The translations under genes and the position numbers were made by a program. The notes under the pieces were generated by a model, which was given only the letters and a program-made list of their open reading frames with translations, searched no databases and was not told where the DNA came from. Below are positions 1 through 64,000 of a DNA stretch of 64,000 nucleotides, one piece after another; positions within the stretch are counted from its first letter, which is position 1; each line of letters opens with the position of its first letter. Where the stretch lies: IMG/VR virus record IMGVR_UViG_3300028833_000004. One strand, given 5' to 3'. Origin of the DNA: a virus.

Positions 1-25
1 GGTAATTGTGGAGTGCTAGCCCTAA

Positions 26-70
26 GGCCCATCTATGGAGCAGGACACAGTTCGATTCTGTGTATGGGCC
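26..70 (+). ncRNA. tRNA-like minihelix (acceptor-like helix plus canonical T-arm); not a complete tRNA
   Basis: GGCCCAT (26-32) is the exact complement of ATGGGCC (64-70). Between them CACAG(46-50)-TTCGATT(51-57)-CTGTG(58-62) is a textbook T-arm. The 13 nt left over cannot form D or anticodon arms. Confidence 0.3.
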
Positions 71-349
71 CTATGCCTATGAAACAAGATGGAGTCCCTG
101 CTGGATGCATGCGATTTAACGTCGCCTTGTATCAAGCAAGACTCGAATCCTTGGAGAGTTTCTTAGGCTCTAATCCGTATGCCGGGGAATACGAACTGGC
201 CTTATGCTGGGGAGTATCTCTGTCCGCGGCAATAGCCACCATGCATAAAATAATGGTTGGGATTAGAGCCGGGATACTTCAATCAAAATTCCCAATAAAT
301 GGGAAGAAGATTGGAGTAAAAGGAAACTATTATGTCGTATATAAGGCAT

Positions 350-1150
350 AACTCCTGCAGAGGGATGCGTATTCTGCATTACTCATAACGCATAACGATA
401 GATCTTAGCTATTACAAAACACCTCCTTGTAATAGCCGGACAAGTATAGGAGGTATAAATTCGACAGACTATGAATATGTATGTCGACATGGCTGTAGAG
501 CCTCACGGCCCTACGTCTGAGAATGACATCGGGATTGCCATTCTACAGGCGTTAGAATCAAGATTGGAGAGTCCTAATGCTTTCTAGGCATCTCCAATCA
601 AGTACTGTCTGTACGCAAATTCTGATGAGGACATAGCCTATTTGAGATCTTGGATTTGTAGTAATCTTAGATCTACAAATGGCAAATCTGTCCTATCAGA
701 ATTTGACTACGGTCAGTAGTAGGGCTCCTGAGTAAGACTCCGAGTGTAATGAGCTCGGGAACAGAAATCATCCCTGTATTGATATTGGTTTATCATACAG
801 GCCTAAAGTTGGCCGTACATGGACACCACTATGTGTAGGGCCTAAATTAAAGAGCATCATCTCTCTAAACTGTCTAGCGGCTTGACCACATCCTTTCGGT
901 ACTGGCGGTGAAAATCCAAACCGGGCTAGCAAGCAGCTCATCTTGTAAAACCGAGCCACCTAAGCATTCATATATGTGAGCTTTCGGCAGCAGCATGTAT
1001 GAAAGACGGGCATCCTCAATATGATGTAAAACTATTGACATCAGATAAGATGTAAAAATCCCCACTACCGGGGTGACATGGTACTCGGATTGTTAATTGT
1101 CTGGCCGAGCGGACTAGAGCAGTTCTTGACCCACGGGCTGTCGACGATCC
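350..1150. ncRNA. candidate large structured noncoding RNA or structured noncoding DNA (unclassified)
   Basis: No convincing ORF; only short, mutually overlapping ORFs in different frames. Many long helices: 408-417/427-436 (10 bp perfect), 562-570/591-599 (9 bp), 617-633/689-704 (16 bp with one bulge) enclosing 654-661/673-680 (8 bp), and 773-779/795-801 (7 bp). The strand is not determined. Confidence 0.3.
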
Positions 1151-1180
1151 ACATTTTATGTGGATATTTTGGGTATTCAT

Positions 1181-1849
1181 ATGGCAACAAAGAATATTAT
1201 TGCCGAAGTAATTAATGCGAGCAAAGATGCTCGCCAATTTAGTGAGGAAGAGCTTCAAAAGAAGCTTGCCTCTCTAAATGGGCGAGATGGCTCGCCCCTC
1301 AAAGCCGAAGAGGAGCTTTGGCTCCTCCCGGTGCTCCTTCCAAGCTGGAAGTGGAAGGGCATTGAGGGTGAATACCCTGCACTTCCAGCCATCAACCAGA
1401 ACGGACACCTGGTCGTAATAGGTCTTGGAAGCCTCGCTGGAGGTTCTGGGTACCTAGAGGATCCAGGCGAAGGAACCTGGGAAATTTCGGAGACCGGATG
1501 GTGGTATCTAAAACCGTCTGAGGTCCCCGAAGGTGGTAGCAGGGCCACCAAAGTCTGGGGGTTGTCGAGGAGTCTTAAAGACTCATTCAACGACAACCTC
1601 GAGCTCAGAGGGGTCGTATCCCTCAAAGTAGAGGAGGACGGCTATTGTTACGGGCCGAGGCTCGTAAAGGCCGGGAGTCCCGACGAGGGACGAGAGAGGG
1701 CAAGCCTGCGCTTTAAGCGCAACACCCATTTCTGGGAAGGCAAGGCCCAGCCAATAACCGCCATTCCGAGCAAACTTAAAAAGTTTGCAGAGAAGCTGGG
1801 TTTACCGATGGAATGGCTAAAACCATTCCCAGCTGACTTCTACTGCTGA
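1181..1849 (+). CDS. hypothetical protein (G+C-rich ORFan, N-terminus MATKN)
   Basis: Long ORF with 33/60 G+C at 1381-1440. I place the start at ATG 1181 because its first codons ATGGCAACnAAnAAT (MATKN) recur at the next ORF. A perfect 14-bp terminator follows. No motif recognised. Confidence 0.55.
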   Translation: MATKNIIAEVINASKDARQFSEEELQKKLASLNGRDGSPLKAEEELWLLPVLLPSWKWKGIEGEYPALPAINQNGHLVVIGLGSLAGGSGYLEDPGEGTWEISETGWWYLKPSEVPEGGSRATKVWGLSRSLKDSFNDNLELRGVVSLKVEEDGYCYGPRLVKAGSPDEGRERASLRFKRNTHFWEGKAQPITAIPSKLKKFAEKLGLPMEWLKPFPADFYC

Positions 1850-1850
1850 A

Positions 1851-1892
1851 ATAAAGGATCCTAGAGAAATCTAGGATCCTTTATTTTTTTTG
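1851..1892. terminator. intrinsic (bidirectional-type) terminator
   Basis: ATAAAGGATCCTAG (1851-1864) pairs perfectly with CTAGGATCCTTTAT (1871-1884). The loop is AGAAAT, with a T-run at 1885-1891 and an A-rich 5' flank. Confidence 0.85.
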
Positions 1893-1970
1893 GCGACTCA
1901 TCATGGCCCCAGGTACTTTATAGCGCATAAAGCGTATTATTATTTTTTTTTAATTTAATATTTTTATTGT

Positions 1971-2639
1971 ATGGCAACGAAAAATTCGTATCTGGGTGAA
2001 AAATTCAACCCAGCAGATGAGAGCGATCGTGCTCTCAAAGACATGAAGGCACTCGAATCAGTTAATTTTGAGCGCCAAGCTCCATTAACTGAAGGTGCAA
2101 CTTATATCCTCCTACCGCAGGAAAATACAGCGGCTGTATATACTATCCCAGGAGTTGGTGATAGAGTTTCTCGCCGATTCTGGGCAGTTGAGCTTAACCG
2201 AAAGAATGAGCCTGTATCTATACGTAGTATAGGCTATTCATCGATAGCCAAAATGGGATATCAAGAAAAGACTTCAGCTCAACCTGCTGCACCAGAGGTT
2301 CCTGCATATCAGGATAAAGAAGGAAAATGGCACCCGAAACGTGGGTTAAGTTATGTGTTCTCATGCGAGGACCACAACTTCATTAAGGCAAACCCAGAGA
2401 CAATGCTTATGGAGATAAAGACTCCTACGGCATTGAAAGTGATGCGTAGAGCCGAAGTGTGGGTTGCATCCTTTAAGGATCAAGCATTAGTAGTAAAGGA
2501 CGGGATGATTGTTCCTGAAGTAGATGACCGATTCGTGTTCTTCAAAACCCTCGTAGCCCCAACTGAAGATATAGTTGAGGCTTGCAAAAAGGTCCTTGAA
2601 AATGAAGACTCAATTCAAGACTGCCTTTACCTGTTGTAA
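1971..2639 (+). CDS. hypothetical protein (second ORFan starting MATKN)
   Basis: 222-aa ORF preceded by an AT-rich leader. It shares the MATKN start with 1181..1849. No motif recognised. Confidence 0.6.
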   Translation: MATKNSYLGEKFNPADESDRALKDMKALESVNFERQAPLTEGATYILLPQENTAAVYTIPGVGDRVSRRFWAVELNRKNEPVSIRSIGYSSIAKMGYQEKTSAQPAAPEVPAYQDKEGKWHPKRGLSYVFSCEDHNFIKANPETMLMEIKTPTALKVMRRAEVWVASFKDQALVVKDGMIVPEVDDRFVFFKTLVAPTEDIVEACKKVLENEDSIQDCLYLL

Positions 2640-2709
2640 GGGTAGTCTTGAAGGTAACACTTTTAAAACCGAAAATATTTCATATAAGTGTTATTTTATA
2701 AAGGGCCGA

Positions 2710-2770
2710 CCGAAACCAGCAGACGGTGAAATAGTTTATGCCATGTTTCGCCGTCTGTCTGATGATTCGG
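2710..2770 (+). other. long imperfect hairpin downstream of ORF 1971..2639
   Basis: CAGACGG(T)GAAA (2720-2731) pairs with TTTC(G)CCGTCTG (2746-2757). The outer pair is CCGAA (2710-2714) with TTCGG (2766-2770). There is no clean T-run, so its role as a terminator is uncertain. Confidence 0.4.
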
Positions 2771-2779
2771 TATTATTAT

Positions 2780-3330
2780 TAATGTATCTCCCTGAATGGT
2801 CAGGAGTATAAATATTGTTGACCAGGAATTTGTCAGTAGTATTGAAACTGTCAATATGTAGTTATATAACATCCGCAGTATTATACATTGAAATATGTAT
2901 AATTGTCTAACAAGTTATGTATAATAAGTTGAAGGTGAAATCTAAATCCTAATCCTGTATAGTTAGACTACAGGTAGCATGTGCAATACCTATAGGTCAT
3001 GCTGTGTGTATATACCCTAAGAGTATCTAGTTCCTATGCTTATAAATGGAAATGGTAGGGGTATTATACACACAAAAAATTGTATTTTGTTAATCAAAAG
3101 TAGTTCAGTATTAAAATGAAGCATAGCGGCTGGTAACCGATTAGAGAGTACCAGACATAGAGTGAAGTCTGTGTCGAAACACATTGCTATAGGAAGACCT
3201 CTATAGATAAAAGGACAATGTGTATGCAATTTCCTTACTGCATAAATCCGAGACTGTTGGTAACAGTTGAACTTCACAGACAGCTATATAGGTGGACTAA
3301 CCATCCGCATCTAGACTATATAGCTTTTTT
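2780..3330 (+). ncRNA. candidate ~0.55-kb structured RNA ending at an intrinsic terminator (unclassified)
   Basis: ORF-free on the + strand. Helices at 3004-3017/3059-3073 (14 bp, one bulge) and 3253-3258/3262-3267. It ends with the 3283-3330 terminator. The 5' end is a guess. Confidence 0.3.
3283..3330 (+). terminator. intrinsic terminator not attached to an ORF
   Basis: GCTATATAG (3283-3291) pairs perfectly with CTATATAGC (3316-3324), followed by TTTTTT (3325-3330). Confidence 0.7.
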
Positions 3331-3581
3331 ACTCATACCACTGTGATAGGTGGTATGGGTCCTATCTTGCTTTCTGATATACAATCAGTGGACAACTGCT
3401 TACTTTGAAGAATAAAGGTATGGCAAGAGCTGCACTCTTACTAGGTTCTTGAGTGATAACTTCAAAGCGCTGCGTTTATTAGAGCGTGGAAACAGAAATC
3501 TAATACTCTATTTCTTATTCAGAGTATAACTGAATATATCCCATCCGATGGTAGTGAAAACGATGTAAAACTAAACCTACC

Positions 3582-3607
3582 AATTTTTATTAACAATCTA
3601 AAAATTA
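3582..3607 (+). promoter_or_regulatory. 26-nt upstream motif copy 1 (AATTTTTATTAACAATCTAAAAATTA)
   Basis: Matches 3993-4018 at 25 of 26 positions. Ends 8 nt before ATG 3616. Confidence 0.4.
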
Positions 3608-3615
3608 TTAGTAAT

Positions 3616-3984
3616 ATGCAAACAATTATGTATCAAGATGAAAAAGGATATAGATATATCCCAGTTTTCCAACCAGAGTTATCAAACTTGTTTGAATATA
3701 CTCGAAAAAAAGTATATCACATCTATACAGATAATCCTAAATGGTGTGGAAAAATATTACCAGAAGTAGTAAATGACACATCTATAGACGTAGGTACAAG
3801 AACTTATTGGCTGGAGAGAACTAATAACTCCATAGAGTGGGGACTAAAACCTTATCACAAGATATCATTTAAAGACATTGAAGAATTAGATGAAGATATA
3901 TGTGAAATATATAATTTTGAGTCAATTGGAATTGATTCAAGTGGAGTTTATGAATATGAAATTATCTATCCCTATGATGATTAG
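3616..3984 (+). CDS. hypothetical protein
   Basis: AT-rich 122-aa ORF ending on TAG. It is preceded by the conserved 26-nt motif. Confidence 0.65.
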   Translation: MQTIMYQDEKGYRYIPVFQPELSNLFEYTRKKVYHIYTDNPKWCGKILPEVVNDTSIDVGTRTYWLERTNNSIEWGLKPYHKISFKDIEELDEDICEIYNFESIGIDSSGVYEYEIIYPYDD

Positions 3985-3992
3985 GGATAGAT

Positions 3993-4018
3993 AATTTTTA
4001 TTAACAATTTAAAAATTA
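3993..4018 (+). promoter_or_regulatory. 26-nt upstream motif copy 2 (AATTTTTATTAACAATTTAAAAATTA)
   Basis: Second copy of the motif. Ends 6 nt before ATG 4025. Confidence 0.4.
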
Positions 4019-4024
4019 AAAAAT

Positions 4025-4324
4025 ATGAAAAAAGTATATAACGTTGTTCATCACTATGATGTTGATGGCGGAATTGGATATGCCATCAGTCAAAAAGAAG
4101 TTCTATTTATAACTTCTGTCAAAAAAGTGGCAGAAGAATTTATAGATAAATATTCCCATGATCATGTCTATGATGTTCCATATTCAGAACTTCATATGGG
4201 ATTATTAAAAGTGGAAGAATTCAATGTAATAGAATCTTGGGAGGATATCCCCAAAAATATAATTGAATGGGGAGATGAAAACAAAAGTGAGACAGACAAC
4301 TATAATCCGGATGACTATCATTAA
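4025..4324 (+). CDS. hypothetical protein
   Basis: 99-aa AT-rich ORF preceded by the conserved upstream motif. Confidence 0.65.
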   Translation: MKKVYNVVHHYDVDGGIGYAISQKEVLFITSVKKVAEEFIDKYSHDHVYDVPYSELHMGLLKVEEFNVIESWEDIPKNIIEWGDENKSETDNYNPDDYH

Positions 4325-4382
4325 GATTATGAGTTTTCTATCTCAGACTGGTTAGATTGGTAATTATTAAAATATATAAATT

Positions 4383-4601
4383 ATGAAGAAGATATTGAAT
4401 TATATACTGTTGTACGGCACAATAGTGTACAGCTTGCTATTTTTAATGGCGGCAGAGTCATTAATCGAAAGCCTTCCCGCAATAGCCTGTATTATGATTT
4501 TAATACAGGCAACATTAATATTCTTATGTATAGGAATATTTGGAGATGGAAAGTGGCGTGAATATGTACCTAAATGGATAAGTAGGATGGATGAAGATTA
4601 A
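4383..4601 (+). CDS. small membrane protein (two hydrophobic segments)
   Basis: 72-aa ORF with the hydrophobic stretches ILLYGTIVYSLLFLMAA and AIACIMILIQATLIFLCIGIF. Confidence 0.6.
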   Translation: MKKILNYILLYGTIVYSLLFLMAAESLIESLPAIACIMILIQATLIFLCIGIFGDGKWREYVPKWISRMDED

Positions 4602-4804
4602 TTAAATCATGATATATCCTTATATAATGAAACCCTTTTTGACTAACCATTTATGGAGGAATAAATGGAAGCAGGTAAGAAGACATAATAGAAATTGACC
4701 AATTTTCATTATCCTGAGGATCTGGGTACACACAGTATCCTGAAAGTCTTCAATTTGTTCCTAAGAGAGTGATATCTGTTAGGGGCACTAACCCTGCAAA
4801 GGGA

Positions 4805-4878
4805 TTTGTCGTATTAATTTGTGTTTTTCCTGTCGAGAGAGTCTTAATCCTTATTTGGTTGGAAGATGGTTTAGAAGA
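4805..4878 (+). repeat. 74-nt repeat, module order A(4805-4840)-B(4841-4878)
   Basis: A is TTTGTCGTATTAATTTGTGTTTTTCCTGTCGAGAGA. B is GTCTTAATCCTTATTTGGTTGGAAGATGGTTTAGAAGA. Both modules recur at 6350-6423 in the opposite order. Confidence 0.9.
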
Positions 4879-5101
4879 CATGCGCGTGCGGTTATATAAG
4901 TAGTGTGTCTTCCGAGTAGTGTGTCTTGCGAACGACTCGGATGAACGACTACAAATTAACGTTTTTTTAGTAACTTGTTTGGGCATGTTAAGTCTTGGTG
5001 TTGATTTCATGTTCTCGAAGTGTCCGTTTGAGGTATATTCGGACGATTTTTATATTACTATTTCAAAAGTGGAGGCACCACGATAAAAACTGTTTATTGT
5101 T

Positions 5102-5383
5102 ATGTATTTATTGAACGCATTTAGTTTGCAGATGGTGGAAACACCTGTATCTGTGAAATTTTCTGAAATAGAAGTGAACGAATTGCCCAAAGAATTAACA
5201 TCAGCCATCGGGCATGCGGATACTGCTGCTGTTCTTGGTGTTGAATGCAATCGCATAAATGTTAAATTAGCAAAAGGCGATACCGCATACGTTGCCCAAC
5301 TGATGGGCGGACGACTCCCCGAAGGGAGCACAACTCTCCCCGAAGGATTCCACTTCAAGTTTATTAAGGTGGACGTTGAATAA
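5102..5383 (+). CDS. STIV B116-like / DUF1874 family small protein
   Basis: YLLNAFSLQM near the N-terminus, then SAIGHADTAAVLG...NRINVKLAKGDTAYVAQLMGGRLPEG. This parallels my recollection of B116 (FLTNAFSINM...NAIGHDST...NRVEVKMNEGDEALIIM..RLEEG). Confidence 0.7.
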   Translation: MYLLNAFSLQMVETPVSVKFSEIEVNELPKELTSAIGHADTAAVLGVECNRINVKLAKGDTAYVAQLMGGRLPEGSTTLPEGFHFKFIKVDVE

Positions 5384-5499
5384 ATCCCTTATTCAAAATA
5401 ATCAATACGTCAAAGAGCTAATAAATAGGATTTTTGACTAAAATGACAAATCATAAATCCTTAATTAAAAATTACTTATATTTATAAACCTACAATCAA

Positions 5500-5925
5500 A
5501 TGCCATTTAATGAGATGTGGGAAAGTTTAGTGAATATGTATAAGAGTACTGTAATGTTTCTCCGCTCAAATCGGAGAAATCGTCAAACAAAAATGACGAG
5601 GGGCGAATATTGTCCAGGAGAGCTTAAAAGTTCTCAGGCAATTCGCCAAATACTTTTTGATTTGAGAGGTAAGTTAATTCACTTTCCCAAGGATTCTTGG
5701 GTGTACTACATCTTAAGAGACCTTAAGATGGAAGAGTTCCGAAGAGGTGAAATAACCTACTGGAGATGTTGCCCGTACTTTGAGAGGGTGTACATTAACT
5801 TCAATGATGAAGCTAATTGGAACGAACTCCAAAGTACAGGTAAACTCTCCTGGGCTCGGGATGAGTATATATCATGGCTAAAAGCTGTGATGCCGCTCCG
5901 TTCTGAGATTATCCAGGTAGAGTGA
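5500..5925 (+). CDS. hypothetical protein
   Basis: 141-aa ORF with no recognisable motif. Composition is intermediate. Confidence 0.5.
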   Translation: MPFNEMWESLVNMYKSTVMFLRSNRRNRQTKMTRGEYCPGELKSSQAIRQILFDLRGKLIHFPKDSWVYYILRDLKMEEFRRGEITYWRCCPYFERVYINFNDEANWNELQSTGKLSWARDEYISWLKAVMPLRSEIIQVE

Positions 5926-6259
5926 TCTCCATCGGAGTTCCCACTACAGCAATGTGAATGGCAAGAGAGTGGGTGAAAGAGAGTTGCCCGCTGGTCACGT
6001 AAGACCACAGTCGAAGGTTACACGGAATCTTAAAGATGTAACCGAGTATTTAAAGTTGGGGACAAGTGATTGGTTTTGCTTGTACTTTCTAAATGGGTGT
6101 ACGCCATTCCGTCGGGAATAGTATTCTACTACCATTCCTTGTAAACGACCCGACGCTAAATAATAAACGTTCGACAACGGAAGGACTTGTGCTATCAGGC
6201 TGAACGGGCGGAAATATAGCAATCGCATGGGTTAGGTGCGTCCGTGCGGTTGCTTTTTT
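5926..6259 (+). ncRNA. candidate ~330-nt structured RNA or 3' UTR element capped by a terminator (unclassified)
   Basis: 32/60 G+C at 5941-6000. Helices at 6016-6022/6037-6043 (7 bp), 6110-6116/6149-6155 (7 bp), and 6048-6055/6085-6094 enclosing 6062-6066/6079-6083. The terminator lies at 6219-6259. Confidence 0.3.
6219..6259 (+). terminator. intrinsic terminator
   Basis: GCAATCGCA (6219-6227) pairs with TGCGGTTGC (6245-6253) over 9 bp, one of them a G-U pair. TTTTTT follows at 6254-6259. Confidence 0.65.
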
Positions 6260-6349
6260 GTTATGCACCAAAACGATTTGAACGGATGAAGAGTCTGAAA
6301 ATTTGGCTTGTCAATGTATCTAATTGGCAAGTTGTAGAACATTGCGGCG

Positions 6350-6423
6350 GTCTTAATCCTTATTTGGTTGGAAGATGGTTTAGAAGATTTGTCGTATTAA
6401 TTTGTGTTTTACCTGTCGAGAGA
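6350..6423 (+). repeat. 74-nt repeat, module order B(6350-6387)-A(6388-6423)
   Basis: B is identical to 4841-4878. A differs from 4805-4840 by one substitution (TTTTTCC versus TTTTACC). Confidence 0.9.
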
Positions 6424-6480
6424 CAGTAAGATCCTGTTGTGAAACAGTGTCTCTGGCATTTTAGATGTTAATAATATACG

Positions 6481-6508
6481 GGTATAGGAGTTTGAATACT
6501 CCCATACC
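6481..6508. repeat. conserved hairpin element, copy 1
   Basis: GGTATAGGAGT, loop ttgaat, ACTCCCATACC. This gives 10 of 11 bp. The flanks GGGTATAG... and ...ATACCTyCTAA are shared with copy 2. Confidence 0.8.
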
Positions 6509-6575
6509 TCCTAAAGTAATAAAGTTGTTAAAACTTTGCTGAGGCCGAATATACTCGCTTAGGCTTTGTTACTTG

Positions 6576-6603
6576 GGTATAGAGATTTGGTTATCTCTAT
6601 ACC
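6576..6603. repeat. conserved hairpin element, copy 2
   Basis: GGTATAGAGAT, loop ttggtt, ATCTCTATACC. This gives 11 of 11 bp. Three stem positions differ from copy 1 on both strands in a compensatory way. Confidence 0.8.
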
Positions 6604-6667
6604 TTCTAATTTAATTGAAGAATTTATTTGTTGTTTATTGGGTTGTTTTGTTGAAGTTTGTCATGAG

Positions 6668-6723
6668 GATTACTTAATTGGGGTTAAGTAATCAGAACTC
6701 TCCCCTGAAATATGGGGAGAGTT
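6668..6723. terminator. tandem perfect hairpins at the 3' end of the - strand gene (possible terminator)
   Basis: GATTACTTAA (6668-6677) pairs with TTAAGTAATC (6684-6693). AACTCTCCCC (6696-6705) pairs with GGGGAGAGTT (6714-6723). The second hairpin abuts the stop of 6724..7476. T-runs are weak. Confidence 0.5.
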
Positions 6724-7476
6724 TTATAAAACTATATCTTGAAAATTAACTTTATTTTCTTGTATATGTTTTACCAGTGCATTAATTGTTTTAGATTGAT
6801 GTTCTAACTTCTCTTGTAATTGTTTATATTTAAGAGATAAATCATCATGTTCTGATTGTAGAGATTCAATTTTAGAATCTGTTTCTAAGAATTTAAGAGC
6901 AATAGTATTGGCGAATTCATTAAAATTATATATTCGCTGGTAATTACATTCTAAATCAGTATGCCCATTATCTGGGATTTTTACCAATATATTTTTATCT
7001 TCTAAGGATTTCTCATATTTTTGTAAAGTTCTGGGATCTATATTGAGATAATTTGCTAATTGTTTATTACTATATGTAATAATTCCATTTTGTGCAACTG
7101 GATCTTTAAACATAAATTGTTGACTCATTACAATCATCGACTTATCTCTAGAGGATAAATTAGAATCATTTAGAAAATCAAAAGAAAATATTTCAAATTT
7201 ATTATAATCATTAAAGGTATATATAGAAGATGTGCCAGGTCTCTTAGTTATATTAATATATCCTGCATTTTCTAACCTTTTAAGTCCATTTAAAATAGTT
7301 TTTCTATCTAATTCGGAATCTTTTACAATAGTGGAAATTTGTGGATATGCCTGTTTTGTTTCTAAATTCATATATTTTTTAATACAGGCATAGATATAGG
7401 GATCATTTAGTGTTAATCCTTGCTTTTTTAAATCCATATTTGGGATTTGTACGTGCTGTTTTGATAATTCATTCAT
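6724..7476 (-). CDS. double winged-helix DNA-binding protein (putative replication initiator or early regulator)
   Basis: Two wHTH-like segments: YPQISTIVKDSELDRKTILNGLKRLENAGYINITKR and ITYSNKQLANYLNIDPRTLQKYEKSLEDKNILVKI. The C-terminus is coiled-coil. It is the only - strand gene of the early arm and is divergent from the iteron cluster. Confidence 0.5.
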   Translation of the reverse strand: MNELSKQHVQIPNMDLKKQGLTLNDPYIYACIKKYMNLETKQAYPQISTIVKDSELDRKTILNGLKRLENAGYINITKRPGTSSIYTFNDYNKFEIFSFDFLNDSNLSSRDKSMIVMSQQFMFKDPVAQNGIITYSNKQLANYLNIDPRTLQKYEKSLEDKNILVKIPDNGHTDLECNYQRIYNFNEFANTIALKFLETDSKIESLQSEHDDLSLKYKQLQEKLEHQSKTINALVKHIQENKVNFQDIVL

Positions 7477-7640
7477 AATAACTTTTATTTTTTACAAAAT
7501 TACTAAAATATAAATATATAAAAAAGATAATGTTATTATTTTTAAAATAATCTAAAGAAGTTATTATTATTGCATAAATGTAATTAGGTAGTGTAATTTT
7601 TGTAATTATATTGGGAATTAAATAAACTTATTGGTATTGG

Positions 7641-7724
7641 TATACAAATTCGATACTACCCTATGCAAATTCGATACTACCCCCCTATGCAAAATTGGTA
7701 CTACCCTATGCAAAATTGGTACTC
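7641..7724 (+). repeat. four tandem ~21-nt iterons
   Basis: The four units are TATACAAATTCGATACTACC, CTATGCAAATTCGATACTACCC, CCTATGCAAAATTGGTACTACC and CTATGCAAAATTGGTACTCT. They sit in a very AT-rich divergent intergenic region. Confidence 0.85.
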
Positions 7725-7846
7725 TAACTATACTTATATATACTTATATAACTATACTTAACCGGCTAAGCCGGAACCTAGCCTCGAAATGTACAATAAT
7801 TGTACAAAAGAGGGCTACCATATGGTAAAAATAGAGCTGGGTCAAT

Positions 7847-7919
7847 GCCGCAATAGCTCAATGGATAGAGCAACTGACTTCTAATCAGTAGGTTGTAAGT
7901 TCGATTCTTACTTGCGGTA
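7847..7919 (+). tRNA. tRNA-Arg (anticodon TCT)
   Basis: The cloverleaf can be drawn by hand. Acceptor: GCCGCAA/TTGCGGT (G1-U72). D-arm: GCTC-AATGGATA-GAGC. Anticodon arm: ACTGA-CTTCTAA-TCAGT. T-arm: GTAAG-TTCGATT-CTTAC. Discriminator: A. Confidence 0.85.
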
Positions 7920-7990
7920 CTAGGGAGAGAGGAGTATCTCCACCCTCAAACACTCCCAACTGCTTACTAATCAGTTAAATATATTTTTTT

Positions 7991-8067
7991 ATGAGGTGAA
8001 CATTAGTATAACGTGTGTGCTTTTTTTGTTTTCATGTTTTTAGCTATCTATACTAATGTCACCTCAT
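7991..8067. terminator. long inverted repeat flanked by T-runs (bidirectional terminator candidate)
   Basis: ATGAGGTGAACATTAGTATA (7991-8010) pairs with TATACTAATGTCACCTCAT (8049-8067) over 19 bp with one bulge. T-runs lie on both sides. Confidence 0.6.
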
Positions 8068-8107
8068 TTCTTTTTTATGAACAGACTTAATATTAATATA
8101 TAAAATC

Positions 8108-8263
8108 ATGAAACCTATAATGATTCTTTTGCTTGTTTTATTTATTTTAACAAGTACATTTGGATTAGTTAATTTCAACTTTAATCCTAAACAAGAATTT
8201 CTTATACTCTTAATTATAGGATTATTTGGAACATTATTATCAATATTTTATTTTATGTTATGA
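8108..8263 (+). CDS. small membrane protein (51 aa)
   Basis: Translates as MKPIMILLLVLFILTSTFGL...LILLIIGLFGTLLSIFYFML. Its stop overlaps ATG 8260 of the next gene. Confidence 0.45.
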   Translation: MKPIMILLLVLFILTSTFGLVNFNFNPKQEFLILLIIGLFGTLLSIFYFML

Positions 8264-8592
8264 CAAACCAACAACTAGCCCGGAGAGAGAAACTTCGTAA
8301 AGTTATGAATTGTTACATTCTAACTGAAAACCAAACTCTGAGTACTCTTACTCAGTTTGTAGATTATGCTTTTATCTATAAATTAAAGCAATTAGGCTAT
8401 TTAATGAATAATGGCCGACTTCTTCGTTGGGTTAATAGAGAATTTTTATCAAATGTTGAGAGAAATTCTGAATTTATTATCCTACGTGGATGGGATGGAA
8501 TCAGCAAATTGCCAAAACTCGGAGAACCTAAATTACTCCAAGAATTTACTAATCAAGAATTAATGAATGAACTTTTAAGAAGATTATGCTAA
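8260..8592 (+). CDS. hypothetical protein
   Basis: 110-aa ORF in the packed + strand operon. Confidence 0.6.
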   Translation: MTNQQLARREKLRKVMNCYILTENQTLSTLTQFVDYAFIYKLKQLGYLMNNGRLLRWVNREFLSNVERNSEFIILRGWDGISKLPKLGEPKLLQEFTNQELMNELLRRLC

Positions 8593-8879
8593 ACACCTAC
8601 ATTAACGAGGGAAAACGCACTATAGTTGTAGTCCTCACAGAAGGTAATTTATCATTTGTTGGAAAAGCAAAATGCTCTCCAAATGATATTTTTGACGAAT
8701 CCAAAGGTAAGAAGATTGCTCTTAAAAGAGCACAAATCAAATTCTACAAGCACTTGAAGCAAATGAATTCTATTCGAATATCTATGCTTAATGGAGCAAT
8801 TAATCAATTACAAGTCGAAAAAGAAAAGTTTGGCTCCAAAATCCAAAAACTGGAACAACAACTTAAAGAATTAAATTAA
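8586..8879 (+). CDS. hypothetical protein (conserved-looking GKAKCSPNDIFDESKGKKIALKRA segment)
   Basis: 97-aa ORF that overlaps the upstream stop. The C-terminus is coiled-coil. Confidence 0.6.
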   Translation: MLNTYINEGKRTIVVVLTEGNLSFVGKAKCSPNDIFDESKGKKIALKRAQIKFYKHLKQMNSIRISMLNGAINQLQVEKEKFGSKIQKLEQQLKELN

Positions 8880-8899
8880 CTTTTTAAATATTTAAAAAC

Positions 8900-9136
8900 A
8901 TGGAACAAAACATTATTAATGTCTATGTAACCAAGAGAGGTATACGTAGAGTGTTGTCCTGCGATTACGACGGACAAAATGAAGTTGATATTATTTTCGA
9001 ACTATCGAAACCCGATCAACAAGTGTATAACTATATTAATCTTAATAGAAAAGAAGCACTGTGTCTTCTTTTCGAATTGTTAAGACAATTACTTCCTGGT
9101 AGTTTTCTTATTAAAAAGAAAAATCAAACTACTTAA
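8900..9136 (+). CDS. hypothetical protein
   Basis: 78-aa ORF followed by a terminator. Confidence 0.55.
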   Translation: MEQNIINVYVTKRGIRRVLSCDYDGQNEVDIIFELSKPDQQVYNYINLNRKEALCLLFELLRQLLPGSFLIKKKNQTT

Positions 9137-9144
9137 CTATCATA

Positions 9145-9179
9145 ACACACCTGTTCGTGAGAATGGGTGTGTTTTTTTT
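9145..9179 (+). terminator. intrinsic terminator
   Basis: ACACACC (9145-9151) pairs with GGTGTGT (9166-9172), followed by a T-run to 9179. Confidence 0.75.
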
Positions 9180-9199
9180 AACTAGTAAAAAAATATAAA

Positions 9200-10174
9200 A
9201 TGAAAATATTAACAGAAAGAGATGTGAATAAGCATGGCTGGGGTATAGTATCGGTAATTACATCCGACATGCTAGAGAAATATGGGTATACACAAATTGG
9301 AGATTATGCTTTTTGGGGCGATGATCTTGAATCAATCATAATACCTAATAGTATAACAAAAATTGGAATTGGCGCGTTCAGAAATTGTCCTAAACTGACT
9401 TCAGTAACAATCCCCAATAGTGTAACAATTATTGACTCTAGGGCTTTTTTAAATTGTAGTAATTTAACCTCAATCAAGATTCCAAATAGTGTAACAGGTA
9501 TTGGTATACATGCTTTTAATGGTTGTTCTAATTTAACTTCAATAGTAGTAGAAGCAGATAATCCAAATTATGATAGTAGAAACAATTGCAATGCTATAAT
9601 AGAGACTGCTACAAACACTCTTATCGCTGGTTGTAAAAATACAATTATTCCCAATAGTGTAACAAATATTGGAAGTTTTGCCTTCTATAGCTGTGATGAT
9701 TTGACATCTATAATAATTCCCGATAATGTAATTAGCATTGGAGATGATGCTTTCTGCAAAACAGGTTTGAAATCCATATCTATTCCAAATAGTGTTACAA
9801 GCATTGGATATTGTGCTTTTAAGGATTGTAAAATTAACATACCTAAAAAATATGATAGTCTGGGTAGACTAATTGCATATAAAGGATTTGATTCTAAGAT
9901 GCAATGTTATGATCATTTTCAATACATTGAAGGACATACTTATAAAACTTCTGAAGCTATATTATGTGAATGCGGATTCCACGCTTGTACTAATCCCTTA
10001 GATATATTTTCTTATTATTTCGGAAGAATAAATAAAAATGTATATATACATGAGGTATATCTTGATGATGTAAGTACTGAAAAGGGTACGGATAGTAAGG
10101 TTGTATCTAAGAAAATAACTATTGGTCGAAGATTAACCATTGAAGACATAAACAATATAATACAAGAAAAATAA
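9200..10174 (+). CDS. BspA-type leucine-rich-repeat protein with conserved Cys/His C-terminal domain (array copy 1)
   Basis: Repeats of about 23 aa with the pattern LTSIxIPNSVTxIGxxAFxxCxx. The C-terminal part reads [34 protein letters not shown]. Confidence 0.8.
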   Translation: MKILTERDVNKHGWGIVSVITSDMLEKYGYTQIGDYAFWGDDLESIIIPNSITKIGIGAFRNCPKLTSVTIPNSVTIIDSRAFLNCSNLTSIKIPNSVTGIGIHAFNGCSNLTSIVVEADNPNYDSRNNCNAIIETATNTLIAGCKNTIIPNSVTNIGSFAFYSCDDLTSIIIPDNVISIGDDAFCKTGLKSISIPNSVTSIGYCAFKDCKINIPKKYDSLGRLIAYKGFDSKMQCYDHFQYIEGHTYKTSEAILCECGFHACTNPLDIFSYYFGRINKNVYIHEVYLDDVSTEKGTDSKVVSKKITIGRRLTIEDINNIIQEK

Positions 10175-10221
10175 AAAAACATTTGTATAATTCAAAAACA
10201 AAGTAAAAAAAATAAACAAAC

Positions 10222-11070
10222 ATGAAAACATTAACACAAAATAGTGTAATTGAACACGGATGGGATAAATTATCAGTTATAACGGCTGATATGATAGAAA
10301 AATATAGGTATACACAAATTGGGAAAAATGCTTTTAATCATTGCCATAGCCTTACCTCAATTACTATACCTAATAGTGTAACAACCATTGGACTTTATGC
10401 TTTCTATGATTGCACTAATCTTACCTTAATAACCATTCCAAATAGTGTAACAAAAATTGGGGATTATGCTTTCTATAATTGCCGTAGTCTTACCTCAATA
10501 ACAATACCAAATAGTGTAATAGCCATTGGGTGTTGGACTTTTTATAGATGTAATAATCTTACCTCAATTACTATTCCAAATAGTGTAACATACATTGGAA
10601 ATGGTGCTTTCTATCATTGCAGTAATCTTACCTCTATAATCATACCTAATAGTGTAACAACCATTGAAGATGATGCTTTTGCTGATTGTGGAATAAACCT
10701 GCCTAAAAAATACGATAATCAAGGTAGGTTAATTGCATATAAGGGATTTGATAAACACATGCAATGTCGTGGTTTTCAATACATTGAGGGTGAAACCTAC
10801 GAAACAGATAAAGCTAAGTTATGTGTATGTGGTTTTCATGCTTGTACAAATCCTCTTGACATATTTAACTATTATGCTGGTGAAATAAATAATAAAATGT
10901 TTATTCACGAAGTGTATCTTGAAGATGTAAGTGGTGAGGAAAAAAATGATAGTAAAGTAGTTAGTAAGAAAATAACCATAGGTCGAAGATTAACAATTGA
11001 AGATATTAATAATATATTACAAGATGAAAGAGTTAACACGAGACAATGTAACCAAACATGGATGGAATGA
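10222..11070 (+). CDS. BspA-type LRR protein (array copy 2)
   Basis: Same architecture as copy 1. Its 3' end reads through the start codon of copy 3, giving a 47-nt overlap. Confidence 0.8.
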
Positions 11071-11845
11071 ACTATCGGTTATTACAGCCGATATGATAAA
11101 GGAATATGGCTATACTTCTATTGGAGAATACGCTTTCTATAATTGTAAAAATCTAGTTTCAATAACCTTACCAAATAGTATAACGAATATTAGAAGAAGT
11201 GCTTTTTTTAATTGTTATAAATTAGCCTTTATAACAATTCCTAATAGTGTAATCAGTATTGGAAATTATGCTTTCACATTTTGTCACAGCTTGACTTCGG
11301 TTATTATTCCTAATAGCGTAATAAATATTGGAAATAATGCATTCACTGGTTGTAATAGTCTAACCTCAGTCACAATTGGTAATGGTACAACAGGCATTGG
11401 AGATTGTACTTTTGCTTTTTGCAATAATCTTATTTCTATTATCATTCCTAATAGTATAAAAATTATTGGATTTCGTGCTTTTGGAGGTTGTAAAATAAAG
11501 TTGCCTAAAAAATATGATGCCCAAGGTAGATTAATTGCTTACAAAGGATTTAATAAAAACATGCAGTGTCGTAATTTTCAATATGCGGAAGGACAAACTT
11601 ATGAGACATACAAGGCGGAATTGTGTAAATGTGGCTTCCATGCCTGTACTAATCCTCTTGATGTATTTACTTATTATGCAGGTGAAATAGGTAAAGATAT
11701 GTTTATCCATGAAGTATATCTTGAAGAAGTGAATGATGAAGAAGATAGTGATAGCAAGATAGTTGCTAATAAAATAACTATTGGTAAACGTTTAACAATC
11801 AAAGATATTAATAAAATTATACAAAATGAAAATATTAACAGATGA
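11024..11845 (+). CDS. BspA-type LRR protein (array copy 3)
   Basis: I place the start at ATG 11024 ([14 protein letters not shown]), which aligns with the N-termini of the other copies. Same architecture. Confidence 0.8.
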
Positions 11846-12571
11846 TGAGGTAATTAAAAATGAATGGAATAAAAAGTCCATTATCACCTCCCATATGATA
11901 GAAAAATATGGATACACACAAATTGGAGATCATGCTTTTTTATTTGCCACAATCTTACCTCTATAACTCTTCCAGATAATATAACTAGTATTGAAGCTTA
12001 TGCTTTCTATGGTTGTAACAGGCTGACTTCGGTCACAATTGGCAATAGAGTAACAAGTATTGGAAAGTGTGCATTCGGAAATTGTAAAAAGCTTGCATCT
12101 ATAAATATACCAAATAGTATAATAAGTATTGGAGATTATGCTTTCCATGATTGCTATGGGCTTACTTCGATTGTTATATCAAATAATGTAACAAATATTG
12201 GATGTGGTGCGTTTAGAACAGGTAAATTAATAATTCCTTTAAAAAAATATGATAATCTAGGCAGGTTAATTGCTTATAAAGGTTTTCGTAGAGATATGAC
12301 TTGTCTTGGTTTTCAATACGAAGAGGGAAAGACCTTCGAAACAAATAGAGCAAAGTTATGCGAGTGTGGATTTCATGCTTGTATCAACCCATTGGATGTT
12401 TTCAATTACTATTATGGGAAAATAAATGAAGATATAGTTATTCATGAAGTATATCTTGAGGGCGTATCAGAAGATTTAAGCCCATTTTTATATGATAGTA
12501 AGGTCGTTGCAAAGAAAATCACTATTGGCAAAAGATTGTCTATAGAAGACATTAATAAAATTATACAATAA
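11826..12571 (+). pseudogene. BspA-type LRR protein (array copy 4) interrupted by a 1-nt frameshift in a T6 run
   Basis: The ATG 11826 frame ([14 protein letters not shown]...GDHAF) stops at TAA 11964-66. The homologous LRR and C-terminal domain continue in the +2 frame from about 11936 to 12571. Confidence 0.7.
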
Positions 12572-12581
12572 AATAAAAATT

Positions 12582-12980
12582 ATGTGTTTACTAGATACTA
12601 AAAGAATAAGATTTACAATCTTCCCAAAAAAAGTATATAAGATCGTATATGTTGAGGATGGGTGTTATTATTCTCCTTACAGATGTATCGATGTTAAACT
12701 AATGCAGGTGCAATATCCATACTTTAAAAATGTAGAACCATCTGTATTACACGGTGAAACAGAACTTTATGAATTCGGAGATGGATTTGTATTTGGATAT
12801 ACTGATTTAATAGAAGCTATATATGCGAAACACAATCTTGAAAGACAACATCCAAGATTTGAATATGTAATAATAAAAGGTATAATACCTCCATTTACAA
12901 GATATGCTCGTGAAGACCGTTATCCTCTATCCGAAGTATGTGCTAGAAAAATGTTTTGGTATAAAGTGTTAGGAAGATAA
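12582..12980 (+). CDS. hypothetical protein
   Basis: 132-aa ORF in the packed operon. Confidence 0.6.
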   Translation: MCLLDTKRIRFTIFPKKVYKIVYVEDGCYYSPYRCIDVKLMQVQYPYFKNVEPSVLHGETELYEFGDGFVFGYTDLIEAIYAKHNLERQHPRFEYVIIKGIIPPFTRYAREDRYPLSEVCARKMFWYKVLGR

Positions 12981-13018
12981 ATAACATTTGAAAACTAAAT
13001 AATAAAAGTAGTACTATA

Positions 13019-13270
13019 ATGAACAGATATATTGAACATAACAGAATAACTGAAAAGTGTCGAGGTTTTACATTTACATTTTTACAACCACGCCGATCAA
13101 TTTCTTATGGAGAAAATTATCTGATTAGAAAAGAAAGATTCAGAACAGATAGATCTGCTCTTATTGAGGTTTGGAGTGTATATAAAAATAATATATCTCT
13201 TGAAATATTCAAGACAAAGAAAGCAGCTGAAGAATATGTAAAAAGTAAAAATGAGTATGGAAATCAATAA
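13019..13270 (+). CDS. hypothetical protein
   Basis: 83-aa ORF in the packed operon. Confidence 0.55.
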   Translation: MNRYIEHNRITEKCRGFTFTFLQPRRSISYGENYLIRKERFRTDRSALIEVWSVYKNNISLEIFKTKKAAEEYVKSKNEYGNQ

Positions 13271-13970
13271 ACAATTATTTGAAGATGTTCTTTCAGGCAA
13301 ATTTAAAGGTACATTTGTGTTAAGAAATGAAGCAGTATACTCTTCCAATGATTTGCATAGAAATTATGGAACACTTAAACTCATGTATCCTTATAAGATA
13401 GGTTCTGTATCTTTTACACAAAGAGGATTATTTCTTTTAGGTGGTACATCTGCCTGTGATATTATTGATTTTAAACCAGATAAAAATATGAAAGAAAATG
13501 AATTGACAATCGAAATCCCAGACAACAAGGCTGTAGACTGGGAGGAATCCAAGAAACAAAACAAGATTATTTTAAAAGATAAGCAATTGACTTATGAGGA
13601 TGTTTGTAAGAAATATTTAAAAAACGACTTTTATTTTATAAGACCTAACGGTAGTATAGGTTATCTTTCAGATGCTCGTATTACACCCAATTGTTCAAAG
13701 ACTCAACATCAACTTGAATGCATTCTTGCAAAAAACAAACTTGCTAATATTGCATTATTCCTTAATGATGGTTGGAAACCATTATTTGATAGTAACATTT
13801 TTTTATTGAGACAAACATCAACAGGGGTTTCGGTATTTGAAGCTATGAATGGTAGCTGTGCATCTGATTGTGGTAGTATTTGGTTCAAATCTGAAGAACT
13901 TGCTAAACAAGCAATAGAAATTCTTGGAGAGAAAACTGTTAAACTTGCATTAAAACCTTTAGGAATATGA
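13251..13970 (+). CDS. hypothetical protein (C-terminal half distantly resembles the METxELKI family)
   Basis: 239-aa ORF. LTIEIPDNKAVDWEESKK...FKSEELAKQAIEILG parallels 14221..14733. Confidence 0.6.
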   Translation: MSMEINKQLFEDVLSGKFKGTFVLRNEAVYSSNDLHRNYGTLKLMYPYKIGSVSFTQRGLFLLGGTSACDIIDFKPDKNMKENELTIEIPDNKAVDWEESKKQNKIILKDKQLTYEDVCKKYLKNDFYFIRPNGSIGYLSDARITPNCSKTQHQLECILAKNKLANIALFLNDGWKPLFDSNIFLLRQTSTGVSVFEAMNGSCASDCGSIWFKSEELAKQAIEILGEKTVKLALKPLGI

Positions 13971-14239
13971 TATTAGTATTAGTAATTGTCTTTATGCTAT
14001 GGTCTTTTGGATTGTCTTTAATATGGATCTATCTTTTATCTGATGAATTTGAAGACAGCTTAGGTATATTTGGCGTCTTACTTATAGTAATAAGTGTAAT
14101 TATAGCTTTTTATCAGTTCTCAACAACACTAAATGAAAAAGATATTCTTACAGGTGAGGCAATTTACCAAGAAGATTTACATATTATTGATAATGATACA
14201 ATAAAAACTTATGAAATTATATGGAAACAAAAGAATTAA
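13967..14239 (+). CDS. small membrane protein (family with C-terminal TxKTYxIIWKQxN)
   Basis: Two hydrophobic segments. It is a paralog of 19227..19511. Confidence 0.6.
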   Translation: MILVLVIVFMLWSFGLSLIWIYLLSDEFEDSLGIFGVLLIVISVIIAFYQFSTTLNEKDILTGEAIYQEDLHIIDNDTIKTYEIIWKQKN

Positions 14240-14733
14240 AAATTGAAATTCCCACTGGATATGTTATTGACGAAAGCAAGTCAACTTTCGAAAAAATAGT
14301 CTTTAAAAAGAAAGATACTAAACCAAGAAGTTGGGAGGATTATTGTAAACAAGAACATCATGATAAACATGATGGTTATTATATAAATAATGGTTCTCGC
14401 ATATTCTCAGTAAATTGGGGAAACGTACAAGTAAACCGCACAGACTATTTAAATTATTCTAGAAATATTTTACCTTCTAAAGAATTAGCAGCAGTATTTT
14501 TAGCTATGATGCAACTCATGGCATTGAGACAATCGTGGATAGGAGATTGGAAAGCTGATTTTAGTAATTCTAATCAATGTAAATGGTGTATAGTAATAGA
14601 TAATAATCGAATAATTGATAGAGAGTCATTTTATGGGCGCTCTCATCCGTTATCTTTTCCAACAGAAGAAATGGCTATTGATTTTATTGACACATTTAAA
14701 GATTTAATAGAAATCGCTAAACCCCTGATATAA
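14221..14733 (+). CDS. hypothetical protein, METxELKI family
   Basis: Paralog of 19493..19984. Shared segments: METKELKIEIPTGY, PRSWEDYCKQ, MQLMALRQSWIGDW and SFPTEEMAIDFIDTFKDLIEIAKPLI. Confidence 0.65.
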   Translation: METKELKIEIPTGYVIDESKSTFEKIVFKKKDTKPRSWEDYCKQEHHDKHDGYYINNGSRIFSVNWGNVQVNRTDYLNYSRNILPSKELAAVFLAMMQLMALRQSWIGDWKADFSNSNQCKWCIVIDNNRIIDRESFYGRSHPLSFPTEEMAIDFIDTFKDLIEIAKPLI

Positions 14734-14898
14734 TGAAGTATAAAAAGCAAATACAAAACAAAGAATCAAGAATAAAAAATTGGGAAGTCAATCTTGCCAA
14801 AGATTCAGGTTATAGAAAACCAGGTAGTAATAAGAAATAATTCTATTTTTTACAAAAGCTAATATGCATATCCATAATTTTTATGGTATGTTAAAACG

Positions 14899-14930
14899 CC
14901 CTTAGGATATTGATTTATCCTAAGGGTTCT
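14899..14930 (+). terminator. hairpin terminator (homologous to 20000-20027)
   Basis: CCCTTAGGATA (14899-14909) pairs perfectly with TATCCTAAGGG (14916-14926). The loop is TTGATT. Confidence 0.6.
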
Positions 14931-14965
14931 AATTAAATATAAATTTTTATAAAAATTTTTAAATT

Positions 14966-15457
14966 ATGGCAGCAATAGACAAGATTTACATTAAAGATTA
15001 TTACACCTTTGATAGATTTCGTTTATGGTGTATAGCTCATAAACCAACTCTTTTATATCATTTTTATAAATGGAATATGACTGAAAAAGAGTGGGATGAG
15101 TTAAAAGAACACTATTATGAAAATAGTAAGAAGAATAGTGATCATGCCTATGATCGTTGTAGTTGTTTCGAATCATTAAGAAAATACTATGACTCTTTTT
15201 TGTTAGAATGTCCAGATAGTAGTAAAGTTTCTGATGAACAGGTTAAAAGAGAAGTATCATATTATCTTAGGGATAGAGTACAACTCCAAGATAAAGAAAC
15301 TTGGACTGAGAATTACCCCATTCCTATAACTAATTTTTCTTGTGAAGAAGATAAATATCTTTTATGGCATTGTCCTATTAAAGAAATTCGAGAATATTTA
15401 CATGAACAATGTGGATATAAAGAAAAATGGTATTATAAGTTATTTTTTAAATACTAA
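14966..15457 (+). CDS. hypothetical protein
   Basis: 163-aa ORF. Confidence 0.6.
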   Translation: MAAIDKIYIKDYYTFDRFRLWCIAHKPTLLYHFYKWNMTEKEWDELKEHYYENSKKNSDHAYDRCSCFESLRKYYDSFLLECPDSSKVSDEQVKREVSYYLRDRVQLQDKETWTENYPIPITNFSCEEDKYLLWHCPIKEIREYLHEQCGYKEKWYYKLFFKY

Positions 15458-15461
15458 TAAT

Positions 15462-16076
15462 ATGGAAGAAAATTACTTACCTAACACTCACAAAACACGT
15501 TATGTAAAAGCAACTATTTATCTTGAAGTTCCTGAAGACTTAGATGATGAAGACAAGATAGAACGTGAGATTGAACGTCTACTTAATTATGGTTCTTTGT
15601 ATTTTACAGGGCCGGCAGACGTAATGGTTAGTGAATGCGGCGGTGATGAACCAGAAAAATTCGATAGTCCAGTCGGTTATATTGCTCCTGACGGTAAGTT
15701 TTATCTCATGGAATCATCTGAGAATGGCCTTGCACATTTCGAATTAGCTCCTCTTATGCTCAAGATATATGGAGATAAATTAGATAGGACACTTCTATAT
15801 GGAGATGGGATGAGTATAGATTATGGTTTAGAAAAAGCAGGATTTGTAAAGGTACATGATTATGATATACGTTATCTGGCTCATTTTCAAGTCGGATTTG
15901 GCGATAATGAACGATACACACCAGATATTACAGATGCACAATTAGAATCTATAATTCATTATTGTGAGTTATGGAAGCATGATGGATATATTAATGTAAA
16001 CGATAAACTAGTAGAAGTATCTAAAATTAAACAAGCTGATAAGTATGCATTAAGAAAAATATTTAGTTTGATTTAA
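15462..16076 (+). CDS. hypothetical protein
   Basis: I place the start at ATG 15462 (MEENYLPN). This avoids the long overlap of track ORF 15342..16076 with the upstream gene. Confidence 0.6.
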   Translation: MEENYLPNTHKTRYVKATIYLEVPEDLDDEDKIEREIERLLNYGSLYFTGPADVMVSECGGDEPEKFDSPVGYIAPDGKFYLMESSENGLAHFELAPLMLKIYGDKLDRTLLYGDGMSIDYGLEKAGFVKVHDYDIRYLAHFQVGFGDNERYTPDITDAQLESIIHYCELWKHDGYINVNDKLVEVSKIKQADKYALRKIFSLI

Positions 16077-16079
16077 TAT

Positions 16080-16463
16080 ATGAGGGCAAATGAATTAATG
16101 ATGGAAGATTGGGTTCGATATAAATCATCTAAAAATCCTGTAATTATTAAGGATTACAGACAATTAGATGGTATAGAAACAGATTATTATGAACCTATTC
16201 CTCTTACAAATGAAATATTAGAGAATAATGAATTTGAATATGTTGAAGATGATACTTATATATATAAATATACTGATCAACAAAAATTAATTCGTATATA
16301 TTTAGATGATTGGAAAAATAACACATGGGCTATTACTATTAGTGTAATGGACAGAATTACAAAACAAGAATTTAAATATATGGCAGGAAATATTTCCATA
16401 AATGTTCATGAATTACAACATATTCTTAAAATTTGTAAAATAGAAAAAGAAATTGTATTATGA
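16080..16463 (+). CDS. hypothetical protein, ELMxxDWV / VHELQHxLKxCxIxKEIVL family
   Basis: Paralog of 20627..21022 and 29348..29746. Confidence 0.65.
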   Translation: MRANELMMEDWVRYKSSKNPVIIKDYRQLDGIETDYYEPIPLTNEILENNEFEYVEDDTYIYKYTDQQKLIRIYLDDWKNNTWAITISVMDRITKQEFKYMAGNISINVHELQHILKICKIEKEIVL

Positions 16464-16864
16464 CAACAATAAATCATGAATATTACGTATCACTTGAAGT
16501 GGCAAAATTGTTAAGAGAATCTGGATTTAATTGGGAATGCCGTAAGGTATATAAGACTGTTATGACAGAGGATTTAACCCTATTCACGTGTACGAAGGAG
16601 GAAGGATACAGAAACACATCTGAATTTATTTGTTCTGCTCCAACTCTAGATGTAGCACAAAGATGGTTAAGAGAAGTGAAAAATGCCCATATTGAAATCT
16701 CTTATGATAAAGAGAGAATGTGGAATGTTACATGTATATTTGATATTGATAAAACCGTAACTATTGATAATTATTATTATGAAAAGTATTTTGATTCTTA
16801 TGAAGACGCTCAAGAGAAGGGTATAAAGAAAGCACTTGAAATGATTTTAGAGGAAGGAGAATAA
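16460..16864 (+). CDS. hypothetical protein, SAPTxxVxQRWLREVKNxHI family
   Basis: Paralog of 21019..21459. It has an ATGA overlap with the upstream gene. Confidence 0.65.
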   Translation: MTTINHEYYVSLEVAKLLRESGFNWECRKVYKTVMTEDLTLFTCTKEEGYRNTSEFICSAPTLDVAQRWLREVKNAHIEISYDKERMWNVTCIFDIDKTVTIDNYYYEKYFDSYEDAQEKGIKKALEMILEEGE

Positions 16865-16865
16865 T

Positions 16866-17000
16866 ATGGAAATTTTTATTATTTTTATTACTTCAGTAAT
16901 AGCAGGACTTTTGCTTTTTATTGCATTAACTATAAACTCTATCAGTCATGACTTATTTAGTATTAAACGATTTTTAAAAAAGAGAGAAGAAGAATTATGA
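16866..17000 (+). CDS. small membrane protein (44 aa)
   Basis: Translates as MEIFIIFITSVIAGLLLFIALTI.... GGAGA lies upstream. Its stop overlaps ATG 16997. Confidence 0.4.
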   Translation: MEIFIIFITSVIAGLLLFIALTINSISHDLFSIKRFLKKREEEL

Positions 17001-17185
17001 CTAAAGAAGAAATTAAACAATTGTTTGAGAATACACTTAATAAAGAAATGCTTAATGAAATATATAAGCATGATTATCAAGACAGTTCTCATCTAATTAA
17101 TCCGTATTTGATTGATACTCAAAAACTGATAAAATTAATTAATAACATAAGAAAAAGTAAAAATTATGACAAGTTTATATTATAA
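16997..17185 (+). CDS. hypothetical protein
   Basis: 62-aa ORF. Confidence 0.5.
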   Translation: MTKEEIKQLFENTLNKEMLNEIYKHDYQDSSHLINPYLIDTQKLIKLINNIRKSKNYDKFIL

Positions 17186-17375
17186 TAATAATAGGACTAA
17201 TGTTACAATTACTATTGTTTTTAATGTTGCTGATGATTATCATTATCCATACATTACAAAAATAGTTGTTGGGGGCACTACTCTTAAAGAGAATAAGTTT
17301 GAAACACAAGAAGAAGCATTGCGTGACTTTATGTGGTTAGTATCAAGTAATATTCTGAAGGAAGAAAATGTGTAA
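17166..17375 (+). CDS. hypothetical protein
   Basis: 69-aa ORF. Confidence 0.5.
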   Translation: MTSLYYNNNRTNVTITIVFNVADDYHYPYITKIVVGGTTLKENKFETQEEALRDFMWLVSSNILKEENV

Positions 17376-17464
17376 TTATGACCGCGAAAGTAAAAGAAAT
17401 AGATACTGCCATAGATGTTGGTTAATTAGGCATCATTGTCTGCAAAAAGAAGGAGAATAAGATT

Positions 17465-17683
17465 ATGAATAAACAAAAAATTATCGCTTGGATAGCAAGA
17501 AATGAAGATACTAGTTTGTACATCTATATAGGAGAATGTCCATATAAAACAGATTGTAATTGGGATGTCATTTATCGAGATGGAGTAAACATACAGGAAC
17601 TAAATAGCGATTTGTATCCTCAAGTTAAATGGGAAGACCACGAACCCACTAAAGTTGAATTAACAATTAATATTTGTGAGTAA
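17465..17683 (+). CDS. hypothetical protein
   Basis: 72-aa ORF with AAGGAGA upstream. Confidence 0.55.
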   Translation: MNKQKIIAWIARNEDTSLYIYIGECPYKTDCNWDVIYRDGVNIQELNSDLYPQVKWEDHEPTKVELTINICE

Positions 17684-17685
17684 AT

Positions 17686-17859
17686 ATGAATTTATTACAG
17701 GCTTTGACTCTTATTAAAGAGCCTAATTATACTACATTAGAACAATCAAAGCGCCTTACGGACTTAGGTTTGCCTAAAGAAAGTGCAGATATGTACTACA
17801 AACTACAATATAAAGATGTTTGTGCAGGGGAATCCTTGAAGATATTGACAAACTTGTAA
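17686..17859 (+). pseudogene. truncated member of the TTPEQSKRLLELGLPADSADMYY family
   Basis: 57 codons: MNLLQALTLIKEPNYTTLEQSKRLTDLGLPKESADMYYKLQ.... It lacks the PCWSVGRLIEI and FSKLEE parts that the three full copies carry. Confidence 0.5.
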
Positions 17860-18055
17860 GCAATTTGTTCAATAAAGATGTGCACCCACAACACACGGGA
17901 GATATTTTTCATTATGGCTGGCGTAAAATTGAAATTGCGCAACATAAAGAGAAAGGAAACGAGAAATGAAAAAGATAATGTATAATGAACAGTTTGGCTT
18001 GCAGCAAGCCACGTTTGAACGAAATAACATTATTAACAATTAAAACACAAACATT

Positions 18056-18358
18056 ATGACAGATTACACAGGAAAGAAAGTAATTGTCCGCTCGCACGGA
18101 GCGGGAGTGTTCTTCGGAACGTTGAAAGAATTTGATGCCGCCAACGGTATCGTAGAGTTAACAAACTGCCGCCGTGTGTGGTACTGGAGCGGTGCAACCT
18201 CGCTGTCCCAACTCGCTTGCGAGGGCGTTAAGAATGCCGGAGGCAGCAAGATAACGCAAGAGGTTGCGTCTATATGCGTTACACAAGTTTTGGAAATTAT
18301 TCCATGCACGGAAGAGGCTATTGAAAATCTAAATCGTGTGCCGGTATGGAAGATGTAA
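18056..18358 (+). CDS. hypothetical protein (G+C-rich cassette)
   Basis: 100-aa ORF (GKKVIVRSHGAGVFFGTL...RRVWYWSGATSLSQLACEGV). No function assignable. Confidence 0.65.
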   Translation: MTDYTGKKVIVRSHGAGVFFGTLKEFDAANGIVELTNCRRVWYWSGATSLSQLACEGVKNAGGSKITQEVASICVTQVLEIIPCTEEAIENLNRVPVWKM

Positions 18359-19065
18359 TTAAACGCTTTTTAGCAGTAGAATATGGCTATGGTTATGGTT
18401 ATGGCTTTGGCTATGGCTATGGCTATGGCGATGGCGATGGCTCTGGCGATGGCTCTGGCTCTGGCTATAGCGATGGCGATGGCGATGGCTCTGGCGATGG
18501 CTCTGGCTTTGGCTATAGCGATGGCTATGGCTATGGTTATGGCTCTGGCTTTGGCTATGGCTCTGGCGATGGCGATGGCTCTGGCGATGGCGATGGCTCT
18601 GGCATAAAATCTTTTTGTGGGCAAAAAGTCTATATCATAGATAGCGTGCAAACTCTTATCGATAGTATACATGGCAATTATGCAAGAGGTGCGATACTCA
18701 AATCTGATTTGACTACCGAGTCTTGCTACATAGCTAAGGTAGGCAATTTCTTTGCTCACGGCACTACGCTCAAGCAGGCGTTTGCAGACGCACAAGAAAA
18801 GTACGACAGGAACAGATCTATAAAAGAACGCATTGCAGATTTCGTGCAGCAATACCCGACACTTGACACAAAGTGCAAGGGCGCAGACCTCTTCCGGTGG
18901 CACAATGTCCTAACGGGCTCGTGCCAATTAGGCAGAGAGCAGTTTTGCAACGAGCGTGGCATTAACCCCGATACCGTTACGATGACTGTAAGAGAGTTTA
19001 TAGAACTGACAAAAAACGCCTACGGCAGTAAGGCAATCCTACTACTGCGTGAAGCGTATAACTAA
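18346..19065 (+). CDS. protein with N-terminal (GY/GD/GS)n low-complexity region and globular C-terminal domain
   Basis: 239-aa ORF. Residues from about 13 to 86 are Gly-X dipeptides. The C-terminal 150 aa are of normal composition. Confidence 0.7.
   Translation: MEDVIKRFLAVEYGYGYGYGFGYGYGYGDGDGSGDGSGSGYSDGDGDGSGDGSGFGYSDGYGYGYGSGFGYGSGDGDGSGDGDGSGIKSFCGQKVYIIDSVQTLIDSIHGNYARGAILKSDLTTESCYIAKVGNFFAHGTTLKQAFADAQEKYDRNRSIKERIADFVQQYPTLDTKCKGADLFRWHNVLTGSCQLGREQFCNERGINPDTVTMTVREFIELTKNAYGSKAILLLREAYN
18382..18603 (+). repeat. hexanucleotide (GGC-NNN type) tandem repeat tract inside a CDS
   Basis: Units such as tatggc, gatggc, tctggc and tttggc repeat for about 220 nt. All six frames are open here, which produces artefactual ORFs. 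Confidence 0.9.
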
Positions 19066-19226
19066 CATTAACGGCTGTGCTATCGGCTTGACGGGCATTG
19101 ATTATGAAGACAAAAATTGTGCCGTTCGACTTGGAGACGGCAAAGGCACATGGGAAAGTAACCCGCTTGTCTTTGCTTACGAATACAAGCGAATTGACTA
19201 AATTCAGGTACTAAAACGATAAGACA

Positions 19227-19511
19227 ATGATAACATTAGGAATTATTTTATTAGTAGTAGCATTTTTATGCGCGAGTACCTATTTTGTATCAATTTTTAT
19301 TGATTGTTATAATGAATCGGTTTTGAAAATTATTATGATATTGGGGGGCGTAACAGCTTTGTTAGGTGCAATTATAATAATAGTTTCTATAGCCTAAAAA
19401 CCGACCGATAAAGATGTATTGGATGGCAAAGCCGAGTATCGAGAAACACAAATAATAACAGGTACTGATACTGTTAAAACTTATCATATTATATGGAAAC
19501 AAGAGAATTAA
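19227..19511 (+). pseudogene. small membrane protein paralog interrupted by an in-frame TAA
   Basis: MITLGIILLVVAFL...IIIIVSIA, then TAA (19395-97), then KPTDKDVLDGKAEYRETQIITGTDTVKTYHIIWKQEN. It aligns end to end with 13967..14239. Confidence 0.55.
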
Positions 19512-19984
19512 AGATTGATGTGCCGGAAGGGTATGAGATAGACAAAGAAAAGTCTACTTTTGAACACATTGTGCTTAGAAAAATTTCTAATTCATTACCA
19601 AGGAGTTGGGATGAATATTGTAGGCAACAAAAAGATATGGGTCTTACTGGGTATTATCTTAATAATACTAAAATAAATGAATGTTCATGGAGAGATATGA
19701 GCATTCCTTCTAACTGGAGTAGTGTTTTACCTTCCAGAGAATTAGCAGAAGCAGTTTGTGCTTTGATGCAATTAATGTCCCTTAGACAAGCATGGATTGG
19801 TGACTGGGAACCTAATTGGGATGGATATACGTGCCATCATTGTATTGTTACTATTGAAAACAAATATTGTGTCCAACAATATTATGACTCTTATCGAGCT
19901 TTATCTTTTCCAACATCAGAAAAGGCAGAAGATTTTATGAATACCTTTAAAGATTTATTGGAAATTGCCAAGTCTTTAATATGA
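19493..19984 (+). CDS. hypothetical protein, METxELKI family
   Basis: Paralog of 14221..14733. Confidence 0.65.
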   Translation: METRELKIDVPEGYEIDKEKSTFEHIVLRKISNSLPRSWDEYCRQQKDMGLTGYYLNNTKINECSWRDMSIPSNWSSVLPSRELAEAVCALMQLMSLRQAWIGDWEPNWDGYTCHHCIVTIENKYCVQQYYDSYRALSFPTSEKAEDFMNTFKDLLEIAKSLI

Positions 19985-19999
19985 TGAAGTCTTAATTTA

Positions 20000-20027
20000 T
20001 CTTTAGGATATTGATTTATTCTAAAGA
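20000..20027 (+). terminator. hairpin terminator (homolog of 14899-14930)
   Basis: TCTTTAGGATA pairs with TATTCTAAAGA (one G-U pair). The loop TTGATT is identical to that of the other copy. Confidence 0.55.
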
Positions 20028-20053
20028 TACTAATTTTAAAATTTATTTTATTT

Positions 20054-20203
20054 ATGAATCCAAAATGGTGCAATTACCCGGACAATGAATTAGGAGATGC
20101 CACTACTCCAGGCTTAGGTTGTTGGGGATTATTAAATAAATTTGTAAAATCTGAAGAAGATTGTAAAGATTGTGAATTATATAAAAAATTAAAACAAGTA
20201 TGA
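20054..20203 (+). CDS. small Cys-containing protein (49 aa)
   Basis: Translates as MNPKWCNYPDNELGDATTPGLGCWGLLNKFVKSEEDCKDCELYKKLKQV. Its stop overlaps ATG 20200. Confidence 0.4.
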   Translation: MNPKWCNYPDNELGDATTPGLGCWGLLNKFVKSEEDCKDCELYKKLKQV

Positions 20204-20625
20204 AACAGTTACAAAGCGATTTTACAACCCCTGAGCAGTCAAAGAGACTGTTAGAATTAGGGCTTCCCGCTGATAGCGCGAATATGCATTATAAACAATA
20301 TTCTGAAGCGGTTGTTTATGTAGGTGAAGTCGGAGATGTTCCACAACCGAAAACATATTACATTCATGAGCCTGAATTAAGGCACATTAATCCAGAAGGA
20401 ACATGGACTTACAAAGATGGAGAAAAGATGAATTTAAGTGGAAAGTATGATGAATTAAGAAAAACAGACATTCCTTGTTGGTCAGTCGGTAGGCTGATTA
20501 AGATATACTTTATTTGCAGTTATCAGTCCGAAATTTTAATAGATTACACAATGGAAGATTTAGTTGATTATCTTGTATCACTCTTTGAGAGCGTAGCAAT
20601 GAACTTTTCAAAATTGGAGGAATAA
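20200..20625 (+). CDS. hypothetical protein, TTPEQSKRLLELGLPADSA family
   Basis: Carries DFTTPEQSKRLLELGLPADSANMHY, PCWSVGRLIKI and FSKLEE. Paralog of 27658..28008 and 28011..28370. Confidence 0.65.
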   Translation: MKQLQSDFTTPEQSKRLLELGLPADSANMHYKQYSEAVVYVGEVGDVPQPKTYYIHEPELRHINPEGTWTYKDGEKMNLSGKYDELRKTDIPCWSVGRLIKIYFICSYQSEILIDYTMEDLVDYLVSLFESVAMNFSKLEE

Positions 20626-20626
20626 T

Positions 20627-21022
20627 ATGGAAACAACAGATTTAATGATTGGAGATTGGGTTTTTTATAAAAATTTCAAAGGTAATTTAGTACCTCATAA
20701 AATTATATGTATTAGTGAAACCTTTGCGGAATTTGAAGACCCTCCTTATAATTTGTATAAATATGAAAGAATGTATCCAATTCCTCTCACACCCGAGATA
20801 TTGGAGAAGAATGGGTTTGTAATATCAAGTGAACATGCAAATCTTTATTTTTCAGAAGGTGATGAAAAAATGAGTTTTTGCTTAAGAAAAATGTATGATA
20901 AATTAAACAACTTTGTGTTTTATGGGTCAATATGTTATAATATAGTGAGTCCAATTAAATATGTTCACGAACTCCAACACGCACTTAAACTTTGTAAAAT
21001 TGATAAGGAGATTGTATTATGA
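20627..21022 (+). CDS. hypothetical protein, ELMxxDWV family
   Basis: Paralog of 16080..16463. GGAGG lies 6 nt upstream. Confidence 0.65.
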   Translation: METTDLMIGDWVFYKNFKGNLVPHKIICISETFAEFEDPPYNLYKYERMYPIPLTPEILEKNGFVISSEHANLYFSEGDEKMSFCLRKMYDKLNNFVFYGSICYNIVSPIKYVHELQHALKLCKIDKEIVL

Positions 21023-21459
21023 CTCACGAACAATTTATAGAACTTGAAACAGCCAAATTCGCTAAACAAGCAGGGTTTGATTGGGAAATAAATAGTTATC
21101 TATCGTATTATGGTAATTGCCCAGACAATCCACATTGGGCTGTATCTATTCAGCAAGAATATAAAGATTGGAATAATTACAAATTTAAACATATTCATGA
21201 GGCTTATTCCGCGCCCACTCAATCCGTCTTGCAAAGGTGGTTGAGAGAGATTAAGAATATACATATACAAATAATGTTTGATAGTAGTATAACTGTTAAT
21301 AAATACTATGTTATAATAAAAATAAAAGATGTAACAAAAACAAAAAATATTTATTATAATTTCTTAATGAGAGATAATCATATTTCTTATTTCGATACTT
21401 TCGAAGATGCTCTTGAAGCAGGCTTGAAACAATGTTTAACACTTTTAATTGAGAAATAA
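21019..21459 (+). CDS. hypothetical protein, SAPTxxVxQRWLREIKNIHI family
   Basis: Paralog of 16460..16864. Confidence 0.65.
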   Translation: MTHEQFIELETAKFAKQAGFDWEINSYLSYYGNCPDNPHWAVSIQQEYKDWNNYKFKHIHEAYSAPTQSVLQRWLREIKNIHIQIMFDSSITVNKYYVIIKIKDVTKTKNIYYNFLMRDNHISYFDTFEDALEAGLKQCLTLLIEK

Positions 21460-21677
21460 TGTTAGTTAGATTTGCAATAATATGGGCATTGCTAAACATA
21501 GGTTGCCTGATTCGTGAAATAATGGAATATAGGAAGTCCAGTCGTTGGGGATGGAAATGGTGGTTAAAATACCACATAAGCGAACTGACAAGATTTGTAA
21601 TCTCTATAAACAAGGTGCTTATACTCGCTGCTATTGTGTATTGGGTATTAACTGGCTTCAAATTAAAGATATTATGA
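21459..21677 (+). CDS. small membrane protein
   Basis: 72-aa ORF with hydrophobic N- and C-terminal segments. Confidence 0.5.
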   Translation: MLVRFAIIWALLNIGCLIREIMEYRKSSRWGWKWWLKYHISELTRFVISINKVLILAAIVYWVLTGFKLKIL

Positions 21678-22108
21678 CCGAAGAACAAATCAAACAAAAC
21701 GCAGATATATATGCCGATAAATTGTATAAAGACGGCAGATGTATAGAAAGTACTGCCCCAACAATACAGGAAATATACATCGCAGGTGCTTATAGTCGTG
21801 ATGAGGAGATTGAACATTACCGCAGAATCGCCACTGCATATAAGATAGATGCACAAGATACGGCAGCTGAATGCGAAAGGCTACACGACATTATTGACAA
21901 ACTCCACAATCCGTGGATTAGCGTGGAGGATAGGTTGCCGGAAAAGATAAACACGTTTATGTCAGAGCCTGTCTTATGCCGTTATACAAGAGGCAACAAA
22001 GAATACTATCACGTTTGTCAATACGACTACGAGTTTGACGAGTGGCAAATAAGCAAAGTCACCCACTGGATGCCTATCCCAGAACTGCCGAAAGGAGGTG
22101 AGAAATGA
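21674..22108 (+). CDS. DUF551-like phage protein
   Basis: I place the start at ATG 21674, which has an ATGA overlap. The C-terminus WISVEDRLPE...VTHWMPIPELP matches the DUF551 pattern as I recall it. Confidence 0.5.
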   Translation: MTEEQIKQNADIYADKLYKDGRCIESTAPTIQEIYIAGAYSRDEEIEHYRRIATAYKIDAQDTAAECERLHDIIDKLHNPWISVEDRLPEKINTFMSEPVLCRYTRGNKEYYHVCQYDYEFDEWQISKVTHWMPIPELPKGGEK

Positions 22109-22341
22109 AACGTAAAAAGTTTTATATAGTATGTAGAGAATATTTAGATGGAAAGTTTTATTTAGGAGTGGATGATGAATTTGATAATTATCATGCTGGG
22201 GCTTTTGATAGTCAGAATTGGATATTAAAATTATTTCCAACTAAAGAATCAGCAAAATACTATTTACCTCCTTATGTTAAATTAGATGATTGTGATATAT
22301 ATTTAGAAGAGGTTTATATAGAATATTCTAAAAATTTATAA
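22105..22341 (+). CDS. hypothetical protein
   Basis: 78-aa ORF with GGAGG 6 nt upstream. Confidence 0.6.
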   Translation: MKRKKFYIVCREYLDGKFYLGVDDEFDNYHAGAFDSQNWILKLFPTKESAKYYLPPYVKLDDCDIYLEEVYIEYSKNL

Positions 22342-22557
22342 GACGATCAAGATATAAAATAGGTGATGTTGTTTTACTTAAAAGTATTCATGGTTATAAG
22401 CATGTCCTTAAAATAGAGGATATGAAATATAATTTTAATGAAGGAGAATATGTTTATTATGACAGTGTTTCATTTGTTTATGAATCTAATATATTAGGTC
22501 TATTATCAGACTCTGAGGTAAAAGAATATGAACTATATTTAAAATTAAAAGAGAAAT

Positions 22558-22710
22558 ATGGATAAATATATCAGATTACCATGGCCTGAATATCAATCAT
22601 ATATGGAATATGAGGGTTATGAAGAAAATGCAGTATATGATGTATATAATAATACTGTATTTATGAGAGAAGATTGGTTTACTAAAATGAATGAAAAATA
22701 TGGGAACTAA
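22558..22710 (+). CDS. hypothetical small protein (50 aa)
   Basis: Translates as MDKYIRLPWPEYQSYMEYEGYEENAVYDVYNNTVFMREDWFTKMNEKYGN. Confidence 0.4.
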   Translation: MDKYIRLPWPEYQSYMEYEGYEENAVYDVYNNTVFMREDWFTKMNEKYGN

Positions 22711-23125
22711 TTTTTATTGTGCTTACAGAATAACTCCTGAGAAGCATAAAACTCTACAAGAGTTATTAGATAAGAACATGTATAAAGAGTTAATTGATAC
22801 TCTTATGAATTTTACTAAAGAAATTCATATTGGTAAAAGAAGTTGTGGTTGGCAATTTCTTTTTGAATCAGGTCCTTGGGAATGTAATTTACAATCTATT
22901 AAAGATTTCTTGAGTCAACCTGATATAGAAATTTATGATGAATATGGTATTTATTTCACCTCTGAAGAATTTTGGAAAGAGATTGAAGATTGTTTATATA
23001 GAGATGAAAATCATGGTAATGCTAAAGACTATGACAAGAAATATCCATCAGGTTACTGTGTAGCTCCTTATGAATTTACTTCTGAAGACGGTTTAAGATT
23101 TTCTAAAAATATAGATTTTTTCTAA
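22691..23125 (+). CDS. hypothetical protein
   Basis: 144-aa ORF. Confidence 0.6.
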   Translation: MKNMGTNFYCAYRITPEKHKTLQELLDKNMYKELIDTLMNFTKEIHIGKRSCGWQFLFESGPWECNLQSIKDFLSQPDIEIYDEYGIYFTSEEFWKEIEDCLYRDENHGNAKDYDKKYPSGYCVAPYEFTSEDGLRFSKNIDFF

Positions 23126-23200
23126 TGAATAAAGTATTTTTCTTTTTAGGTATAATTTGTATAGTACTAGGTGTAGTATTATATTTTAAATTTTTTAATA

Positions 23201-23422
23201 ATGATTTATTTTGTTAATATAGAAAATAGTGAGCTTATTGCTCAAAGTTTTGAAAATAATAGTCCAATTATTCCTTAAAAAGGTGATGAAATTTTTTTAA
23301 AAAATGATAATTAGCTAGTTGAAGAACGTAATTTTACATATGAAGATACTGAAGGAGCTGACGCTCATGTATCTTATAAAACTTTATATGTTTGTTTAAA
23401 AAAGATAAAAGAAAATGAATGA
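23201..23422 (+). pseudogene. decayed small ORF with in-frame TAA (23276-78) and TAG (23312-14)
   Basis: The frame from ATG 23201 reads MIYFVNIENSELIAQSFENNSPIIP*KGDEIFLKNDN*LVEERNFTYEDTEGADAHVSYKTLYVCLKKIKENE. Confidence 0.35.
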
Positions 23423-23541
23423 AGAATTATTAGCTCAGTCTTATTGTAATAAGATGGGATATTATCCAGAAGATGACTGGAGTAATCAATTAATTTCATT
23501 AATTAAACTCGCTTTTATAGCAGGTTATAAACTTAAAAGAG

Positions 23542-25629
23542 ATGAAAACATTAGTTCAAGCAATGAATGAGCATTTTAAACAAATGCTTACAAAATCAGA
23601 TACCTTATATAAGGTACAAGTTTCTGGTGAAGACCTTTGGGAAACTTATTTAAATGGATTTAATAAGAAACCAATTTTTAGAGATCCTGCATCTTCTGAA
23701 TATAATTGTAATAATTGTAAACATTTCATTACGCATTATGGAAATATTGTTATTATAAATAATGACAATTCCATTACATCTATCTTTGATTTTAAAGTTC
23801 CTGATGAATGTAAAGATGAATATGAAAAAACTATCAAAGATTTAAGTAATCTTATTCATTCATCTGTTGTAGGTAATGTTTTTAGTATAACTAAACATAC
23901 TATTGAAAGATCTAATTATAGTAAATGTTATACTCCTAAATACCGACATATAGGAATTTCTGAGAATCATAAAATTTATACTCAAGAAGAGGCTGATAAA
24001 TTTGGAGTAGTTAAGCCAAATCAATTATATACATTTTATCATTTCTATTTAGAAATTCCTGAACGATATATACTTGATACAGAAGAGTCTTTAGAATCAA
24101 TAAATGCCAAACATTTATCTGATTTTGAAGCACTTTATAAAGCCTTGAATGAATTTTCTTCAGATACTATAGAATTGGCTATAGAGTTAATTAAGAATCA
24201 AGCACTTTTAAATGCTGAGAAAGATGTTTATAAATTAACTGCTTTATTAAACTTAAAAAAGGAGTTTGATCTAGTACCTAAATCTCAACGACATAATTGG
24301 GTATGGAAACAATGTGTTTCTTTTAAGTATTGTCATATTTATGGGGAACTTATTGGTACACTATTAAAAGATTTATCTTCAAAAGATTTGGAAGATGCTT
24401 GCAGAGATTGGAATTACAGAGTTGATCCAATAAATTATATGCGGGCTCAGAAACCAATTACTAAAAATCAAATAAAATTAGCTCAGCAGTTTGTTGAAGA
24501 AAATGGATATTTGGAATCCTTTGATAGAAGATGTGCAACTATCGATGATATTTCAGTATCCGAGATAATTCATATTAATAATAAATCTAAATCAATATCA
24601 ATTTTTGATACATTAATATCAAAAACCACTACTAAACCTATTGATTTTGAGAATATTCCAGAAATTCCAATTCAAGAATTTATGGATAATATTCTGCCAA
24701 AATGTACTTCATTAGAAGCTTATTTTGACAATAAACATGTTAATAATTTAGTAACTCTTATTACCGCAAAAAATAAAGAGTCTAAACCAATGTTTAAATG
24801 GAAAAACAACTTCTCATGGACTTATATAGGAGATTTATCTGGAAAATCTTTGATTACTCAAGCAGTAAAAAATGCTGGAGGCTTTGTTGATGCACCATTT
24901 AGATTTTCTATAATGTGGAATGAAGATGGGCGAAGTATTTGTGATTTAGATGCACATTGTGTCACACCTCTTTTCAGAGAAATCTTTTTTGCAAATAAAT
25001 TTGATTCTACAAGTGGTGGTACCTTAGATGTTGATATGATTAGACCTGCTGGAGTGGGTGTAGAAAATATTTTCTGGAAAGATACTTCTAAAATACCTGA
25101 TGGTAATTATGAGTTTTTCATAGTTAATTACGATTGTGGAAGAAATTCTGGATGTAAGGCTGAACTATGTTTCTTAGATCAAGTTTGGACATATCAAATT
25201 GATAAAATGATTACCGATAGAATTTATATAGCAACACTTTCTATTAAGGGTGGAAAACTTATAGATATTAAACATTCTATAGAACCTATAGAGGTTAATA
25301 AGACTGTTTATAATATTTCTACAAACCAATTTTATCCAGTAAAATTAATGTGTTTGTCTCCAAATTATTGGGGAGATAATGTAGGGAATAAACATTATTT
25401 CTTCTTCTTAGAAGGATGTAGAACAGATGAAAAACTAAGGGGATTCCATAATGAATTTCTATGTGATGAATTAAAAAATCATCGCAAGGTTTTAGATGTT
25501 CTAGCATACTCTATGAAAGTTGAACCTGATAAGAATCAATTATCTGGTTTGGGATTTAATTCAACGGTTAAAGATGAATTAATTGTTAAAGCACATGGTA
25601 TTAATAAATTATTTAAAATTATTTTTTAA
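23542..25629 (+). CDS. large hypothetical protein (695 aa)
   Basis: Longest ORF without an assignable function. The N-terminus has YNCNNCKHFITHYGNIV. The C-terminus has DLDAHC...GGTLDVDM...GVENIFW. Confidence 0.75.
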   Translation: MKTLVQAMNEHFKQMLTKSDTLYKVQVSGEDLWETYLNGFNKKPIFRDPASSEYNCNNCKHFITHYGNIVIINNDNSITSIFDFKVPDECKDEYEKTIKDLSNLIHSSVVGNVFSITKHTIERSNYSKCYTPKYRHIGISENHKIYTQEEADKFGVVKPNQLYTFYHFYLEIPERYILDTEESLESINAKHLSDFEALYKALNEFSSDTIELAIELIKNQALLNAEKDVYKLTALLNLKKEFDLVPKSQRHNWVWKQCVSFKYCHIYGELIGTLLKDLSSKDLEDACRDWNYRVDPINYMRAQKPITKNQIKLAQQFVEENGYLESFDRRCATIDDISVSEIIHINNKSKSISIFDTLISKTTTKPIDFENIPEIPIQEFMDNILPKCTSLEAYFDNKHVNNLVTLITAKNKESKPMFKWKNNFSWTYIGDLSGKSLITQAVKNAGGFVDAPFRFSIMWNEDGRSICDLDAHCVTPLFREIFFANKFDSTSGGTLDVDMIRPAGVGVENIFWKDTSKIPDGNYEFFIVNYDCGRNSGCKAELCFLDQVWTYQIDKMITDRIYIATLSIKGGKLIDIKHSIEPIEVNKTVYNISTNQFYPVKLMCLSPNYWGDNVGNKHYFFFLEGCRTDEKLRGFHNEFLCDELKNHRKVLDVLAYSMKVEPDKNQLSGLGFNSTVKDELIVKAHGINKLFKIIF

Positions 25630-25631
25630 TT

Positions 25632-26006
25632 ATGTATAAAGAAGCTTCTAAAATGAAATTAAGATTTTCATCTAAAAAGGGAAATCTTACAGTTGAACAA
25701 TTATGGGATTTAACTATGTCCGATTTAAAGGATATTATTATAAATCTATATAATTCAAAACAAAAACCTAATCTTTCTGAGTTAGATTTCTTGCAAGTAG
25801 TATCTGAAGAAGATGAAATATCTAATTTAGCATACAATATTGCTGTTGACGTTTATAAGACACGACAAAAAGAATCTGAAGAGTATAAAAATAAACTTGA
25901 GAAAAAGGCTTATAATCAACACCTTGCTGATATTATTGCTGAAAAAGAAGATGCTGAATTGAGAAACAAATCAATTGAAGAATTAAAGGCAATGCTTAAA
26001 GATTAA
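25632..26006 (+). CDS. hypothetical protein (charged, coiled-coil-like C-terminus)
   Basis: 124-aa ORF. Confidence 0.6.
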   Translation: MYKEASKMKLRFSSKKGNLTVEQLWDLTMSDLKDIIINLYNSKQKPNLSELDFLQVVSEEDEISNLAYNIAVDVYKTRQKESEEYKNKLEKKAYNQHLADIIAEKEDAELRNKSIEELKAMLKD

Positions 26007-26044
26007 TCTTATTAAGGGAGTGGGAAACCACTCCCTTTTACATT

Positions 26045-26443
26045 ATGAAAAATAAATTACATAAAATTCCAATTGATGTATATAATCTTGATTTATTAAT
26101 ATTTTTTGGACATATGTCAGAGTGTTGTAAACTTTTGTCTAAAAGATTAGATCAGAGATATATAGACAAGTTAATGGAAATGGGATCTGATAATAAGGGT
26201 TTGTTTTTTCATGTTCAAGATGTATATTTAATTTGGCTTCCAGATATTCCAAATACTTTTAGAAAATACGCGATATTAGTTCATGAGCTTGAGCATGCTA
26301 CCTATAGAATACTCACTTATAAAGACTTAATACATACTGCAGAAAGTGATGAAGGATATGCATATTTATTAGAGTATTTATATTATAAATCATTAGTACT
26401 TATAAATAATTTAAAAAAGAATAGAGATGAAAAAGAAATATAA
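26045..26443 (+). CDS. hypothetical protein with HExxH motif (possible zinc metallopeptidase)
   Basis: HELEH sits within LVHELEHATYRIL. There is no other support. Confidence 0.3.
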   Translation: MKNKLHKIPIDVYNLDLLIFFGHMSECCKLLSKRLDQRYIDKLMEMGSDNKGLFFHVQDVYLIWLPDIPNTFRKYAILVHELEHATYRILTYKDLIHTAESDEGYAYLLEYLYYKSLVLINNLKKNRDEKEI

Positions 26444-27656
26444 TATTATTGGGGATATTCATGGAAGATCCTGGTGGAAGAAGTTACTAATTGATGATGG
26501 GATAAATGTATTTGTAGGAGATTATTTTTCACCATATGAAGAAATTTCTTGGGAAAATCAAAAACAGAATTTTCTAAATATTTTGGATCTGAAGAAAGAA
26601 AATCCCAATATGTATGTACTATTAATAGGTAATCATGATGAAGATCATTGGCATTGGGGTGAGGAGTGCTCCAGACATGATTCGGAACATGAACAAGAAA
26701 TTAGGCAATTATTTGAGGAAAATAAAGAATATTTTCAAATGGCCTATAATATTGAAGAATTTGGTATTGTAACACATGCTGGAGTATCAGCTTATTGGTA
26801 TGTCAATAACCTTTATGATAAAAACATAATTCATGCACATTCAGATTTAAAAAGTTGCGTAGATGGAGATTTAGTTTATTCAAAAGGATTTTTTTATAAA
26901 AATGGTGATGAATTAATAAAGTTATCTGAAATTAAACCTTCTGAATTATCTAAAACAATTAACGATTTATGGAAACAAAATCCTCAAATCTTTAGTTTTT
27001 TTAATTGTGATGTAAATTATTTAGATACTTATGGTGATTTAATAACACAGTCACCTTGTTGGATACGTCCTAATTCATTATATAAATCTAATATCTATAG
27101 AAATTCTGAATTATTTCAAATCGTTGGGCATACTCAATTTTATGAAATTGTTCCATTACAAAAATTGACAGATTCAAATGATAAACTGTATTTTATTGAT
27201 TGTCTAGGATTTCAACCTCAATCTTTGGTTATTACTACCGATTCTGAAACTTATGAGGTTAGTACCAATAAAATACTTATAGCAAATCGATGGAAAACTC
27301 CTGATGGAACAATTCTTCATTCTAAGCATGTGCATGATTATGTAAGTCACACTGATAAGAATGGTGAACATTATTTTATCGACGGAGGAACTGATTATAT
27401 CAGAAGGTCGGTAAATAATGAACTTATGGAAAATATGTGCATTTATTCTGATTCTCCATTTGATGTTATTCGTACTGTATTGTATAGATTTCCAGCTAAT
27501 AAACCTATTTGTGAATTATCTAATGAACATTTACAAAATATTATTACTTATGAGTTAGATCATGGTAAAGATAATTCTCTATATGTCAATTATATTAGAA
27601 AAGAAATTGAATATAGAGCAAAGCACCATATTAAAATAGAGGATAATTATGATTAA
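26427..27656 (+). CDS. calcineurin-like metallophosphoesterase with extra C-terminal domain
   Basis: Motifs present in order: IIGDIHGR, GDYFSPY, LIGNHDE and THAG. Confidence 0.7.
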   Translation: MKKKYNIIGDIHGRSWWKKLLIDDGINVFVGDYFSPYEEISWENQKQNFLNILDLKKENPNMYVLLIGNHDEDHWHWGEECSRHDSEHEQEIRQLFEENKEYFQMAYNIEEFGIVTHAGVSAYWYVNNLYDKNIIHAHSDLKSCVDGDLVYSKGFFYKNGDELIKLSEIKPSELSKTINDLWKQNPQIFSFFNCDVNYLDTYGDLITQSPCWIRPNSLYKSNIYRNSELFQIVGHTQFYEIVPLQKLTDSNDKLYFIDCLGFQPQSLVITTDSETYEVSTNKILIANRWKTPDGTILHSKHVHDYVSHTDKNGEHYFIDGGTDYIRRSVNNELMENMCIYSDSPFDVIRTVLYRFPANKPICELSNEHLQNIITYELDHGKDNSLYVNYIRKEIEYRAKHHIKIEDNYD

Positions 27657-27657
27657 T

Positions 27658-28008
27658 ATGAGAAAACTGCAAAATAATTTTACTACCTCTGAACAATCAG
27701 AACAACTTCTTAAATTAGGAGTGCCTGCTGATAGTGCTGATATGTATTATAAGCGTACGATGCTTGATCCTTACATATTTACTCTTGGTGTTCGTTTTTC
27801 TGTATATGCAGAAGTAGAAGATATAGTTCCTTGTTGGTCTGTAGGCCGACTGATAGAAATATTAAGGATTTGTGTAACTGATGAAGAAGAAATAGTTGAA
27901 ATAATGGAAAATCTTATATATTGGACACTATTAGACCTTACAGATTTTTTATTACAAACATATCAAGAGTATAAAGAGGTTATTGATTTTTCAAAACTGG
28001 AGGATTGA
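27658..28008 (+). CDS. hypothetical protein, TTPEQSxxLLxLGxPADSA family
   Basis: Carries NNFTTSEQSEQLLKLGVPADSADMYY, PCWSVGRLIEI and FSKLED. Confidence 0.65.
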   Translation: MRKLQNNFTTSEQSEQLLKLGVPADSADMYYKRTMLDPYIFTLGVRFSVYAEVEDIVPCWSVGRLIEILRICVTDEEEIVEIMENLIYWTLLDLTDFLLQTYQEYKEVIDFSKLED

Positions 28009-28010
28009 GT

Positions 28011-28370
28011 ATGAAACAATTATCAAATAATTTCACGACCCCTGAACAGTCAAAAAGATTGCTTGAGTTGGGACTGCCTGCTGATAGTTCTGATTGTTAC
28101 TATGATTGGTATGGTATGAAGTCTGAATCATATCCATATAAAGTTATATCAGTATTTAATGGAGATGATACTTTTTCTATTTTAAAAGATAGATTTAAAA
28201 GAGAACTTCTTCCCTGCTGGTCTGTTGGAAGGTTGATTGAGATACTATGTATTTGTAAAAAAGGCGAAGAAGTATCATTTTATACTTGGTCAGATAAAGT
28301 TGATTTAGTAGAATGGATAATTTATAAAATAGAAGTAGCAGAACCCGACTTTTCAAAACTGGAGGAATGA
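28011..28370 (+). CDS. hypothetical protein, TTPEQSKRLLELGLPADS family
   Basis: Tandem paralog of the previous gene. GGAGGA lies upstream of ATG 28011. Confidence 0.65.
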   Translation: MKQLSNNFTTPEQSKRLLELGLPADSSDCYYDWYGMKSESYPYKVISVFNGDDTFSILKDRFKRELLPCWSVGRLIEILCICKKGEEVSFYTWSDKVDLVEWIIYKIEVAEPDFSKLEE

Positions 28371-28372
28371 TT

Positions 28373-28750
28373 ATGAAACAAATTTATAATTATACACAGC
28401 AGTCTATTTCGTATGATGGTGGATGGGATGATTATCGATACTACCAATGTGAAACAGAGGAAGAGTATAGGCAGTGTGTCGCTAAGGCACTGAGTGATGT
28501 TGAGGACTATACTCGGCGAGGTTATGCTGCTTTCATTAATATTGACCAAGATACCAAGATAGTTACTCGTCAGTATCATTCGCCCGGTTGCGGATGGATT
28601 GGTAGAATCTTCGATGCCGAAGGTTTGGCTGTACATAAGCGCTTTGAGCGAAGTAATGAACATTGTTATTATATTCGTCCCGACACGTTTGTCGAGCAAC
28701 CACAACCTAAGCGAGAAGTATCATTCATGGACGCATTAACAGACTCATAA
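28373..28750 (+). CDS. hypothetical protein
   Basis: About 125-aa ORF. GGAGGA lies upstream and composition is G+C-richer. Confidence 0.6.
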   Translation: MKQIYNYTQQSISYDGGWDDYRYYQCETEEEYRQCVAKALSDVEDYTRRGYAAFINIDQDTKIVTRQYHSPGCGWIGRIFDAEGLAVHKRFERSNEHCYYIRPDTFVEQPQPKREVSFMDALTDS

Positions 28751-28763
28751 AAGAAGCATAATT

Positions 28764-29336
28764 ATGACTTATACATTTGTAAAAATCAAGTCCAAGATGG
28801 ATGGAAAAACCTACTGGTACTTTCGTCCCAAAGATGAACTACAAGTAATTGAACATTGGTACAAATACCCAGCCTCAGTCATTAAGGAGGGCACACATAT
28901 TATGGTACGAAAGGGATTAAAAACTGCTATTGGACATTTTCAAAATAATTTCGAAATAGGCGTAGAAGCATTTATGGCAGCTACCGGTTCTGACTTAAGA
29001 ACAGCCCTAGTTACAGTAGAAAATGAAGCCTTCAACTCACGTCTTAAAGACTTTGGAAAACGTGAGATATACCTTAATCATGATATGCAAGTCTTATTGC
29101 TTGATGAACGTATTGCTGAAATTGTAGAGACCATAGAAAAAGACACACTCACATTTCCTGATGAAGAAAAGCCAGAAATGAAGAATGTGAGGTTTCTTGT
29201 ATGGCCTGGGGGTTCTCATTACTATGCTAAGATAGGAAGTCTTGACGTTACTGATGAACAGGGTAATCAGAAATGGAACACAAAAGCCGAAGCGATGAAA
29301 GCTGCTGAATGGTATATCAAAAATAATTGGAAATAG
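28764..29336 (+). CDS. hypothetical protein
   Basis: 190-aa ORF ending on TAG. Confidence 0.6.
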   Translation: MTYTFVKIKSKMDGKTYWYFRPKDELQVIEHWYKYPASVIKEGTHIMVRKGLKTAIGHFQNNFEIGVEAFMAATGSDLRTALVTVENEAFNSRLKDFGKREIYLNHDMQVLLLDERIAEIVETIEKDTLTFPDEEKPEMKNVRFLVWPGGSHYYAKIGSLDVTDEQGNQKWNTKAEAMKAAEWYIKNNWK

Positions 29337-29347
29337 GAGGATTAAAT

Positions 29348-29746
29348 ATGAAACCAGAAGAATTAATGATTAATGACTGGGTTATGGCTGATGGAACTCC
29401 TACACAAATCTTATCGTTAGGAAGTAAAGGTGCAATAATCACTGGTGGTTTTGACAAGGTATGTTATTATGATAATATGCAGGGAATTCTACTTACTCCA
29501 GAGATACTAGAGAAGAATGATTTTACTTTCTTTAATAATCTCGAAAATAATGTTGTATATAAGTATTTAATTGATGATATTTATCTAAATTTTATATGCA
29601 TCACTATTATAAATACTACAGAATTTTATTATTCTTATTATTCTGATGACGATAATAAAGTAATTTCACTTTTACCAATTCATTATATTCATGAACTTCA
29701 ACATGCTTTCAAACTTTGTGGGATCGATAAAGAAATAGTATTATGA
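29348..29746 (+). CDS. hypothetical protein, ELMxxDWV family
   Basis: MKPEELMINDWV...IHELQHAFKLCGIDKEIVL. GGAGG lies 7 nt upstream. Confidence 0.65.
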   Translation: MKPEELMINDWVMADGTPTQILSLGSKGAIITGGFDKVCYYDNMQGILLTPEILEKNDFTFFNNLENNVVYKYLIDDIYLNFICITIINTTEFYYSYYSDDDNKVISLLPIHYIHELQHAFKLCGIDKEIVL

Positions 29747-29780
29747 ATTATTAGAAGGTTTTCATAAAATTTTTTAAAAT

Positions 29781-30092
29781 ATGTATTCAAATAAATTTAT
29801 ATTAGACAACATTGTAGAATACCTTAATGAAAATTTTAGTCAGGACTCTGAACACTATGAATGGTTGGAAGATCCAAACTCCCCAATTATACCATACGGC
29901 AGTTCTTTAATTTCTCTATGGGCTTGTGGTGCCGTTGTTTGTATAGGACATCTTTTGTATTTTATTACAGAAGATGATGGAAGTTGGTTTATTGATGAAA
30001 CTGAAAATGATTGTGGTGTTCAGAATAGTTTTAGTATTGCTTGGGCAGATAGTTTTACTACTGCAATACAAAAATTAAGAGAACTTAGATAA
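29781..30092 (+). CDS. hypothetical protein
   Basis: 103-aa ORF. Confidence 0.6.
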   Translation: MYSNKFILDNIVEYLNENFSQDSEHYEWLEDPNSPIIPYGSSLISLWACGAVVCIGHLLYFITEDDGSWFIDETENDCGVQNSFSIAWADSFTTAIQKLRELR

Positions 30093-30120
30093 TATAAAAC
30101 ATTTTAAAATTTAAAAAAAA

Positions 30121-30450
30121 ATGAACAAATTTCAAAAACTTATTGCTGATTCATCCAGCAATACACTTAAAAGACGTGCTAAAAGTATTAGCACACAAGC
30201 AGAAATTGCTCAACAAACTGTTGTTAATACTTTAAAAAGTAAAGTATCAGAATTAGAACTTAAGGTTGAAAATCTTACAGATTTTGCCCCAAGTAGTACT
30301 TATTCCCTGCGTCCCGGAACAGATAACTGGAATCCTTCTGAATGGGCTACTGAATTACAAAGAACTAAATGGGAAGTATTCTTAGCAAAACAACAACTTG
30401 AAATAGCTGAAAATACTTATAAAGAATTTTTTGAAGAAGATAAACAATGA
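30121..30450 (+). CDS. hypothetical protein
   Basis: 109-aa ORF. Confidence 0.6.
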   Translation: MNKFQKLIADSSSNTLKRRAKSISTQAEIAQQTVVNTLKSKVSELELKVENLTDFAPSSTYSLRPGTDNWNPSEWATELQRTKWEVFLAKQQLEIAENTYKEFFEEDKQ

Positions 30451-30776
30451 AAAAGATGTATTTATTTATAAATGGTTATTCAGATATAATATTATCTGAG
30501 AATCCTCCTGTATATAATGAGGAAGACGATTCATATTGGACAGATTCCAAAAACCCTGGTGCACACATTGTATTAGACACTGATGATTCCGGATTTGATT
30601 TTTTTAATAAGAATTCTTATGGAAATGATGGAGATGGACCTCAATATTATTTTGAACTTGTTCCCCATAAATGTGGAGAAGAAGTGAGTTCAAGTATAAT
30701 ACAAACTGATTCTAAAAATTCACCTCAAAAATTATCAGGAGATCTTTTAAATTTTGATATCAAATCAATAATTTAA
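30447..30776 (+). CDS. hypothetical protein
   Basis: 109-aa ORF with an ATGA overlap. Confidence 0.6.
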   Translation: MKKMYLFINGYSDIILSENPPVYNEEDDSYWTDSKNPGAHIVLDTDDSGFDFFNKNSYGNDGDGPQYYFELVPHKCGEEVSSSIIQTDSKNSPQKLSGDLLNFDIKSII

Positions 30777-30881
30777 CAATGTATTACGTTAAATCTAAGG
30801 ATGAAATAAAAGAATTTGATTCTTATAATGAAGCATTTGATTATGCTTTAGAAAAAAATGGGTATATTGTAAGTAAAGAAT

Positions 30882-31544
30882 ATGAAAAAATTTAAATTTA
30901 TTTGGAAACGATTATGTAAATTTGTTCCAGAGGTATATTTAATTAAAGAAGACTCCTCTGGATTATATTTTAAATTTAGATTAAGTGAAGGAATTCTTAA
31001 AGTGGTTGAATGTTTTGTAACGACAGATGGACAAACTATTGATCTTCCAAATTCGATTTTTTTATATGATTTTAAGGATGATTTAAAGGGAGTTTTAGAT
31101 GATGATGAGTTTAATCCTTATAAAGAAAAAATTGAATCAAAATTAAAAAAATATATTATTAAAGAATCAATTAGAAGATGGTTTAGTCAAAAATTTTTTA
31201 AAGTTCAAGATTATTATCTCGATTTAAGAAATTTCATTAAACATTCAATATATTTAAGAAAAGAACTTTCTTTGGATTGTGATTCCTCAGATTTTAGTCT
31301 TGAATTATTTATGAAATCTTTACAGTTATTAAAAAATAATATGTTAAAGAATGGTTATAATTTAGAGGATGATAAGATTGAAGAAATTGATAGATTAATT
31401 AAACTTTTAAAAGATTTTGATTCTTTTGATTCAGATCCAGTAATTAGAATGGAGAATCGTCATAATCGATATAAAGAAGTATTTACATTACTGGAGGGAT
31501 CTAAAAATTGTATAAATTCAGGAATTGAAACATGGTATTATTAA
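30882..31544 (+). CDS. hypothetical protein
   Basis: 220-aa ORF. Confidence 0.6.
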   Translation: MKKFKFIWKRLCKFVPEVYLIKEDSSGLYFKFRLSEGILKVVECFVTTDGQTIDLPNSIFLYDFKDDLKGVLDDDEFNPYKEKIESKLKKYIIKESIRRWFSQKFFKVQDYYLDLRNFIKHSIYLRKELSLDCDSSDFSLELFMKSLQLLKNNMLKNGYNLEDDKIEEIDRLIKLLKDFDSFDSDPVIRMENRHNRYKEVFTLLEGSKNCINSGIETWYY

Positions 31545-31545
31545 T

Positions 31546-32241
31546 ATGAATATGGATTATAGTAAATTTGCAATGTCTCGTGATGATATTTTAAGCGAGA
31601 TTATTTTAAAATGTAAGCGCGAATTATATGAGCGTGCTCAACCATCTGCTAATTATGATGAATTACTTGAAAATTGGCGTAAAAGTGAGAATAGAGATAA
31701 GGAAAAGTATTTTGACAAATATTATCTATCTCAGAGCGAATTTAAGTATGTAGTAGAAAAATATGCAGAAAATTATGGTATAAAAAGTAAATTTAAGGAT
31801 CATCTAGAATTATTAATTGCTAATATGAAAGATGGCACCATTAAAGATAAATGGATACCTGAACGTACTGATGAACATGGAACTCATCCTGGATATAGAG
31901 GATATGAAGATGTAGCTCCAATAAAGAAAATGATTGGTGAGGAAAATGCTCAATATGTAATTAATTATATTAACGATCGAATTAAGTTTTATAGTAGAGA
32001 CCGTGACTATAACTCATTTACATTCAGTATTTACTTAAGTGATACTCCAACATCAAATTTAGAAACTGTTAAGGAGTATTGGAAATCTCAAGGAGTAGAT
32101 TTAGATATTGATAAAAGAGCACACGATTCTGATTATTTCTGGTGTGAAGAGCATGGATATTTAGAGGATGAAGAAGAATATTCATCTGAATATAATATAC
32201 AGGAAGAATCAGATAAGGATCTCTCAGATGAGGTCAAGTAA
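31546..32241 (+). CDS. hypothetical protein
   Basis: I place the start at ATG 31546, just after the upstream stop. The C-terminal tail is acidic. Confidence 0.6.
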   Translation: MNMDYSKFAMSRDDILSEIILKCKRELYERAQPSANYDELLENWRKSENRDKEKYFDKYYLSQSEFKYVVEKYAENYGIKSKFKDHLELLIANMKDGTIKDKWIPERTDEHGTHPGYRGYEDVAPIKKMIGEENAQYVINYINDRIKFYSRDRDYNSFTFSIYLSDTPTSNLETVKEYWKSQGVDLDIDKRAHDSDYFWCEEHGYLEDEEEYSSEYNIQEESDKDLSDEVK

Positions 32242-32400
32242 TTCCAATGTAAATAGACAATTACTGATTAATATGGGAAAAACATTTAGAAATATTTCTT
32301 TTACAAAAAAGAAATCTAAAAAAGATTATACCTTTAATGAGGAAAATTTTAAAAAGTATAATCATAAAAATCTTAATATTAATAAATTACCTGAAGAATA

Positions 32401-33171
32401 ATGTTGTTTATTAACCCTAATGTAATACCTCTAATCCAAGAACCTGGGTTGGAAGGTATTTTTAAACAAATTGCCTATTCTGGCCATATTTGTTATAAAT
32501 CCGAAAGAGTTGGAGGTGAAAAAGAGTTTGTTGAAAGCCTAATTAAAAGGGGACATTTAAGTCCACTGGAACATGGTACTATTTATTTAGAAATTCCATA
32601 TGATTCAGAATTTAATTATACTATTGGTAAATATACAGATAATAAATTTTCAAAGGTTAATGAAAATTATATAACAACTAATTATAGAGTAATTATAGAA
32701 AATGGATGGGATGATGATTTAAAATACTTAGTAAATCCAACAGACACTCATGAAAAAAGATATTCTTTTCACATTACCTGTTCTAGGGGTATTATGGATG
32801 AATTCGTAAGACACAGAGTATTTTCATTTAGCTGTGAATCAACAAGATACTGTAATTACTCTAAAAATAAATTTGGAAATGAATTAACTTTTATTTTACC
32901 CTATTGGTATGGATCTGCAACTTCTGAACAAAAAATTATGTTTGTTAATAGTTGTAAAAATGATGAACAAACTTATCTTAAATTAATAAACTTAACTTTA
33001 AAACCACAGGAAGCTCGTGAAGTTCTTCCGTTAAGTTTAAAATCAGAATTTGTTATGACTGGTTTTAAGTCTGATTGGGAACATTTCTTCAAACTTAGAT
33101 GTGATTCTGCAGCCCATCCAGATGCACAATCAATAGCTAATAAAATTAAAACCTTATTAAAAGATGAATAA
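32401..33171 (+). CDS. thyX: flavin-dependent thymidylate synthase ThyX
   Basis: The ThyX signature RHRxxSxxxxSxRY is present as RHRVFSFSCESTRY. The N-terminal SGHICYKS...KRGHLSPLEH is also present. Confidence 0.85.
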   Translation: MLFINPNVIPLIQEPGLEGIFKQIAYSGHICYKSERVGGEKEFVESLIKRGHLSPLEHGTIYLEIPYDSEFNYTIGKYTDNKFSKVNENYITTNYRVIIENGWDDDLKYLVNPTDTHEKRYSFHITCSRGIMDEFVRHRVFSFSCESTRYCNYSKNKFGNELTFILPYWYGSATSEQKIMFVNSCKNDEQTYLKLINLTLKPQEAREVLPLSLKSEFVMTGFKSDWEHFFKLRCDSAAHPDAQSIANKIKTLLKDE

Positions 33172-33433
33172 AAATAATAAAGATCTAAAGTTAACTCCAA
33201 ATAGTTCTATAGTATTCAATACTTATGAAACTAACTGGTTGGGACAAAAAATAACTACTAAAACTATAATGTCCCCTGAATGTGTACAATTTTTCATATC
33301 TGATTCTGGAAATCCCAATCCCAAAAAATATGGACAAAATTCTTGGAAAAATATGGATAAATTGTCTAGACTAGTTGTAAATTTATTATATTCTGCAGAC
33401 AATAAAAATTTTGAATATCAGATAGTACAATGA
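33164..33433 (+). CDS. hypothetical protein
   Basis: 89-aa ORF. Confidence 0.55.
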   Translation: MNKNNKDLKLTPNSSIVFNTYETNWLGQKITTKTIMSPECVQFFISDSGNPNPKKYGQNSWKNMDKLSRLVVNLLYSADNKNFEYQIVQ

Positions 33434-34473
33434 GTGAGAAGGATATTGAATCTTTAGTTAAACAATTTATTAATACTCCAAATATAATTGAGGATGGGGA
33501 TAAGTATTTCTTATCTAAATATTATAATAATTATATAATCTATATAGATAAAGAAACCCGTGATTATAAAATGTATACCCCTGCCGGAAGAATTTCTAGA
33601 AAGAGTTGTTATGCATTTATAGGTCCAGATTTAGAATCATATAATATAAGATATGTTAAATCTAAATATTTATTTACTAAATATTTTAAATTAGATGTAT
33701 CATTTAGATCTGTAGATAAAATCATTAGTAATTTAAACGATACTCAAATTAAGTTTATTACAGAACATAATCATTATAATTTTAATGGGGAATTGTTAGC
33801 ATTAATTAATTTTAAATCTGTTAATTTTAAAGATTTTTTGCGAATATTATATAATCGAGCTATCCTATATGCGTTCGATGATTTAACTAATGTATCAATT
33901 AAAGAATTATTAGAGGTTCCTGTATACTCTGATGTTGGTGTTTTTCGTGATTATCTTAGAATGAGAAAAGAACTTAATAAGATTCTTGATATTAAATTTA
34001 AAAAATATCCAGATCCGAGAGATCTTTTTCTTGAGCATGATATGATTCTAAAACGATTTAATAGTTACTCAAAAGAAATCATAGAAATGCAAAATAAAGA
34101 GTTGAATGAACAATATAATAATGTTCGCACCAAACTTCTAAAATATGAATATATTGAGGATGATTATTCAATTATTGTTCCAAATAGTTTGTCAGAAATA
34201 ACTAGAGAGGGAACGGAGTTATGTCACTGTGTTGGTTCTTATATAAATCAAATAGTTCAAGAAGATACTATTATTTTATTCTTAAGATATACTAAAGAGT
34301 TTGACAAACCTTTTTATACATTAAATCTTTCAAAGGATGGCTCAAAGATATTACAACTTCATGGAAAATATAATAGACTTTTGTATAAGGAATCTGATCA
34401 TGATTCAATATATGATTTTATGAGTCAGTGGTGTAATTTACATAATATAATTTGTACTAATTTTAATATTTAA
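33430..34473 (+). CDS. PcfJ-like protein
   Basis: The C-terminal region EGTELCHCVGSYINQIVQEDTIILFLR...PFYTLNL...LQLHGKYN resembles the PcfJ-like domain as I recall it. Confidence 0.5.
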   Translation: MSEKDIESLVKQFINTPNIIEDGDKYFLSKYYNNYIIYIDKETRDYKMYTPAGRISRKSCYAFIGPDLESYNIRYVKSKYLFTKYFKLDVSFRSVDKIISNLNDTQIKFITEHNHYNFNGELLALINFKSVNFKDFLRILYNRAILYAFDDLTNVSIKELLEVPVYSDVGVFRDYLRMRKELNKILDIKFKKYPDPRDLFLEHDMILKRFNSYSKEIIEMQNKELNEQYNNVRTKLLKYEYIEDDYSIIVPNSLSEITREGTELCHCVGSYINQIVQEDTIILFLRYTKEFDKPFYTLNLSKDGSKILQLHGKYNRLLYKESDHDSIYDFMSQWCNLHNIICTNFNI

Positions 34474-34477
34474 TTAT

Positions 34478-34996
34478 ATGAATTTACAGGATATTAAAAA
34501 TTTTAAAGCAAAGACCTCAAAAAAGGGTCCGGATTTTATGAAATTATTTTCATTAGTTAAATCAGGAGATATTGTTCCTATATTTGATGAAAAAGATAAT
34601 GTAGTTGGATTTTCTCATTTACCTAAATCTCCTATTAGAGGTATAAAAACTAAAATAATTAATAATGTTACATTTAGAGGAGATACTGAAGAACAACTAA
34701 ATGAGGATATGGAAAATTATGAATGGATGAAAACAGAATTTATAGATGTTTTCAGTCACGACGCAGTAATAAATGTTTTGAATTTATGCTTTAAATTAGT
34801 TAACGCAGATATAACTCCAGATACTATATTTCTTAATAAATTTGGAGCAGTATATTTCATTGTAGCTAAGGATCGAAAATTGTATGATGATAAGTATAAT
34901 GCAATATGTATGATAAATGACGATGAGATTGATACATCGACATCTAATAAAGTTATAATAAATATGCTATTACTTAAATTTGAAACCCTAGAATGA
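34478..34996 (+). CDS. hypothetical protein
   Basis: 172-aa ORF. Confidence 0.6.
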   Translation: MNLQDIKNFKAKTSKKGPDFMKLFSLVKSGDIVPIFDEKDNVVGFSHLPKSPIRGIKTKIINNVTFRGDTEEQLNEDMENYEWMKTEFIDVFSHDAVINVLNLCFKLVNADITPDTIFLNKFGAVYFIVAKDRKLYDDKYNAICMINDDEIDTSTSNKVIINMLLLKFETLE

Positions 34997-35391
34997 TTTC
35001 TGTTTATACTGATGGTGCCTATTCCTCTGATAGAAATATCGGAGGATGGGCATTTTATATACCTGAATGGAATATTAGAGTTGGCGGAAAAGCTGCTAAT
35101 ACAACCAATAATAGAATGGAATTAATGGCTGTTTTACAAGCTTTAAAATTTTTATCAGAATTAAATACCTTGGAACCCATTGTAATTTATTCTGATTCTA
35201 TGTATGTTATAGGAGGATTAAATTTAAGTTGGAGTAAAGCTAAAAATTCTGATTTATGGTCAGATATTTCATTTATCTTAGATTTAATGATAAATAATAT
35301 TACTTTTAAGCATGTAAAAGGACATGATTCTTGTAAAGAAAATTGCATTGTGGATAGTATAGCTGTTAAAATGACAAAATTATATGAATGA
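34993..35391 (+). CDS. ribonuclease HI
   Basis: Catalytic pattern present: VYTDGA, TNNRMELMA, IYSDSMYV and HVKGH...N. Confidence 0.8.
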   Translation: MISVYTDGAYSSDRNIGGWAFYIPEWNIRVGGKAANTTNNRMELMAVLQALKFLSELNTLEPIVIYSDSMYVIGGLNLSWSKAKNSDLWSDISFILDLMINNITFKHVKGHDSCKENCIVDSIAVKMTKLYE

Positions 35392-35531
35392 GAAATTAAT
35401 GAAAATGCTTATTGCGGCACAGATTATAGGTGCTCAGAGTTTGAAATCAGATAATTTAGATATTGATGATGAGATAGTAAATAAAAAATTTGAGTTGATT
35501 ACTAAATTAACTGATTTAATTTACGAAAAGT

Positions 35532-35756
35532 ATGCGTGAATTTAAAATAGAAGAAGCTAATAATTCACATATTGTAACAAGAGACGGAAAGTCTGTTAGA
35601 ATTATATGTACAGACCATTATCATAATAAATACGGTGGACCTATAATTGCCTTAGTAAAAGCTAAGGGATCTCGATATGAAGCTATAGTTCAGTATAATA
35701 GAAATGGTCAACAGGTAAACAGACTTCCTGAATATGATTTATTTATAGATGATTGA
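35532..35756 (+). CDS. hypothetical protein
   Basis: 74-aa ORF. Confidence 0.55.
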   Translation: MREFKIEEANNSHIVTRDGKSVRIICTDHYHNKYGGPIIALVKAKGSRYEAIVQYNRNGQQVNRLPEYDLFIDD

Positions 35757-36141
35757 TATTATTTTTAAGATTCTTATATCTATTTTATTAGGTGTTTTAA
35801 TTGGTTTAGAACGAGAATCGTCGGGAAAAGCTGTTGGAACTAGAACAGTTTCTTTAATTATTCTAGGAAGCGCTTTATTTTCATATATGTCCATTAATTT
35901 ACCTGGATGTGATTCTGCTAGAATTATTGCCCAAATTGTTTGTGGAGTGGGATTTTTAGGTGCTGGAGTATTGGTTAAGAATGGAAATAAAATAAGTGGA
36001 TTAACTACTGCTGCAACTATTTGGGCAAGTGCTTCTATAGGTTGTTTAGTTGGAATATCCTGGTATAAGGAAGCTATTATAGCAACAATTTCTGTGTGTA
36101 TTATAAATTTATTATTTAGTTATTTAAAATTTAAGTTATGA
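35749..36141 (+). CDS. mgtC: MgtC/SapB family membrane protein
   Basis: LGVLIGLERESSGKAVGTRTVSLIILGSALF plus further hydrophobic helices match the N-terminal pattern of the MgtC family. Confidence 0.7.
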   Translation: MIDIIFKILISILLGVLIGLERESSGKAVGTRTVSLIILGSALFSYMSINLPGCDSARIIAQIVCGVGFLGAGVLVKNGNKISGLTTAATIWASASIGCLVGISWYKEAIIATISVCIINLLFSYLKFKL

Positions 36142-36434
36142 TTACAAAAGAACATTTTGTTAATATATTATTGAATCATGTCAAATTTGAATTAGAGGTT
36201 CAAAAAATTGAAAAATTTTTTAATGTACAATTATTTGAAAGTAATCTATGTGATTCTGAAGCAAGATTATTTGACTCTACGATGGATTCAATTTTTACAG
36301 AAGATCAGAAGGATATTATATATGACACTATATATAGTATAAATTCTCCTTTTGATGATCCACAAACCCCCGAATCTAAATTAATTTCTTTAATAGAAGA
36401 TTTGTATGAAGAAATTTTTTCAGAAACTAAATAA
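36138..36434 (+). CDS. hypothetical protein
   Basis: 98-aa ORF. Confidence 0.55.
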   Translation: MITKEHFVNILLNHVKFELEVQKIEKFFNVQLFESNLCDSEARLFDSTMDSIFTEDQKDIIYDTIYSINSPFDDPQTPESKLISLIEDLYEEIFSETK

Positions 36435-37290
36435 GATTATTAAAAGTACTATTCTTTGTATAAAGTATCCATTTTTATATCCGAGAAATAGATTTGATGA
36501 TAAACATCACACCTATATTCTTAATAATCTGCTATACAAAATACGTAAGAAAGCAATCATGTCCTTTACGATTCAGAGGAAAGAGTTAACTGATAAAGAT
36601 ATTTGTTATAGCTTATATTATTTTGCTGAATATCAAATTTCATTACTAAAGGATTTAAATAAAATAGTTATTAAAGGCCCAATTGATATTAAAGAAGTAA
36701 ATCTTTCTGAATTTATGAATGTGAATGATTATATTATTAAGGGTTTAGATGTGCAATTTTTAATAATGGGTACTCCAATAATTAGACTTTATACGGTATC
36801 TAAAAATAATATTCATACTATAAATTCAAAACAGGTTGATTTAATCTTAAATAGGAAATATAAATTGTTATATAATTTATTAGATTGGTTTAACAATTTT
36901 TTAGATAAAATATTTATATTACCTATATATACGGAATGGGATGCTGTCCCAGAGGGCTGGAGGATTGCTTTTGGAGATCAATATTTGCGGGATTTAAAGA
37001 ATCAGCTAAAGAAAGATGGAATGCTTTATAGTTGGCGTATTCTCCAAATTAAGGAAAAGTTTGGAACACTCAGGTTATATTGCAATATGGGATCTGAAGA
37101 TTTATATAAGTTAATTGATAAATATGAAGATTTATCTTGGAATACATGTATAAATTGTGGTAAGCCTGCAACAAAAATTTCTAATGGATGGATAAGTCCC
37201 TATTGTGATGATTGTTTTCCAGAAACTTCTGAAATATATCAACAAAAAATTAAAAATAAATGGGAGGTAAATGATGATTTTTCATACTAA
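36406..37290 (+). CDS. hypothetical protein with C-terminal CxxC...CxxC zinc-ribbon-like motif
   Basis: CINCGKPATKISNGWISPYCDDC near the C-terminus. Confidence 0.6.
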   Translation: MKKFFQKLNKIIKSTILCIKYPFLYPRNRFDDKHHTYILNNLLYKIRKKAIMSFTIQRKELTDKDICYSLYYFAEYQISLLKDLNKIVIKGPIDIKEVNLSEFMNVNDYIIKGLDVQFLIMGTPIIRLYTVSKNNIHTINSKQVDLILNRKYKLLYNLLDWFNNFLDKIFILPIYTEWDAVPEGWRIAFGDQYLRDLKNQLKKDGMLYSWRILQIKEKFGTLRLYCNMGSEDLYKLIDKYEDLSWNTCINCGKPATKISNGWISPYCDDCFPETSEIYQQKIKNKWEVNDDFSY

Positions 37291-37762
37291 AGAAGATTTA
37301 TTTAATGGGATAAAAAATGGATCAGCTAGTTTAGATGATCTTCAAGAGTTTTTACGAAATTACCGGAATAACATTATGTCCCGCCCTGACATAAATTCGG
37401 AATTAATTAATCAGGTAATATATGGTTTTATTGATGACAAAAAACTTGTTGATGGAATGCCTTTAAGTAAGATTAATGATTATTTAATTGACATAGATCA
37501 TCCATTACTAGATCATACTGACTTCTATCAAAATCTTGATAAAATTGAGGAAAATGCACGAGATGTATGTCAATCGGCTTTAAATGAGTTCTATTCTGCG
37601 ATGGATTTAAACGAACCATTTGATGGTTGTCGAGTTAGTTCTGGGACATTTACAGCTCACGTTTATACTGAGGATAACCAATTAATTTTAGAATTAATCT
37701 TTACACCGAATATGACCTCTACAAGTATCGAATTAAATACAATTAAAGATGCCGAAAACTAA
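37271..37762 (+). CDS. hypothetical protein
   Basis: 163-aa ORF. Confidence 0.6.
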   Translation: MMIFHTKEDLFNGIKNGSASLDDLQEFLRNYRNNIMSRPDINSELINQVIYGFIDDKKLVDGMPLSKINDYLIDIDHPLLDHTDFYQNLDKIEENARDVCQSALNEFYSAMDLNEPFDGCRVSSGTFTAHVYTEDNQLILELIFTPNMTSTSIELNTIKDAEN

Positions 37763-37893
37763 AAAATTATTTGATTGGGAAGTTTTTGAAAATGGAGAAT
37801 TAATTGATATTATTTCTATGACCCGAAATACTTCTAAAGTATATAAAGAAAAATTTCCCAATAGAGAAATATTTGAAATAGGCTATACAAATA

Positions 37894-38184
37894 ATGAATG
37901 ATGAAACACTTCATGTAACATTAATCCAAAAACAAGAAGGAATTTATACTATATATGTATTTAAAAAAGATTCTGGTGAATATATTATGTGTACCAAACT
38001 GCCGAATTGGGGAGTTTATAATATTAATCCCGGAGATAGTGGATTTTTAACCGTTACTTATGCTATTGCTGGGCAAGAATATTATGAACGTTCCACAAAT
38101 CAAAAGAAGACATATAGATTTGATCAGATCTATTTTAAAGAGTTTGTTAAAGATTTAGATAATATTAAAGATATAATTTTATAG
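37894..38184 (+). CDS. hypothetical protein
   Basis: 96-aa ORF ending on TAG. Confidence 0.6.
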   Translation: MNDETLHVTLIQKQEGIYTIYVFKKDSGEYIMCTKLPNWGVYNINPGDSGFLTVTYAIAGQEYYERSTNQKKTYRFDQIYFKEFVKDLDNIKDIIL

Positions 38185-38217
38185 ATAATTATAAAGATAA
38201 TTTAAAATATAAAAACA

Positions 38218-39030
38218 GTGAGTTCTTTAGAAAATTATATTTGGAAGAAAGATAGATATGGAACTGAACAAGATGAGTGTCGTCTTATAGATATGTCCCA
38301 AGAAGAATTACAAAAAGCATATGATCATTGTAAACATATGTTATATAATTCTGACTCAAAAAATCCTGGTAGAATGGTTATTTTAGATAAAATAGATGAA
38401 CAAATTCGTGATTGCAATGCTGAATTAGCTTTACGATGGTTAAAATCTATTACTGATAGTGATGGAAAATTTATTAATTCTGATATTAGTATTTTAATTG
38501 ATTTAAGAGAATTATTGAAAAATAAATCCTTAAGCCTAAATACTAAGTATTCAGAAATTGCTGAAATTCCAACTGATTATAAAAATGTTACTATTGAACA
38601 ACTAATTAATCATGCGAGAGATATAAAGTATTTTGATTATTCCAAAATTACTTTAGCTTTTATTTATAGGCTGGGAATATATTTTACGCCTAAAGAGTTG
38701 GATGAAATGAATTATTTTACTGTTGGACATACTATTAATGAAAAATTTGATGTTCTTAAAGCTCAACTAGGCTTAGCTGATGACATAGTTTTACATTCTG
38801 ATCCTAATGGATTATCTGAAAATGAATTTAGGGATATGATTCATTTGAAGAAAATGAAGGGATATAATAGATGTAAATATTCAAAGCTAACTACTGGACA
38901 ATTAAAAACTCTTCAACAAAAGGTTTTATATGCTTTAGAAGAAGAGATAATTAAACAAATTAATGTTTGGAAAACGTTAATGGAACAAATTGAAGAAGTT
39001 GCAAATTTTAAACAATATATAATAAAATGA
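38218..39030 (+). CDS. hypothetical protein (GTG start in ORF track)
   Basis: 270-aa ORF. Confidence 0.6.
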   Translation: MSSLENYIWKKDRYGTEQDECRLIDMSQEELQKAYDHCKHMLYNSDSKNPGRMVILDKIDEQIRDCNAELALRWLKSITDSDGKFINSDISILIDLRELLKNKSLSLNTKYSEIAEIPTDYKNVTIEQLINHARDIKYFDYSKITLAFIYRLGIYFTPKELDEMNYFTVGHTINEKFDVLKAQLGLADDIVLHSDPNGLSENEFRDMIHLKKMKGYNRCKYSKLTTGQLKTLQQKVLYALEEEIIKQINVWKTLMEQIEEVANFKQYIIK

Positions 39031-39305
39031 TTACTTTTAAAGATGTTACAGATAAACTGACTAAAATATATGAGGAAAAAAATCACTTTTATGGAGATAG
39101 TTTTGAAAAAACTTATGCACAATTTGGATTAGTTTCAGCTGTTGTTAGAATAAATGATAAAGTTAATAGACTCAACTCTCTTACTGCACTTGGTGGAATA
39201 TCAATTCCTAGGGAGGAGTCTATTGATGATACCTTATTAGATCTAGCAAACTATGCAATACTAACTTATTTAATTAGAAATAAAAACAATGATTTACCTT
39301 GTTAG
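39027..39305 (+). CDS. DUF1599-like small protein
   Basis: KNHFYGDSF...VVRINDKVNRL...DTLLDLANYA resembles the DUF1599 pattern. This is from recollection only. Confidence 0.45.
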   Translation: MITFKDVTDKLTKIYEEKNHFYGDSFEKTYAQFGLVSAVVRINDKVNRLNSLTALGGISIPREESIDDTLLDLANYAILTYLIRNKNNDLPC

Positions 39306-41448
39306 TAAAGAACCGAAGTTATTTTCACCTGAAAATTATGAGATAATTTCAGTTGAAATGGCTTTAGAAATTTTGGAACCTATAAAAATCGTTGCGGCTG
39401 ATACTGAAACTGAAGGTCTAGATCCATATACTAAAAGATTATTATCCGTTCAATTAGGTGATAGTGAAAATCAAGTTGTAATAGATTGCACAACTATAGA
39501 TATTCAATTATTTAAAGAATACTTGGAGTCTGATAGAATTTTTATTTTCTGGAATGCTGCATTTGATTTAAAGTTCTTTTACCATCAAAGGATTGTAATT
39601 AAAAATGTATGGGATGGCTTTATAGCTGAAAAGCTATTATATCTTGGATATGGTGATCAACATGAATATAGTTTAAAAGCCGCAGGATATAATTATTTAG
39701 GAATAGAGCTAGATAAATCCGTTAGAGGTAAAATTATTACAGTGGGACTCACTGAAGAAGTTGTTATTTATGCTGCCAATGATATTAAATATGAATTGGA
39801 TATTCGTGAAAAACAACTAGAGGAGCTGAAAAAGAAGGGATTAATAAACGCTATAGATTTTGAAAATAAGTTTACACCTGTTTTAGCTTATATTGAATAT
39901 TGTGGTGTTAAGTTAGATGTTGACAAATGGAAAGAAAAGATGCGCCGTGATGAAGAGTCTCTACAAAAAGCTGAACAAGATTTAAATTCATTTGTTATAA
40001 ATTTCTACAAAGAGCACTCAAAATCTAAAGGCAAAGTTTGTATATCAAAACTCATTCAAACTATTTGGTTTGATAGAGATACTGAATTTTATGATTATAA
40101 CGATAAACCCCTCGAAGTTTCTAAAGTAAAACGAGCTGATGGATCTGGTATAGATATTATAGGTACTTTTGAATATAATTTTCCATATGTTTATAAGGAT
40201 CTCCAAGGTGATTTATTTTCCGGATTTAATACAGATTATCAATGTAATATTAATTGGAATAGTGGTAAACAAGTAATTCCTCTATTTAAATTATTGGGAA
40301 TTAATTGTGAAGTATTTGATCCGAAAACTAAGCAAACTAAAGAATCAATTGTTGAAAAAGTTTTAGCACCTCAGATTAAAGATTTTCCTATTCTTAAAAT
40401 ATATTTAGATTATAAAGGAGCACAAAAGTTAACTTCAACTTATGGGCAAAACTGGTTAGATGCTATCAATCCTGTTTCTGGAAGAATTCATGTAAATTTA
40501 TTTCAATTAGGAACAGATACTGGCAGATTAAGTTCTGGTGGTCTTCCTTATAAATTAAATATTCAAAATCTTCCAAAAGATGTTTTTACTAGATCTTGTT
40601 TTATTTCAGAACCTGGTAATAGTTGGATATCTAGTGATTATGAGGGCCAAGAGTCCGTATTAATGGCATCAATTGCAAATGATGAAGTTATGTTAGACTT
40701 ACTAAAATCTGGCAAAGATATGCATAGTTTCGTTGCCAAACTATCATGGCCTGAAATAATAGGAGATACTCCTTTGGAAGAGATTAAACCTAAATTTAAA
40801 GACATAAGACAAGATGCAAAAAGTGTTGAATTTGCTATTGCTTATGGTGGAAATGCTGTCACAATTTCCAAAAATAATGGAATTCCTATGGAGGAAGCCA
40901 CTAAAATCTATGAAAATTACATGAACGGATTTAAAGGTGTTGCGGCATATCAAGCTTTTAGAAGAAAGGATTTTAAGAATAAGGGATATATTTTAATTAA
41001 TTCATTAACTGGTCATAAAGTATTCTTTCCTGACTGGGATTATATTCAAACAGAATTAAATAAACGAAAATCTAAAGAGTTTTGGGAAGAGTATAGATTA
41101 GCAAAAGAAACCGGAGATAAAGATTTTTTAAAATCTTATAAAGAATTTAAAAAATTAATAGATGAGTTAGAAAAACAAAGTATTAATTATGTTATTCAGG
41201 GTAATGGTGCTTTATGTTTCAAATTATCATCTATAAAATTATTTAATTATTTAGTAAAAAATAATTTGTTATTTAAGGTTCTTTATTGTATACCAGTTCA
41301 TGATGAAATTAATATAGAATGTCCATCTGAAATTAGTGAAGAAATGTCTAAAGTACTATTAAAATGTATGGAAGATGGTGCTGAGCCTTTTTGTACAAAA
41401 CTTAAATTAACTGCCGATCCAGTTATTGGCGATCATTGGATTCATTAA
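39289..41448 (+). CDS. family A DNA polymerase with 3'-5' exonuclease domain
   Basis: Exo I DTETEGL, Exo II NAAFDLKF and Exo III YAANDIKY. Motif A SSDYEGQES, motif B RQDAKSVEFAIAYGG and motif C PVHDEI. Confidence 0.9.
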   Translation: MIYLVSKEPKLFSPENYEIISVEMALEILEPIKIVAADTETEGLDPYTKRLLSVQLGDSENQVVIDCTTIDIQLFKEYLESDRIFIFWNAAFDLKFFYHQRIVIKNVWDGFIAEKLLYLGYGDQHEYSLKAAGYNYLGIELDKSVRGKIITVGLTEEVVIYAANDIKYELDIREKQLEELKKKGLINAIDFENKFTPVLAYIEYCGVKLDVDKWKEKMRRDEESLQKAEQDLNSFVINFYKEHSKSKGKVCISKLIQTIWFDRDTEFYDYNDKPLEVSKVKRADGSGIDIIGTFEYNFPYVYKDLQGDLFSGFNTDYQCNINWNSGKQVIPLFKLLGINCEVFDPKTKQTKESIVEKVLAPQIKDFPILKIYLDYKGAQKLTSTYGQNWLDAINPVSGRIHVNLFQLGTDTGRLSSGGLPYKLNIQNLPKDVFTRSCFISEPGNSWISSDYEGQESVLMASIANDEVMLDLLKSGKDMHSFVAKLSWPEIIGDTPLEEIKPKFKDIRQDAKSVEFAIAYGGNAVTISKNNGIPMEEATKIYENYMNGFKGVAAYQAFRRKDFKNKGYILINSLTGHKVFFPDWDYIQTELNKRKSKEFWEEYRLAKETGDKDFLKSYKEFKKLIDELEKQSINYVIQGNGALCFKLSSIKLFNYLVKNNLLFKVLYCIPVHDEINIECPSEISEEMSKVLLKCMEDGAEPFCTKLKLTADPVIGDHWIH

Positions 41449-41449
41449 T

Positions 41450-42679
41450 ATGCAAACAGTTTCAAAAACTATAAAATATTTAATGGGAATTTCTCCCTAT
41501 TATGGTATATTCTGTGTTGGATTAAATAAAAGATTTGCAGATGAATATCCAACTCTTTGGGTATCTATGGATGGGATTAATTATAGCTTAAATATAAATA
41601 GAGAATATTGGAATTCTTTAACAAATAATCAAAGGATAGGTGGTATATGGCATGAGTTACTTCATATTGTTTTATTTCATCTTCCAGATTATCAACAATA
41701 TATAGCTAAGTTTCCTGATGCTAAATTATTAAATATAGCTATGGATTTATCTGTTGAATCTTATATTCCAGAAATTTATTGGGATGAACAAGCTACTGCA
41801 GAGATATTATTTAGACAATTTAAAACACTTCCAAAATGTCAAAGTGTTGAATATTATTGGAATTTTTTAAAATCTCTACAGCAGTTTGATTCTTCTAAAG
41901 TTCCTGATCCTGATGGTGAATATTCAGGTCAATTATCAGAATTCAGTCAGAAATCTCAAGAACAACAAGATTATATTAAGAGTATTATATCTTCTAATAA
42001 TTTACATCAATCTTGGAATGATATTTTATCAAGTGAGGAATGGGATAAAATCAAGGATTTAGTTAAAAACCAAGTAGAGTTTCAAATGAAAGAAACTGCT
42101 AAATCTTGTTCTAGAGGGATCTATCCATCTGAAATTGCTGATAAAATTAGAGAATTACTTTATCCAAAACCTCCAATATTTAACTGGAAAGCTTACTTTA
42201 GAAGGGTTTTGGGAATTTCTTTTGATATTTATAATAAAAAGACTAGAAGGAAAGAGTCTAAAAGATTCTCTGACAGTCCCGGATTAAAATTAAAGAAAAA
42301 ACATAAAATTTTAGTCGGTATAGATACTTCTGGAAGTGTTAATTCTGAAGAATTTTCAGAGTTCTTTAATGAAATTAAGCACATTTATAAAGCAGGTGCT
42401 GAAGTGTATATTATAGAATGTGATACTAAAATTTCTGCACAATATGCTTATAAAGGAAAAACCCCAGAAGTTGTTCATGGGCGTGGTGGAACTAGTTTCT
42501 TGCCTGTAGTGGATTTTTACAATAAATCTGATTATACTACCTGTGTGTATTTTACAGATGGGTATGGCGATCAAGATGAATGTACACCCACTAAACCTAT
42601 GATTTGGATAATAACTTCTAATGGAGCTCAAGGAGCAAAATATCCAGGAATGAAAATTTGTATACCTCAAAAAAAATAA
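41450..42679 (+). CDS. putative metallopeptidase (HExxH) fused to a VWA-like domain
   Basis: WHELLHIVLFH, plus the MIDAS-like sequence VGIDTSGSV. Architecture resembles DUF2201-type proteins that partner MoxR ATPases. Confidence 0.7.
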   Translation: MQTVSKTIKYLMGISPYYGIFCVGLNKRFADEYPTLWVSMDGINYSLNINREYWNSLTNNQRIGGIWHELLHIVLFHLPDYQQYIAKFPDAKLLNIAMDLSVESYIPEIYWDEQATAEILFRQFKTLPKCQSVEYYWNFLKSLQQFDSSKVPDPDGEYSGQLSEFSQKSQEQQDYIKSIISSNNLHQSWNDILSSEEWDKIKDLVKNQVEFQMKETAKSCSRGIYPSEIADKIRELLYPKPPIFNWKAYFRRVLGISFDIYNKKTRRKESKRFSDSPGLKLKKKHKILVGIDTSGSVNSEEFSEFFNEIKHIYKAGAEVYIIECDTKISAQYAYKGKTPEVVHGRGGTSFLPVVDFYNKSDYTTCVYFTDGYGDQDECTPTKPMIWIITSNGAQGAKYPGMKICIPQKK

Positions 42680-42684
42680 TTAAT

Positions 42685-43890
42685 ATGAATATAGAACAAG
42701 TAGAAAAAACATTAAATTATCTCTTAGATAATAATTTGAAATTAGTAGAACAAGGACTTGATAAGATCTCTGTTAATCTTTGTGGCAATGCTGGAATTGC
42801 TAAAACTAGTATAGTTAAACAATTAGCTGAAAAACGTAATGCTAAGTATGTAAGAATTAATTTAGCTGAATTAGAAGAAATTGGTGATTTAGTAGGAATT
42901 CCTCAAAAAGAGTATTTAATGGAAAAAGATGGAGATGAGCGTTGGGTGACTGAAAAAACTGTTCAACAATACTCTAGTATGGGATATACTCTATGTCCAC
43001 ATTGTTTGCCTCGCATGTCCTATGCTATTCCAGCATGGGTTCCAGATGGAGACGATGAAGTTGTTGTTTGTTTAGATGATTTTTTGAGAGGCTCTCCATT
43101 ATTTCAACAAGCAATTATGTCATTAATTCAATTTGGTGAATATATTTCGTGGAGATTACCTAAAAAAGCACAACTTATATTAACTTCAAACCCATCTGAT
43201 AATTATAATAATATGTCTGAACTTGATTCAGCTCAACAATCTAGAATGTTAACTTTAAATGTAGAATTTGATGTAAATTGTTGGGCTAAATGGGCTGAAG
43301 ATAAGCTAAGGGGTGAATTTATAAACTTTGCTTTATATTCTCCAGAAATTTTTGAGCGTAGTCACGTAATTAATTCAAGGTCATATACTTTATTTGCCAA
43401 TGCTTTATCTAGTATATCCGATTTATCCTCTATTGATGCTATGGAACTAGCACACTTACTTGCAATGGGTTCTTTTGGCGAAAATGGTGAATATGTTTCT
43501 GGTTTATATGTTCAATTTATTAATAATAAATTAGATAAACTTCCAAGTCCAAAAGAAATTCTTGAAGGTGATTATGAGCCACTTATTAAATCTTTAAAGG
43601 GTGCTTTATATACCTCAGGTGACTATCGTGCAGATATTGGAGGTTTGATTACAATTAGATTAATAAATTATATTGCAAATCATATTCCATCAGTTGAAGA
43701 TAAGGCTAAATATAAAAAACTTTCTGAAAGACTTCTAAAATTGATTTCTTATTCGGAAGATAATTACCCATTTTTATTGGCCGATGATTTAGTTACAAAA
43801 CTCATGCAAACCATTAATTCTATATATCCTAATGTAGGTAAAGAATTAATGAGTAATTCAATAATTAGAAAAAAGATTTCAATTATATGA
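42685..43890 (+). CDS. MoxR-like AAA+ ATPase
   Basis: Walker A is GNAGIAKTS and Walker B is VVCLDDF. It is adjacent to the VWA protein. Confidence 0.7.
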   Translation: MNIEQVEKTLNYLLDNNLKLVEQGLDKISVNLCGNAGIAKTSIVKQLAEKRNAKYVRINLAELEEIGDLVGIPQKEYLMEKDGDERWVTEKTVQQYSSMGYTLCPHCLPRMSYAIPAWVPDGDDEVVVCLDDFLRGSPLFQQAIMSLIQFGEYISWRLPKKAQLILTSNPSDNYNNMSELDSAQQSRMLTLNVEFDVNCWAKWAEDKLRGEFINFALYSPEIFERSHVINSRSYTLFANALSSISDLSSIDAMELAHLLAMGSFGENGEYVSGLYVQFINNKLDKLPSPKEILEGDYEPLIKSLKGALYTSGDYRADIGGLITIRLINYIANHIPSVEDKAKYKKLSERLLKLISYSEDNYPFLLADDLVTKLMQTINSIYPNVGKELMSNSIIRKKISII

Positions 43891-44930
43891 TAGTAATACC
43901 TAATATTAATTATTTTAGTAAAATTTATAATTTATCTGATAATTTTACACATACCACTGCGGTTGATACTGATTTTGATTGGTATTCAAGAGATCTCTTA
44001 GTTCGCCCATTAATATTAATGCATAAGGATGAATCTATAAATTTTAACGATAGTCCGATAGATGTTGGGGATAAGTTATTTTTTGGAGACAAGATTCCTT
44101 TTCCAGTTAGTAAACTTCATAAATTAACTAAAAGAGTAAAAAGAACCGTTAATATTAATAATTGTGATACATTAGTTATAGAAGATTCATATCTTCAGTT
44201 TGATAATTTTTCAAACTCCTATAAATATATTATTGCCATAGATCCAGAGAATTTCGCACATATAAATTTAAGTTGTCCTTATTGGGAAATTGACGAGAAC
44301 CAATATAAACGTTATGAAGATCACTTTGGTGCAGATAATGTATATATAGTCAACTTTTTAAGAAAAGATATTGATTATAACAACTTATGTATTTTAGAAC
44401 AATGTAAAAATAAAAAAATAGCATCTTTATCCAGCTTAAGTAGATTCTTAATTCCAGATTTAGATTCCTTAGATAAAGAGAATTTTGAATATTATTCAGC
44501 TTTATTAACATCGGATTCAGAAGATTCAGTGGCATTGGCTTTAGAAGCTTTAACTTACTACAATCTAGAGCCCTGGAAATCTCATCTGATTATAACTATG
44601 TTTAAAACGCCTATATTAAATAATATAGCTTATAAATATTTAAAATTTCAACTTGGAAATAGTTTAGATTTTACTACACGATTCTATAGAGCAAATGTTG
44701 ATTATATCTTTAATGGAGGATATTATTCAAATGTAGTTTTTAATGTTATTAAAGGTTTTTATTCCGATCCAAATTCAAGTAAAGAGCTTATGGACAATAC
44801 AAAAGAATTAATTAAGCAGAGAATCCTAACTATCATTCAGAATAATTCTGATATAATGGATGATTTAAATTTAATAAATTGTACAATAAGTATAGATGAC
44901 CCGAACGGAACGTCAGATACAAGCAATTGA
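43887..44930 (+). CDS. hypothetical protein
   Basis: 347-aa ORF. Confidence 0.65.
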   Translation: MIVIPNINYFSKIYNLSDNFTHTTAVDTDFDWYSRDLLVRPLILMHKDESINFNDSPIDVGDKLFFGDKIPFPVSKLHKLTKRVKRTVNINNCDTLVIEDSYLQFDNFSNSYKYIIAIDPENFAHINLSCPYWEIDENQYKRYEDHFGADNVYIVNFLRKDIDYNNLCILEQCKNKKIASLSSLSRFLIPDLDSLDKENFEYYSALLTSDSEDSVALALEALTYYNLEPWKSHLIITMFKTPILNNIAYKYLKFQLGNSLDFTTRFYRANVDYIFNGGYYSNVVFNVIKGFYSDPNSSKELMDNTKELIKQRILTIIQNNSDIMDDLNLINCTISIDDPNGTSDTSN

Positions 44931-46116
44931 AAAATGGAAAGCATCAGGTTGTAGAGCGAGTTTTGTGATGCCCACCGGGTTTGGAAAGACTCGAACAGCA
45001 TTAACAGCTGTTTCTAGAGTTATTTCTAAAAATCCATGGATGAAAGTTGTTATAGTTGTTCCAACTAAAGTTTTAAAAGATCAATGGGAAGAAAAATTGG
45101 ATGAGAATAATATAAAAGCTGATATATTAATTATGAATACCGCAGCAAAGAAATTCTTTGATTGTGATTTTCTTATTATAGATGAATGTCAACATATTTC
45201 ATCTACTGTATTAGCTAATATATTTCAAAATTGTTTTCCAAAGTTTATTTTAGGACTTACTGCTACGTATGAACGGTTAGATGGTTTAGAGAAATTTGTG
45301 TTAGATAAATATGCTCCTGTATGTGACACTGTTACAATGATGGAGGCTGAAGAAAATGGCTGGATTAGTCCTTATTATGAATATAAAGTTCTTTTGGATG
45401 TTGATTTAACTGAATATAATGAGGCTAATAAAACATTTATGAGTAATTTTGCATTTTTTGATTTTGTATGGGATGATTTTATGAATTGTGTAACTAATGC
45501 CATATTTAGAAATAAATATGCAAAGTACAAAGGTGTTTCTGTAAAAGATGTTACAGCTTGCGCTTTTGCATGTAATAGAGCTATGCAATTTAGAAAAAAT
45601 TTTATATATAATCATCCAAAAAAGATTGAAATTGCAAAATTAATTTTAGAAAATAGAAAGGATTCAAAAGCCATCACATTTAATGGCAGTATTAAGCAAT
45701 GTCAAGAATATGGATTTGGATATATTTTACATTCTAAGAAGTCTAAAAAAGAAAATGAGCAATTATTAGAAGAATTTTCTAAACAGACTTCTGGAGTCCT
45801 TCATACATCTAAAATGGCTGATGAGGGATTAGATATATCTGGATTAAATCTTGCCATAATAACAGGATTTAATTCTTCTCAAATTTCTAAAAGACAAAGA
45901 CTTGGTAGAGTATTACGAGTTGAGCCAAATAAAAAATCTGAAGTATTTACATTAATTTTAAGAGGGACTCAAGAAGATAAGTGGTTTAAAAAATCAACTG
46001 AGGGTTTGTCTTATATTGAAATTAATGAAACTGAATTAATTAAAGTCTTAAATTATGAGCCTTTAATTAATAAACAAAAGCAAATTCAAAATGAAGAAAA
46101 AACATTCAGATTCTAA
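44896..46116 (+). CDS. superfamily 2 DNA/RNA helicase
   Basis: Motif I MPTGFGKT, motif II IIDECQH, motif III TATYER and motif VI QRLGRVLR. Confidence 0.85.
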   Translation: MTRTERQIQAIEKWKASGCRASFVMPTGFGKTRTALTAVSRVISKNPWMKVVIVVPTKVLKDQWEEKLDENNIKADILIMNTAAKKFFDCDFLIIDECQHISSTVLANIFQNCFPKFILGLTATYERLDGLEKFVLDKYAPVCDTVTMMEAEENGWISPYYEYKVLLDVDLTEYNEANKTFMSNFAFFDFVWDDFMNCVTNAIFRNKYAKYKGVSVKDVTACAFACNRAMQFRKNFIYNHPKKIEIAKLILENRKDSKAITFNGSIKQCQEYGFGYILHSKKSKKENEQLLEEFSKQTSGVLHTSKMADEGLDISGLNLAIITGFNSSQISKRQRLGRVLRVEPNKKSEVFTLILRGTQEDKWFKKSTEGLSYIEINETELIKVLNYEPLINKQKQIQNEEKTFRF

Positions 46117-46423
46117 ATGTTTAACTCCAGAAATGCAAAGAAATTTTTTGGCATTTTATGCAAGATTATCTACTTTTGATGCTAAACTATTCTATCTTAT
46201 GTCTTTATGTAATACTTATTGCATAGAACCAATAACTGTAAACTTTTTTGCGCCGGTATGGTTTTACGATCGTTCTTTTGATGAAATAGTCAGGATTGCT
46301 GCACAGATATATCTAGCACAGGATCGTTTTAAATATATCACCATACCCTATAGGAAGCAACTAAAACAACTTAGACGTTATGGAACTATCTGGAAACCTG
46401 GTAAATATTTAAATAAACATTAA
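46091..46423 (+). CDS. hypothetical protein
   Basis: 110-aa ORF. Confidence 0.55.
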   Translation: MKKKHSDSKCLTPEMQRNFLAFYARLSTFDAKLFYLMSLCNTYCIEPITVNFFAPVWFYDRSFDEIVRIAAQIYLAQDRFKYITIPYRKQLKQLRRYGTIWKPGKYLNKH

Positions 46424-46490
46424 TTTTAATATTAAAATGGTAAGTATTTAGTGGCGAAAGCATATAATTAAATACTGTTTGTACTTACCA

Positions 46491-47093
46491 ATGAAATATT
46501 TAGAATTAAGTATTGAAAGAGAATTAGATTTCTTGATAAAATATGGATTAACTCCAAATGAACTTTTCACTATGAAGTTAATCTTTTATGCTCAAGATGA
46601 ACATCCTGAGTTTTTATCAAGATTTTTTACTGAAACAAATCTTTTACCTTTAAGAGATATATTACAATCTTTACAAGATAAAGGAATTATAAATAAAAGT
46701 TATAAAATTCAAGATTTTGGTGAGGTATTCAATCCAAGAGATGTTGATTTTAATAAAAATATTTTAAAAAGTTTTCTACAGCATAGCAGTGAACTTGGAA
46801 TGGATTTATTTATGAATTATCCAAGTAGTACTACTATTAATGGAAAAACTTTTAGTCTTAGGAATATCACTAAACTATATAAAAGTATAGATGATCTTAG
46901 TTTCAATTATGGTAAACTTATAAATTTTTCACCTGAAAAACATAAAGAAGTTTTAGAGTTATTGGAATGGGGTAAAGAAAATCATTTAATTCAGAGCGGT
47001 ATATGTGATTTCATATCCTCTATGAAATGGTTAGATCTACAAGAATTAAAAGATAATGATATGGGAATTTTTAATACAAATACCCTTGTATGA
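46491..47093 (+). CDS. hypothetical protein (its position upstream of the helicase suggests a loader or organizer; unproven)
   Basis: I place the start at ATG 46491. No motif recognised. Confidence 0.55.
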   Translation: MKYLELSIERELDFLIKYGLTPNELFTMKLIFYAQDEHPEFLSRFFTETNLLPLRDILQSLQDKGIINKSYKIQDFGEVFNPRDVDFNKNILKSFLQHSSELGMDLFMNYPSSTTINGKTFSLRNITKLYKSIDDLSFNYGKLINFSPEKHKEVLELLEWGKENHLIQSGICDFISSMKWLDLQELKDNDMGIFNTNTLV

Positions 47094-48118
47094 TTGTAGA
47101 TAATTTATTCCATGATATAGTTCGGGGAAAGAATGGTCTTAATGCCGGATTAAGTTCGGGCATTGACAAGATAGATAAGATAACTTATGGTATTCAAAGA
47201 AAGTGGTTTACTACTATATTTGGAGATTCAGGCTCAGGTAAGAGTCAGCTCAGTTTATATACTGCTGTGTATTATCCATTTAAGCAATTAATGGAAAATC
47301 CAAGCTTAAATATAAACTGGCTAATTTTTAGTTTTGAGATGAGCTCAGAAGTACTACTAGCTAAACTATTATCTTTACATATATATGATGAATATCATCT
47401 AGTTGTACCCTATGAACATATTTTATCTTTAAGAGGCATTATTTCAGAACAAGAATATGTTTTAGTCATGAAGTCTAAACCATGGCTTGAAGAATTTGAA
47501 AAAAGATGCCAAATTATAGATAAACCAGTAACATCTAGAGCTCTTTACGGTATATGTAAGGAATGGAGTAGAAAATTTGGTAACTATAAAGAGATTGAGA
47601 GGACTGATGAATATTTAAAGGAAGACTATATTCCCAATGATCCACAACAATATTTAATTGTAATTGTGGATCATGTTAGTCTTCTTTCTTTAGATTCTGG
47701 ACATACTAAAAAACAAGAAATTGATATGGCTTGTGAATATTTAATACATTTCAGGAATAAATGTAATTTTACTGTATATGTAGTTCAACAAGCTAATAGA
47801 AATTTCAAGTCTATGGACAGGCGACAAGGCGGCTATCAACTATTACAATTAGATGATGCAGCTGATTCATCAGGTCCTTCACAAGCTAGTGAAGTAGTTA
47901 TTGGCATATTTCATCCATTCAGAGAACGTTTACCGACATGTGAAAAATATGATATAAGAAAACTGCAAGACCGATTTAGGTTATGCCAAGTCTTAAAACA
48001 AAGATTTGGTGTAGCTGATAGAAGTGTTGGTTGTGCTTTTTGGGGTGAGATTGGATATTGGAAAGATCTTCCCCTACCTAATGAAATTACAGATTATTCT
48101 CAATATTTAAATCCTTAA
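47090..48118 (+). CDS. DnaB-like replicative helicase (RecA-fold domain)
   Basis: Walker A is GDSGSGKSQ and Walker B is LIVIVDHVSLL. FRNKCNFTVYVVQQANR is also present. Confidence 0.7.
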   Translation: MIVDNLFHDIVRGKNGLNAGLSSGIDKIDKITYGIQRKWFTTIFGDSGSGKSQLSLYTAVYYPFKQLMENPSLNINWLIFSFEMSSEVLLAKLLSLHIYDEYHLVVPYEHILSLRGIISEQEYVLVMKSKPWLEEFEKRCQIIDKPVTSRALYGICKEWSRKFGNYKEIERTDEYLKEDYIPNDPQQYLIVIVDHVSLLSLDSGHTKKQEIDMACEYLIHFRNKCNFTVYVVQQANRNFKSMDRRQGGYQLLQLDDAADSSGPSQASEVVIGIFHPFRERLPTCEKYDIRKLQDRFRLCQVLKQRFGVADRSVGCAFWGEIGYWKDLPLPNEITDYSQYLNP

Positions 48119-48154
48119 GATTATAAAACATTTTTATTTTAAAACATTACTATT

Positions 48155-48886
48155 ATGAGTATCTTACCACAAACAAAAACCGTTAAAAAGACTGATGATC
48201 CTAAAAACTTGATTATATTTGGATTGCCTAAGGTAGGCAAGACTTCAAGTTTAGCAAAACTTCCAAATAATCTTATTATTGACCTTGAAGACGGAACTGA
48301 TTATATTGAAGGTTTTGTATATAAAGCAAATAAAATCAAAGATTTATATGAAGTGTCACAAGCACTTCGTAATGAGGAACATCAGTTTAAATTTGTAACT
48401 ATTGATACAATTACAGCCCTTGAAGAATTAGCTATTAAATTAGCTTGTAAAAACGAGGGTGTAGAATCTAAAGAGCAATTATTTAATCTTCCATATGGAA
48501 GAGGATATTCAGCTCATAGAGATGCGGTTAAAGAGATATTAAGCTGGTTTTATGGAATTGGTGTCAATGTAATTCTTACAGCGCACGTAAAAGACAAATC
48601 TTTGGCAGAAGGATCAACTGAACTTAACGTGAAGACACTAGATTTGGGAGGTAAACTCTCAAACATCCTTTCTGCAGACTCAGATGCTATCTGTTATGTT
48701 TATCGTGATGTTGAGAATGGTAATCTAATGGCTAACTTCGGTGATATGAATTCAGTTTTAACTGGAGCCAGATCAGCGCACTTAGCTGGTAAAACTATTT
48801 GTCTTGCTGAACGTAAACAATTAGAAAATGGAAATTATGATTTAATCACACATTGGGACACCATTTATCCAAGCTTAAATGAATAA
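48155..48886 (+). CDS. AAA_24/Sak4-like RecA-fold ATPase
   Basis: Walker A is GLPKVGKTS and Walker B is FVTIDTITALEE. Confidence 0.65.
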   Translation: MSILPQTKTVKKTDDPKNLIIFGLPKVGKTSSLAKLPNNLIIDLEDGTDYIEGFVYKANKIKDLYEVSQALRNEEHQFKFVTIDTITALEELAIKLACKNEGVESKEQLFNLPYGRGYSAHRDAVKEILSWFYGIGVNVILTAHVKDKSLAEGSTELNVKTLDLGGKLSNILSADSDAICYVYRDVENGNLMANFGDMNSVLTGARSAHLAGKTICLAERKQLENGNYDLITHWDTIYPSLNE

Positions 48887-49274
48887 TCTTGAAAATTATG
48901 ATGTTGAATTGTTGGAGAATAAATTGATTTTATCTCCAACAATTATTTCTTTATTAAATGCCCAGGTTGGAGATAGAATTGAGATAGAATATATCGAAAA
49001 AGATGGAGTAATTATTCCAATTATTATCAAATCACAAGCTGGGAATAAATTAACTAAAAGTAATACAGTATCTTTTAGGGGTAAAGCTAATGTAGATTTA
49101 GCTTCTTATGGAACTAAATTTAAGGCTGAATTAATAGATTCTATTATATGCTTATATGGAAATAATCCTGAGTATAAAATATATAATGGAGTTCAGTCTG
49201 CTTTGAAAAATATAGATAAATCAATAATAGAAAACACTAATTTTAACATTAACATTAATTCATTCACATTATGA
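48879..49274 (+). CDS. hypothetical protein
   Basis: 131-aa ORF. Confidence 0.55.
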   Translation: MNNLENYDVELLENKLILSPTIISLLNAQVGDRIEIEYIEKDGVIIPIIIKSQAGNKLTKSNTVSFRGKANVDLASYGTKFKAELIDSIICLYGNNPEYKIYNGVQSALKNIDKSIIENTNFNININSFTL

Positions 49275-49897
49275 ACTTTAGTTTTGTAGAAAATGTAAAA
49301 GTATCTGCTCCTGTTTTGGAACCTAATAAAATTCACTCTGTAGTATTTAATGGCTGTGAAGCTCGTACAATTGAATCTGCCAAAGGTAAATATGATGTTT
49401 TGGATATTAAATTTTCCAATGCTGATGGACAATTTACCGACACAGTATTTGATCCGGGTGAAGATGTGGATACAGATGGTATGTTTGGAAAAAATCCATC
49501 TAATGTAAAAGCCTTGGCTGTAAAAGTTAAACATTTGTTGGATGCAGTGTGCCCAGAAAATTCTCCTAAAGTTTCACAACTTCAAGGTTCATGGCTGGAA
49601 ATTCGTAATCAAATTATTGAACTTACTGCTCCAGGTATTGGTAAAGAGACTAAAATTAAATTATTAGGTCGAGAGCGTGCAGATCAAATGGGAAATAAAT
49701 CTATTTATCCAGAATTTCCTGGATTCTTTGCTAAATATGATAGAAACGGAAATCTTTATTTAGCTACCAATTTTATTGGAAATTCTGTTTATTTTAAATC
49801 TTCTGAGTTAACTAAAATTAAAAATATGCAAACAGCTACACCAACTCCTATGGGTTCAGAAGAGTCTGGTAGTAAAACAGTAGATTATGATTTTTAA
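49271..49897 (+). CDS. hypothetical protein (candidate ssDNA-binding protein by position only)
   Basis: 208-aa ORF between the recombination-type ATPase and the primase. No motif verified. Confidence 0.55.
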   Translation: MNFSFVENVKVSAPVLEPNKIHSVVFNGCEARTIESAKGKYDVLDIKFSNADGQFTDTVFDPGEDVDTDGMFGKNPSNVKALAVKVKHLLDAVCPENSPKVSQLQGSWLEIRNQIIELTAPGIGKETKIKLLGRERADQMGNKSIYPEFPGFFAKYDRNGNLYLATNFIGNSVYFKSSELTKIKNMQTATPTPMGSEESGSKTVDYDF

Positions 49898-50901
49898 TGA
49901 AATTTCCAGATTTAGAAACTAGGATAACAAAAGATTTTTTACTTTCTAAAAATTCTGAAGAAACTTATATGCAGACCTACTTAGGAGTCCCCGTAAAAAA
50001 GGGACTCCTAATAAGTCCACTTAGAAATGATAGAAGACCTACTGCGAGTTTTTATAGAAATAAAAATAATGAATTAATTTTTCATGATTTTGGAACTGGT
50101 TTTCATAGTAATTTTATAGGTGTTGTTATGTTTAAACATAATTGCACTTATCACGAAGCTTTAAAAATAATTGCTGAAGATTTTGGATATATTGAAAAGG
50201 AATCGAATAGACCCGAAGTTAAAATCAAGCAATCTAAAATTCAGATAGAAGAAAAACAAGAAACAATTATTCAAATAGAAAAACAAAATTTTCAAGATTA
50301 TGAATTAAAGTGGTGGGAATCATTTGGAATACATAAAGAAACATTAGAAAAATTTAAAGTTTACTCTTGTAAATCTGTATTTTTAAATGGTACATATTTA
50401 GCATCATCATCTAAAAATAGTATGATTTTTGGATATTATTTTGGGAAACGTGGTGGAAATGAAATTTGGAGAATATATTTTCCACAAAGAAAACAATATA
50501 GATTCCTGAGTAATTCCGATAAATTAATTGTTCAAAATTCTTTAAATATTCCAAAGACTGGAGATCTATTAGTAATATGTAAATCTATGAAGGATTGTTT
50601 ATTATTTTATGAATTAGGAATTCCGGCAATTGCCCCATGTAGTGAAGTTCAATTTGTATCAGATCAACAATTGGCTAGATTAAAATCTAGATTTAAAGTA
50701 ATTGTTGTATGTTATGATAATGATATGACTGGAATACATTTTATGCGAAAAATAAAAAAGAAGCATCCAGAACTTCATTATTTTTTTATTCCTAGAAAAT
50801 ATGCTAAAGATCCCAGTGATTTTTGTAAAGCTTTCGGAATTGAAGAAACTAAAAAACAAGTTGAGTTATTAAAACAATATTATTTAAATGAAGAAAAATA
50901 A
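49897..50901 (+). CDS. DNA primase (Toprim-type)
   Basis: The N-terminus has PLRNDRRPTASFY...FHDFGTG. Toprim-like segments are LLVICKSMKDCLLFYELGIPAIA and VVCYDNDMTG. Confidence 0.55.
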   Translation: MKFPDLETRITKDFLLSKNSEETYMQTYLGVPVKKGLLISPLRNDRRPTASFYRNKNNELIFHDFGTGFHSNFIGVVMFKHNCTYHEALKIIAEDFGYIEKESNRPEVKIKQSKIQIEEKQETIIQIEKQNFQDYELKWWESFGIHKETLEKFKVYSCKSVFLNGTYLASSSKNSMIFGYYFGKRGGNEIWRIYFPQRKQYRFLSNSDKLIVQNSLNIPKTGDLLVICKSMKDCLLFYELGIPAIAPCSEVQFVSDQQLARLKSRFKVIVVCYDNDMTGIHFMRKIKKKHPELHYFFIPRKYAKDPSDFCKAFGIEETKKQVELLKQYYLNEEK

Positions 50902-51262
50902 AAAAGAATTAGCCCAACTTGGTAAAAGAAATAAAAGGAAAGGCAACAGATTTGAACTTGAGGTTATTAAGAAACTGAAAGAAATTGGATATGCTGATTG
51001 TGTTTCTAGTAGAAATCAAGACAAGACTGCTGATGCTAATAAAGTAGATATTATAAGTAAAAGTTTACCTGTATTAATTCAATGTAAATATACAAAGAAT
51101 ACCCCAAATTATTTTGGAATTGAAAATGATTGTTTAGACAAATCTAAACCATTTACAATAATTTGGAAAAAATCAGGTGAAAATGGACATAATAGTCCTG
51201 GTACAGTAGCAATGATTCCTTTCGATTATTTTTTGACATTGCTATCGTCTGAGGGACGTTAA
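50888..51262 (+). CDS. PD-(D/E)XK nuclease, Holliday-junction-resolvase-like
   Basis: GNRFELEVIKKLKEIGY...KVDIISK...IQCKYTKN. This follows the E...D...(Q/E)xK arrangement typical of Hjc-like or endonuclease-like folds. Confidence 0.45.
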   Translation: MKKNKKELAQLGKRNKRKGNRFELEVIKKLKEIGYADCVSSRNQDKTADANKVDIISKSLPVLIQCKYTKNTPNYFGIENDCLDKSKPFTIIWKKSGENGHNSPGTVAMIPFDYFLTLLSSEGR

Positions 51263-51284
51263 ATATTACGATAAAAATAACAAA

Positions 51285-51719
51285 ATGATAAACATAGAGA
51301 ATGTAACTAGACCTAAAGGATTTGCTCCTTTTAGAAATATAAAAAGATATTATCATGAAAAATATGTGGAGCAATTTCTAATAGCCTCTTTAAAAGAAGG
51401 ATTAATTGATGATTTTGAAAGTGAATATAGACTCTATATTCAAACAGCATTTGCTAAAAAGCAGGTATTTTTAGATTTCGTTATTAAGAAGGGGAATTCC
51501 ATAGGATTCATAGAAGTCGATGGACCTCAACATTTTAAATACATAGAACAATTCCATAAAAACGGAATTTCCGATTTTATAAAGCAGCAAAACAGAGATA
51601 AAATTGTTAATAAATTCTGTTTAGAGCATGGAAAATTACTTAGATTACCTACAACCCTCGAAGATAATAAAGTTGATAAAAAATTAAAACTCTTTATTAA
51701 TACATTATGCGAGGATTAG
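51285..51719 (+). CDS. PD-(D/E)XK-like endonuclease (DUF559/Vsr-like pattern)
   Basis: FLDFVIKKGNSIGFIEVDGPQHF. Ends on TAG. Confidence 0.4.
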   Translation: MINIENVTRPKGFAPFRNIKRYYHEKYVEQFLIASLKEGLIDDFESEYRLYIQTAFAKKQVFLDFVIKKGNSIGFIEVDGPQHFKYIEQFHKNGISDFIKQQNRDKIVNKFCLEHGKLLRLPTTLEDNKVDKKLKLFINTLCED

Positions 51720-52222
51720 GTATTGTATGTGATTGCGATCAATGTATTGCTGACTTTTGTGGTGGTTTTGAAAAAGAATTCAATGTTTCTTATCAAGATT
51801 TAACTTCAGAAGAAATTACGCAGAAGGTTACAGATTTAAAATATAATTATAAATTTTGGGAAAATTTACCAAAACTAAATGATTTAGATTTTGAACCTTT
51901 AGCTTATTGTACTGCCCGAATAAATTCTAAATATACCACTAAAAAATGGCTCAAAAAGAATAATTTTCCAAATAGTCCTGTATATCAGGTGATGGGATAT
52001 AAATTAAGTAAAGTCAGTCAATTAAAAAGAATTCCATTAAAAGATAATGAAATTAAGATATTTATAGATGATAGCTGGAAAAATGTGTCAGATGCCTTAA
52101 ATGCAGGTATTCCAGCTTTTTTGTATAATACTCCATATAATCAGGATATTGACACGCCTCTTAGAATTATGGATTTAAAATTTAAAACTATTTGTCATGC
52201 TTATAGAAAATTTTATTTCTAA
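51707..52222 (+). CDS. HAD-like 5'(3')-deoxyribonucleotidase candidate
   Basis: The N-terminal IVCDCDQCIADF resembles HAD motif I (DxDxx). Size and context fit NT5C-like enzymes. Support is weak. Confidence 0.35.
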   Translation: MRGLGIVCDCDQCIADFCGGFEKEFNVSYQDLTSEEITQKVTDLKYNYKFWENLPKLNDLDFEPLAYCTARINSKYTTKKWLKKNNFPNSPVYQVMGYKLSKVSQLKRIPLKDNEIKIFIDDSWKNVSDALNAGIPAFLYNTPYNQDIDTPLRIMDLKFKTICHAYRKFYF

Positions 52223-53264
52223 TTCAACTGTTCAGGTTGTTGATGTTACTGGTGGAAAGATGCCTGATTCGGAATATTTTAAGATTCCAGCAATTAGTAA
52301 TTCAAAATTAAGTTTACTTAATGCAGATCAGGGTGGGGATAAAGCTAAATATTTAGCAGGATTTCAACATGGCTTTAATAGTTCTCTTCTTTTGGGAACT
52401 TGTGTACATGGAAAGATATTATCCGAAGATGAAATATTAGTTAGTGATTATGAGGGAAAGCCTTCAGGTAAACTTGGTTATTTTATTGAGAAAGTTTATA
52501 AATATCGAAAACTTGGAGAATCTATAGAGTCCTCTATATCTAAGGCCTCTATTGACGCTGATTATTATAAGAATAAAATCACTCCAAAAATACTCAGAAA
52601 TGCTTTACAAAAAGGTCTAGATTATTATATAAGATTATCACATGGGGAATTTGATGACCCAATAAAAGATGTATATGTTTTACCTAAAAAAGATTTAGAA
52701 ACTTGTAACAGATGTGTAAAATCTATCAAGAATAATTTCTTTATAAAAAGAATTTTATCTGAAAATCTTATTCAAGAAAAGAAGTTTATGAATGAGTATG
52801 CATTTTTTGCAGATTTCTTAGTAACTCTCCCGGATAAATCCCAAATGACCTTAAAGTTAAAAGGCAAAGCCGATAGTATCGTAATAGATCCAGAGAAGAA
52901 AATAATATATTTAAATGATGTAAAAACTACTAGTAAACCTATTTATAATTTTATGGATAAAGTTATAAATGGACAAATAGTATCTGGAGTATTATCTCAT
53001 CATCATTATTATAGACAATTTGCTCTATATATGTTATTTTTAAAATGGTATTGCGAGAAAACGTTACATTTAACAGGATATACTTATAGAGTTAATGTTT
53101 GGGCAGTAGAAACTACAGGGGAAAATAAAGCTGAAAACTTTCCAATCAATCAAGCTTGGTTAGATTTAGGTAAAAAAGAGTTAAAATCATTATTAATTCA
53201 AATAGCATTTTATCAATTATATGGCTGGGACAAAGACTACGAACAATATGTGCGAGACCTATGA
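52197..53264 (+). CDS. PD-(D/E)XK exonuclease (RecB/Cas4-like fold)
   Basis: LKGKADSIVID...IYLNDVKTT gives a D...D/ExK core. Confidence 0.55.
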   Translation: MLIENFISNSTVQVVDVTGGKMPDSEYFKIPAISNSKLSLLNADQGGDKAKYLAGFQHGFNSSLLLGTCVHGKILSEDEILVSDYEGKPSGKLGYFIEKVYKYRKLGESIESSISKASIDADYYKNKITPKILRNALQKGLDYYIRLSHGEFDDPIKDVYVLPKKDLETCNRCVKSIKNNFFIKRILSENLIQEKKFMNEYAFFADFLVTLPDKSQMTLKLKGKADSIVIDPEKKIIYLNDVKTTSKPIYNFMDKVINGQIVSGVLSHHHYYRQFALYMLFLKWYCEKTLHLTGYTYRVNVWAVETTGENKAENFPINQAWLDLGKKELKSLLIQIAFYQLYGWDKDYEQYVRDL

Positions 53265-53619
53265 AAGTAAATCAAACTTTTATATGATGAATTATTCCTT
53301 AGGCACACTAACTTCTGGAAGTTTTAAAGAAAAGTTAGAACTTATAGAATTGATATGTTATCTTACATTTCAATTACGCGAAAAAGATTCAAGTAAATAT
53401 AAAAATACAAAAGATGTATTAGAGGAACTTTTTGGAAAAACTTTCACAGTTGGAAATGGTAAAGATGATTATTTTATAAATTTAAGTCTTTTATGTGATG
53501 ATCTTTTATATCAAGTAATAACAGTTAATAAACCAGATAAATATAAAGATTTAGATAAAGTTGGTAATATAATTGCACAACGGATTAGAGAAATAACTGA
53601 TCAGTGGTGCCCATTTTAA
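53221..53619 (+). CDS. hypothetical protein (start uncertain)
   Basis: This is the ORF-track ORF. Internal ATGs at 53248 and about 53284 would reduce the overlap with the upstream gene. Confidence 0.55.
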   Translation: MAGTKTTNNMCETYESKSNFYMMNYSLGTLTSGSFKEKLELIELICYLTFQLREKDSSKYKNTKDVLEELFGKTFTVGNGKDDYFINLSLLCDDLLYQVITVNKPDKYKDLDKVGNIIAQRIREITDQWCPF

Positions 53620-53624
53620 TAGAC

Positions 53625-54248
53625 ATGAAATTACAAATTAAAGAATGTACTGGATTTACCAAAGAGGAGGCTTTTCAAGAGTTAAATTTTCACCCATGCC
53701 ATGCTGCAATTCCAGGTACAAATTGTACACAGGCATGGACGAAGGCTGGAAGTCCTGTTCCTGGAACTAAAGACTTTTCAATTTTTGCTGCAGAACAATT
53801 AGCCGAAAAAACAAAAAATACCCCAGGTTTAGGATTATATGTTGTATTAAGCCCCCCAGTAAAGGATACAAGAATACGACCCTATAAAATATATAATAAT
53901 ATTGTAGAAAGTACTAGAGAGTGGACTTTTAATTATATGATTGTAGAGGCAAATATCTCTATGGAAACTTTTCCAGAAATAGATACAACTGATGATGGGG
54001 ATATAATTAAAACATATTATGAAGAGCCTGATATTGTAGAATATGGGAAAATTATAAAATTTGTAGATAATAAGGCTGAAGCATTGTCGGAAATTAAGAG
54101 ATTAACGGCAAAAAATCATAAAGATTATGCAATAATGGCTGTTAAAGTTCCAGATATAGTTCCTATTGCTGGTTATTCTATATATACACCATCAGCAGGA
54201 ACTTGTGTAGGTAAGTATATAGCTTTTGGATTTGATAAGGAGGATTGA
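53625..54248 (+). CDS. hypothetical protein
   Basis: I place the start at ATG 53625, after the upstream stop. Confidence 0.6.
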   Translation: MKLQIKECTGFTKEEAFQELNFHPCHAAIPGTNCTQAWTKAGSPVPGTKDFSIFAAEQLAEKTKNTPGLGLYVVLSPPVKDTRIRPYKIYNNIVESTREWTFNYMIVEANISMETFPEIDTTDDGDIIKTYYEEPDIVEYGKIIKFVDNKAEALSEIKRLTAKNHKDYAIMAVKVPDIVPIAGYSIYTPSAGTCVGKYIAFGFDKED

Positions 54249-54249
54249 T

Positions 54250-54555
54250 ATGGAAGTAGTAATTATTTTAATGTTAATATTTAGTATTGGGGTTTTAATT
54301 AATATTGGAAATGATGTTAGAGGCCTCCTATCAGCATTAAAGAATGACTTTACTGAAGAATGGTTTTGTAATGATCCGGAAATAAATTCAGAATTAAATA
54401 AAAGACCCATTGTTCAAAATTTTTTCACAAAGCCTCAGTTATATAAAATTATAAATATTATAGCCCAAATTTATTCCTATTCTAAACTTATTATTTATTC
54501 TCTTACAATAATAGGATTAGATGTTATAGCAATATTATTTTATAAAGGTTTATGA
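54250..54555 (+). CDS. membrane protein
   Basis: Hydrophobic segments MEVVIILMLIFSIGVLINI and LIIYSLTIIGLDVIAILFY. Confidence 0.55.
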   Translation: MEVVIILMLIFSIGVLINIGNDVRGLLSALKNDFTEEWFCNDPEINSELNKRPIVQNFFTKPQLYKIINIIAQIYSYSKLIIYSLTIIGLDVIAILFYKGL

Positions 54556-55310
54556 TTGAATTATTAAGTGAAGTATTAAAGGGGAAATCAACAATAATAA
54601 AAAACAAGCAGTATTTATCGTCAGAGTCTTATATTCAACCTTTTATAGATAGATTTAAGGATTTTGATGTTACAATTACATGTAATGTTAAACCTGCCAA
54701 TCAATTATCTGTAACAGATAATATTACAGATATAGTATATAACAGGGTGCATATTCAAGTTGTTTTTAATTCACCTGGAACCTATGAAAATGTAATAGGA
54801 ATGATTTATGGTTTAGATACTAGAATGCCTGTTGCAAAATTTTATAGAGGATTATTAGATTCAAATGGAAATTTCATTTCTTTTAATTCTGACGATTTGC
54901 AATGCCAAAAAATTGAAGAAGAATTAACATTAGACTATTCTTTTGTTGATGAATCTATAGACATGTTTAAAAATCAAGATAAGTGGAATAAACTAGCTTT
55001 AGATGAAATAGATGCTTTATCAAATTGTAGTGTTCCATATATGGAATTGACTCAATTGTTGGGAGAATGGGTTGATAAATCTCTATCATTAATTGATATT
55101 TCTGATTTTGGAAAGGTTAAATTAGCTACGTCTATTCCAATTAATGGATATAAATATTTAGTAAAAGATGTGTCAAGTCCTTATTTCACTGAGGTTGATA
55201 CTAATAAATTTAATATTTATAGAGCATTGCTTCAAGCACTTTCAGATGAAGATGATATAATTAATATAATTGAAAAAACCTATTTAATAAATAAGCTTAT
55301 AGGGCTATGA
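54552..55310 (+). CDS. hypothetical protein
   Basis: 252-aa ORF. Confidence 0.6.
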   Translation: MIELLSEVLKGKSTIIKNKQYLSSESYIQPFIDRFKDFDVTITCNVKPANQLSVTDNITDIVYNRVHIQVVFNSPGTYENVIGMIYGLDTRMPVAKFYRGLLDSNGNFISFNSDDLQCQKIEEELTLDYSFVDESIDMFKNQDKWNKLALDEIDALSNCSVPYMELTQLLGEWVDKSLSLIDISDFGKVKLATSIPINGYKYLVKDVSSPYFTEVDTNKFNIYRALLQALSDEDDIINIIEKTYLINKLIGL

Positions 55311-55651
55311 CAGAACAAGAATTAAATGAATTTATAACTCAAATAACTTTAGGGCAATTTAACTCTGATAGATATGTATTAAATGTTTATAATGACGGAT
55401 TATATATTAGAGATGTTGACCTAGACGTTATGGTTTATTTTACTTTATATGATAAGGATATAAATCCCTTTAAAAATATTTATAGGAGATTTAAATACGG
55501 AAGTGTTTATCTTGTTACAATAGATGATCCATATGAAATAATTCCAATTTCAAAAGAAACTTTTATAAGATTTAATTCTTTATTAAAAACTTTTTATGAT
55601 AAAGAAAAAGCTAAAGTTCTTAGTGATCGAAAGAAAGCTTTTAATTTTTAA
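55307..55651 (+). CDS. hypothetical protein
   Basis: 114-aa ORF followed by a terminator. Confidence 0.6.
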   Translation: MTEQELNEFITQITLGQFNSDRYVLNVYNDGLYIRDVDLDVMVYFTLYDKDINPFKNIYRRFKYGSVYLVTIDDPYEIIPISKETFIRFNSLLKTFYDKEKAKVLSDRKKAFNF

Positions 55652-55656
55652 TATAA

Positions 55657-55693
55657 AATTCCCCCTTTAAATTTTGTTTATTGGGGGAATTTT
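55657..55693 (+). terminator. intrinsic terminator
   Basis: AATTCCCCC (55657-55665) pairs with GGGGGAATT (55683-55691), followed by TTTT. Confidence 0.7.
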
Positions 55694-55731
55694 AGTAACT
55701 TTGTATCTTTTCACTTTTAAATAAAAATCTT

Positions 55732-57885
55732 ATGAAAGTACTAAAACGAAATGGACAAATTGTTGATTATGAGCCTGATAAGATTAAGAAGGCTATTTTT
55801 AATTGTTTTTTAAGTGTCAATCATGAATTTCCAGACATGATTACTGAACATGTTTTTGACAATGTTGTTGGAGAACTTATGCAACAAGATTATGATGGGC
55901 GAACTGATCCATTCTCAGTTGAAGAAATTCAAGATCTTGTTGAAAAATCTATGATGGATGAGAAGGAATATGACGCCGCTAAAGCTTATATTTTGTATAG
56001 AGAGAAGCATAAAAATTTAAGAGATTTAGCACAATCGGATGTTGAATTTATCACAAACTTTGTTAATTCAAAAAATGCTGCTAACGCTACAATTGATGAT
56101 AATTCTAATGTTGGGACTAAGGGAGTCGGGGTATTAAACGCAGAAATACATAAAGCAATTAATGCTAATACTAATATGTATCTTTGGGAGAATGAGGTAA
56201 AGAAACTTTATCCAGAACTTTCTATAAAACAAATGAGGACTGATTTTAAAACAATTTGTTATCCTCACGATTTTTCTAGCCAAATTCTCATGTCATACTG
56301 TATGTCTGTTTCAATGTATCCATTTTTAACTGATGGAATTGCTAAGCTTGGAGGTAAATCTGTCACACCAAAATCTTTGGAGTCTTTCTGTGGAATATTT
56401 ATTAATCTTGTATTTGCTTTAGCAAGTGAAGTAAAGGGGGCAGTCGCCTGTCCAGAAGTTTTAATGTATATGGATTCATTTGCACGAAAGGATTACGGTG
56501 AAGATTATATATACCATTTGAATGATAAAATTGGAAATAGAACAATCAGACAACAATTACATCAATATTTTCAACAAATAACCTATTCTATTAATCAAGT
56601 TGCCGGATCACGTGGAATGCAGAGCCCGTTTACTAATTTTTCTTTCTTTGATAAATACTTCTTTGAGGGAATGTTTGGTGATTTTTATTTCCCAGATGGA
56701 AGTAAGCCGGTTTGGGAAACCACTAATTGGTTACAACAAGAATATTTACACTGGTTGAATCAGGAGAGATTAAAATGTATTTTAACCTTTCCAGTTTGCA
56801 GCTACGCTTGTTTAATTGAAAATGGTGATTTTAAAGATAAGTCTACTTTTGATTTTGTATGCCAAGAATATTCTGAAGGTAATTCATTCTTTCTATATAC
56901 CAGTAAAACAGTTGATTCTTTGAGCAGTTGCTGCCGTTTACAAAATTCTTTAACTGAGAACACATTCAACTTCACAAATGGGCAAATAGGAGTAATGACT
57001 GGATCAAAAAATGTAATTACCTTAGATTTAAATCGAATAATGCAAGATTTTCAAAAGTCACAAGGATACTTTGATTTCCCAATAAATAGACCTATTGATG
57101 ATTGGATTGATGATTTTAAATTATATTTAATAAACATTTTGGATAGGGTTTATAAATATCAAACGGCTTATAATAAGTTACTTCATTGGGCGAAAGACCA
57201 TCATTTATATGCAGCATATGATGCCGGATTTATTGATCTAGACAAACAATATTTAACTATTGGAATAAATGCACTTAATCAAATGGCTGAAGTTGTAGGA
57301 ATAAAATGTAATAACAATCCAGATTATAAAAGACTGTGTAGAGAATTATTTGGATTAATAAAAGAACAGAATTCTTTACATCGTACTGAAACAGAGAGGT
57401 TTAACTGTGAACAGGTTCCTGCGGAGTCCGCCTCCATAAAATTATATAATAGAGATAAAAATGATGGATATTGGACACCTTCTGATACTAATCTTTATGC
57501 TAGTTATATATTTAAACCAAATGATTTAGAAATAAGTGTTCTTGATAAAATAATTTTACATAGTTCTGAATTTGCAGCCGATCAAATGGATGGTGGGCAG
57601 GCATGCCATATAAATTTAGATTCACATCTATCAAAAGAACAATACAGAAAATTATTATTATTTGCTGCACAAAAAGGATGTAAATATCTTACCTTTAATA
57701 TCCCTAATTGTGAATGTGATGATTGTGGTTATATAGCTAAACAACCATTTAAAGTATGTCCCAAATGCGGAAGTACTCATATTTCTTTATGGGATAGGGT
57801 AATTGGATATCTTACAAAAATTAAAAATTGGTCTGAGGGACGTCAGATAGAACAGAAAACTAGAGTATATTCTAAAAATATTTAA
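55732..57885 (+). CDS. nrdD: anaerobic (class III) ribonucleoside-triphosphate reductase
   Basis: N-terminal ATP-cone (VLKRNGQIVDYEPDKIKKAI). C-terminal zinc ribbon CECDDCGY...CPKCGS. Glycyl-radical motif RVIGYL. Confidence 0.9.
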   Translation: MKVLKRNGQIVDYEPDKIKKAIFNCFLSVNHEFPDMITEHVFDNVVGELMQQDYDGRTDPFSVEEIQDLVEKSMMDEKEYDAAKAYILYREKHKNLRDLAQSDVEFITNFVNSKNAANATIDDNSNVGTKGVGVLNAEIHKAINANTNMYLWENEVKKLYPELSIKQMRTDFKTICYPHDFSSQILMSYCMSVSMYPFLTDGIAKLGGKSVTPKSLESFCGIFINLVFALASEVKGAVACPEVLMYMDSFARKDYGEDYIYHLNDKIGNRTIRQQLHQYFQQITYSINQVAGSRGMQSPFTNFSFFDKYFFEGMFGDFYFPDGSKPVWETTNWLQQEYLHWLNQERLKCILTFPVCSYACLIENGDFKDKSTFDFVCQEYSEGNSFFLYTSKTVDSLSSCCRLQNSLTENTFNFTNGQIGVMTGSKNVITLDLNRIMQDFQKSQGYFDFPINRPIDDWIDDFKLYLINILDRVYKYQTAYNKLLHWAKDHHLYAAYDAGFIDLDKQYLTIGINALNQMAEVVGIKCNNNPDYKRLCRELFGLIKEQNSLHRTETERFNCEQVPAESASIKLYNRDKNDGYWTPSDTNLYASYIFKPNDLEISVLDKIILHSSEFAADQMDGGQACHINLDSHLSKEQYRKLLLFAAQKGCKYLTFNIPNCECDDCGYIAKQPFKVCPKCGSTHISLWDRVIGYLTKIKNWSEGRQIEQKTRVYSKNI

Positions 57886-57889
57886 AATC

Positions 57890-58036
57890 ATGACTGTAGA
57901 AGAATTTATTTCAGAAATTAGCGAACATAAAGATTGTAAACTAATATTTCAATATTTTGATACTGAAGTACCTTTAGATACTTGCGAGTTATTATATAGT
58001 AAAAAGAAAAATAAATTAATAATTAAATTTGAATAA
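57890..58036 (+). CDS. small protein (48 aa), xxEFISE family
   Basis: MTVEEFISEISEHKDCKLIFQYFD.... Paralog of 58038..58208. Confidence 0.45.
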   Translation: MTVEEFISEISEHKDCKLIFQYFDTEVPLDTCELLYSKKKNKLIIKFE

Positions 58037-58037
58037 T

Positions 58038-58208
58038 ATGAAAGTAAGTGAATTTATTTCAGAATTTAAAGGATTTGAGGATTATGATTTCATTCTTCGA
58101 GTTAATGGTGGCGACTATTTGTCGGATGAAGAGTTAGAAGGTATGGAATTTTTAGTAGGTGCCAAAAAGAAAAAATTTATTCTAAATTTATCAGAATTTT
58201 TATTATGA
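58038..58208 (+). CDS. small protein (56 aa), xxEFISE family
   Basis: MKVSEFISEFKGFEDYDFILRVNG.... Its stop overlaps ATG 58205. Confidence 0.45.
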   Translation: MKVSEFISEFKGFEDYDFILRVNGGDYLSDEELEGMEFLVGAKKKKFILNLSEFLL

Positions 58209-58507
58209 TTTACGAAGTAACAAAAAATAGTTTAAGTTTAGATTTATCAGGTTTTACACTAGTCGACTTTTATGCCGACTGGTGTGGGCCTTGTAAGGTA
58301 TTATCAAATAATCTACAAGAATTTGAAAAAATTTATCCAAACATTAATATTAAAAAAGTTAATGTTGATGAGAATGATGAATTAGTTGAAAAATATAAGA
58401 TTAGAAATGTTCCTTCAATAATCTGTTTTAAACAGGGTATAGAATATTGGAGACATTCTGGTTTAATGACTCTAGATCAATTAAGAGAAAAATTTATTGA
58501 ACTATGA
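58205..58507 (+). CDS. trxA: thioredoxin
   Basis: Active site WCGPCK within a 100-aa thioredoxin-sized ORF. Confidence 0.9.
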   Translation: MIYEVTKNSLSLDLSGFTLVDFYADWCGPCKVLSNNLQEFEKIYPNINIKKVNVDENDELVEKYKIRNVPSIICFKQGIEYWRHSGLMTLDQLREKFIEL

Positions 58508-58656
58508 CTTTAAGAGAAATACTTAATGCATACCCCGAACAGGTTTATGATTATGAAATTATCCTTAGAAATGCTTATACACCTGATACTGAAATGCAGG
58601 TATATGATGCACTTATAAATCGTCAAGATGAACATTTAATTATTGAATATGTATGA
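58504..58656 (+). CDS. small protein (50 aa), probably same family as 57890/58038
   Basis: MTLREILNAYPEQVYDYEIILRNAY...LIIEYV. It has ATGA overlaps at both ends. Confidence 0.4.
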   Translation: MTLREILNAYPEQVYDYEIILRNAYTPDTEMQVYDALINRQDEHLIIEYV

Positions 58657-59018
58657 TTTCGTCTTTACAAAATCCCGAAACTGAACATAATTTACCAATT
58701 GTTAGAGCCGAATTAAGTATTAGTGAGACTTTTAGCAAAAGTGTTACTGTTCCTACTGTCAATTATATTTCTACTGGTATAGAAAAGGATGAAGATGGTA
58801 ATGCGGATCTTAATATAGATTGGAAAAATAGTGATTTATCAGAAATATATTCTGAGAGATATTTAACTTTGAAGGAAATATTAGAACAAGTCCCAAAAGT
58901 TTTTTCAGAGATATTAGATTATCAATTACCTCCTAATTTAAAGAAAAGATTAAAGGTATTAAGAGATAACTGCCTTAATTGGGATGAAAATGAATGCGAA
59001 ATAATAAGTGAAAAATAA
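58653..59018 (+). CDS. hypothetical protein
   Basis: 121-aa ORF. Confidence 0.6.
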   Translation: MISSLQNPETEHNLPIVRAELSISETFSKSVTVPTVNYISTGIEKDEDGNADLNIDWKNSDLSEIYSERYLTLKEILEQVPKVFSEILDYQLPPNLKKRLKVLRDNCLNWDENECEIISEK

Positions 59019-59233
59019 TGGATAAGGCATTTACTGATAAAGAATTAACAGAATTATTAAAATTTGAGAATGAACATTTAAAGAGAAAATGCTATAAATT
59101 GCCTGATAGTAAATTTAAAACTATGGGATTTACTATCAGGCAATCTTTTAGTAGTAATATAGGAATTTCTACAATAATCACATGTGATTGTTGTAATGAA
59201 AGTAAAGATGTAACTGATTATGATGTTTGGTAA
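59018..59233 (+). CDS. hypothetical protein
   Basis: 71-aa ORF. Confidence 0.5.
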   Translation: MDKAFTDKELTELLKFENEHLKRKCYKLPDSKFKTMGFTIRQSFSSNIGISTIITCDCCNESKDVTDYDVW

Positions 59234-59306
59234 TTATAGAAGACATTATTACAAGAATACTATAATGATGATAGTGCTTCATATTAAATGAAAATAGTAA
59301 ATCTAT

Positions 59307-59867
59307 ATGCTTAAATATACAACAACTCAAGTAACATTTAGAGAAATTCCAGATGAAATTACTCTATGTATAAACATTTCAAACTGCCCAATACACTGCC
59401 CAGATTGTCATTCTAAAGAACTTTGGAAAGATATTGGTGCCGAACTTACAGTAGAAACATTAATTAAATTATGTGATGATAATGATGGTGTTACTACCAT
59501 TTGTTTTTTAGGTGGAGATTCTGACACAGAAGAATTGGGATATTTAATTAATGCATTATGTCAATCTCACGATAATTGTTTTACTAAAAACATTGCTTGG
59601 TACTCTGGAAGGGATAATTTAAAAGAAGTATCTGGTATAAGTTATGTAAATCTCGATTATATTAAATTGGGTCATTTTGATAAAAATCGTGGTGGCTTAG
59701 ATAAACCTACAACTAATCAGCGATTATATAAATTATGGTCCACTTCTCCAGATACAGAATTAATTGCTGGATTAGGAGATGGAGATATCATGACAATAGA
59801 CGTAGAAGATATAACTTATAAATTTTGGAATAATGTTAATATTCAGAAAACCGGGTTGGATACTTAA
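59307..59867 (+). CDS. nrdG: anaerobic RNR activating enzyme (radical SAM)
   Basis: CxxxCxxC cluster, present as CPIHCPDC near the N-terminus. Size and context next to nrdD fit. Confidence 0.8.
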   Translation: MLKYTTTQVTFREIPDEITLCINISNCPIHCPDCHSKELWKDIGAELTVETLIKLCDDNDGVTTICFLGGDSDTEELGYLINALCQSHDNCFTKNIAWYSGRDNLKEVSGISYVNLDYIKLGHFDKNRGGLDKPTTNQRLYKLWSTSPDTELIAGLGDGDIMTIDVEDITYKFWNNVNIQKTGLDT

Positions 59868-60033
59868 TCCAAGTGATAAAATAGTTAATTCAATTATTAA
59901 AAAAATTGATTTAAATAATGGAGAATGCCCATGTAATAATCCTGGGAAAACTCATGAGGATAGAATCTGTCCCTGTAAAGAATATAGGGAAAATAATATA
60001 TGTCACTGTTCATTGTATATAAAACAAATATGA
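59833..60033 (+). CDS. ferredoxin-thioredoxin reductase catalytic-subunit-like Cys-motif protein
   Basis: GWILNPSDKIV...CPCNNPGKTHEDRICPCKEYRENNICHCSLY reproduces the CPC...CPC...CHC spacing of FTR catalytic chains. Confidence 0.55.
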   Translation: MLIFRKPGWILNPSDKIVNSIIKKIDLNNGECPCNNPGKTHEDRICPCKEYRENNICHCSLYIKQI

Positions 60034-60377
60034 AAAAACTAGATGAATTTACAGAAGGAATGTCTATAGGAAATATTATTCTTCCTAACTATGGTGAAAA
60101 AATCAAATTCGATTTAGAAGAATTAAATAAAATTATAGATAAGTCTGATTTTATTTATATAATTGGCGGAGATTATGATTTAGATGCAAAAAAAGATTTA
60201 GTTGCTTATATATCATGGTATAAACCAGATGTTTATACTTGTGGAGTAACTAATAAAAAATTCTATGTAGATAATGAGGGACTTTTTTATGATTTTTATA
60301 AAACACCAAAAATAGTTTATAGAAATAGACACAATCCAGATAATTCAACAACAATAAATATTTTTGATTATGAATGA
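60030..60377 (+). CDS. hypothetical protein
   Basis: I place the start at ATG 60030, which has an ATGA overlap. Confidence 0.55.
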   Translation: MKKLDEFTEGMSIGNIILPNYGEKIKFDLEELNKIIDKSDFIYIIGGDYDLDAKKDLVAYISWYKPDVYTCGVTNKKFYVDNEGLFYDFYKTPKIVYRNRHNPDNSTTINIFDYE

Positions 60378-60846
60378 CATAGAAATAAAAATAGTAAATA
60401 CAAGTAAAAATCCCCTTCCTACATATAGCAAGGATGGGGATGCATGTGTAGACTTACGTGCGGTTATTGAGCCTAACTCTATATCTAATTTAGCAAATGC
60501 TGCAATGCATAATGGTTCGTTATTAATATATCCAGATGGGCGAGCTCTTATTGGAACTGGTCTACACATACAATTTCCAAGAGGATATATGTTTAAAATC
60601 CAAGAACGATCTGGTTTAGGTGCAGACGGAATTAAAGTTTCTGGCGGTGTAGTTGATTCCAATTATACAGGAGAAATAAAAATAGCACTTCTAAATACTT
60701 CCAGCAATGTATTTTCTGTAAACTATGGAGATAGAATTGCTCAGGGATGTCTAATTCCTATTCCACACATGGTTTTTAAGGAGGTTGATACTTTAGATGA
60801 AACTAATAGAGGTTCTGATGGATTTAATTCTACTGGTGTAAAATGA
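60364..60846 (+). CDS. dut: dUTP pyrophosphatase (trimeric type)
   Basis: All five motifs are present: GDACVDLRA, ERSGLG, GVVDSNYTGEI, GDRIAQ and RGSDGFNSTG. Confidence 0.9.
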   Translation: MIMNDIEIKIVNTSKNPLPTYSKDGDACVDLRAVIEPNSISNLANAAMHNGSLLIYPDGRALIGTGLHIQFPRGYMFKIQERSGLGADGIKVSGGVVDSNYTGEIKIALLNTSSNVFSVNYGDRIAQGCLIPIPHMVFKEVDTLDETNRGSDGFNSTGVK

Positions 60847-62012
60847 AAAGTGAATATTTAGTAAAATTAAATAATAAGAACAGAATTCAAAGGGTTAAAA
60901 TTAGTTTAACTGCTCAAGATGAAATATATTTATTAGAAAGAATAACTGGTCAATTTGGTGGGAAAGAAACCCACCAACCAGTTATTAAAATTGAATCTGG
61001 CAAAGCGGGAAGAAATATTGCTGAGCAGGCTTCACTTATGTATAATTCTTATCTGAAGAAATATTTGGATTCTGGATATGTAAGACTTTCAAAATTAACC
61101 TACAAAAAAGAGTCTGAATTATCTGAAGATGATATTAAAACATTATTAGGAGATTCTGTTACTGATCAATCTGGAATACCAAAACCAATGCTTGCTAAAT
61201 CATCAGATCAATGTTCTGTAAATATTTTTGATAAGGAGTGGTATGTGAGCAGAAAATTAAATGGAGTGCGTTGTTTAATGTACTTTAAAGACGGAGAAGT
61301 TCATACAGCATCCAGAGGCGGTGGAACTTATGATATTGCCACCACCCATATAAGAACAGATGAACATGTAATAAACTTCTTTCAACAAAATCCAGATATT
61401 ATTTTAGACGGAGAATTGTATAAACATGATGTATTATATCCTCTTCAAAGAATATCGGGCTTAGCCAGACTGCAAGAATGGGATGATGAATGTTCCAAAT
61501 TAGAATATTGGGTATATGATTTAATATCAAAAGAGCCATTCAGTAAAAGATATGAATTTTTAGAAAACTCTGAATGGTACTTTGAAAACACAAATATAAA
61601 AATCTTAGAACAGAAACCTTTAAGTGGCTGGCAGAAAATTGAGAAAGAACATAACTTATATGTTAGTGAGGGGTTTGAAGGACTTGTAGCTCGAAATCCA
61701 AATAAGGAGTATGGAATTAATAAACGATCTGGTATTTATATGGTAAAACTTAAAAAATATCAAGATCAAGAATTTGAAATAGTGGGAGTAAAAGAAGGAC
61801 TTAGACCTGAAGATATGTGTTTTATTTTAAAGACTGCTGAAGGAAAGGAATTCTCAGCAAAGCCAACAGGTAATGCAGACACTAGAGTTTATTATATAGA
61901 ACATCCAGAAGACTTTATTGGCAAACAAGCTACCTGTAAATTCTTTGAGTGGTCTTCTGATAATATACCCCTACAACCAATTTTAATACATATTAGACCA
62001 GAAGATGAATAA
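60843..62012 (+). CDS. ATP-dependent DNA ligase
   Basis: Motif I is KLNGVR (adenylation Lys). EGLVAR and LKKYQD follow, with a downstream OB-like region. Confidence 0.8.
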   Translation: MKSEYLVKLNNKNRIQRVKISLTAQDEIYLLERITGQFGGKETHQPVIKIESGKAGRNIAEQASLMYNSYLKKYLDSGYVRLSKLTYKKESELSEDDIKTLLGDSVTDQSGIPKPMLAKSSDQCSVNIFDKEWYVSRKLNGVRCLMYFKDGEVHTASRGGGTYDIATTHIRTDEHVINFFQQNPDIILDGELYKHDVLYPLQRISGLARLQEWDDECSKLEYWVYDLISKEPFSKRYEFLENSEWYFENTNIKILEQKPLSGWQKIEKEHNLYVSEGFEGLVARNPNKEYGINKRSGIYMVKLKKYQDQEFEIVGVKEGLRPEDMCFILKTAEGKEFSAKPTGNADTRVYYIEHPEDFIGKQATCKFFEWSSDNIPLQPILIHIRPEDE

Positions 62013-62352
62013 AAAAGTATATAGAGTCCATCTAACTGAAGGATATCAATTAAAAGCCGCTGATGAATTGATTAGTAAATTGAATATAAGACTTGGTGAA
62101 TCTGAGTCTTATATTCAAGAATTACAATATGATAATAAACAGCTTCAAGACAAGAATAAAGATCTAGAAAAAGAAGTTGAAAGACTTAAAGAATTATTTA
62201 AAAGATTTTTAGATAAATATTCTTCCGATGTAAAAGAACTTCGTAAAGAACCTTTTATTAAAGAATATACAGAAGAAATTGCTAAACTTAAAGAGAGTGT
62301 TCAGAATTTAGAAAAAGTTAGAGATAATTTGATATTTAAACTAAATGCATAA
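62005..62352 (+). CDS. coiled-coil protein
   Basis: 115-aa ORF with heptad-like charged repeats. Confidence 0.55.
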   Translation: MNKKVYRVHLTEGYQLKAADELISKLNIRLGESESYIQELQYDNKQLQDKNKDLEKEVERLKELFKRFLDKYSSDVKELRKEPFIKEYTEEIAKLKESVQNLEKVRDNLIFKLNA

Positions 62353-62366
62353 CTACTATTATATAT

Positions 62367-62633
62367 ATGAAAGAAATTTTTTCTAAATGGCTTCAAGCTA
62401 AACAATTAACATTGGAAGATATTATTACAATCTTACTGGAGTATGATTCATTATATAATGATGGATCATTAACTCCAGAGAAGGTTGTTTTTCTTTTAAA
62501 TTCTGTAAGTCTTCCAGTTAAAACTATGATAAATTCAGCAATGTTTAAAATTGCATATAAAAATGGATGGGATATTACATCCGTATATGATAAAAATGGA
62601 AAATTAATAATGAGATTTACAAATATTAATTAA
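62367..62633 (+). CDS. hypothetical protein
   Basis: 88-aa ORF, the last sizeable + strand gene. Confidence 0.55.
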   Translation: MKEIFSKWLQAKQLTLEDIITILLEYDSLYNDGSLTPEKVVFLLNSVSLPVKTMINSAMFKIAYKNGWDITSVYDKNGKLIMRFTNIN

Positions 62634-62795
62634 AATAAAACTTATGACTTCAGAACAAATTATAGAAAGATTGCTAGAAAATGATCAAATAACTGCTTCT
62701 GAAGCACTACAACTTTTACGAGATATAAGCAGTAATATCCATATATTATTCCAAATCAAATAACCTATCCATATAATCAAATTATATATTAAATC

Positions 62796-62839
62796 AATAA
62801 CCCCTATCGGAGAAATCCGATAGGGGTTATTTTTTTTTT
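62796..62839. terminator. bidirectional intrinsic terminator at the convergence of the + and - gene sets
   Basis: AATAACCCCTATCGGA (62796-62811) pairs perfectly with TCCGATAGGGGTTATT (62816-62831). The loop is GAAA. A T-run reaches 62839 and there are A residues upstream. Confidence 0.85.
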
Positions 62840-64000
62840 AAACTAAATGAGTATCTTTTATTATACTAAATAAATCATTTGAGAAATTTAATAAACTATA
62901 TTCATCAGACTCAATGGTTTTGGCTGCATCCTAGAATGTTTTTTGTATAAAATCAGTTCCAATTATTCCAAATTGATCTACTGGTTTAATTAAAGATTCA
63001 TAAATATTCAATTCCCTAGCTGTTCTATCAAATAAATCTACAGTTGTAGCAACCGTAGCATTTTTCTTCAAATCTGAAAAATTTTCCATAATTGCTGCTA
63101 TAATTGCTGATACTATGGCTGCAAATAGTAAATTAAACAAAAATAATTTAGTATTTTCCCATTGTTGTGGATTTTCTCTGATATGTTGAATATCTCCAGT
63201 AGCAACATCATGAATTGTTTTAGCTGTAGACACGGCTAAACCTTCAATCGGGTTAGCTTTCCATTCAAGAACTGGTTCCAAAGCCTCTCCTGTCGTCGTG
63301 TCAATTCCATTTTCAGAAATACCATTTTCTCCAGCGACTACCTTTCTAGTCAATTTAATTTTATCATCATATTTGTAATATAATTTCTTACCTGAAATTG
63401 GATCTTCTAAATGAACTGTAGAACCTACCGATGAATCTATACCAACAGCCAGATATTTTCTTATTTCCGCAGGCATGAAAGTTAAGAAATTGGTATACAT
63501 AGTCCACCACCAACCTTTCTACATGTTTGCACGTTCCTCATGTCCATAATAACCATATATTAAACCAATCTATTCTTTTATTGAATTCTACTCCTAGACA
63601 GTATAAGCTCTTGGTAGAGGATCGTAAATTGGGTTATTTGAGTCATCTGTAACCTAACCAAATCTTAATTCCCCACCCTAGGCATTTTTCCAGCCTTCAT
63701 GAGAAAATTGTTGCATTTTGACTGTGTATAAAGCTTTCTATTCAACCCATTTTTTATCTTTTGTAAGATTTTTATGTCTATTTTTCCAGAAATAATTTAT
63801 ACGTTCATCTTTTTCGATGTCATAGACCAATTTACCATCAACTTCAGAATGTGCATTAAATGTACCATCCGCCTTCATTTTTGCAATAAATATAATCATT
63901 CTATTAAACCAATCTGGTGCAACTACATTTAAATATAACATTCGAGATCCTAAATTATGTATACCCCATCTGTCAAAGGCTAATGTTTCACCGATTACAT
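62838..64000 (-). CDS. C-terminal part of a large late (virion-type) protein containing 8 in-frame TAG codons; 5' end lies outside the window
   Basis: I translated the - strand frame by hand from 64000 down to TAA 62838-40. The only stops are TAG at 62931, 63519, 63570, 63588, 63594, 63654, 63678 and 63738 (codon start coordinates). It fuses track ORFs 63738..63941 and 62931..63500. No function is assignable. Confidence 0.8.

Follow-up and report, generated by a model that had tools for sequence, protein, structure and literature searches.

A GC-rich, hairpin-rich head of the early arm in a crAss-like phage, with a strand-specific hairpin motif resembling the upper half of a tRNA

Extent, relatives and genes of the island

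The window analysed here is a 64,000-nt stretch of viral DNA whose source, judged from its sequence, is a large crAss-like phage, with a PolA 45-51% identical to those of IAS virus, cr111_1 and PhiCrAssBcn. Positions 1-6723 (+) are the part within the window of a GC-richer, hairpin-rich head of the early arm (hereafter the island), recognized by GC content, MFE z-scores and hairpin counts. GC is 0.397 in 1-6723 versus 0.292 in 6724-64000, and the next-best 6.7-kb windows elsewhere in the window never exceed 0.339. The first-pass annotation had already described the region as G+C-richer, and its six spot counts per 60 nt (25, 33, 29, 32, 19 and 14) were exact. In two longer assemblies of this phage (L001 and L002), the GC-rich, hairpin-rich stretch reaches upstream of the window to about -1050 (GC 0.454), where the minus-strand, TAG-recoded late arm starts. 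The whole GC-rich head, including this upstream part, is ~7.8 kb long, and the left boundary at position 1 merely reflects where the window starts.

The right border is a 10-bp hairpin (6696-6723) where the convergent rep gene (6724-7476, -) has its 3' end; rep encodes a replication initiator, HTH_36/DnaD_N-like in Pfam and PHROG. Directly upstream of this gene lies a stretch of 15-20% GC with four 21-nt iterons (7477-7750; iterons at 7641-7723). The candidate replication origin is likely this iteron region at ~7480-7750, outside the island, and the replication signals that had been suggested within the island are better placed here.

The replication initiator gene also served as the anchor for finding related phages, which were found on contigs of 150-172 kb. 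One crAss-like family spans 145-192 kb (Yutin et al., 2021, PMC7886860); we take it to be the Zeta group of that study and the phage to be Zeta-type. Zeta-group phages have regions without recognizable proteins that are unmatched even between close relatives (PMC7886860). The earlier comparison with gene-free regions of crAss-like phages agrees with the PolA match and with the unmatched rep neighbourhood: in a phage with a 90% identical Rep protein, the sequence adjoining rep is unrelated to that of the window. However, the island is not gene-free, and about half of it looks coding. L007, L008 and L009 have GC-rich islands at the same junction despite protein identities of at most 35-54%, and thus the property is maintained rather than recently imported. 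The closest relative is L007, which keeps syntenic genes and non-coding blocks.

Plus-strand ORFs of at least 60 aa cover 0.52 of the island versus 0.90 of the body, and eight plausible ORFs cover 48% of it; the region is ORF-poor in degree, but coverage amounts to about half (48-52%) and not to the minority first reported. GC3 is 0.44-0.57 in island ORFs versus 0.18 in body genes. The coding status of the first ORF (64-351, +; 95 aa), called in L001, is uncertain: searches of Pfam and PHROG gave zero matches, and its annotated frame scores best, yet the codon score is near 0 (GC3 0.44). It is followed by two ORFs of 222 aa. ORF2 (1971-2639, +) is a genuine protein and belongs to a rare ~220-aa family, with 22 homologue clusters among 1.84e9 representatives and an L007 ORF at 35% identity (E 6e-33). 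Its predicted AF2 model is beta-rich (pLDDT 89.6), and the top named Foldseek matches are SSBs (E 5e-3 to 0.1, TM 0.15-0.33), which weakly hints at an OB-fold/SSB-like fold. ORF1 (1181-1849, +; GC 0.53, 12 perfect hairpins/kb) matched nothing but itself in a search of 5.8e9 proteins; it is probably, if weakly so, coding and the tandem partner of ORF2, as suggested by the syntenic L007 ORF (BLASTP E 2.7e-5), a best-scoring annotated frame (GC3 0.57) and an hhalign match to the ORF2 family (E 0.053). The tandem pair of ~220-aa proteins probably recurs at the same position in related phages.

Further downstream, the three-gene cassette at 3582-4601 (+) is AT-rich as first described (GC 0.27-0.33); it holds three ORFan genes (3616-3984, 4025-4324 and 4383-4601), two of which are preceded by a duplicated upstream sequence of 24-26 nt. 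The ORF at 5102-5383 (+) is a DUF1874/STIV B116-like member of the AcrIII-1 family by Pfam (PF08960, 34.9 bits, cut-off 26), PHROG (phrog_5063, 8e-16) and PDB matches (AFV3-109, 2x4i, 6scf and STIV B116). The conserved GH motif is present ('SAIGH' in the AFV3-109 and 2x4i alignments), and the product is a putative DUF1874/AcrIII-1-like anti-CRISPR ring nuclease. A hairpin-rich ORF of 141 aa (5500-5925, +; z down to -7) has no homologue in Pfam or PHROG. Two 38-nt repeat modules, A then B at 4803-4878 (+) and the same 38-mers in swapped order, B then A, at 6350-6423 (+), bracket the module formed by DUF1874, the 141-aa ORF and a terminator.

Structured elements and a strand-specific hairpin motif

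Mean MFE z is -2.24 in the island versus -0.72 in the body, and 28% versus 5% of 150-nt windows have z < -3. With dinucleotide shuffles as controls, perfect hairpins number 7.8/kb in the island versus 3.4 +/- 0.5 in shuffles; the corresponding values for the L007 island are 9.2 and 3.4. This excess also covers the putative coding parts ORF1 and 5500-5925, and hairpins there could mean that these ORFs are not genes or that selection acts on DNA. RNA-stabilizing loops (UUCG, GNRA) were noticed by eye in the hairpin arrays.

Sense-strand structure characterizes the non-coding half of the island. At 603-718 (+) there is a long imperfect hairpin whose arms are 24 nt each (z -6.5 on the plus strand, -9.5 on the minus strand), followed by a 43-nt block with a hairpin (728-770, +) that is 95% identical in L007, where the hairpin survives a G-C to G.U change. 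A non-coding multi-hairpin element (3131-3330, +) aligns with a non-coding gap of L007 at 75% identity across 193 nt, and independent folds put its hairpins at the same positions. Together with the motif copy that follows it, this element forms a 235-nt conserved unit (3131-3364). RNAalifold over 3120-3372 gave six pairs with compensatory changes, one of them in a long-range helix closing onto the hairpin copy at 3331-3365; this covariation rests on two sequences, since L007 is the sole reasonably close relative with the long elements. Conservation of 3131-3364 and 728-770 equals or exceeds that of the best part of the rep gene.

Three terminator claims had been made for the island, and two of them hold. 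The multi-hairpin element ends in a terminator-like hairpin with T6 (3283-3330, +), and an intrinsic terminator of 15 pairs (6218-6254) followed by T6 lies at 6218-6259 (+). The hairpins at 6481-6603 lack a U-tract and are two copies of a conserved 12-bp motif. Another intrinsic terminator (18-bp stem, GAAA loop, T-run) was found at 1848-1887 (+). The suggestion that the island encodes several structured RNAs is supported by conserved elements that show compensatory changes and by the strand-specific counts of the motif. On the other hand, none of the families named as candidates (GOLLD, ROOL, HEARO, group I introns and tmRNA) was matched, and all Rfam 15 families searched against the island gave zero matches even at E up to 10.

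In the motif, a 12-bp stem capped by a 6-nt loop (KUGRWN) is followed by one unpaired nucleotide and then CUA(A). All eight copies are on the plus strand, and six are inside the island. Copy 1 (772-805) has 11 bp with a 1-nt bulge, the loop UUGGUU and then C CUAAAG; copy 2 (3331-3365) is the founding member of the 'ACUCAUACCAC...GUGGUAUGGGU' family. Copies 3 and 4 (4757-4791 and 6058-6092) are followed by copies 5 and 6 (6480-6514 and 6575-6609), the two hairpins noticed earlier. Outside the island, copy 7 (14898-14932) is intergenic in the early arm and copy 8 (19999-20033) starts 15 nt past the stop codon of the ORF at 19493-19984. A strict scan of the window found 8 copies on the plus strand and 0 on the minus strand, versus 0.3 in shuffles; in relatives the count was 12 versus 0, all on the early-sense strand. 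A covariance model of the motif gave zero antisense matches at E up to 1 and zero in the late arm. In the narrow motif family, 95% of cells are paired (35-47% in slid controls), 8 of 12 pairs show double changes, and none of 500 shuffles reaches this level. A U.G pair, which is a C.A mismatch on the opposite strand, is kept in 12 of 14 sequences of this family. It should be noted that the pairing statistics of the broad alignment are partly circular because its instances were selected as hairpins; independent support comes from the count versus shuffles, the strand asymmetry and the narrow-family covariation.

Resemblance to tRNA and possible explanations

This new, strand-specific motif looks like the top half of tRNA. 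A T-arm scan revealed a tRNA-like minihelix at 26-70 (+), in which GGCCCAT and ATGGGCC flank a 12-13-nt linker and, 3' of it, a T-arm (CACAG TTCGATT CTGTG); D and anticodon arms are both missing, and it was called by neither ARAGORN nor Rfam. In both the window and L007, a minihelix lies directly 3' of each conserved block (728-770 and 3131-3330). After the 43-nt block it is of the hexaloop type in the window and a true T-loop minihelix, like that at 26-70, in L007. In tRNA genes of the phage and its relatives without encoded CCA, C follows the discriminator in 12 of 12, and 7 of these 12 have CUA there, as in the flank of the hairpins. In relatives, the equivalent gaps contain real tRNAs and degenerate tRNA-like elements. 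RNase P measures the T-arm/acceptor stack by length and cuts any RNA presenting one (PMC4919913). The motif loop is a hexaloop whereas the tRNA T-loop has 7 nt, and therefore the RNase P elbow contact may be absent.

Several other explanations were weighed. That the island is an artefact, arising either from chimeric assembly or from applying the wrong genetic code to a normal coding region, is scarcely credible. The adjacent late arm truly requires TAG read-through, and the first-pass annotation had named both possibilities, with a join at about 6.7 kb. However, the window agrees with JGI and ENA assemblies over 12,639 bases with zero mismatches and both island boundaries spanned, and with a third assembly (Logan) over 4,870 bases spanning the upstream boundary only; since these independent assemblies agree across the borders, the island is not a chimeric join. 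Recoding of TAG, TGA or TAA gives no long homology-supported ORF in 1-6723, and an alternative code was rejected. It is also improbable that the island is a mosaic of recent foreign DNA from a GC-richer donor, with no structure-linked function. The high GC3 of its ORFs, content replaced even between close relatives, one module bracketed by swapped repeats and an inserted AT-rich cassette would all fit, but relatives at 35-54% protein identity keep the island, its syntenic genes and its non-coding blocks. Searches of phage, viral-contig and GTDB collections returned no similar DNA, and donor composition fails to explain the hairpin excess, the covariation and the strand-specific motif.

A slightly better but still small chance is given to an action at the DNA level, with hairpins extruded from single-stranded or supercoiled DNA as virion-RNAP promoters (cf. 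N4), origin or packaging sites, or an injection-stop region. The crAss-like virion RNAP gp66 has a strong preference for single-stranded templates and no upstream motif is common to its early transcripts, cumulative GC skew changes direction at the arm junction where the island sits, and strong z-scores occur on both strands. Nevertheless, the conserved U.G and other G.U pairs become C.A mismatches in the template strand, no plus-strand gene lies between the copies at 6058, 6480 and 6575 and the convergent rep, the UUCG and GNRA loops noticed by eye are RNA-stabilizing, and a classical origin candidate, with iterons and an AT-rich stretch, is located outside the island. In N4 promoters the stems are 5-7 bp and the loops 3 nt long, dimensions that differ from those of the motif. 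The most serious competitor, although on balance unlikely, is that the hairpins are transcription signals, either U-tract-less terminators or attenuators for a phage RNA polymerase or sites for early proteins (for example, ORF1/ORF2), the other structure being mainly mRNA-stabilizing. Every motif copy is intergenic or non-coding and faces the direction of transcription, three copies are grouped with two intrinsic terminators where the plus-strand unit ends, before rep, the conserved loop and 3' flank suit protein recognition, and the ORF2 fold search weakly hints at nucleic-acid-binding OB folds. However, this leaves unexplained the constant 12 bp plus one nucleotide plus CUA, the flank common to the phages' own tRNA genes, and the T-loop minihelix that replaces the hairpin after the 43-nt block in L007.

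The explanation that we prefer, and to which we assign about an even chance, is that the island serves as an early accessory region, with tRNA-minihelix mimics punctuating its transcripts. It forms the first ~7.8 kb of the early (+) arm, between the late arm and the replication initiator gene, and would interleave two contents: small, fast-evolving early genes and sense-strand structured RNA, the latter comprising the ~235-nt element, the 43-nt element, one T-loop minihelix and six motif copies. A precedent is found in phi14:2, whose most highly transcribed early RNAs are long early intergenic regions, one of which contains a tmRNA, although its comparable gap is neither GC-rich nor hairpin-rich, unlike the island. 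The hairpins would imitate the coaxial acceptor/T-arm stack of pre-tRNA (7 + 5 = 12 bp) as well as the discriminator and trailer of the phage's own tRNA genes, and because of this imitation we infer that host tRNA-maturation enzymes would cut long early transcripts at them: RNase P would cleave at the 5' edge and RNase Z 3' of the unpaired nucleotide. As in tRNA punctuation or MALAT1-mascRNA, such cuts would free the non-coding RNAs and mRNAs lying upstream and cap them. The elevated G+C would then reflect, at the level of composition, selection for stable RNA helices in a genome that has 29% GC.

Source phage and borders of the GC-rich island

crAss-like phages are among the most abundant gut viruses, and on sequence grounds the source of this DNA is a divergent member of the group, because its family A DNA polymerase shares 45-51% identity with the enzymes of IAS virus, cr111_1 and PhiCrAssBcn phages and because of the gene content of the body (6724-64000), which also encodes a helicase, a ligase and NrdD. 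By exact-protein look-ups, the same phage was identified in independent assemblies, including a 117-kb JGI contig (L001), a 158-kb ENA contig (L002) and several Logan contigs. No mismatch to the window was observed over 12,639 bases in L001 and L002 or over 4,870 bases in the Logan assembly L003. These assemblies, two of which cross both borders of the island (1-6723), rule out the chimeric join at about 6.7 kb that the first-pass annotation had allowed for. L001 and L002 also reach 8 kb upstream of position 1 (negative coordinates below), into a minus-strand arm where long ORFs appear only with TAG read-through (L002:1-6980). An alternative genetic code for the island itself, also considered at first, could be rejected: recoding of TAG, TGA or TAA yielded no long ORFs in 1-6723, and TAG recoding filled the upstream late arm only. 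No suppressor tRNA was found in the window or the 8 kb upstream, where only Arg, Trp, Cys and Asn tRNAs are present; a tRNA(CUA) is present in the late arm of three related phages (L011-L013).

The GC counts of single lines on which the island had been proposed were exact in every case. Its overall GC content is 0.397, compared with 0.292 in the rest of the window, and no other 6.7-kb stretch exceeds 0.339. The description of the island as ORF-poor holds in part: plus-strand ORFs of at least 60 aa cover 0.52 of it versus 0.90 of the body, but about half of the island is probably coding. The AT-rich three-gene cassette that splits it (3582-4601) proved to be real. Position 1 is not the start of the island, since GC-rich sequence (0.45) runs on upstream to about -1050, where a nearly pure A+T stretch, lying at the cumulative GC skew minimum, parts the island from the late arm. 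Related loci were located through homologues of the Rep initiator, and a GC-richer island was found at the same arm junction in L007 (the closest relative carrying long elements) and in two further relatives, L008 and L009. Because these phages share both composition and hairpin density at protein identities of only 35-54%, such features are maintained rather than recently imported. Related DNA was found neither by blastn against phages, nor by exact-motif scans of viral contigs and GTDB genomes, nor by protein-anchored scans of viral contigs and genomes; a metagenome scan returned three short loci only.

Two other parts of the window deserve mention. A second GC-rich spot (0.48) at 18336-18647 consists of 12/18-nt tandem repeats within a 239-aa ORF (18346-19065) without PHROG match, and thus has the look of a gene for a low-complexity repeat protein, not of another island. 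Three neighbouring paralogous genes at 9200-11845, where the AT-rich early arm begins, encode LRR_5 and DUF7666 domains; they are also present in relatives.

Genes, known signals and the candidate origin

ORF2 (1971-2639, 222 aa) is a real protein, with 22 homologous clusters in an exhaustive HMMER search (all of 211-227 aa except outliers of 287 and 590 aa) and a syntenic homologue in L007 (35% identity, E 6e-33). Its AF2 model is beta-rich (pLDDT 89.6). Foldseek gave no convincing TM-score for this model, and the named matches, single-stranded-DNA-binding/OB-fold proteins at TM 0.15-0.33, offer a structural hint at most. ORF1 (1181-1849) has the same length and also starts with MATKN, but a profile comparison with the ORF2 family was not significant (E 0.053) and does not support paralogy of the two. 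No homologue of ORF1 could be found among 5.8e9 proteins, and it is weakly similar to syntenic ORFs of L007 (E 2.7e-5) and the related phage L012 (E 0.003). It is probably coding, because a tandem pair of ORFs of ~210-236 aa recurs at the same position in L007, L008 and L011-L014, with clear paralogy between the two members in L014.

The ORF at 5102-5383 encodes a 93-aa DUF1874/STIV B116-like protein (PF08960, 34.9 bits against a cut-off of 26; phrog_5063). Its 'SAIGH' segment, which contains the GH motif, aligns with AFV3-109 and 2x4i, and 6scf and STIV B116 are matched as well. The 6scf structure is that of SIRV1 gp29, of the family of the viral ring nuclease AcrIII-1. Likeness to these ring nucleases is low (E 1e-4 to 1e-2 versus PDB sequences). 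Judged by the Pfam threshold and the GH motif, the product is a predicted member of the DUF1874/AcrIII-1 family and the gene a likely anti-CRISPR gene, and it is because of this gene that we call the island an accessory/counter-defence region. The remaining ORFs (64-351, the three cassette genes, 5500-5925 and the upstream -391..19) have no homologues. For each GC-rich ORF, a codon model derived from the body genes ranked the annotated frame best of three, which was not the case for an open antisense frame; codon scores of these ORFs were near zero, and their GC3 was 0.44-0.57 versus 0.18 in the body.

Two 38-nt modules occur in direct orientation and swapped order, as A-B at 4803-4878 and as B-A at 6350-6423, with 100% identity between the sites for module B and 97% for module A. 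Between them lie the DUF1874 gene, the ORF at 5500-5925 and a terminator; the modules have no counterpart in relatives and no convincing fold. Such an arrangement suggests cassette insertion or exchange, one possible origin being insertion into a short tandem array A-B-A-B-A.

The first-pass annotation had proposed that the island might encode structured RNAs of known families or carry replication signals. With regard to the former, no group I intron, GOLLD, ROOL, HEARO, tmRNA or any other Rfam 15 family could be identified in the island, either at the gathering score or at E up to 10. Over 1-8000, only a tRNA-Arg at 7847-7919 passed, and the best match within the island was BjrC68 (30.4 bits versus 39), lying on the terminator at 1817-1889. 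The 1 kb upstream of the window gave no Rfam match; neither ARAGORN nor Rfam called a tRNA in 1-6723 or a tmRNA, normal or permuted, in the window. The same Rfam procedure did recover a group I intron in L014 and the tmRNA of phi14:2, both from related phages. With regard to replication, no iterons were found in 1-6723. Four 21-nt iterons (TATGCAAATTCGATACTACCC, 7641-7723) adjoin a stretch of 15-20% GC directly upstream of the Rep initiator gene, and this region (7477-7750, outside the island) is the better candidate origin, so that replication probably starts elsewhere than in the island. The iteron region is followed by a tRNA-Arg(TCT) gene at 7847-7920.

Intrinsic terminators, that is, a GC hairpin followed by a U-tract, are present at 1848-1887, 3283-3330 and 6218-6254. 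The latter two had been proposed from the start, and both have a T-run; the hairpins at 6481-6603, put forward together with them, lack a U-tract (6480-6514 and 6575-6609, with tails CCTAAAGT and TCTAATTT). The Bacteroidetes -7 promoter motif TAnnTTTG was not enriched (86 found versus 102 expected), sigma-70-like sites occurred at chance level, and GATGTAAAA was rejected as an early promoter motif (5 found versus 1.9 expected, not significant).

RNA structure and a repeated hairpin motif

The plus strand of the island is unusually structured. In 150-nt windows, the mean MFE z-score was -2.24 (28% of windows below -3 and 16% below -4), compared with -0.72 in the phage body (5% and 1%, respectively). 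Perfect hairpins with stems of at least 7 bp occur at 7.8 per kb versus 3.4 +/- 0.5 in dinucleotide shuffles; the corresponding values for the body are 5.8 and 5.0. The excess covers the non-coding parts plus ORF1, -391..351, 5102-5925 and the AT-rich cassette, and the putative coding ORF1 and 5500-5925 are as hairpin-dense as the non-coding parts. The island of L007 is denser still (9.2 hairpins per kb versus 3.4) and contains a 940-nt run of ~30 consecutive near-perfect hairpins, several with UUCG/GNRA loops (L007:12660-13600, minus strand; z = -18). This run overlaps a called 210-aa ORF with an in-frame stop.

Three non-coding blocks are common to the window and L007, whose Rep proteins are 54% identical, and are conserved like the best part of the rep gene (76%). 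They lie at 3131-3319 (75% identity over 193 nt), continuing at 3328-3364 with 84% identity, at 728-770 (95% over 43 nt) and at 1880-1982; a further conserved block lies at the far left edge, from about -1010 to -880. In the 3131-3364 element, hairpins occupy equivalent positions in the folds of both copies, and RNAalifold found six pairs kept through changes on both sides. Independent folds gave a shorter local hairpin with three more compensated positions around a constant GUGAAG loop.

With a covariance model, the last hairpin of this element was matched many times in relatives, always on the early-sense strand. Fourteen copies of this narrow family align without gaps, with 95% of cells paired and double changes in 8 of the 12 pairs; none of 500 shuffles reached this, and slid controls reached 35-47%. 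A U.G pair is present in 12 of the 14 copies, which makes the sense strand the functional one because the same pair would be a C.A mismatch on the opposite strand. The narrow-family model gave about 24 sense matches (31-54 bits) in eight phages and far lower scores on the antisense strand.

We also performed a relaxed scan that left the stem sequence free and required only the loop K-U-G-R-W-N and a nearby CTA. Eight matches were found on the plus strand of the window (772, 3330, 4756, 6058, 6480, 6574, 14897 and 19997) and none on the minus strand, compared with 0.3 in shuffles, and relatives gave 12 matches on the early-sense strand and none on the other. All 8 window and 12 relatives' copies have a 12-position stem and a single nucleotide before CUA, and an A follows CUA in 15 of 19 aligned copies; the scan demanded none of these features. 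The stems comprise 11-12 pairs, one copy having 11 pairs and a 1-nt bulge. A model of the broad motif gave no antisense match at E up to 1 in the window and none in the late arm. Six of the eight window copies lie within the island and the other two are intergenic. The hairpins at 6481-6603 first listed as terminators are the fifth and sixth copies; as members of the narrow 'ACUCAUA' family they were rejected, being unscored by model R2 and fitting the broader motif only. The new findings are a hairpin motif that is conserved, confined to one strand and similar to a pre-tRNA in geometry and flank, and the two conserved RNA elements after which copies of it lie.

Reading of the motif and comparison with known systems

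Promoters of the N4 virion RNA polymerase lie a short way upstream of early genes and are template-strand hairpins with a stem of 5-7 bp and a loop of 3 nt. The motif does not fit promoters of this type: its stems are 12 bp and its loops 6 nt long, its conserved G.U pairs would turn into mismatches in the template strand, and three copies have no downstream gene. In phage T7, RNase III sites of about 20 bp or more with internal loops lie between early genes. The motif resembles them in being repeated, intergenic and in one orientation within an early polycistronic unit, but differs in its fixed 12-bp stem, conserved loop and CUA flank. Our tentative model is the acceptor half of a tRNA, in which an acceptor stem of 7 bp stacks on a T stem of 5 bp to give 12 bp. 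RNase P measures this acceptor/T-arm stack, and any RNA presenting it can be cleaved (PMC4919913). The motif has the corresponding geometry, namely a 12-position helix, a closing loop and a single-stranded tail, with its single nucleotide in the discriminator position. Its 3' flank is also the trailer context of genuine tRNA genes in the same genomes: in the CCA-less tRNA genes of these phages, the discriminator is followed by C in 12 of 12 cases and by CUA in 7 of 12.

Placement was examined as well. A few bases after the 43-nt block at 728-770 comes a hexaloop hairpin in the window and a TTCGATT minihelix in L007, and behind the 3131-3330 block both phages have the hairpin; a second T-loop minihelix is present at 26-70. 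In relatives, the equivalent gaps are occupied by genuine tRNAs (Ile and Leu in L008), by degenerate tRNA-like elements, by a group I intron and by a predicted two-piece tmRNA, and the phage with a 90%-identical Rep has a tRNA 3' end where the window has hairpins. Based on the 12-bp length, the discriminator-like nucleotide, the CUA trailer, the placement after conserved RNAs and the tRNAs in relatives' gaps, we infer that the motif is a tRNA-minihelix mimic that may be cleaved. On the other hand, its loops are 6 nt long (KUGRWN) and do not match the 7-nt T-loop UUCRANY; the TTCGATT T-loop is confined to the 26-70 element and its L007 counterpart. The hexaloop counts against full RNase P-type recognition.

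A conserved RNA followed by a tRNA-like element is the arrangement of MALAT1-mascRNA and of mitochondrial punctuation. With these systems, and with RNase P substrates such as tmRNA and 4.5S RNA, the motif shares the 12-bp acceptor-plus-T-arm stack and the single-stranded 3' tail, and, as in tRNA punctuation, it lies directly after conserved RNA and between genes, with a flank identical to that of the same phages' tRNA genes. It differs from punctuation elements in its hexaloop and in the lack of a cloverleaf, and its cleavage is putative. To our knowledge, tRNA-type punctuation has not been described for phage early transcripts.

Among relatives, the intron of L014 (L014:2574-3310, minus strand; Rfam 102 bits) lies in the early arm of a 172-kb phage and adjoins an ARAGORN call of a permuted two-piece tmRNA with the tag GKNRPFARVAA. 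In L008, an Rfam tRNA match spans 177 nt (11801-11977, minus strand) with an ARAGORN 74-nt tRNA-Ile(UAU) inside; either an insertion within one tRNA or an overlap of two tRNA-like elements could account for this.

Yutin et al. 2021 (PMC7886860) described a crAss-like family of 145-192 kb, which we take to be their Zeta group; in that group they report stretches that lack recognisable proteins and fail to match even when close relatives are compared. The contigs on which replication initiator homologues sit measure 150-172 kb, in agreement with this family, and we take the window phage to belong to the Zeta group on the basis of these sizes and of polymerase similarity rather than a phylogeny. 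The island resembles the Zeta gene-poor regions in its crAss-like context, in TAG recoding confined to the late arm, in short ORFs of both polarities without recognisable products (three of its ORFs do have homologues) and in being unrelated in the phage whose Rep is 90% identical. Yutin et al. 2021 gives no anatomy of these regions; unlike its description, the island is plausibly coding over about half its length, the rest being conserved sense-strand RNA structure and a defined repeated motif. The initial inference of such a region therefore stands as regards poverty in recognisable genes and richness in structured RNA, but not as regards a largely non-coding island, known RNA families or, probably, the origin.

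In Cellulophaga phage phi14:2, two long early intergenic regions are transcribed more than most genes, very strongly and in sense orientation, as early as the first time point (Drobysheva et al., bioRxiv 10.1101/2020.03.07.982082). The virion RNA polymerase of this phage has a preference for single-stranded templates, and no upstream motif is common to the enzyme's early transcripts. Like these regions, the island has long gene-free stretches close to where the early genes begin; no sequence similarity between the two was found. We observed that a 1.7-kb gene-free early gap of phi14:2 (NC_021806) holds a tmRNA at about 4031-4502 (ARAGORN; tag GSSVQKLAMVA), which scores 46 bits in Rfam against a gathering score of 47 (E 7e-16). 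The 'long non-coding RNA' regions reported to be highly transcribed in that phage correspond to this gap. The gap has a tmRNA, whereas none is detectable in the window, and is neither GC-rich nor hairpin-rich, and thus the two are alike in position and kind (early, tRNA-related, non-coding) but not in sequence.

A wider proposal, which we regard as rather doubtful, is that large crAss-like phages use tRNA-minihelix mimics (a 12-bp hairpin, one nucleotide and CUAA) to hijack host RNase P/RNase Z, so that the first transcripts are punctuated and a set of stable, GC-rich early non-coding RNAs is set free from the counter-defence region. The hairpin-dense, GC-rich composition of the whole region, coding parts included, would then be selected because it makes early RNA withstand single-strand-specific host or defence RNases. 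If true, the mimics would be the counterpart, in a bacterial virus, of mitochondrial tRNA punctuation or of MALAT1-mascRNA processing.

'Empty' crAss-like regions have been noted before (Yutin et al., 2021) and are highly transcribed in one model phage, phi14:2. One such region can now be divided into testable parts: a conserved RNA of ~235 nt, a strand-specific hairpin motif, a likely anti-CRISPR gene and a conserved gene pair. Should the hairpins serve in processing, the cutting of long early transcripts into units would be accounted for, and the motif would be a simple sequence signature by which to search other uncultured phages for early non-coding RNAs; it would also be shown that a GC-rich island in an AT-rich phage genome can be a mark of structured RNA rather than of foreign DNA.

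Follow-up and report, generated by a model that had tools for sequence, protein, structure and literature searches.

The large noncoding RNAs GOLLD and ROOL are encoded by phages and are often found near tRNAs. HDV-like theta ribozymes were reportedly seen by Kienbeck et al. in 2024 next to tRNAs in recoded gut phages. The early promoters of phage N4 are of the hairpin type and are recognised by its virion RNA polymerase; the virion RNA polymerase of crAss-like phages is unrelated to the T7 and N4 polymerases. We know of no description of a tRNA-like minihelix as operon punctuation in crAss-like phages, and the portions of the crAss-like genomics literature that were searched do not mention noncoding RNA or secondary structure in this sense. 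In the gut, crAss-like phages count as some of the most abundant viruses, and the early region of their large recoded (Zeta-type) lineages is nearly uncharted. At the locus described here the early region is a compositional and structural outlier, made up of cassettes between a few strongly conserved short elements.

The locus lies near the start of the window, that is, the whole 64-kb stretch of viral DNA that was analysed; the contig reaching upstream of it (L001) was obtained by exact-protein look-up. Such look-ups returned only 100%-identical copies of the strain, so that there is no within-population variation for analysis. Samples with this phage are JGI 3300031992, 3300024342 and 3300035054, SRR7634052, SRR9006730 and ERZ27257202. 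The phage is crAss-like and TAG-recoded, and probably of the Zeta type. Its DNA polymerase has 45-50% identity to crAss-like phages, its divergent minus-strand genes (the neighbouring late genes) read TAG as a sense codon, and its relative L022 is S22M_St_77, which Table 1 of PMC12386605 lists as Zeta crAss-like with an amber suppressor tRNA (anticodon CTA).

The segment 350-1150 is an ORF-free 0.8-kb spacer with unusually strong folding that precedes a conserved early gene, ORF1. Rather than a discrete RNA gene, it is the central part of a GC-rich island of ~3.9 kb. The features of the island are as follows.

26..70, plus strand: tRNA-like minihelix, read from the sequence, with an acceptor and a T arm
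352..394, plus strand: nearly invariant element of ~40 nt found in five lineages, at the 5' edge of the ORF-free body
395..1180, plus strand: ORF-free, strongly folding body, lineage-specific, ~790 nt, between the 352-394 element and ORF1
470..489, plus strand: 5' strands of predicted long-range helices, 470-478/1173-1181 (9 bp, p = 0.74) and 483-489/1139-1145 (7 bp, p = 0.79)
1139..1181, plus strand: 3' strands of the same helices and an 8-bp hairpin at 1147-1165, an ensemble prediction; weak terminator-like site
1181..1849, plus strand: ORF1, 222 aa, beta-rich, of a rare phage protein family
1849..1886, plus strand: intrinsic terminator after ORF1, a 17-bp perfect hairpin and then a T-run (inverted repeat I4; terminator-like alignment)
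1892..1911, plus strand: GGCGACTCATCATGGCCCC, a conserved motif downstream of the terminator and a candidate for a phage-RNAP promoter or a 5' processing site
1971..2639, plus strand: ORF2, 222 aa, conserved partner of ORF1 (tblastn/tblastx to L014, L018, L019, L020 and L022)

The initial annotation had noted that no frame stays open for long in 350-1150, and this holds: the longest ORF has 63 aa in the standard code, and the six frames have 11-19 stops each per 261 codons, where ~15 are expected at random. Stop-to-stop frames stay below 90 codons in the standard code and also when TGA or TAA is read as sense. A protein hidden under another code was looked for and none was found, the longest case being one frame of exactly 90 codons per strand with TAG reassigned. 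A protein gene under an alternative code was rejected on the mixed stops in every frame and on tblastx to the relatives, which was negative; a pseudogene remnant was rejected because no frame is depleted in stops and the tblastx comparison finds nothing.

With RNAfold, the minimum free energy (MFE) of 350-1150 is -265.6 kcal/mol on the plus strand, against -218.5 +/- 6.0 kcal/mol for dinucleotide shuffles (z = -7.8); z is -5.5 for the minus strand, and on neither strand did the shuffled controls fold equally well. Three perfect local stems of at least 8 bp are present where 200 shuffles have 0.33 on average, and three were reached in 2 of the 200, which bears out the earlier claim of a helix density above chance. 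That claim had used an expectation of roughly 0.3 chance 10-bp helices per 6 kb, and the shuffles agree, with 0.025 stems of at least 10 bp per 800 nt (~0.2 per 6 kb). In 200-nt windows the excess is located at 400-800 and 1100-1200; from 700 to 1200 the windows show z values close to 0, and the 800-1100 part is without local excess. Since the two strands fold about equally and have equal G-U pair counts, thermodynamics is not diagnostic of RNA versus DNA or of plus versus minus strand, and G-U asymmetry is uninformative for strand assignment here.

The earlier reading of this segment as a large structured RNA stands in that it is ORF-free, beats its shuffles and has several very stable helices, but not in that the RNA is delimited, since the same folding excess covers the whole island, including the ORF1 coding sequence. 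The island has 42-56% GC in a phage of 28% GC, heads the plus-strand gene module and lies at the divergence point of two gene modules. Its folding excess spans window positions 1-2800 and ~1 kb upstream of the window. Its 400-nt windows, ORF1 coding sequence included, have z from -1.9 to -9.4, whereas the other 68 such windows of the genome have a mean z of -1.47 (sd 1.5, minimum -5.0). Relative to the remaining genome, the folding of the island is better by 4-6 sd.

The island begins directly after an AT-rich region, where a Bacteroidetes-type promoter is predicted on the minus strand only. Mobile-element boundaries, direct repeats and iterons were looked for around it (L001 7600-12400), and none of note was found. 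All ORFs of the island are on the plus strand; seven of the eight terminator-like sites are on the minus strand, and no strong one occurs on the plus strand before the ORF1 stop. With plus-strand genes on both sides and no strong terminator ahead of it on that strand, 350-1150 is very probably transcribed. The 0.8-kb body alone is a candidate functional RNA.

The helices of the initial annotation were checked base by base and all are present, with one partner off by one (461-466 pairs with 482-487, not 483-488). They are listed here with the domain predicted to enclose several of them.

408..436, plus strand: hairpin 408-417/427-436, perfect 10 bp, 9-nt loop AACACCUCC, pair probability 0.97
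461-466/482-487, plus strand: helix, from the base-by-base check
503..731, plus strand: predicted three-hairpin domain (515-550, 562-599 and 603-718) closed by 503-512/721-731
517-525/539-548, plus strand: helix with one bulge
562-570/591-599, plus strand: helix, 9/9 bp
573-576/585-588, plus strand: inner helix, 4/4 bp
617-633/689-704, plus strand: long-range helix with one bulge
654-661/673-680, plus strand: helix, 8/8 bp
773-779/795-801, plus strand: helix, 7/7 bp

Ensemble pair probabilities of 0.93-1.0 are reported with the two bulged helices, and the 503-731 domain, which includes the inverted repeats I2 and I6, has pair probabilities of 0.86-1.0; its 603-718 part is an irregular hairpin of 116 nt with ~46 bp, self-complementary by BLAST. 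The helices of the body are almost pure Watson-Crick. No GNRA tetraloop occurs among the hairpin loops read from the predicted fold, which argues against a compact tertiary fold; a compact, ribozyme-like fold of the body is at most a candidate. An H-type pseudoknot had also been proposed for the 408-436 hairpin. Its complementarity is present (ACCTCC at 421-426 to GGAGGT at 449-454, 6/6), but the pairing is not favoured in the ensemble, in which GGAGG at 448-452 pairs with CUCCU at 352-356 (p = 0.92; ViennaRNA models no pseudoknots). By a rough estimate, not a computed one, a 6-nt match to one of ~10 loops within ~30 nt has a chance of the order of 0.3. We regard the proposed pseudoknot between 408-436 and 449-454 as unsupported by the model.

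The body belongs to no described RNA family. The covariance-model search suggested in the initial annotation used Rfam 15 (4227 models, among them GOLLD, ROOL, OLE, HEARO, raiA, group I and II introns, riboswitches and ribozymes) and found no family matching 1-1160 at E <= 10, even with permissive filters; the 2.3 kb upstream of the window likewise gave no hit at E <= 10, the upstream 3.6 kb gave nothing of relevance at gathering or permissive thresholds, and the sole match at the gathering threshold in the 64-kb window is a tRNA-Arg at 7847-7919. No homologue of the body was found by blastn or nhmmer in the relatives L013-L022 and L033-L037, so that covariation supports none of its helices. 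Complementarity of at least 18 nt between the region and the rest of the 64-kb window, as expected for trans targets or for DGR template and variable repeats, was not found.

Collection scans queried the flanking motifs rather than the body and hence return clade members only. They gave none among viral_contigs, one among genome_contigs and three among metagenome_contigs (L018-L020 and L022); L017 and L021 were rejected as chance motif hits. In IMG/VR (viral_contigs), ORF1, ORF2, the neighbouring lysis protein and three DNA motifs retrieved no clade member, three chance hits of one motif (L023-L025) being discarded. GenBank phages had no match for 1-2700 by distant blastn or for ORF1 and ORF2 by tblastn, and in a word-indexed protein search both proteins matched only themselves. 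The lysis protein has distant relatives only, and their contigs (L006-L012) are without a similar island.

What the relatives have in common is ORF1, ORF2, a start motif with a covarying hairpin, the 352-394 element, the minihelix and the terminator followed by CGACTCAKCATGG. By sequence comparison, this architecture is common to at least eight lineages, and the sequences between the shared short elements are exchangeable cassettes. The minihelix starts 7 nt past the stop of an upstream 136-aa ORF. Its acceptor stem has 7 bp (GGCCCAT/ATGGGCC, 26-32/64-70) and its T stem 6 bp (ACACAG/CTGTGT, 45-50/58-63) around the T loop TTCGATT (51-57); D and anticodon arms are absent, and 12 nt lie between the 5' acceptor strand and the T arm. 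A minihelix is defined by an acceptor stem coaxial with a T arm that has a TTCGAnT loop, and 26-70 fits this definition. Counterparts in L013, L018, L019 and L020 keep the T loop, and their stems differ from those of the window by five double (compensatory) changes. A full tRNA at 26-70 was rejected because the D and anticodon arms are missing and ARAGORN makes no call.

The 352-394 element reads (G)AGAGGG-nn-GCGyATTCTnnnTTACTCATAACGCA, with a short stem, TGCG/CGCA, closing a conserved 18-nt loop. It is found in the window, L013 (988-1027), L019 (2286-2326), L020rc (~1540-1577) and L022rc (3967-4003), five lineages whose ORF1 proteins are only ~25% identical; one outer pair changes from A:T to C:G in L019. 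Downstream of it, L013, L019, L020 and L022 have unrelated protein ORFs and no noncoding body. The body is possibly leftover cargo, given the protein genes that relatives carry in this slot.

The motif after the terminator is present wherever that junction is readable (L013, L014, L016, L018, L019, L020 and L033-L037); in L022 a variant, CGACGCAGCATGGC, precedes ORF2 and is not located after ORF1. The start of the island, ~925 nt upstream of the window at L001 7904, has the related CA.CATGGCCCC with a covarying hairpin, and such a hairpin follows each of the CATGGCC motifs.

ORF1 has 11 relatives by HMMER (E-values 1.5e-08 to 8.3e-05), and its homologues are complete in the alignment, at 210-250 aa. 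Its AF2 model, confident enough at a pLDDT of 78, found no match in a PDB fold search, the OB-fold-like hits being very weak (probability <0.1). The coding sequence is itself strongly folded (z -3.0 to -6.9 in the 200-nt windows that overlap it); that of L019 folds at -6.4 to -7.9 on the plus strand versus -2.8 to -4.5 on the minus. ORF1 and ORF2 of the same phage have their first 4-7 codons in common. The ORF1 leaders of relatives are 255-830 nt long and ORF-free in L013, L014, L019, L020, L022 and L033/L034. Between L033 and L034 the leaders are ~90% identical, while the ORF1 proteins fall in separate 50%-identity clusters, and a hairpin in this leader has two compensatory pairs and plus-strand G-U pairs. 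Judged from these comparisons, a noncoding ORF1 leader is a general, conserved feature of the lineages.

The reading that we tentatively prefer, and consider possible, is that ~395-1180 is a lineage-specific, cis-acting structured 5' leader of ORF1 in an early polycistronic transcript. The island would be read from the plus strand as one polycistronic early RNA, from a promoter that is probably of a non-host (phage RNA polymerase) type and marked by the CATGGCC motifs, and the transcript may undergo cleavage or gain stability at two kinds of site, the minihelix (RNase P/Z-type) and long hairpins (RNase III-type). In cis, the 790-nt leader would form a closed multi-hairpin domain, with 470-489 pairing at its base with 1139-1181 to sequester the ORF1 start; it would gate ORF1 translation and protect a ribosome-free transcript. 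The predicted pairing at 1139-1181 covers the first base of the ORF1 AUG (1181) and the 11 nt that precede it; the window, L019 and L020 all have a predicted long-range occlusion of this AUG. The AUG has an unpaired probability of 0.33-0.5 in all lineages, which is weak evidence because any RNA that folds has about half of its bases in pairs. The long-range helices were predicted from a single sequence, with the palindrome GTCGAC in their arms, and MFE models often contain helices of this sort.

It is unlikely that the body is non-functional or weakly functional filler, decayed or swapped-in cargo in a hypervariable slot whose folding is an island-wide property of GC- and palindrome-rich DNA. 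The unrelated protein ORFs that occupy the slot in relatives, the restriction of the body to one lineage, the equally strong folding of the ORF1 coding sequence and the random stop density in all six frames fit such filler; yet phage genomes rarely keep 0.8 kb of junk, the negative tblastx and the lack of any stop-depleted frame leave no trace of a former ORF, and a decayed gene would not be expected to reach a z of -7.8 and to contain several perfect stems of 8-10 bp. ORF-free ORF1 leaders in every lineage, more conserved than the protein in L033/L034, also speak against it. Doubtful in turn is a stand-alone, trans-acting RNA of the GOLLD/ROOL type, released between 352-394 and 1147-1165 and directed at machinery of the host or the phage, for instance as an anti-defence factor, scaffold or decoy. 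Its ~0.8-kb size, open-frame-free sequence, folding z and many helices with p > 0.9 are as one would wish, it would be bounded 5' by the conserved element and 3' by a hairpin with a short T-run, and it is phage-encoded close to a tRNA-like element. Against this, Rfam gives no match to GOLLD, ROOL or another family at E <= 10, no relative has a homologue while true large noncoding RNA classes are conserved across many genomes, the window offers no complementary stretch of 18 nt or longer, the 3' hairpin at 1147-1165 is a weak terminator (three GC pairs, short T-run) and the folding excess is not specific to the segment. A long shot that builds on the same idea is that Zeta-type crAss-like phages open infection with an early module dominated by RNA structure (a GC-rich polycistronic transcript from a non-host promoter at the CATGGCC motifs, minihelix and 40-nt punctuation, and exchangeable cassettes of protein or RNA), the cassette here being a trans-acting, lineage-specific ~0.8-kb noncoding RNA for host takeover or an anti-defence decoy; 395-1150 would then be the founding example of a new class, that of giant and fast-evolving noncoding RNAs in phages.

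We consider improbable a DNA-level hairpin or cruciform element serving as a replication origin, as the first-entering segment or, by analogy with N4 early promoters, as a hairpin site for a virion RNA polymerase. Nearly pure Watson-Crick helices, equal folding of both strands, the position of the island at a divergence point and the covarying hairpin after each CATGGCC motif, recalling N4 hairpin promoters, are consistent with it, but the GC-rich region holds no iterons, direct repeats or AT-rich unwinding element, in relatives the plus strand folds better (L019 ORF1) and conserved hairpins have plus-strand G-U pairs, and a 0.8-kb body far exceeds any known promoter or origin hairpin. A replication origin as such was rejected, there being no iterons or DnaA-type repeats, and the region having a GC content of 42-45% and the genome one of 28%. 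It is very improbable that a ribozyme-containing element, such as a self-splicing intron of group I or of ORF-less group II, was inserted before ORF1: PMC7886860 describes Zeta-type crAss-like phages as rich in self-splicing introns, 0.7-0.8 kb fits an ORF-less group II intron and a long-range helix closes the body, but no Rfam intron or ribozyme model hits at E <= 10, no gene is interrupted (ORF1 homologues are complete and the upstream ORF ends in a stop), and neither a domain-V-like hairpin nor a GNRA loop is seen by eye in the predicted fold.

If the leader of ORF1 and the elements around it act as RNA, they would give handles on how the early transcript is made (a candidate promoter), cut (processing sites) and translated (a translational gate) in hosts without Shine-Dalgarno initiation. 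The minihelix is one conserved element with clear compensatory changes.

Compared with described systems, the body resembles GOLLD and ROOL in being of ~0.6-0.8 kb, ORF-free, strongly structured and phage-encoded, here with a tRNA-like element ~300 nt upstream. Unlike them, it is scored by neither model (E <= 10), occurs in one lineage only, is without covariation evidence and sits within an operon as the leader of the gene that follows directly; it possibly works like GOLLD or ROOL and is not a member of either. The theta ribozymes share the setting, structured RNA downstream of a tRNA-like element in a recoded gut or rumen phage, but no HDV-family Rfam model hits at E <= 10, and here a minihelix takes the place of the tRNA.

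Among promoters, CGACTCAkCATGG resembles the T7 type (CGACTCACTATAGG) and follows terminators, a resemblance that may be due to chance, while a motif followed by a small covarying hairpin is as in the N4 virion-RNAP promoters, a likeness of the putative promoter in the flanking motifs only and not of the body. The predicted helix that spans ~700 nt and buries a downstream start codon, with structure continuing into the coding sequence, is reminiscent of the long-distance interactions of MS2 and Qbeta, although this is a dsDNA phage and the interaction is a single-sequence prediction without covariation. The long irregular hairpin at 603-718 (~46 bp), lying in an early operon, is like the RNase III hairpins of the T7 early operon, but the intercistronic RNA here exceeds a T7 RNase III site more than 10 times in length. 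The minihelix, right after a stop codon and between cistrons, is placed as in MALAT1/mascRNA and mitochondrial 'tRNA punctuation', and, as with phage early-mRNA processing signals, the short elements (with putative cleavage here) are conserved while the genes between them vary.

The segment at 350-1150 folds far better than its composition predicts. Its minimum free energy of -265.6 kcal/mol compares with -218.5 ± 6.0 in shuffles that preserve dinucleotides (z = -7.8; reverse strand, z = -5.5), and three of its local stems of 8 bp or more are perfect where a shuffle has 0.33 such stems, in keeping with the above-chance helix density of the initial annotation. The folding observation is real and its statistics robust. 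Within the segment the excess is local, at 400-800 and 1100-1200; by 200-nt windows 700-1200 is unremarkable. All helices listed at the outset were found on a base-by-base check: the perfect 10-bp stem 408-417/427-436, 562-570/591-599 (9 of 9 pairs) and 573-576/585-588 (4 of 4), 654-661/673-680 (8 of 8), 773-779/795-801 (7 of 7), and 517-525/539-548 and 617-633/689-704, which are genuine with one bulge each and have ensemble pair probabilities of 0.93-1.0. The helix at 461-466 exists too, but its partner is 482-487, one base from the position claimed. The proposed pseudoknot fares less well: ACCTCC (421-426) is indeed complementary to GGAGGT (449-454), but in the predicted ensemble of nested pairs it is not favoured, GGAGG at 448-452 pairing instead with CUCCU at 352-356 (p = 0.92).

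No frame in 350-1150 is open for long, as had been noted. The longest ORF has 63 aa, and stops number 11-19 per 261 codons in all six frames (random expectation ~15). Nor is a protein hidden by another code, no frame reaching 90 codons with TGA or TAA reassigned; reassigning TAG opens one frame of 90 codons per strand. The ORF-free body (395-1180) ends where ORF1 begins, and its predicted plus-strand anatomy is as follows.

Predicted structural elements of the body
408-436, plus strand: hairpin (ensemble fold prediction)
470-478/1173-1181, plus strand: predicted long-range helix, 9 bp, p = 0.74
483-489/1139-1145, plus strand: predicted long-range helix, 7 bp, p = 0.79
503-731, plus strand: predicted three-hairpin domain, containing 515-550, 562-599 and 603-718
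603-718, plus strand: predicted irregular hairpin, 116 nt, ~46 bp
740-758, 773-801 and 811-842, plus strand: predicted hairpins
869-1123, plus strand: predicted second domain, including hairpin 967-1003
1147-1165, plus strand: predicted hairpin, also a weak terminator-like site

Both long-range helices are predicted to enclose a domain of ~710 nt and to pair the first base of the ORF1 AUG and the 11 nt preceding it. In other lineages, too, the ORF1 start is predicted to be occluded (long-range in contigs L019 and L020, local elsewhere). This is weak evidence, since roughly half the bases of any RNA that folds are paired.

The excess does not stop at the ends of the segment. It spans a GC-rich island (42-56% GC in a phage of ~28%) that starts at ~7810 of L001, the contig extending upstream (window position 1 is L001 position 8821), ~1 kb before the window, and ends at ~2800 of the window. 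The 400-nt z-scores over window 1-2800 begin with -9.2, -4.3, -7.5, -5.2, -1.9, -9.4 and -5.9 and end with -4.4, -6.2, -6.2, -3.5, -2.6 and -8.1; the rest of the 64-kb window (68 windows of 400 nt) has a mean of -1.47 (sd 1.5, minimum -5.0). The ORF1 coding sequence equals the ORF-free segment in strength of folding (z -3.0 to -6.9 in overlapping 200-nt windows), and so does the island stretch upstream of the window. In L019 and L014, ORF2 has a folding z near 0. The segment is therefore not a delimited gene for a structured RNA; it is the central part, free of ORFs, of a structural outlier ~3.9 kb long. A second GC-rich island at 18000-19000 (48% GC) has a folding z of only -3.7, lacks the CATGGCC motif of the first, and carries an ORF of 239 aa (18346-19065) with no function assigned.

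The window belongs to a crAss-like phage with ~28% GC. Its DNA polymerase (39289-41448) shares 45-50% identity with the polymerases of IAS virus, cr111_1 and PhiCrAssBcn phages, and there are matches to phage replication functions among its other large ORFs. The ORF1 protein has exact matches on two contigs, one of 117 kb (JGI) and one of 158.6 kb (ENA), each with 100% identity to the window. Upstream, the minus-strand late and lysis genes (L001 1-7749), among them a lysis-like protein and a PD-(D/E)XK nuclease, contain 2-22 in-frame TAG each (22 in one 570-codon gene) and all end in TAA; the late genes are thus TAG-recoded. The plus-strand island genes have no in-frame stops. L001 3753-4149 holds genes for tRNA-Trp, tRNA-Cys and tRNA-Asn; the stretches examined showed no suppressor tRNA. 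Contig L022, which carries a related island, is the 'Bacillota MAG' S22M_St_77 (155,709 bp); Table 1 of PMC12386605 places it among the Zeta crAss-like phages and lists an amber suppressor tRNA (anticodon CTA) for it. This kinship and the TAG recoding are part of the basis on which the window phage is likely of Zeta type, an assignment that stays tentative because polB is listed there for S22M_St_77 and the window encodes a family A polymerase.

Two further features of the genome were recorded. A 76-nt sequence at 4803-4878, made of blocks A and B (38 nt each), recurs 1.5 kb downstream (6350-6423) in the order B-A, the blocks being 100% and 97% identical. Some short contigs assembled from other samples have an end exactly within these repeats (e.g. 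L030, equal to window 4849-6387), and the 1.5-kb unit, which holds a STIV_B116-like ORF (5102-5383) and an ORF of 141 aa, may be excisable, circular or tandemly variable. At 9200-11845 are three tandem paralogues of 324, 282 and 282 aa with LRR_5 / DUF7666 domains and ~69% DNA-level identity.

A short AT-rich stretch separates the two divergent modules, and the island directly follows it. The stretch has a Bacteroidetes-type promoter (TTTG / TAnnTTTG) on the minus strand only, and no host-type promoter was found on the plus strand. The plus strand carries every ORF of the island, the minus strand seven of its eight terminator-like sites; before the ORF1 stop the only plus-strand site is the weak hairpin 1147-1165. 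The best candidates for a promoter or 5' end, of a non-host type, are the CATGGCC motifs, one where the island starts and one behind the ORF1 terminator. Their core resembles the T7 promoter core, CGACTCA, possibly by chance.

Homologous islands were found in at least eight lineages, through contigs of ORF1 relatives (L013, L014/L015, L016 and, further, L033-L037) and three DNA-motif scans (metagenomes, L018, L019 and L020; genome collection, L022). Four short elements recur across them, while the content between the elements varies by lineage.

Short conserved elements (rc, reverse complement)
L001 7904, L014 664, L019 7, L020rc 106, L022rc 2030: island-start motif, then hairpin
Window 26-70: tRNA-like minihelix, 7-bp acceptor stem, 6-bp T stem, TTCGATT loop
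Window 352-394: nearly invariant ~40-nt element, AGAGGG-nn-GCGyATTCTnnnTTACTCATAACGCA, inside the originally flagged segment
Window 1849-1886: strong terminator after ORF1, then (G)CGACTCAKCATGG(CC) at 1892-1911

The island-start motif reads ACCTAC-CA(G)CATGGCCCC, followed by a small CCC/GGG-closed hairpin and GGGAAAAC; the inner stem differs by lineage (CGC/GCG, GGC/GCC, GTCT/AGAC, CGCT/AGCG or GGG/CCC). The start-type form ACCTAC-CAGCATGGCCCC with covarying hairpin and GGGAAAAC (L001 7904-7935 and 8043-8054) is related to the post-ORF1 motif. The latter, with its terminator, is present in the lineages with a readable junction (L013, L014, L016, L018-L020, L033-L037); L022 has a variant 5' of ORF2, not 3' of ORF1. 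The minihelix lies directly 3' of the upstream ORF's stop codon, and its homologues (L013 1849-1895, L018 214-260, L019 3370-3416, L020 minus strand ~2634-2689) all keep the loop and show five compensatory double changes relative to the window copy, each leaving the stems paired. It is a minihelix, not a tRNA, having neither D nor anticodon arm, and ARAGORN called no tRNA there; possibly it serves as a processing signal of the RNase P/Z type within an early operon. In the ~40-nt element a stem of 4-6 bp closes a conserved 18-nt loop, and one outer pair changes from A:T to C:G in L019. The element is followed by unrelated protein ORFs in L013, L019, L020 and L022 and by the 790-nt ORF-free body in the window phage.

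Among 5.8 billion proteins ORF1 and ORF2 have no close relatives but themselves, and none were found in IMG/VR or GenBank phages. A HMMER scan gave 11 remote ORF1 relatives (E-values 1.5e-08 to 8.3e-05, ~25-30% identity, most of them 209-251 aa long), which establishes ORF1 as a genuine protein family. Its AlphaFold model (pLDDT 78) is beta-rich and has no PDB match beyond very weak OB-fold-like ones, so structure gives no functional hint. ORF1 and ORF2 of one phage share their first 4-7 codons (MATKN/MATKN, window 1181-1195 and 1971-1985; MVENKGI/MVENKGI; MTEV/MTEV; also located at L013 2201/3047 and L014 2624/3393), and these vary from phage to phage, which suggests a repeated 5' coding or translation-initiation element evolving in concert.

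Every lineage has a noncoding stretch directly 5' of ORF1: ~290-370 nt with the minihelix at its start in L013, L018, L019 and L020, 255 nt in L014, ~260 nt in L033, at least 240 nt in L034, and ~800 nt in L022, from the island-start motif to ORF1. The leaders of L033 (1289-1448) and L034 (1-160) are ~90% identical over about 180 nt, with ORF1 proteins in separate 50%-identity clusters; one hairpin of these leaders shows two compensatory pairs as well as G-U pairs on the plus strand, and the leader is either strongly constrained or a recently exchanged cassette.

Our tentative reading, the best supported of those weighed, takes the body for a structured 5' leader of ORF1 that acts in cis and is specific to this lineage. 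What is shown is the architecture, the folding statistics and the fact that the short elements are conserved. The island would be transcribed as an early polycistronic RNA, processed at the minihelix and the long hairpins, with ORF1 translation gated via the predicted long-range helix. If the body were leftover or swapped-in cargo, which we consider unlikely, its folding would reflect a property of the whole island. A hairpin element acting at the DNA level appears improbable: the two strands of the body are equivalent (25 and 26 G-U pairs, similar free energy), but leader constancy and the strand asymmetry of L019 ORF1 (3648-4298; sense z -6.4 to -7.9 vs antisense -2.8 to -4.5) favour an RNA-level role of the ORF1 leader and ORF1 mRNA in the relatives.

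The suggestion of a large structured RNA stands only in part. It keeps its ORF-free status and robust folding excess; it loses on the island-wide extent of that excess and on family membership, every test run (Rfam, conservation) having failed. With blastn, nhmmer and tblastx no homologue of 395-1180 was detectable in any of the relatives reached. A stand-alone, trans-acting large noncoding RNA is thus rather doubtful in our view, and an intron or ribozyme very improbable: no GNRA tetraloop occurs among the hairpin loops read from the predicted plus-strand fold, which looks like a row of hairpins held by a closing helix, with no obvious compact ribozyme-like core.

More interesting than the body is its context: large recoded crAss-like phages have a conserved early island, rich in GC and dense in structure, that carries tRNA-like punctuation and invariant short motifs. 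Read as a candidate ORF1 leader, the body falls with structured phage early-operon RNAs; it possibly works like those intercistronic regions of early operons in phages that are structured and processed, or possibly like the GOLLD/ROOL-type phage RNAs.

Follow-up and report, generated by a model that had tools for sequence, protein, structure and literature searches.

In phage T7, the early genes are separated by hairpins that act as RNase III processing sites. Small RNAs derived from 3' untranslated regions (3' UTRs) share their terminator with the mRNA upstream. A further arrangement is found in T4-type phages, where promoter-early stem-loop (PeSL) cassettes carry multi-copy motifs that consist of a sigma-70-type promoter and a stem-loop (PMC2839356, PMC4122927).

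Here we examine positions 2640-3360 of a 64,000-nucleotide stretch of phage DNA (the window), a segment that a sequence-only reading had taken for a structured noncoding transcript of 0.5-0.7 kb ending at an intrinsic terminator. The segment is a patchwork of a small protein gene, a lineage-specific non-coding stretch of ~520 nt with a terminator, and a short conserved hairpin, and represents an ordinary type of phage gene boundary rather than a new large RNA gene (Table 1). The best joint reading, to which we give a probability of roughly one half, is that the gene 2/2b transcript carries 2812-3330 as a 3' trailer specific to this lineage, that a real terminator closes it, and that a conserved hairpin (hairpin H) then marks the boundary. 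Together these parts would form a composite gene boundary within the early, variable part of a large phage. The phage comes from rumen-type samples. Its host is probably a member of the Bacteroidota, given that a Shine-Dalgarno-like motif was seen for only 5 of 63 genes and that Cellulophaga phages are the closest cultured relatives. In the literature, no paper was found that names the sample accessions.

Table 1. Features at and around the examined segment, with positions in the window.
Feature	Position	Strand	Description
Gene 2	1971..2639	+	222 aa; upstream gene of the transcription unit; from the ORF list
Gene 2b	2602..2811	+	69 aa; +1 frame; overlaps the gene 2 stop
17-bp hairpin	2614..2652	+	Gene 2 stop codon (2637-2639) within the loop; -24.4 kcal/mol, z -6.4
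Strong hairpin	2716..2760	+	Equals the helix 2720-2731/2746-2757; inside gene 2b, hence coding
Strain-specific non-coding spacer	2812..2975		Absent from strain L008
Non-coding module	2976..3282	+	Common to strain L008, there behind a different gene
Antisense ORF	3017..3277	-	86 aa; judged spurious
Intrinsic-terminator-like hairpin	3283..3330	+	9-bp perfect stem, inner 5-bp helix, T6
Hairpin H	3331..3360	+	12-bp stem, invariant GUGAUA hexaloop; just past the terminator
Leader and probable promoter region of the 122-aa gene (3616-3984)	3361..3615	+	Assigned from motifs and fold

Gene 2 belongs to a family of ~220-aa beta-rich proteins, with 23 representatives at E<=1e-3 in an exhaustive HMMER search. 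An AlphaFold model built from the family alignment reached a pLDDT of 88 and had no significant match when compared with the PDB; a model built from the single sequence was poor. Gene 1 and a 182-aa gene of strain L008 were considered as homologues of this family and found no support. The sequence-only reading saw no credible plus-strand ORF beyond gene 2, which is right for 2812-3615 and wrong for 2640-2811, where gene 2b, conserved in four relatives, covers the first 172 nt of the segment. It is present as a gene in both the JGI and the ENA calls, and counterparts in the same position and frame follow the gene 2 homologues of L030 (818-997), L031 (2553-2741), L032 (711-884) and L038 (693-863), giving five conserved loci with the window copy. 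Seven residues are invariant (C11, K13, G14, F21, A47, F49 and L58), and BLASTP E-values were 6e-4 and 5e-4 to the window copy and 2e-14 between L030 and L032. Only for 2602-2811 are ORF position, frame and sequence kept in divergent relatives; neither 2812-3615 nor the antisense ORF displays this coding signature. In the proposed arrangement, read from left to right, the first element is this conserved small protein gene (2602-2811), which overlaps the stop of gene 2.

Two hairpins, 2614-2652 and 2651-2697, directly follow gene 2. Hairpins at or over the stop codon likewise close gene 1 (1849-1886) and, further on, the 122-aa gene (3959-3997). The strong hairpin within gene 2b folds at -25.0 kcal/mol on the plus strand versus -19.7 on the minus strand.

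From 2812 to 3615, all six frames contain several TAA, TAG and TGA codons. Stop-codon recoding was considered and rejected: 2640-3615 is rich in all three stop types in every frame, so that recoding any one of them creates no gene. The ENA gene calls on the contig read through TAG, and the upstream minus-strand genes are long solely in those calls. Six-frame translations of 2812-3615 with the stops masked gave no match in Pfam or PHROG. The antisense ORF had been correctly noted in the ORF list; it has zero homologues among 5.8 billion proteins and no match in Pfam or PHROG, and in L008 a 1-nt indel shifts its frame, shortening it to 78 aa with an altered C-terminus. Judged by these comparisons, it is a spurious ORF.

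The closest syntenic relative, L031, has the same order as the window (gene 1-like, terminator, gene 2-like, 2b) and lacks 2812-3330 entirely. Because just 17 nt separate the 2b stop from hairpin H in L031, 2812-3330 is a lineage-specific insertion, 519 nt long, the right end of which abuts hairpin H; the next L031 gene begins 24 nt past the hairpin. In L038, 2b is followed by 416 nt or more of unrelated, ORF-free sequence. The near-identical strain L008 shares 2976-4011 at 98.2% identity, there behind its unrelated 182-aa gene; upstream of 2976, local alignment of the window with L008 is no better than that of shuffles, and divergence between the two is ~9% in 2976-3110 and ~0.7% beyond. Module 2976-3282 is without a counterpart in L031 or L038. 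Searches of phage GenBank records (near and distant mode), IMG/VR (three DNA patterns and four protein-seeded scans), JGI metagenome contigs (two patterns) and GTDB genomes (two patterns) found no relative, and the ORF-free segments of the window are not paralogous to one another, a 19-nt motif excepted. The helices are not conserved across 2812-3330, a stretch that is missing in L031, replaced by unrelated sequence in L038 and without an Rfam family. Two of the outcomes that the sequence-only reading had itself named as speaking against a noncoding RNA are largely what we observe for this stretch.

Absence from L031, unrelated sequence in L038 and partial sharing with L008 point to rapid gain and loss; the step in divergence from L008 has the pattern of a recombination tract; and at 31-40% GC the stretch is intermediate between the cassette genes and the backbone (30%). 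These observations would suit a scar of cassette turnover, in which 2812-3330 is the remnant of one or more decayed genes, the terminator is orphaned and only hairpin H is still under selection. We consider such a scar unlikely: no frame gave even a weak Pfam or PHROG match (in itself a weak test, since the neighbouring genes are also orphans), tblastx against L030, L031 and L032 returned nothing within 2812-3330, stops are numerous in all frames, and the intact perfect 9-bp stem with its T6 suggests maintenance. Under the preferred reading, the trailer would be mosaic filler that cassette exchange left behind, rather than a conserved RNA gene.

All of the helices that had been listed are present (2720-2731/2746-2757, 3004-3017/3059-3073, 3253-3258/3262-3267, 3334-3341/3350-3357 and 3403-3410/3460-3467), and module 2976-3282 is a chain of local hairpins (2976-3003, 3004-3073, 3179-3222 and 3253-3267). 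As 2976-3330 stands behind two unrelated genes in two strains, it might be an independent structured noncoding RNA of ~350-420 nt on the plus strand, with a promoter near 2900-2975 or cut from the gene 2 mRNA, that ends at the terminator and acts as a mobile module behind differing cassette genes; this would preserve the earlier proposal with a shorter RNA, and we regard it as doubtful. The larger pieces do fold well, with z scores of -3.2 for 2976-3360 (-107 kcal/mol on the plus strand versus -98 on the minus strand), -4.1 for 2640-2975 and -5.4 for 2640-3330 (from only 20 shuffles), the minus strand being similar. In L008, the single divergent copy of 2976-3330 available for comparison, all five substitutions in robust helices of 2976-3360 keep plus-strand pairing, as expected if RNA structure matters; two helix substitutions in the module, 2989 C>T and 3068 A>G, yield G.U pairs on the plus strand and A.C on the minus strand, which favours an RNA, and there is no double change.

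Set against this, the structure signal is lower than that of the adjoining coding sequence, and being structured does not distinguish the segment from its local background. In 200-nt fold scans (two scans, 20 shuffles each), z on the plus strand ranged from -0.6 to -2.1 over 2801-3500 and from -1.3 to -2.1 in the core of the segment, compared with a mean of -3.0 over 1-6900, coding parts included, an average of -0.7 in the rest of the window, and -7.6 in the coding stretch 1201-1500 of gene 1. Because neighbouring coding sequence folds even better, folding energy alone is insufficient to call RNA genes. Three Rfam runs (Rfam 15) and ARAGORN detected no known RNA family in the segment: at the gathering threshold it matched none of ROOL, GOLLD, group I/II introns or ribozymes, and the sole match in the whole window was a tRNA at 7847. 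With permissive filters on 1.1 kb (2560-3660), the best matches reached 10-25 bits, where the thresholds are 50-154. The stretch 1932-3330 was also checked for a rod-like fold of the obelisk or viroid type, and none was seen. The hallmark of a conserved structured noncoding RNA, sequence kept together with covarying helices in related genomes, was not found for 2812-3330. The lack of an Rfam match, the absence from syntenic L031, the dissimilar spacer of L038 and the lack of a copy in the phage, IMG/VR, metagenome and GTDB scans thus all argue against an independent RNA.

The spacer 2812-2975 holds a cluster of TGTATAAT motifs and a palindrome, ATTATACAT-N7-ATGTATAAT (2879-2903), with another repeat at 2917-2925. 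Twelve copies of TGTATAAT occur in the window, three of them at 2880-2925 and a fourth at 3063-3070. The tandem copies at 2896 and 2918, which precede the module by 50-75 nt, could serve as an internal promoter, as an independent RNA would need, and the same 8-mer is also found in the gaps upstream of the genes at 10222 and 18056. Promoters with a TATAAT-type -10 box are not what one would expect in Bacteroidota, which counts against such an RNA, as does the lack of any common upstream element. On the minus strand, a consensus scan gave a sigma-70-like match (11/12) at 2909..2880, for a host that probably uses another promoter type. The palindrome and the further repeat (2879-2925) resemble operator sites, and predicted folding is about equal on both strands across 1-6900, both of which would be consistent with an element acting at the DNA level, such as a replication origin, a packaging site or a set of regulator operators, the hairpins being palindromes on double-stranded DNA. 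This is very improbable, since the likely origin is elsewhere (iteron-like repeats at 7641-7723 adjoining the replication initiator gene 6724-7476), and the T-run of the terminator together with the G.U pairs in hairpin H, 2716-2757 and 3004-3073 favours one strand, and hence RNA.

The terminator was found just where the sequence-only reading had placed it. Its stem pairs GCTATATAG (3283-3291) with CTATATAGC (3316-3324) and runs directly into the T6 (3325-3330); the inner helix lies in a 24-nt loop, the predicted energy is -15.0 kcal/mol (z -3.6), and the U-tract exists on the plus strand only. Hairpins with a perfect stem of 9 bp or more, a loop of at most 30 nt and a T6 within 2 nt number 3 in the 64-kb window, both strands counted, versus 0.17 in dinucleotide shuffles. 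A simple terminator scan had missed this one solely through its loop being longer than 8 nt. The stem is AT-rich (3 G-C in 9 pairs) and the loop large; even so, the stem-loop is stable and the U-tract comes directly after it on the strand that is transcribed. On that strand, genes 2 and 2b are located upstream; two contigs end shortly before the terminator, at 3252 and 3280, and another, L004, continues through it to 4757. From these sequence features, the case for a predicted plus-strand intrinsic terminator at 3283-3330 is convincing, and we infer that it would act in vivo. A strand-specific terminator with no gene of its own would also be in keeping with an independent RNA.

The two contigs that end there carry hints of transcription. 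L005 joins window positions 1935-3252 to a piece of 5.8S rRNA in the same orientation, and L006 starts with adapter sequence and continues with 1932-3280; judged by these adapter and rRNA chimeras and by the contig ends, both look RNA-derived. Look-ups in that sample yielded no contig with gene 1, the 122-aa gene or the 99-aa gene. A contrasting sample, in which contigs break only at the 38-nt repeats, looks like DNA. A plus-strand transcript through the segment that stops at the terminator is plausible and indirectly supported, and to this extent the earlier proposal is partly borne out; a separate RNA gene of 0.5-0.7 kb is disfavored. Because both contigs start upstream of 1971-2639, they favor reading the stretch as a long 3' trailer belonging to the gene 2 mRNA, and their unbroken course, also near 2900, speaks against an independent RNA. 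A point on the other side is that the hairpins 2614-2652 and 2651-2697 could already terminate the gene 2 mRNA, in which case the terminator at 3283-3330 would need another transcript. It is quite unlikely that module 2976-3330, with a start possibly at ~2910, is a new early phage structured RNA of 350-420 nt, portable behind interchangeable genes, and that a phage or host protein recognises the GUGAUA-loop hairpin as an RNA operator or as a processing signal, with the hairpin setting the cassette borders in this group of TAG-recoded rumen phages. In the trailer reading, which we prefer, 2812-3330 would be transcribed as the 3' end of the gene 2/2b mRNA, and transcription would be stopped by the plus-strand terminator.

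Nothing in the intergenic region except hairpin H is conserved in L031, a distant relative. The hairpin is 84% identical to L031 2759-2789 (local score 37, versus a null of 20.4 +/- 2.1), while the flanking proteins have diverged to ~35% identity. All 11 scored pairs are kept in all three sequences, and three of them have changed on both sides, that is, they covary. The hairpin folds at -17.7, -16.6 and -16.7 kcal/mol on the plus strand versus -12.3 and -10.3 on the minus strand, making it 4-6 kcal/mol more stable on the plus strand in the two lineages for which the minus strand was folded. By pattern search and covariance model it is single copy in the 64 kb, with one weak look-alike at 4757-4790 (15 bits, E 0.6). 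Five GTDB matches to its pattern were dismissed as chance, being in unrelated bacteria that have nothing else in common with the window. As an RNA hairpin, it would mark the border to the next gene cassette, and the terminator and hairpin H together may insulate adjacent early transcription units.

Beyond hairpin H, 3361-3615 would be the leader of the 122-aa gene. The helix 3403-3410/3460-3467 flanks a 10-codon mini-ORF (3421-3453), and the leader carries the motif GGAAACAGAAATC at 3488-3500 and the box AATTTTTATTAACAATCTAAAAATTA at 3582-3607. Its fold z is only -1.5, and the L008 substitutions at 3474 and 3522 break predicted plus-strand pairs. The Bacteroidota -7 motif TAnnTTTG and the box TATTAACAATYTAAAA, tried as promoter markers, were not enriched.

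The main value of this analysis is corrective, in that ORF-free 'structured' stretches of a phage early region do not equate to RNA genes on folding energy alone. It also yields a previously unrecognised small gene family, 2b, coupled to a ~220-aa protein family in rumen-type phages; a hairpin with a fixed GUGAUA loop, as a good handle for studies of how Bacteroidota phages regulate their early genes or exchange cassettes; and a concrete terminator open to testing. Should the trailer prove to be a discrete RNA, it would exemplify how a non-coding module can move among phage gene cassettes.

Among known systems, the stretch resembles ROOL and GOLLD RNAs in being several hundred nt long, ORF-free, hairpin-rich, phage-borne and from rumen-type samples. 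Unlike them, it has no covariance-model match at any threshold tried, is conserved in one near-identical strain only, and has no multi-stem junction architecture supported by covariation. Similar to the early region of T7, hairpins lie at or over the stops of successive early genes (1849-1886, 2614-2652 and 3959-3997), and hairpin H lies between cassettes; by analogy, these hairpins could serve to process or stabilise early mRNAs. The RNase III sites of T7 are internally looped, and hairpin H differs from them in its perfect stem and conserved hexaloop. With intrinsic terminators that close long 3' UTRs, the locus has in common that a stem-loop with a U-tract follows a gene on its coding strand, and the trailer is arranged like the source of a 3'-UTR-derived small RNA, although it is unusually long for a phage (519 nt past gene 2b) and the terminator has an AT-rich stem and a branched 24-nt loop. 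PeSL cassettes differ from the locus in three respects: hairpin H is not a repeated motif but single copy in 64 kb, a consensus scan (for a host that is probably not of sigma-70 type) found no promoter-like site at 3283-3400, and the breakpoint with L008 falls at 2976, away from the hairpin. In PeSL cassettes and at this locus alike, a short conserved stem-loop or terminator stands between small orphan genes of a hyperplastic early region, and the adjoining genes are inserted or replaced between related phages, here as the upstream gene in L008 and the 519-nt insertion relative to L031, with the stem-loop and terminator placed before an orphan gene, the 122-aa gene, at that point of exchange. 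Finally, junction contig L023, in which 6387 is joined to 4841 via a 38-nt repeat, recalls the mini-circles of PeSL cassettes.

The segment at 2640-3360, which the sequence-only reading had described as ORF-free and structured, fitting a noncoding transcript closed by a terminator, is best read as a composite gene boundary: the terminator looks real, a structured RNA gene is doubtful, and part of the segment is coding. A 69-aa ORF (2602-2811, +1 frame) overlaps the stop of gene 2 and is present, at the same position and in the same frame, after every gene 2 homologue retrieved (on the divergent contigs L030, L031, L032 and L038). Seven residues are invariant in a four-sequence alignment, and in BLASTP the window copy is matched with E-values of 6e-4 and 5e-4, while two of the relatives match each other at 2e-14, although the DNA of these loci is no longer alignable. 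ORF 2602-2811 is a real small gene (gene 2b), and the strongest helix previously cited, 2720-2757, lies inside it. Gene 2 itself, always followed by this overlapping gene, belongs to a family of unannotated, beta-rich proteins of ~220 aa, with 23 representatives in an exhaustive HMMER search; a word-indexed protein search had returned no relatives of gene 2, the downstream 122-aa gene or an antisense ORF at 3017-3277. The AlphaFold model of gene 2 is confident and has no significant match in the PDB, the top non-significant matches being SSB-type folds. Gene 1 and gene 2 are both 222 aa long and both start MATKN, but they have no significant homology. A 16-nt box (GGCGACTCAKCATGGC) ahead of gene 2 is kept in three lineages, with gene 2 proteins that share only ~38% identity, and may be a promoter or transcript 5' end; L004, a contig matching part of the window, starts (1909) right at its end.

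Features in and around the segment (window coordinates unless a contig is named)
Feature	Coordinates	Strand	Remarks
16-nt box GGCGACTCAKCATGGC	1895-1910; L031 1846-1861; L030 63-78		directly 3' of terminator upstream of gene 2
37-nt block	734-770; L031 617-653		in first ORF-free segment; 92% identical
TGTATAAT copies	2879-2925 and 3063-3070		4 of the window's 12, within 190 nt
Hairpin H	3331-3360	+	directly after terminator T-run
10-codon mini-ORF (MARAALLLGS)	3421-3453		within helix 3403-3410/3460-3467, leader of 122-aa gene
Weak look-alike of hairpin H, CCTAA-gagaGTGATAtctg-TTAGG	4757-4790		GTGATA in loop
38-nt blocks, swapped order	A-B 4803-4878; B-A 6350-6423		97-100% identical
Replication-initiator-like gene (HTH_36, DnaD-like)	6724-7476	-	
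AT-rich region, iteron-like direct repeats of TATGCAAAWTYGRTACTACCC type	7641-7723		beside initiator-like gene and tRNA-Arg(TCT)

Downstream of gene 2b, each frame of 2812-3615 holds several TAA, TAG and TGA codons, so that no single recoding yields a gene. The antisense ORF 3017-3277, pointed out in the sequence-only reading, is spurious: it has no homologue and is frame-shifted in L008, a contig from a near-identical strain. Searches by DNA and by protein seeds, which covered phage records, IMG/VR, JGI metagenomes and GTDB, turned up nothing related. The TGTATAAT cluster includes a palindrome, ATTATACAT-N7-ATGTATAAT, plus a direct repeat 13 nt further, and the 8-mer recurs in the gaps upstream of the genes at 10222 and 18056. 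These copies may be operator sites or divergent promoters; the segment as a whole is unlikely to be an element acting at the DNA level. The mini-ORF in the 122-aa gene's leader begins ATGGCAAG, similar to genes 1 and 2, which start ATGGCAAC. In the same leader, the core of the 37-nt block, GGRAACAGAAATC after a short hairpin, has its second copy at 3488-3500 (in 3482-3500; two copies versus 0.17 expected). L012, another contig matching part of the window, starts at 3477.

The terminator-like hairpin was confirmed as a perfect 9-bp stem (3283-3291/3316-3324) followed by T6, with an inner 5-bp helix in its 24-nt loop (-15 kcal/mol, z -3.6) and a U-tract on the + strand only. Hairpins of this class (perfect stem of 9 bp or more, loop of at most 30 nt, T6 within 2 nt) number three on both strands of the 64 kb, versus 0.17 in shuffles; gene 1 and the 122-aa gene carry one of the other two, and a similar T5 hairpin, at their 3' ends. 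The built-in terminator scan overlooked 3283-3330 solely because its loop exceeds 8 nt. All the other helices listed earlier are likewise present in the window, but folding energy does not set the segment apart from its surroundings. In rough scans of 200-nt windows (20 shuffles each), the + strand of 2801-3500 gives z-scores of -0.6 to -2.1; region 1-6900, coding sequence included, averages -3.0 on both strands, against -0.7 for the remainder, and the gene 1 coding sequence (1201-1500), in which one structure dominates, reaches -7.6. Part of the unusually strong folding of 1-6900 may come from complementary codon pairs in Lys/Glu/Leu-rich protein segments.

L008 matches window 2976-4011 at 98.2% identity (16 substitutions, 3 indels) and carries an unrelated GC-rich 182-aa gene upstream of 2976, which places a mosaic breakpoint inside the segment. 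All five L008 substitutions in robust local helices of 2976-3360 retain + strand pairing, those at 2989 and 3068 giving A.C if read on the minus strand. As a sign of RNA structure this is suggestive only, because on any one strand roughly half of random transitions leave pairing intact, and divergence is concentrated at the breakpoint (~9% in 2976-3110 versus ~0.7% beyond), a pattern that looks like recombination history and not selection. An independent RNA of ~350-420 nt ending at 3330 seems improbable to us; Rfam gave no family match, even with permissive filters on 1.1 kb.

The more divergent L031 has the syntenic order of gene 1-like ORF, terminator, GGCGACTCAKCATGGC box, gene 2-like ORF and 2b. 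There, a hairpin with 84% identity to window 3335-3365 comes only 17 nt after the stop of 2b, and the next gene begins 24 nt past the hairpin. Set against window 2640-3615, this hairpin gives a local score of 37 versus a null of 20.4 +/- 2.1; nothing else in the L031 gap is similar, the next best scores equalling the null, and 2812-3330 is therefore an insertion specific to the window's lineage. In L038, at least 416 nt after 2b are likewise free of ORFs, but this is a different stretch that bears no similarity to the window. We also observed short hairpins, GGGTGA-N-CTATTCCC, in the ORF-free stretches of L038 (1090-1106, 1207-1222) and L031 (3349-3363); the window lacks this motif. That the segment is purely a scar of gene loss, a reading which partly overlaps the composite boundary, we hold to be a poor bet; six-frame translations of the non-coding stretch had no Pfam or PHROGs match.

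The conserved element, hairpin H, has a 12-bp stem with an invariant GUGAUA hexaloop. Across the window, L008 and L031, 33/33 scored pair cells are standard, compared with 24-46% in slid controls; both partners differ in three pairs and a single partner in one, and a shuffle control is not significant with three sequences. Hairpin H is predicted most likely to act as + strand RNA, since that fold is more stable (-17.7, -16.6 and -16.7 kcal/mol in three lineages) than the minus strand (-12.3 and -10.3 kcal/mol in the two folded). Its look-alike at 4757-4790 coincides precisely with the ends of two RNA-like contigs, L004 and L012.

Several contigs hint at transcription. L005 (JGI 3300035054) joins window 1935-3252 to a same-strand internal fragment of 5.8S rRNA, and L006 (SRR10838750) consists of TruSeq-type adapter sequence, then window 1932-3280. 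Look-ups in the sample of L006 found no contig with gene 1, nor any with the 122-aa or the 99-aa gene. In a second sample the contigs break at the terminator of gene 1 (1856/1909), and in a third only at the 38-nt repeats, as in a DNA assembly. The first two samples, we infer, are derived from RNA; a + strand transcript would run from ~1910-1932 across gene 2, gene 2b and the trailer as far as the terminator, which L004 reads through to 4757. In L023, 6387 is joined back to 4841 via block B, as expected of a 1.5-kb circle or tandem copy with the 93-aa and 141-aa genes. The junction may reflect a mini-circle like those of PeSLs (promoter-early stem-loop cassettes), or an artefact of assembly with a k-mer below the repeat length.

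The segment lies in one of the 0.5-1 kb gaps that separate small orphan genes of varying GC content in the first 8 kb, unlike the rest of the window, which from ~9 kb is a densely packed module, on the + strand, for replication and nucleotide metabolism (DNA polymerase, helicase, ligase, NrdD). The first 9 kb are identical in two longer contigs, one from JGI (117 kb) and one from ENA (158 kb). The initiator-like gene, the AT-rich repeats and the only tRNA in the window, tRNA-Arg(TCT) at 7847-7920, mark a probable replication origin. The host is probably a member of the Bacteroidota, judging from a Shine-Dalgarno-like motif in only 5/63 genes and Cellulophaga phages as the closest cultured relatives. 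TAG is probably recoded in late genes, since ENA gene calls read through the TAG ending the 122-aa gene (3982-3984) and only they give long minus-strand genes (570, 382, 266 and 254 aa) upstream, on L002 1-6959, where JGI calls on the same sequence are fragments of 30-87 aa; the window holds no suppressor tRNA.

The composite boundary would begin with gene 2b and continue as the non-coding trailer of the gene 2/2b transcript, mosaic and specific to this lineage, closed by a genuine + strand terminator; hairpin H would lie at the cassette border, and the leader of the next gene would be the last part. Most of this is ordinary, with two modest new items: the conserved hairpin with its GUGAUA loop, and the family of small genes. 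PeSLs of T4-type phages are short terminator-plus-promoter motifs between orphan genes, which bring about modular shuffling and can form mini-circles (PMC2839356; PMC4122927). Since PeSLs are multi-copy and have a sigma-70-type promoter, whereas hairpin H is single copy and its locus has no such promoter, we rejected the assignment on these two defining features. The PeSL cassette is nonetheless the closest described concept, and this locus would work similarly.
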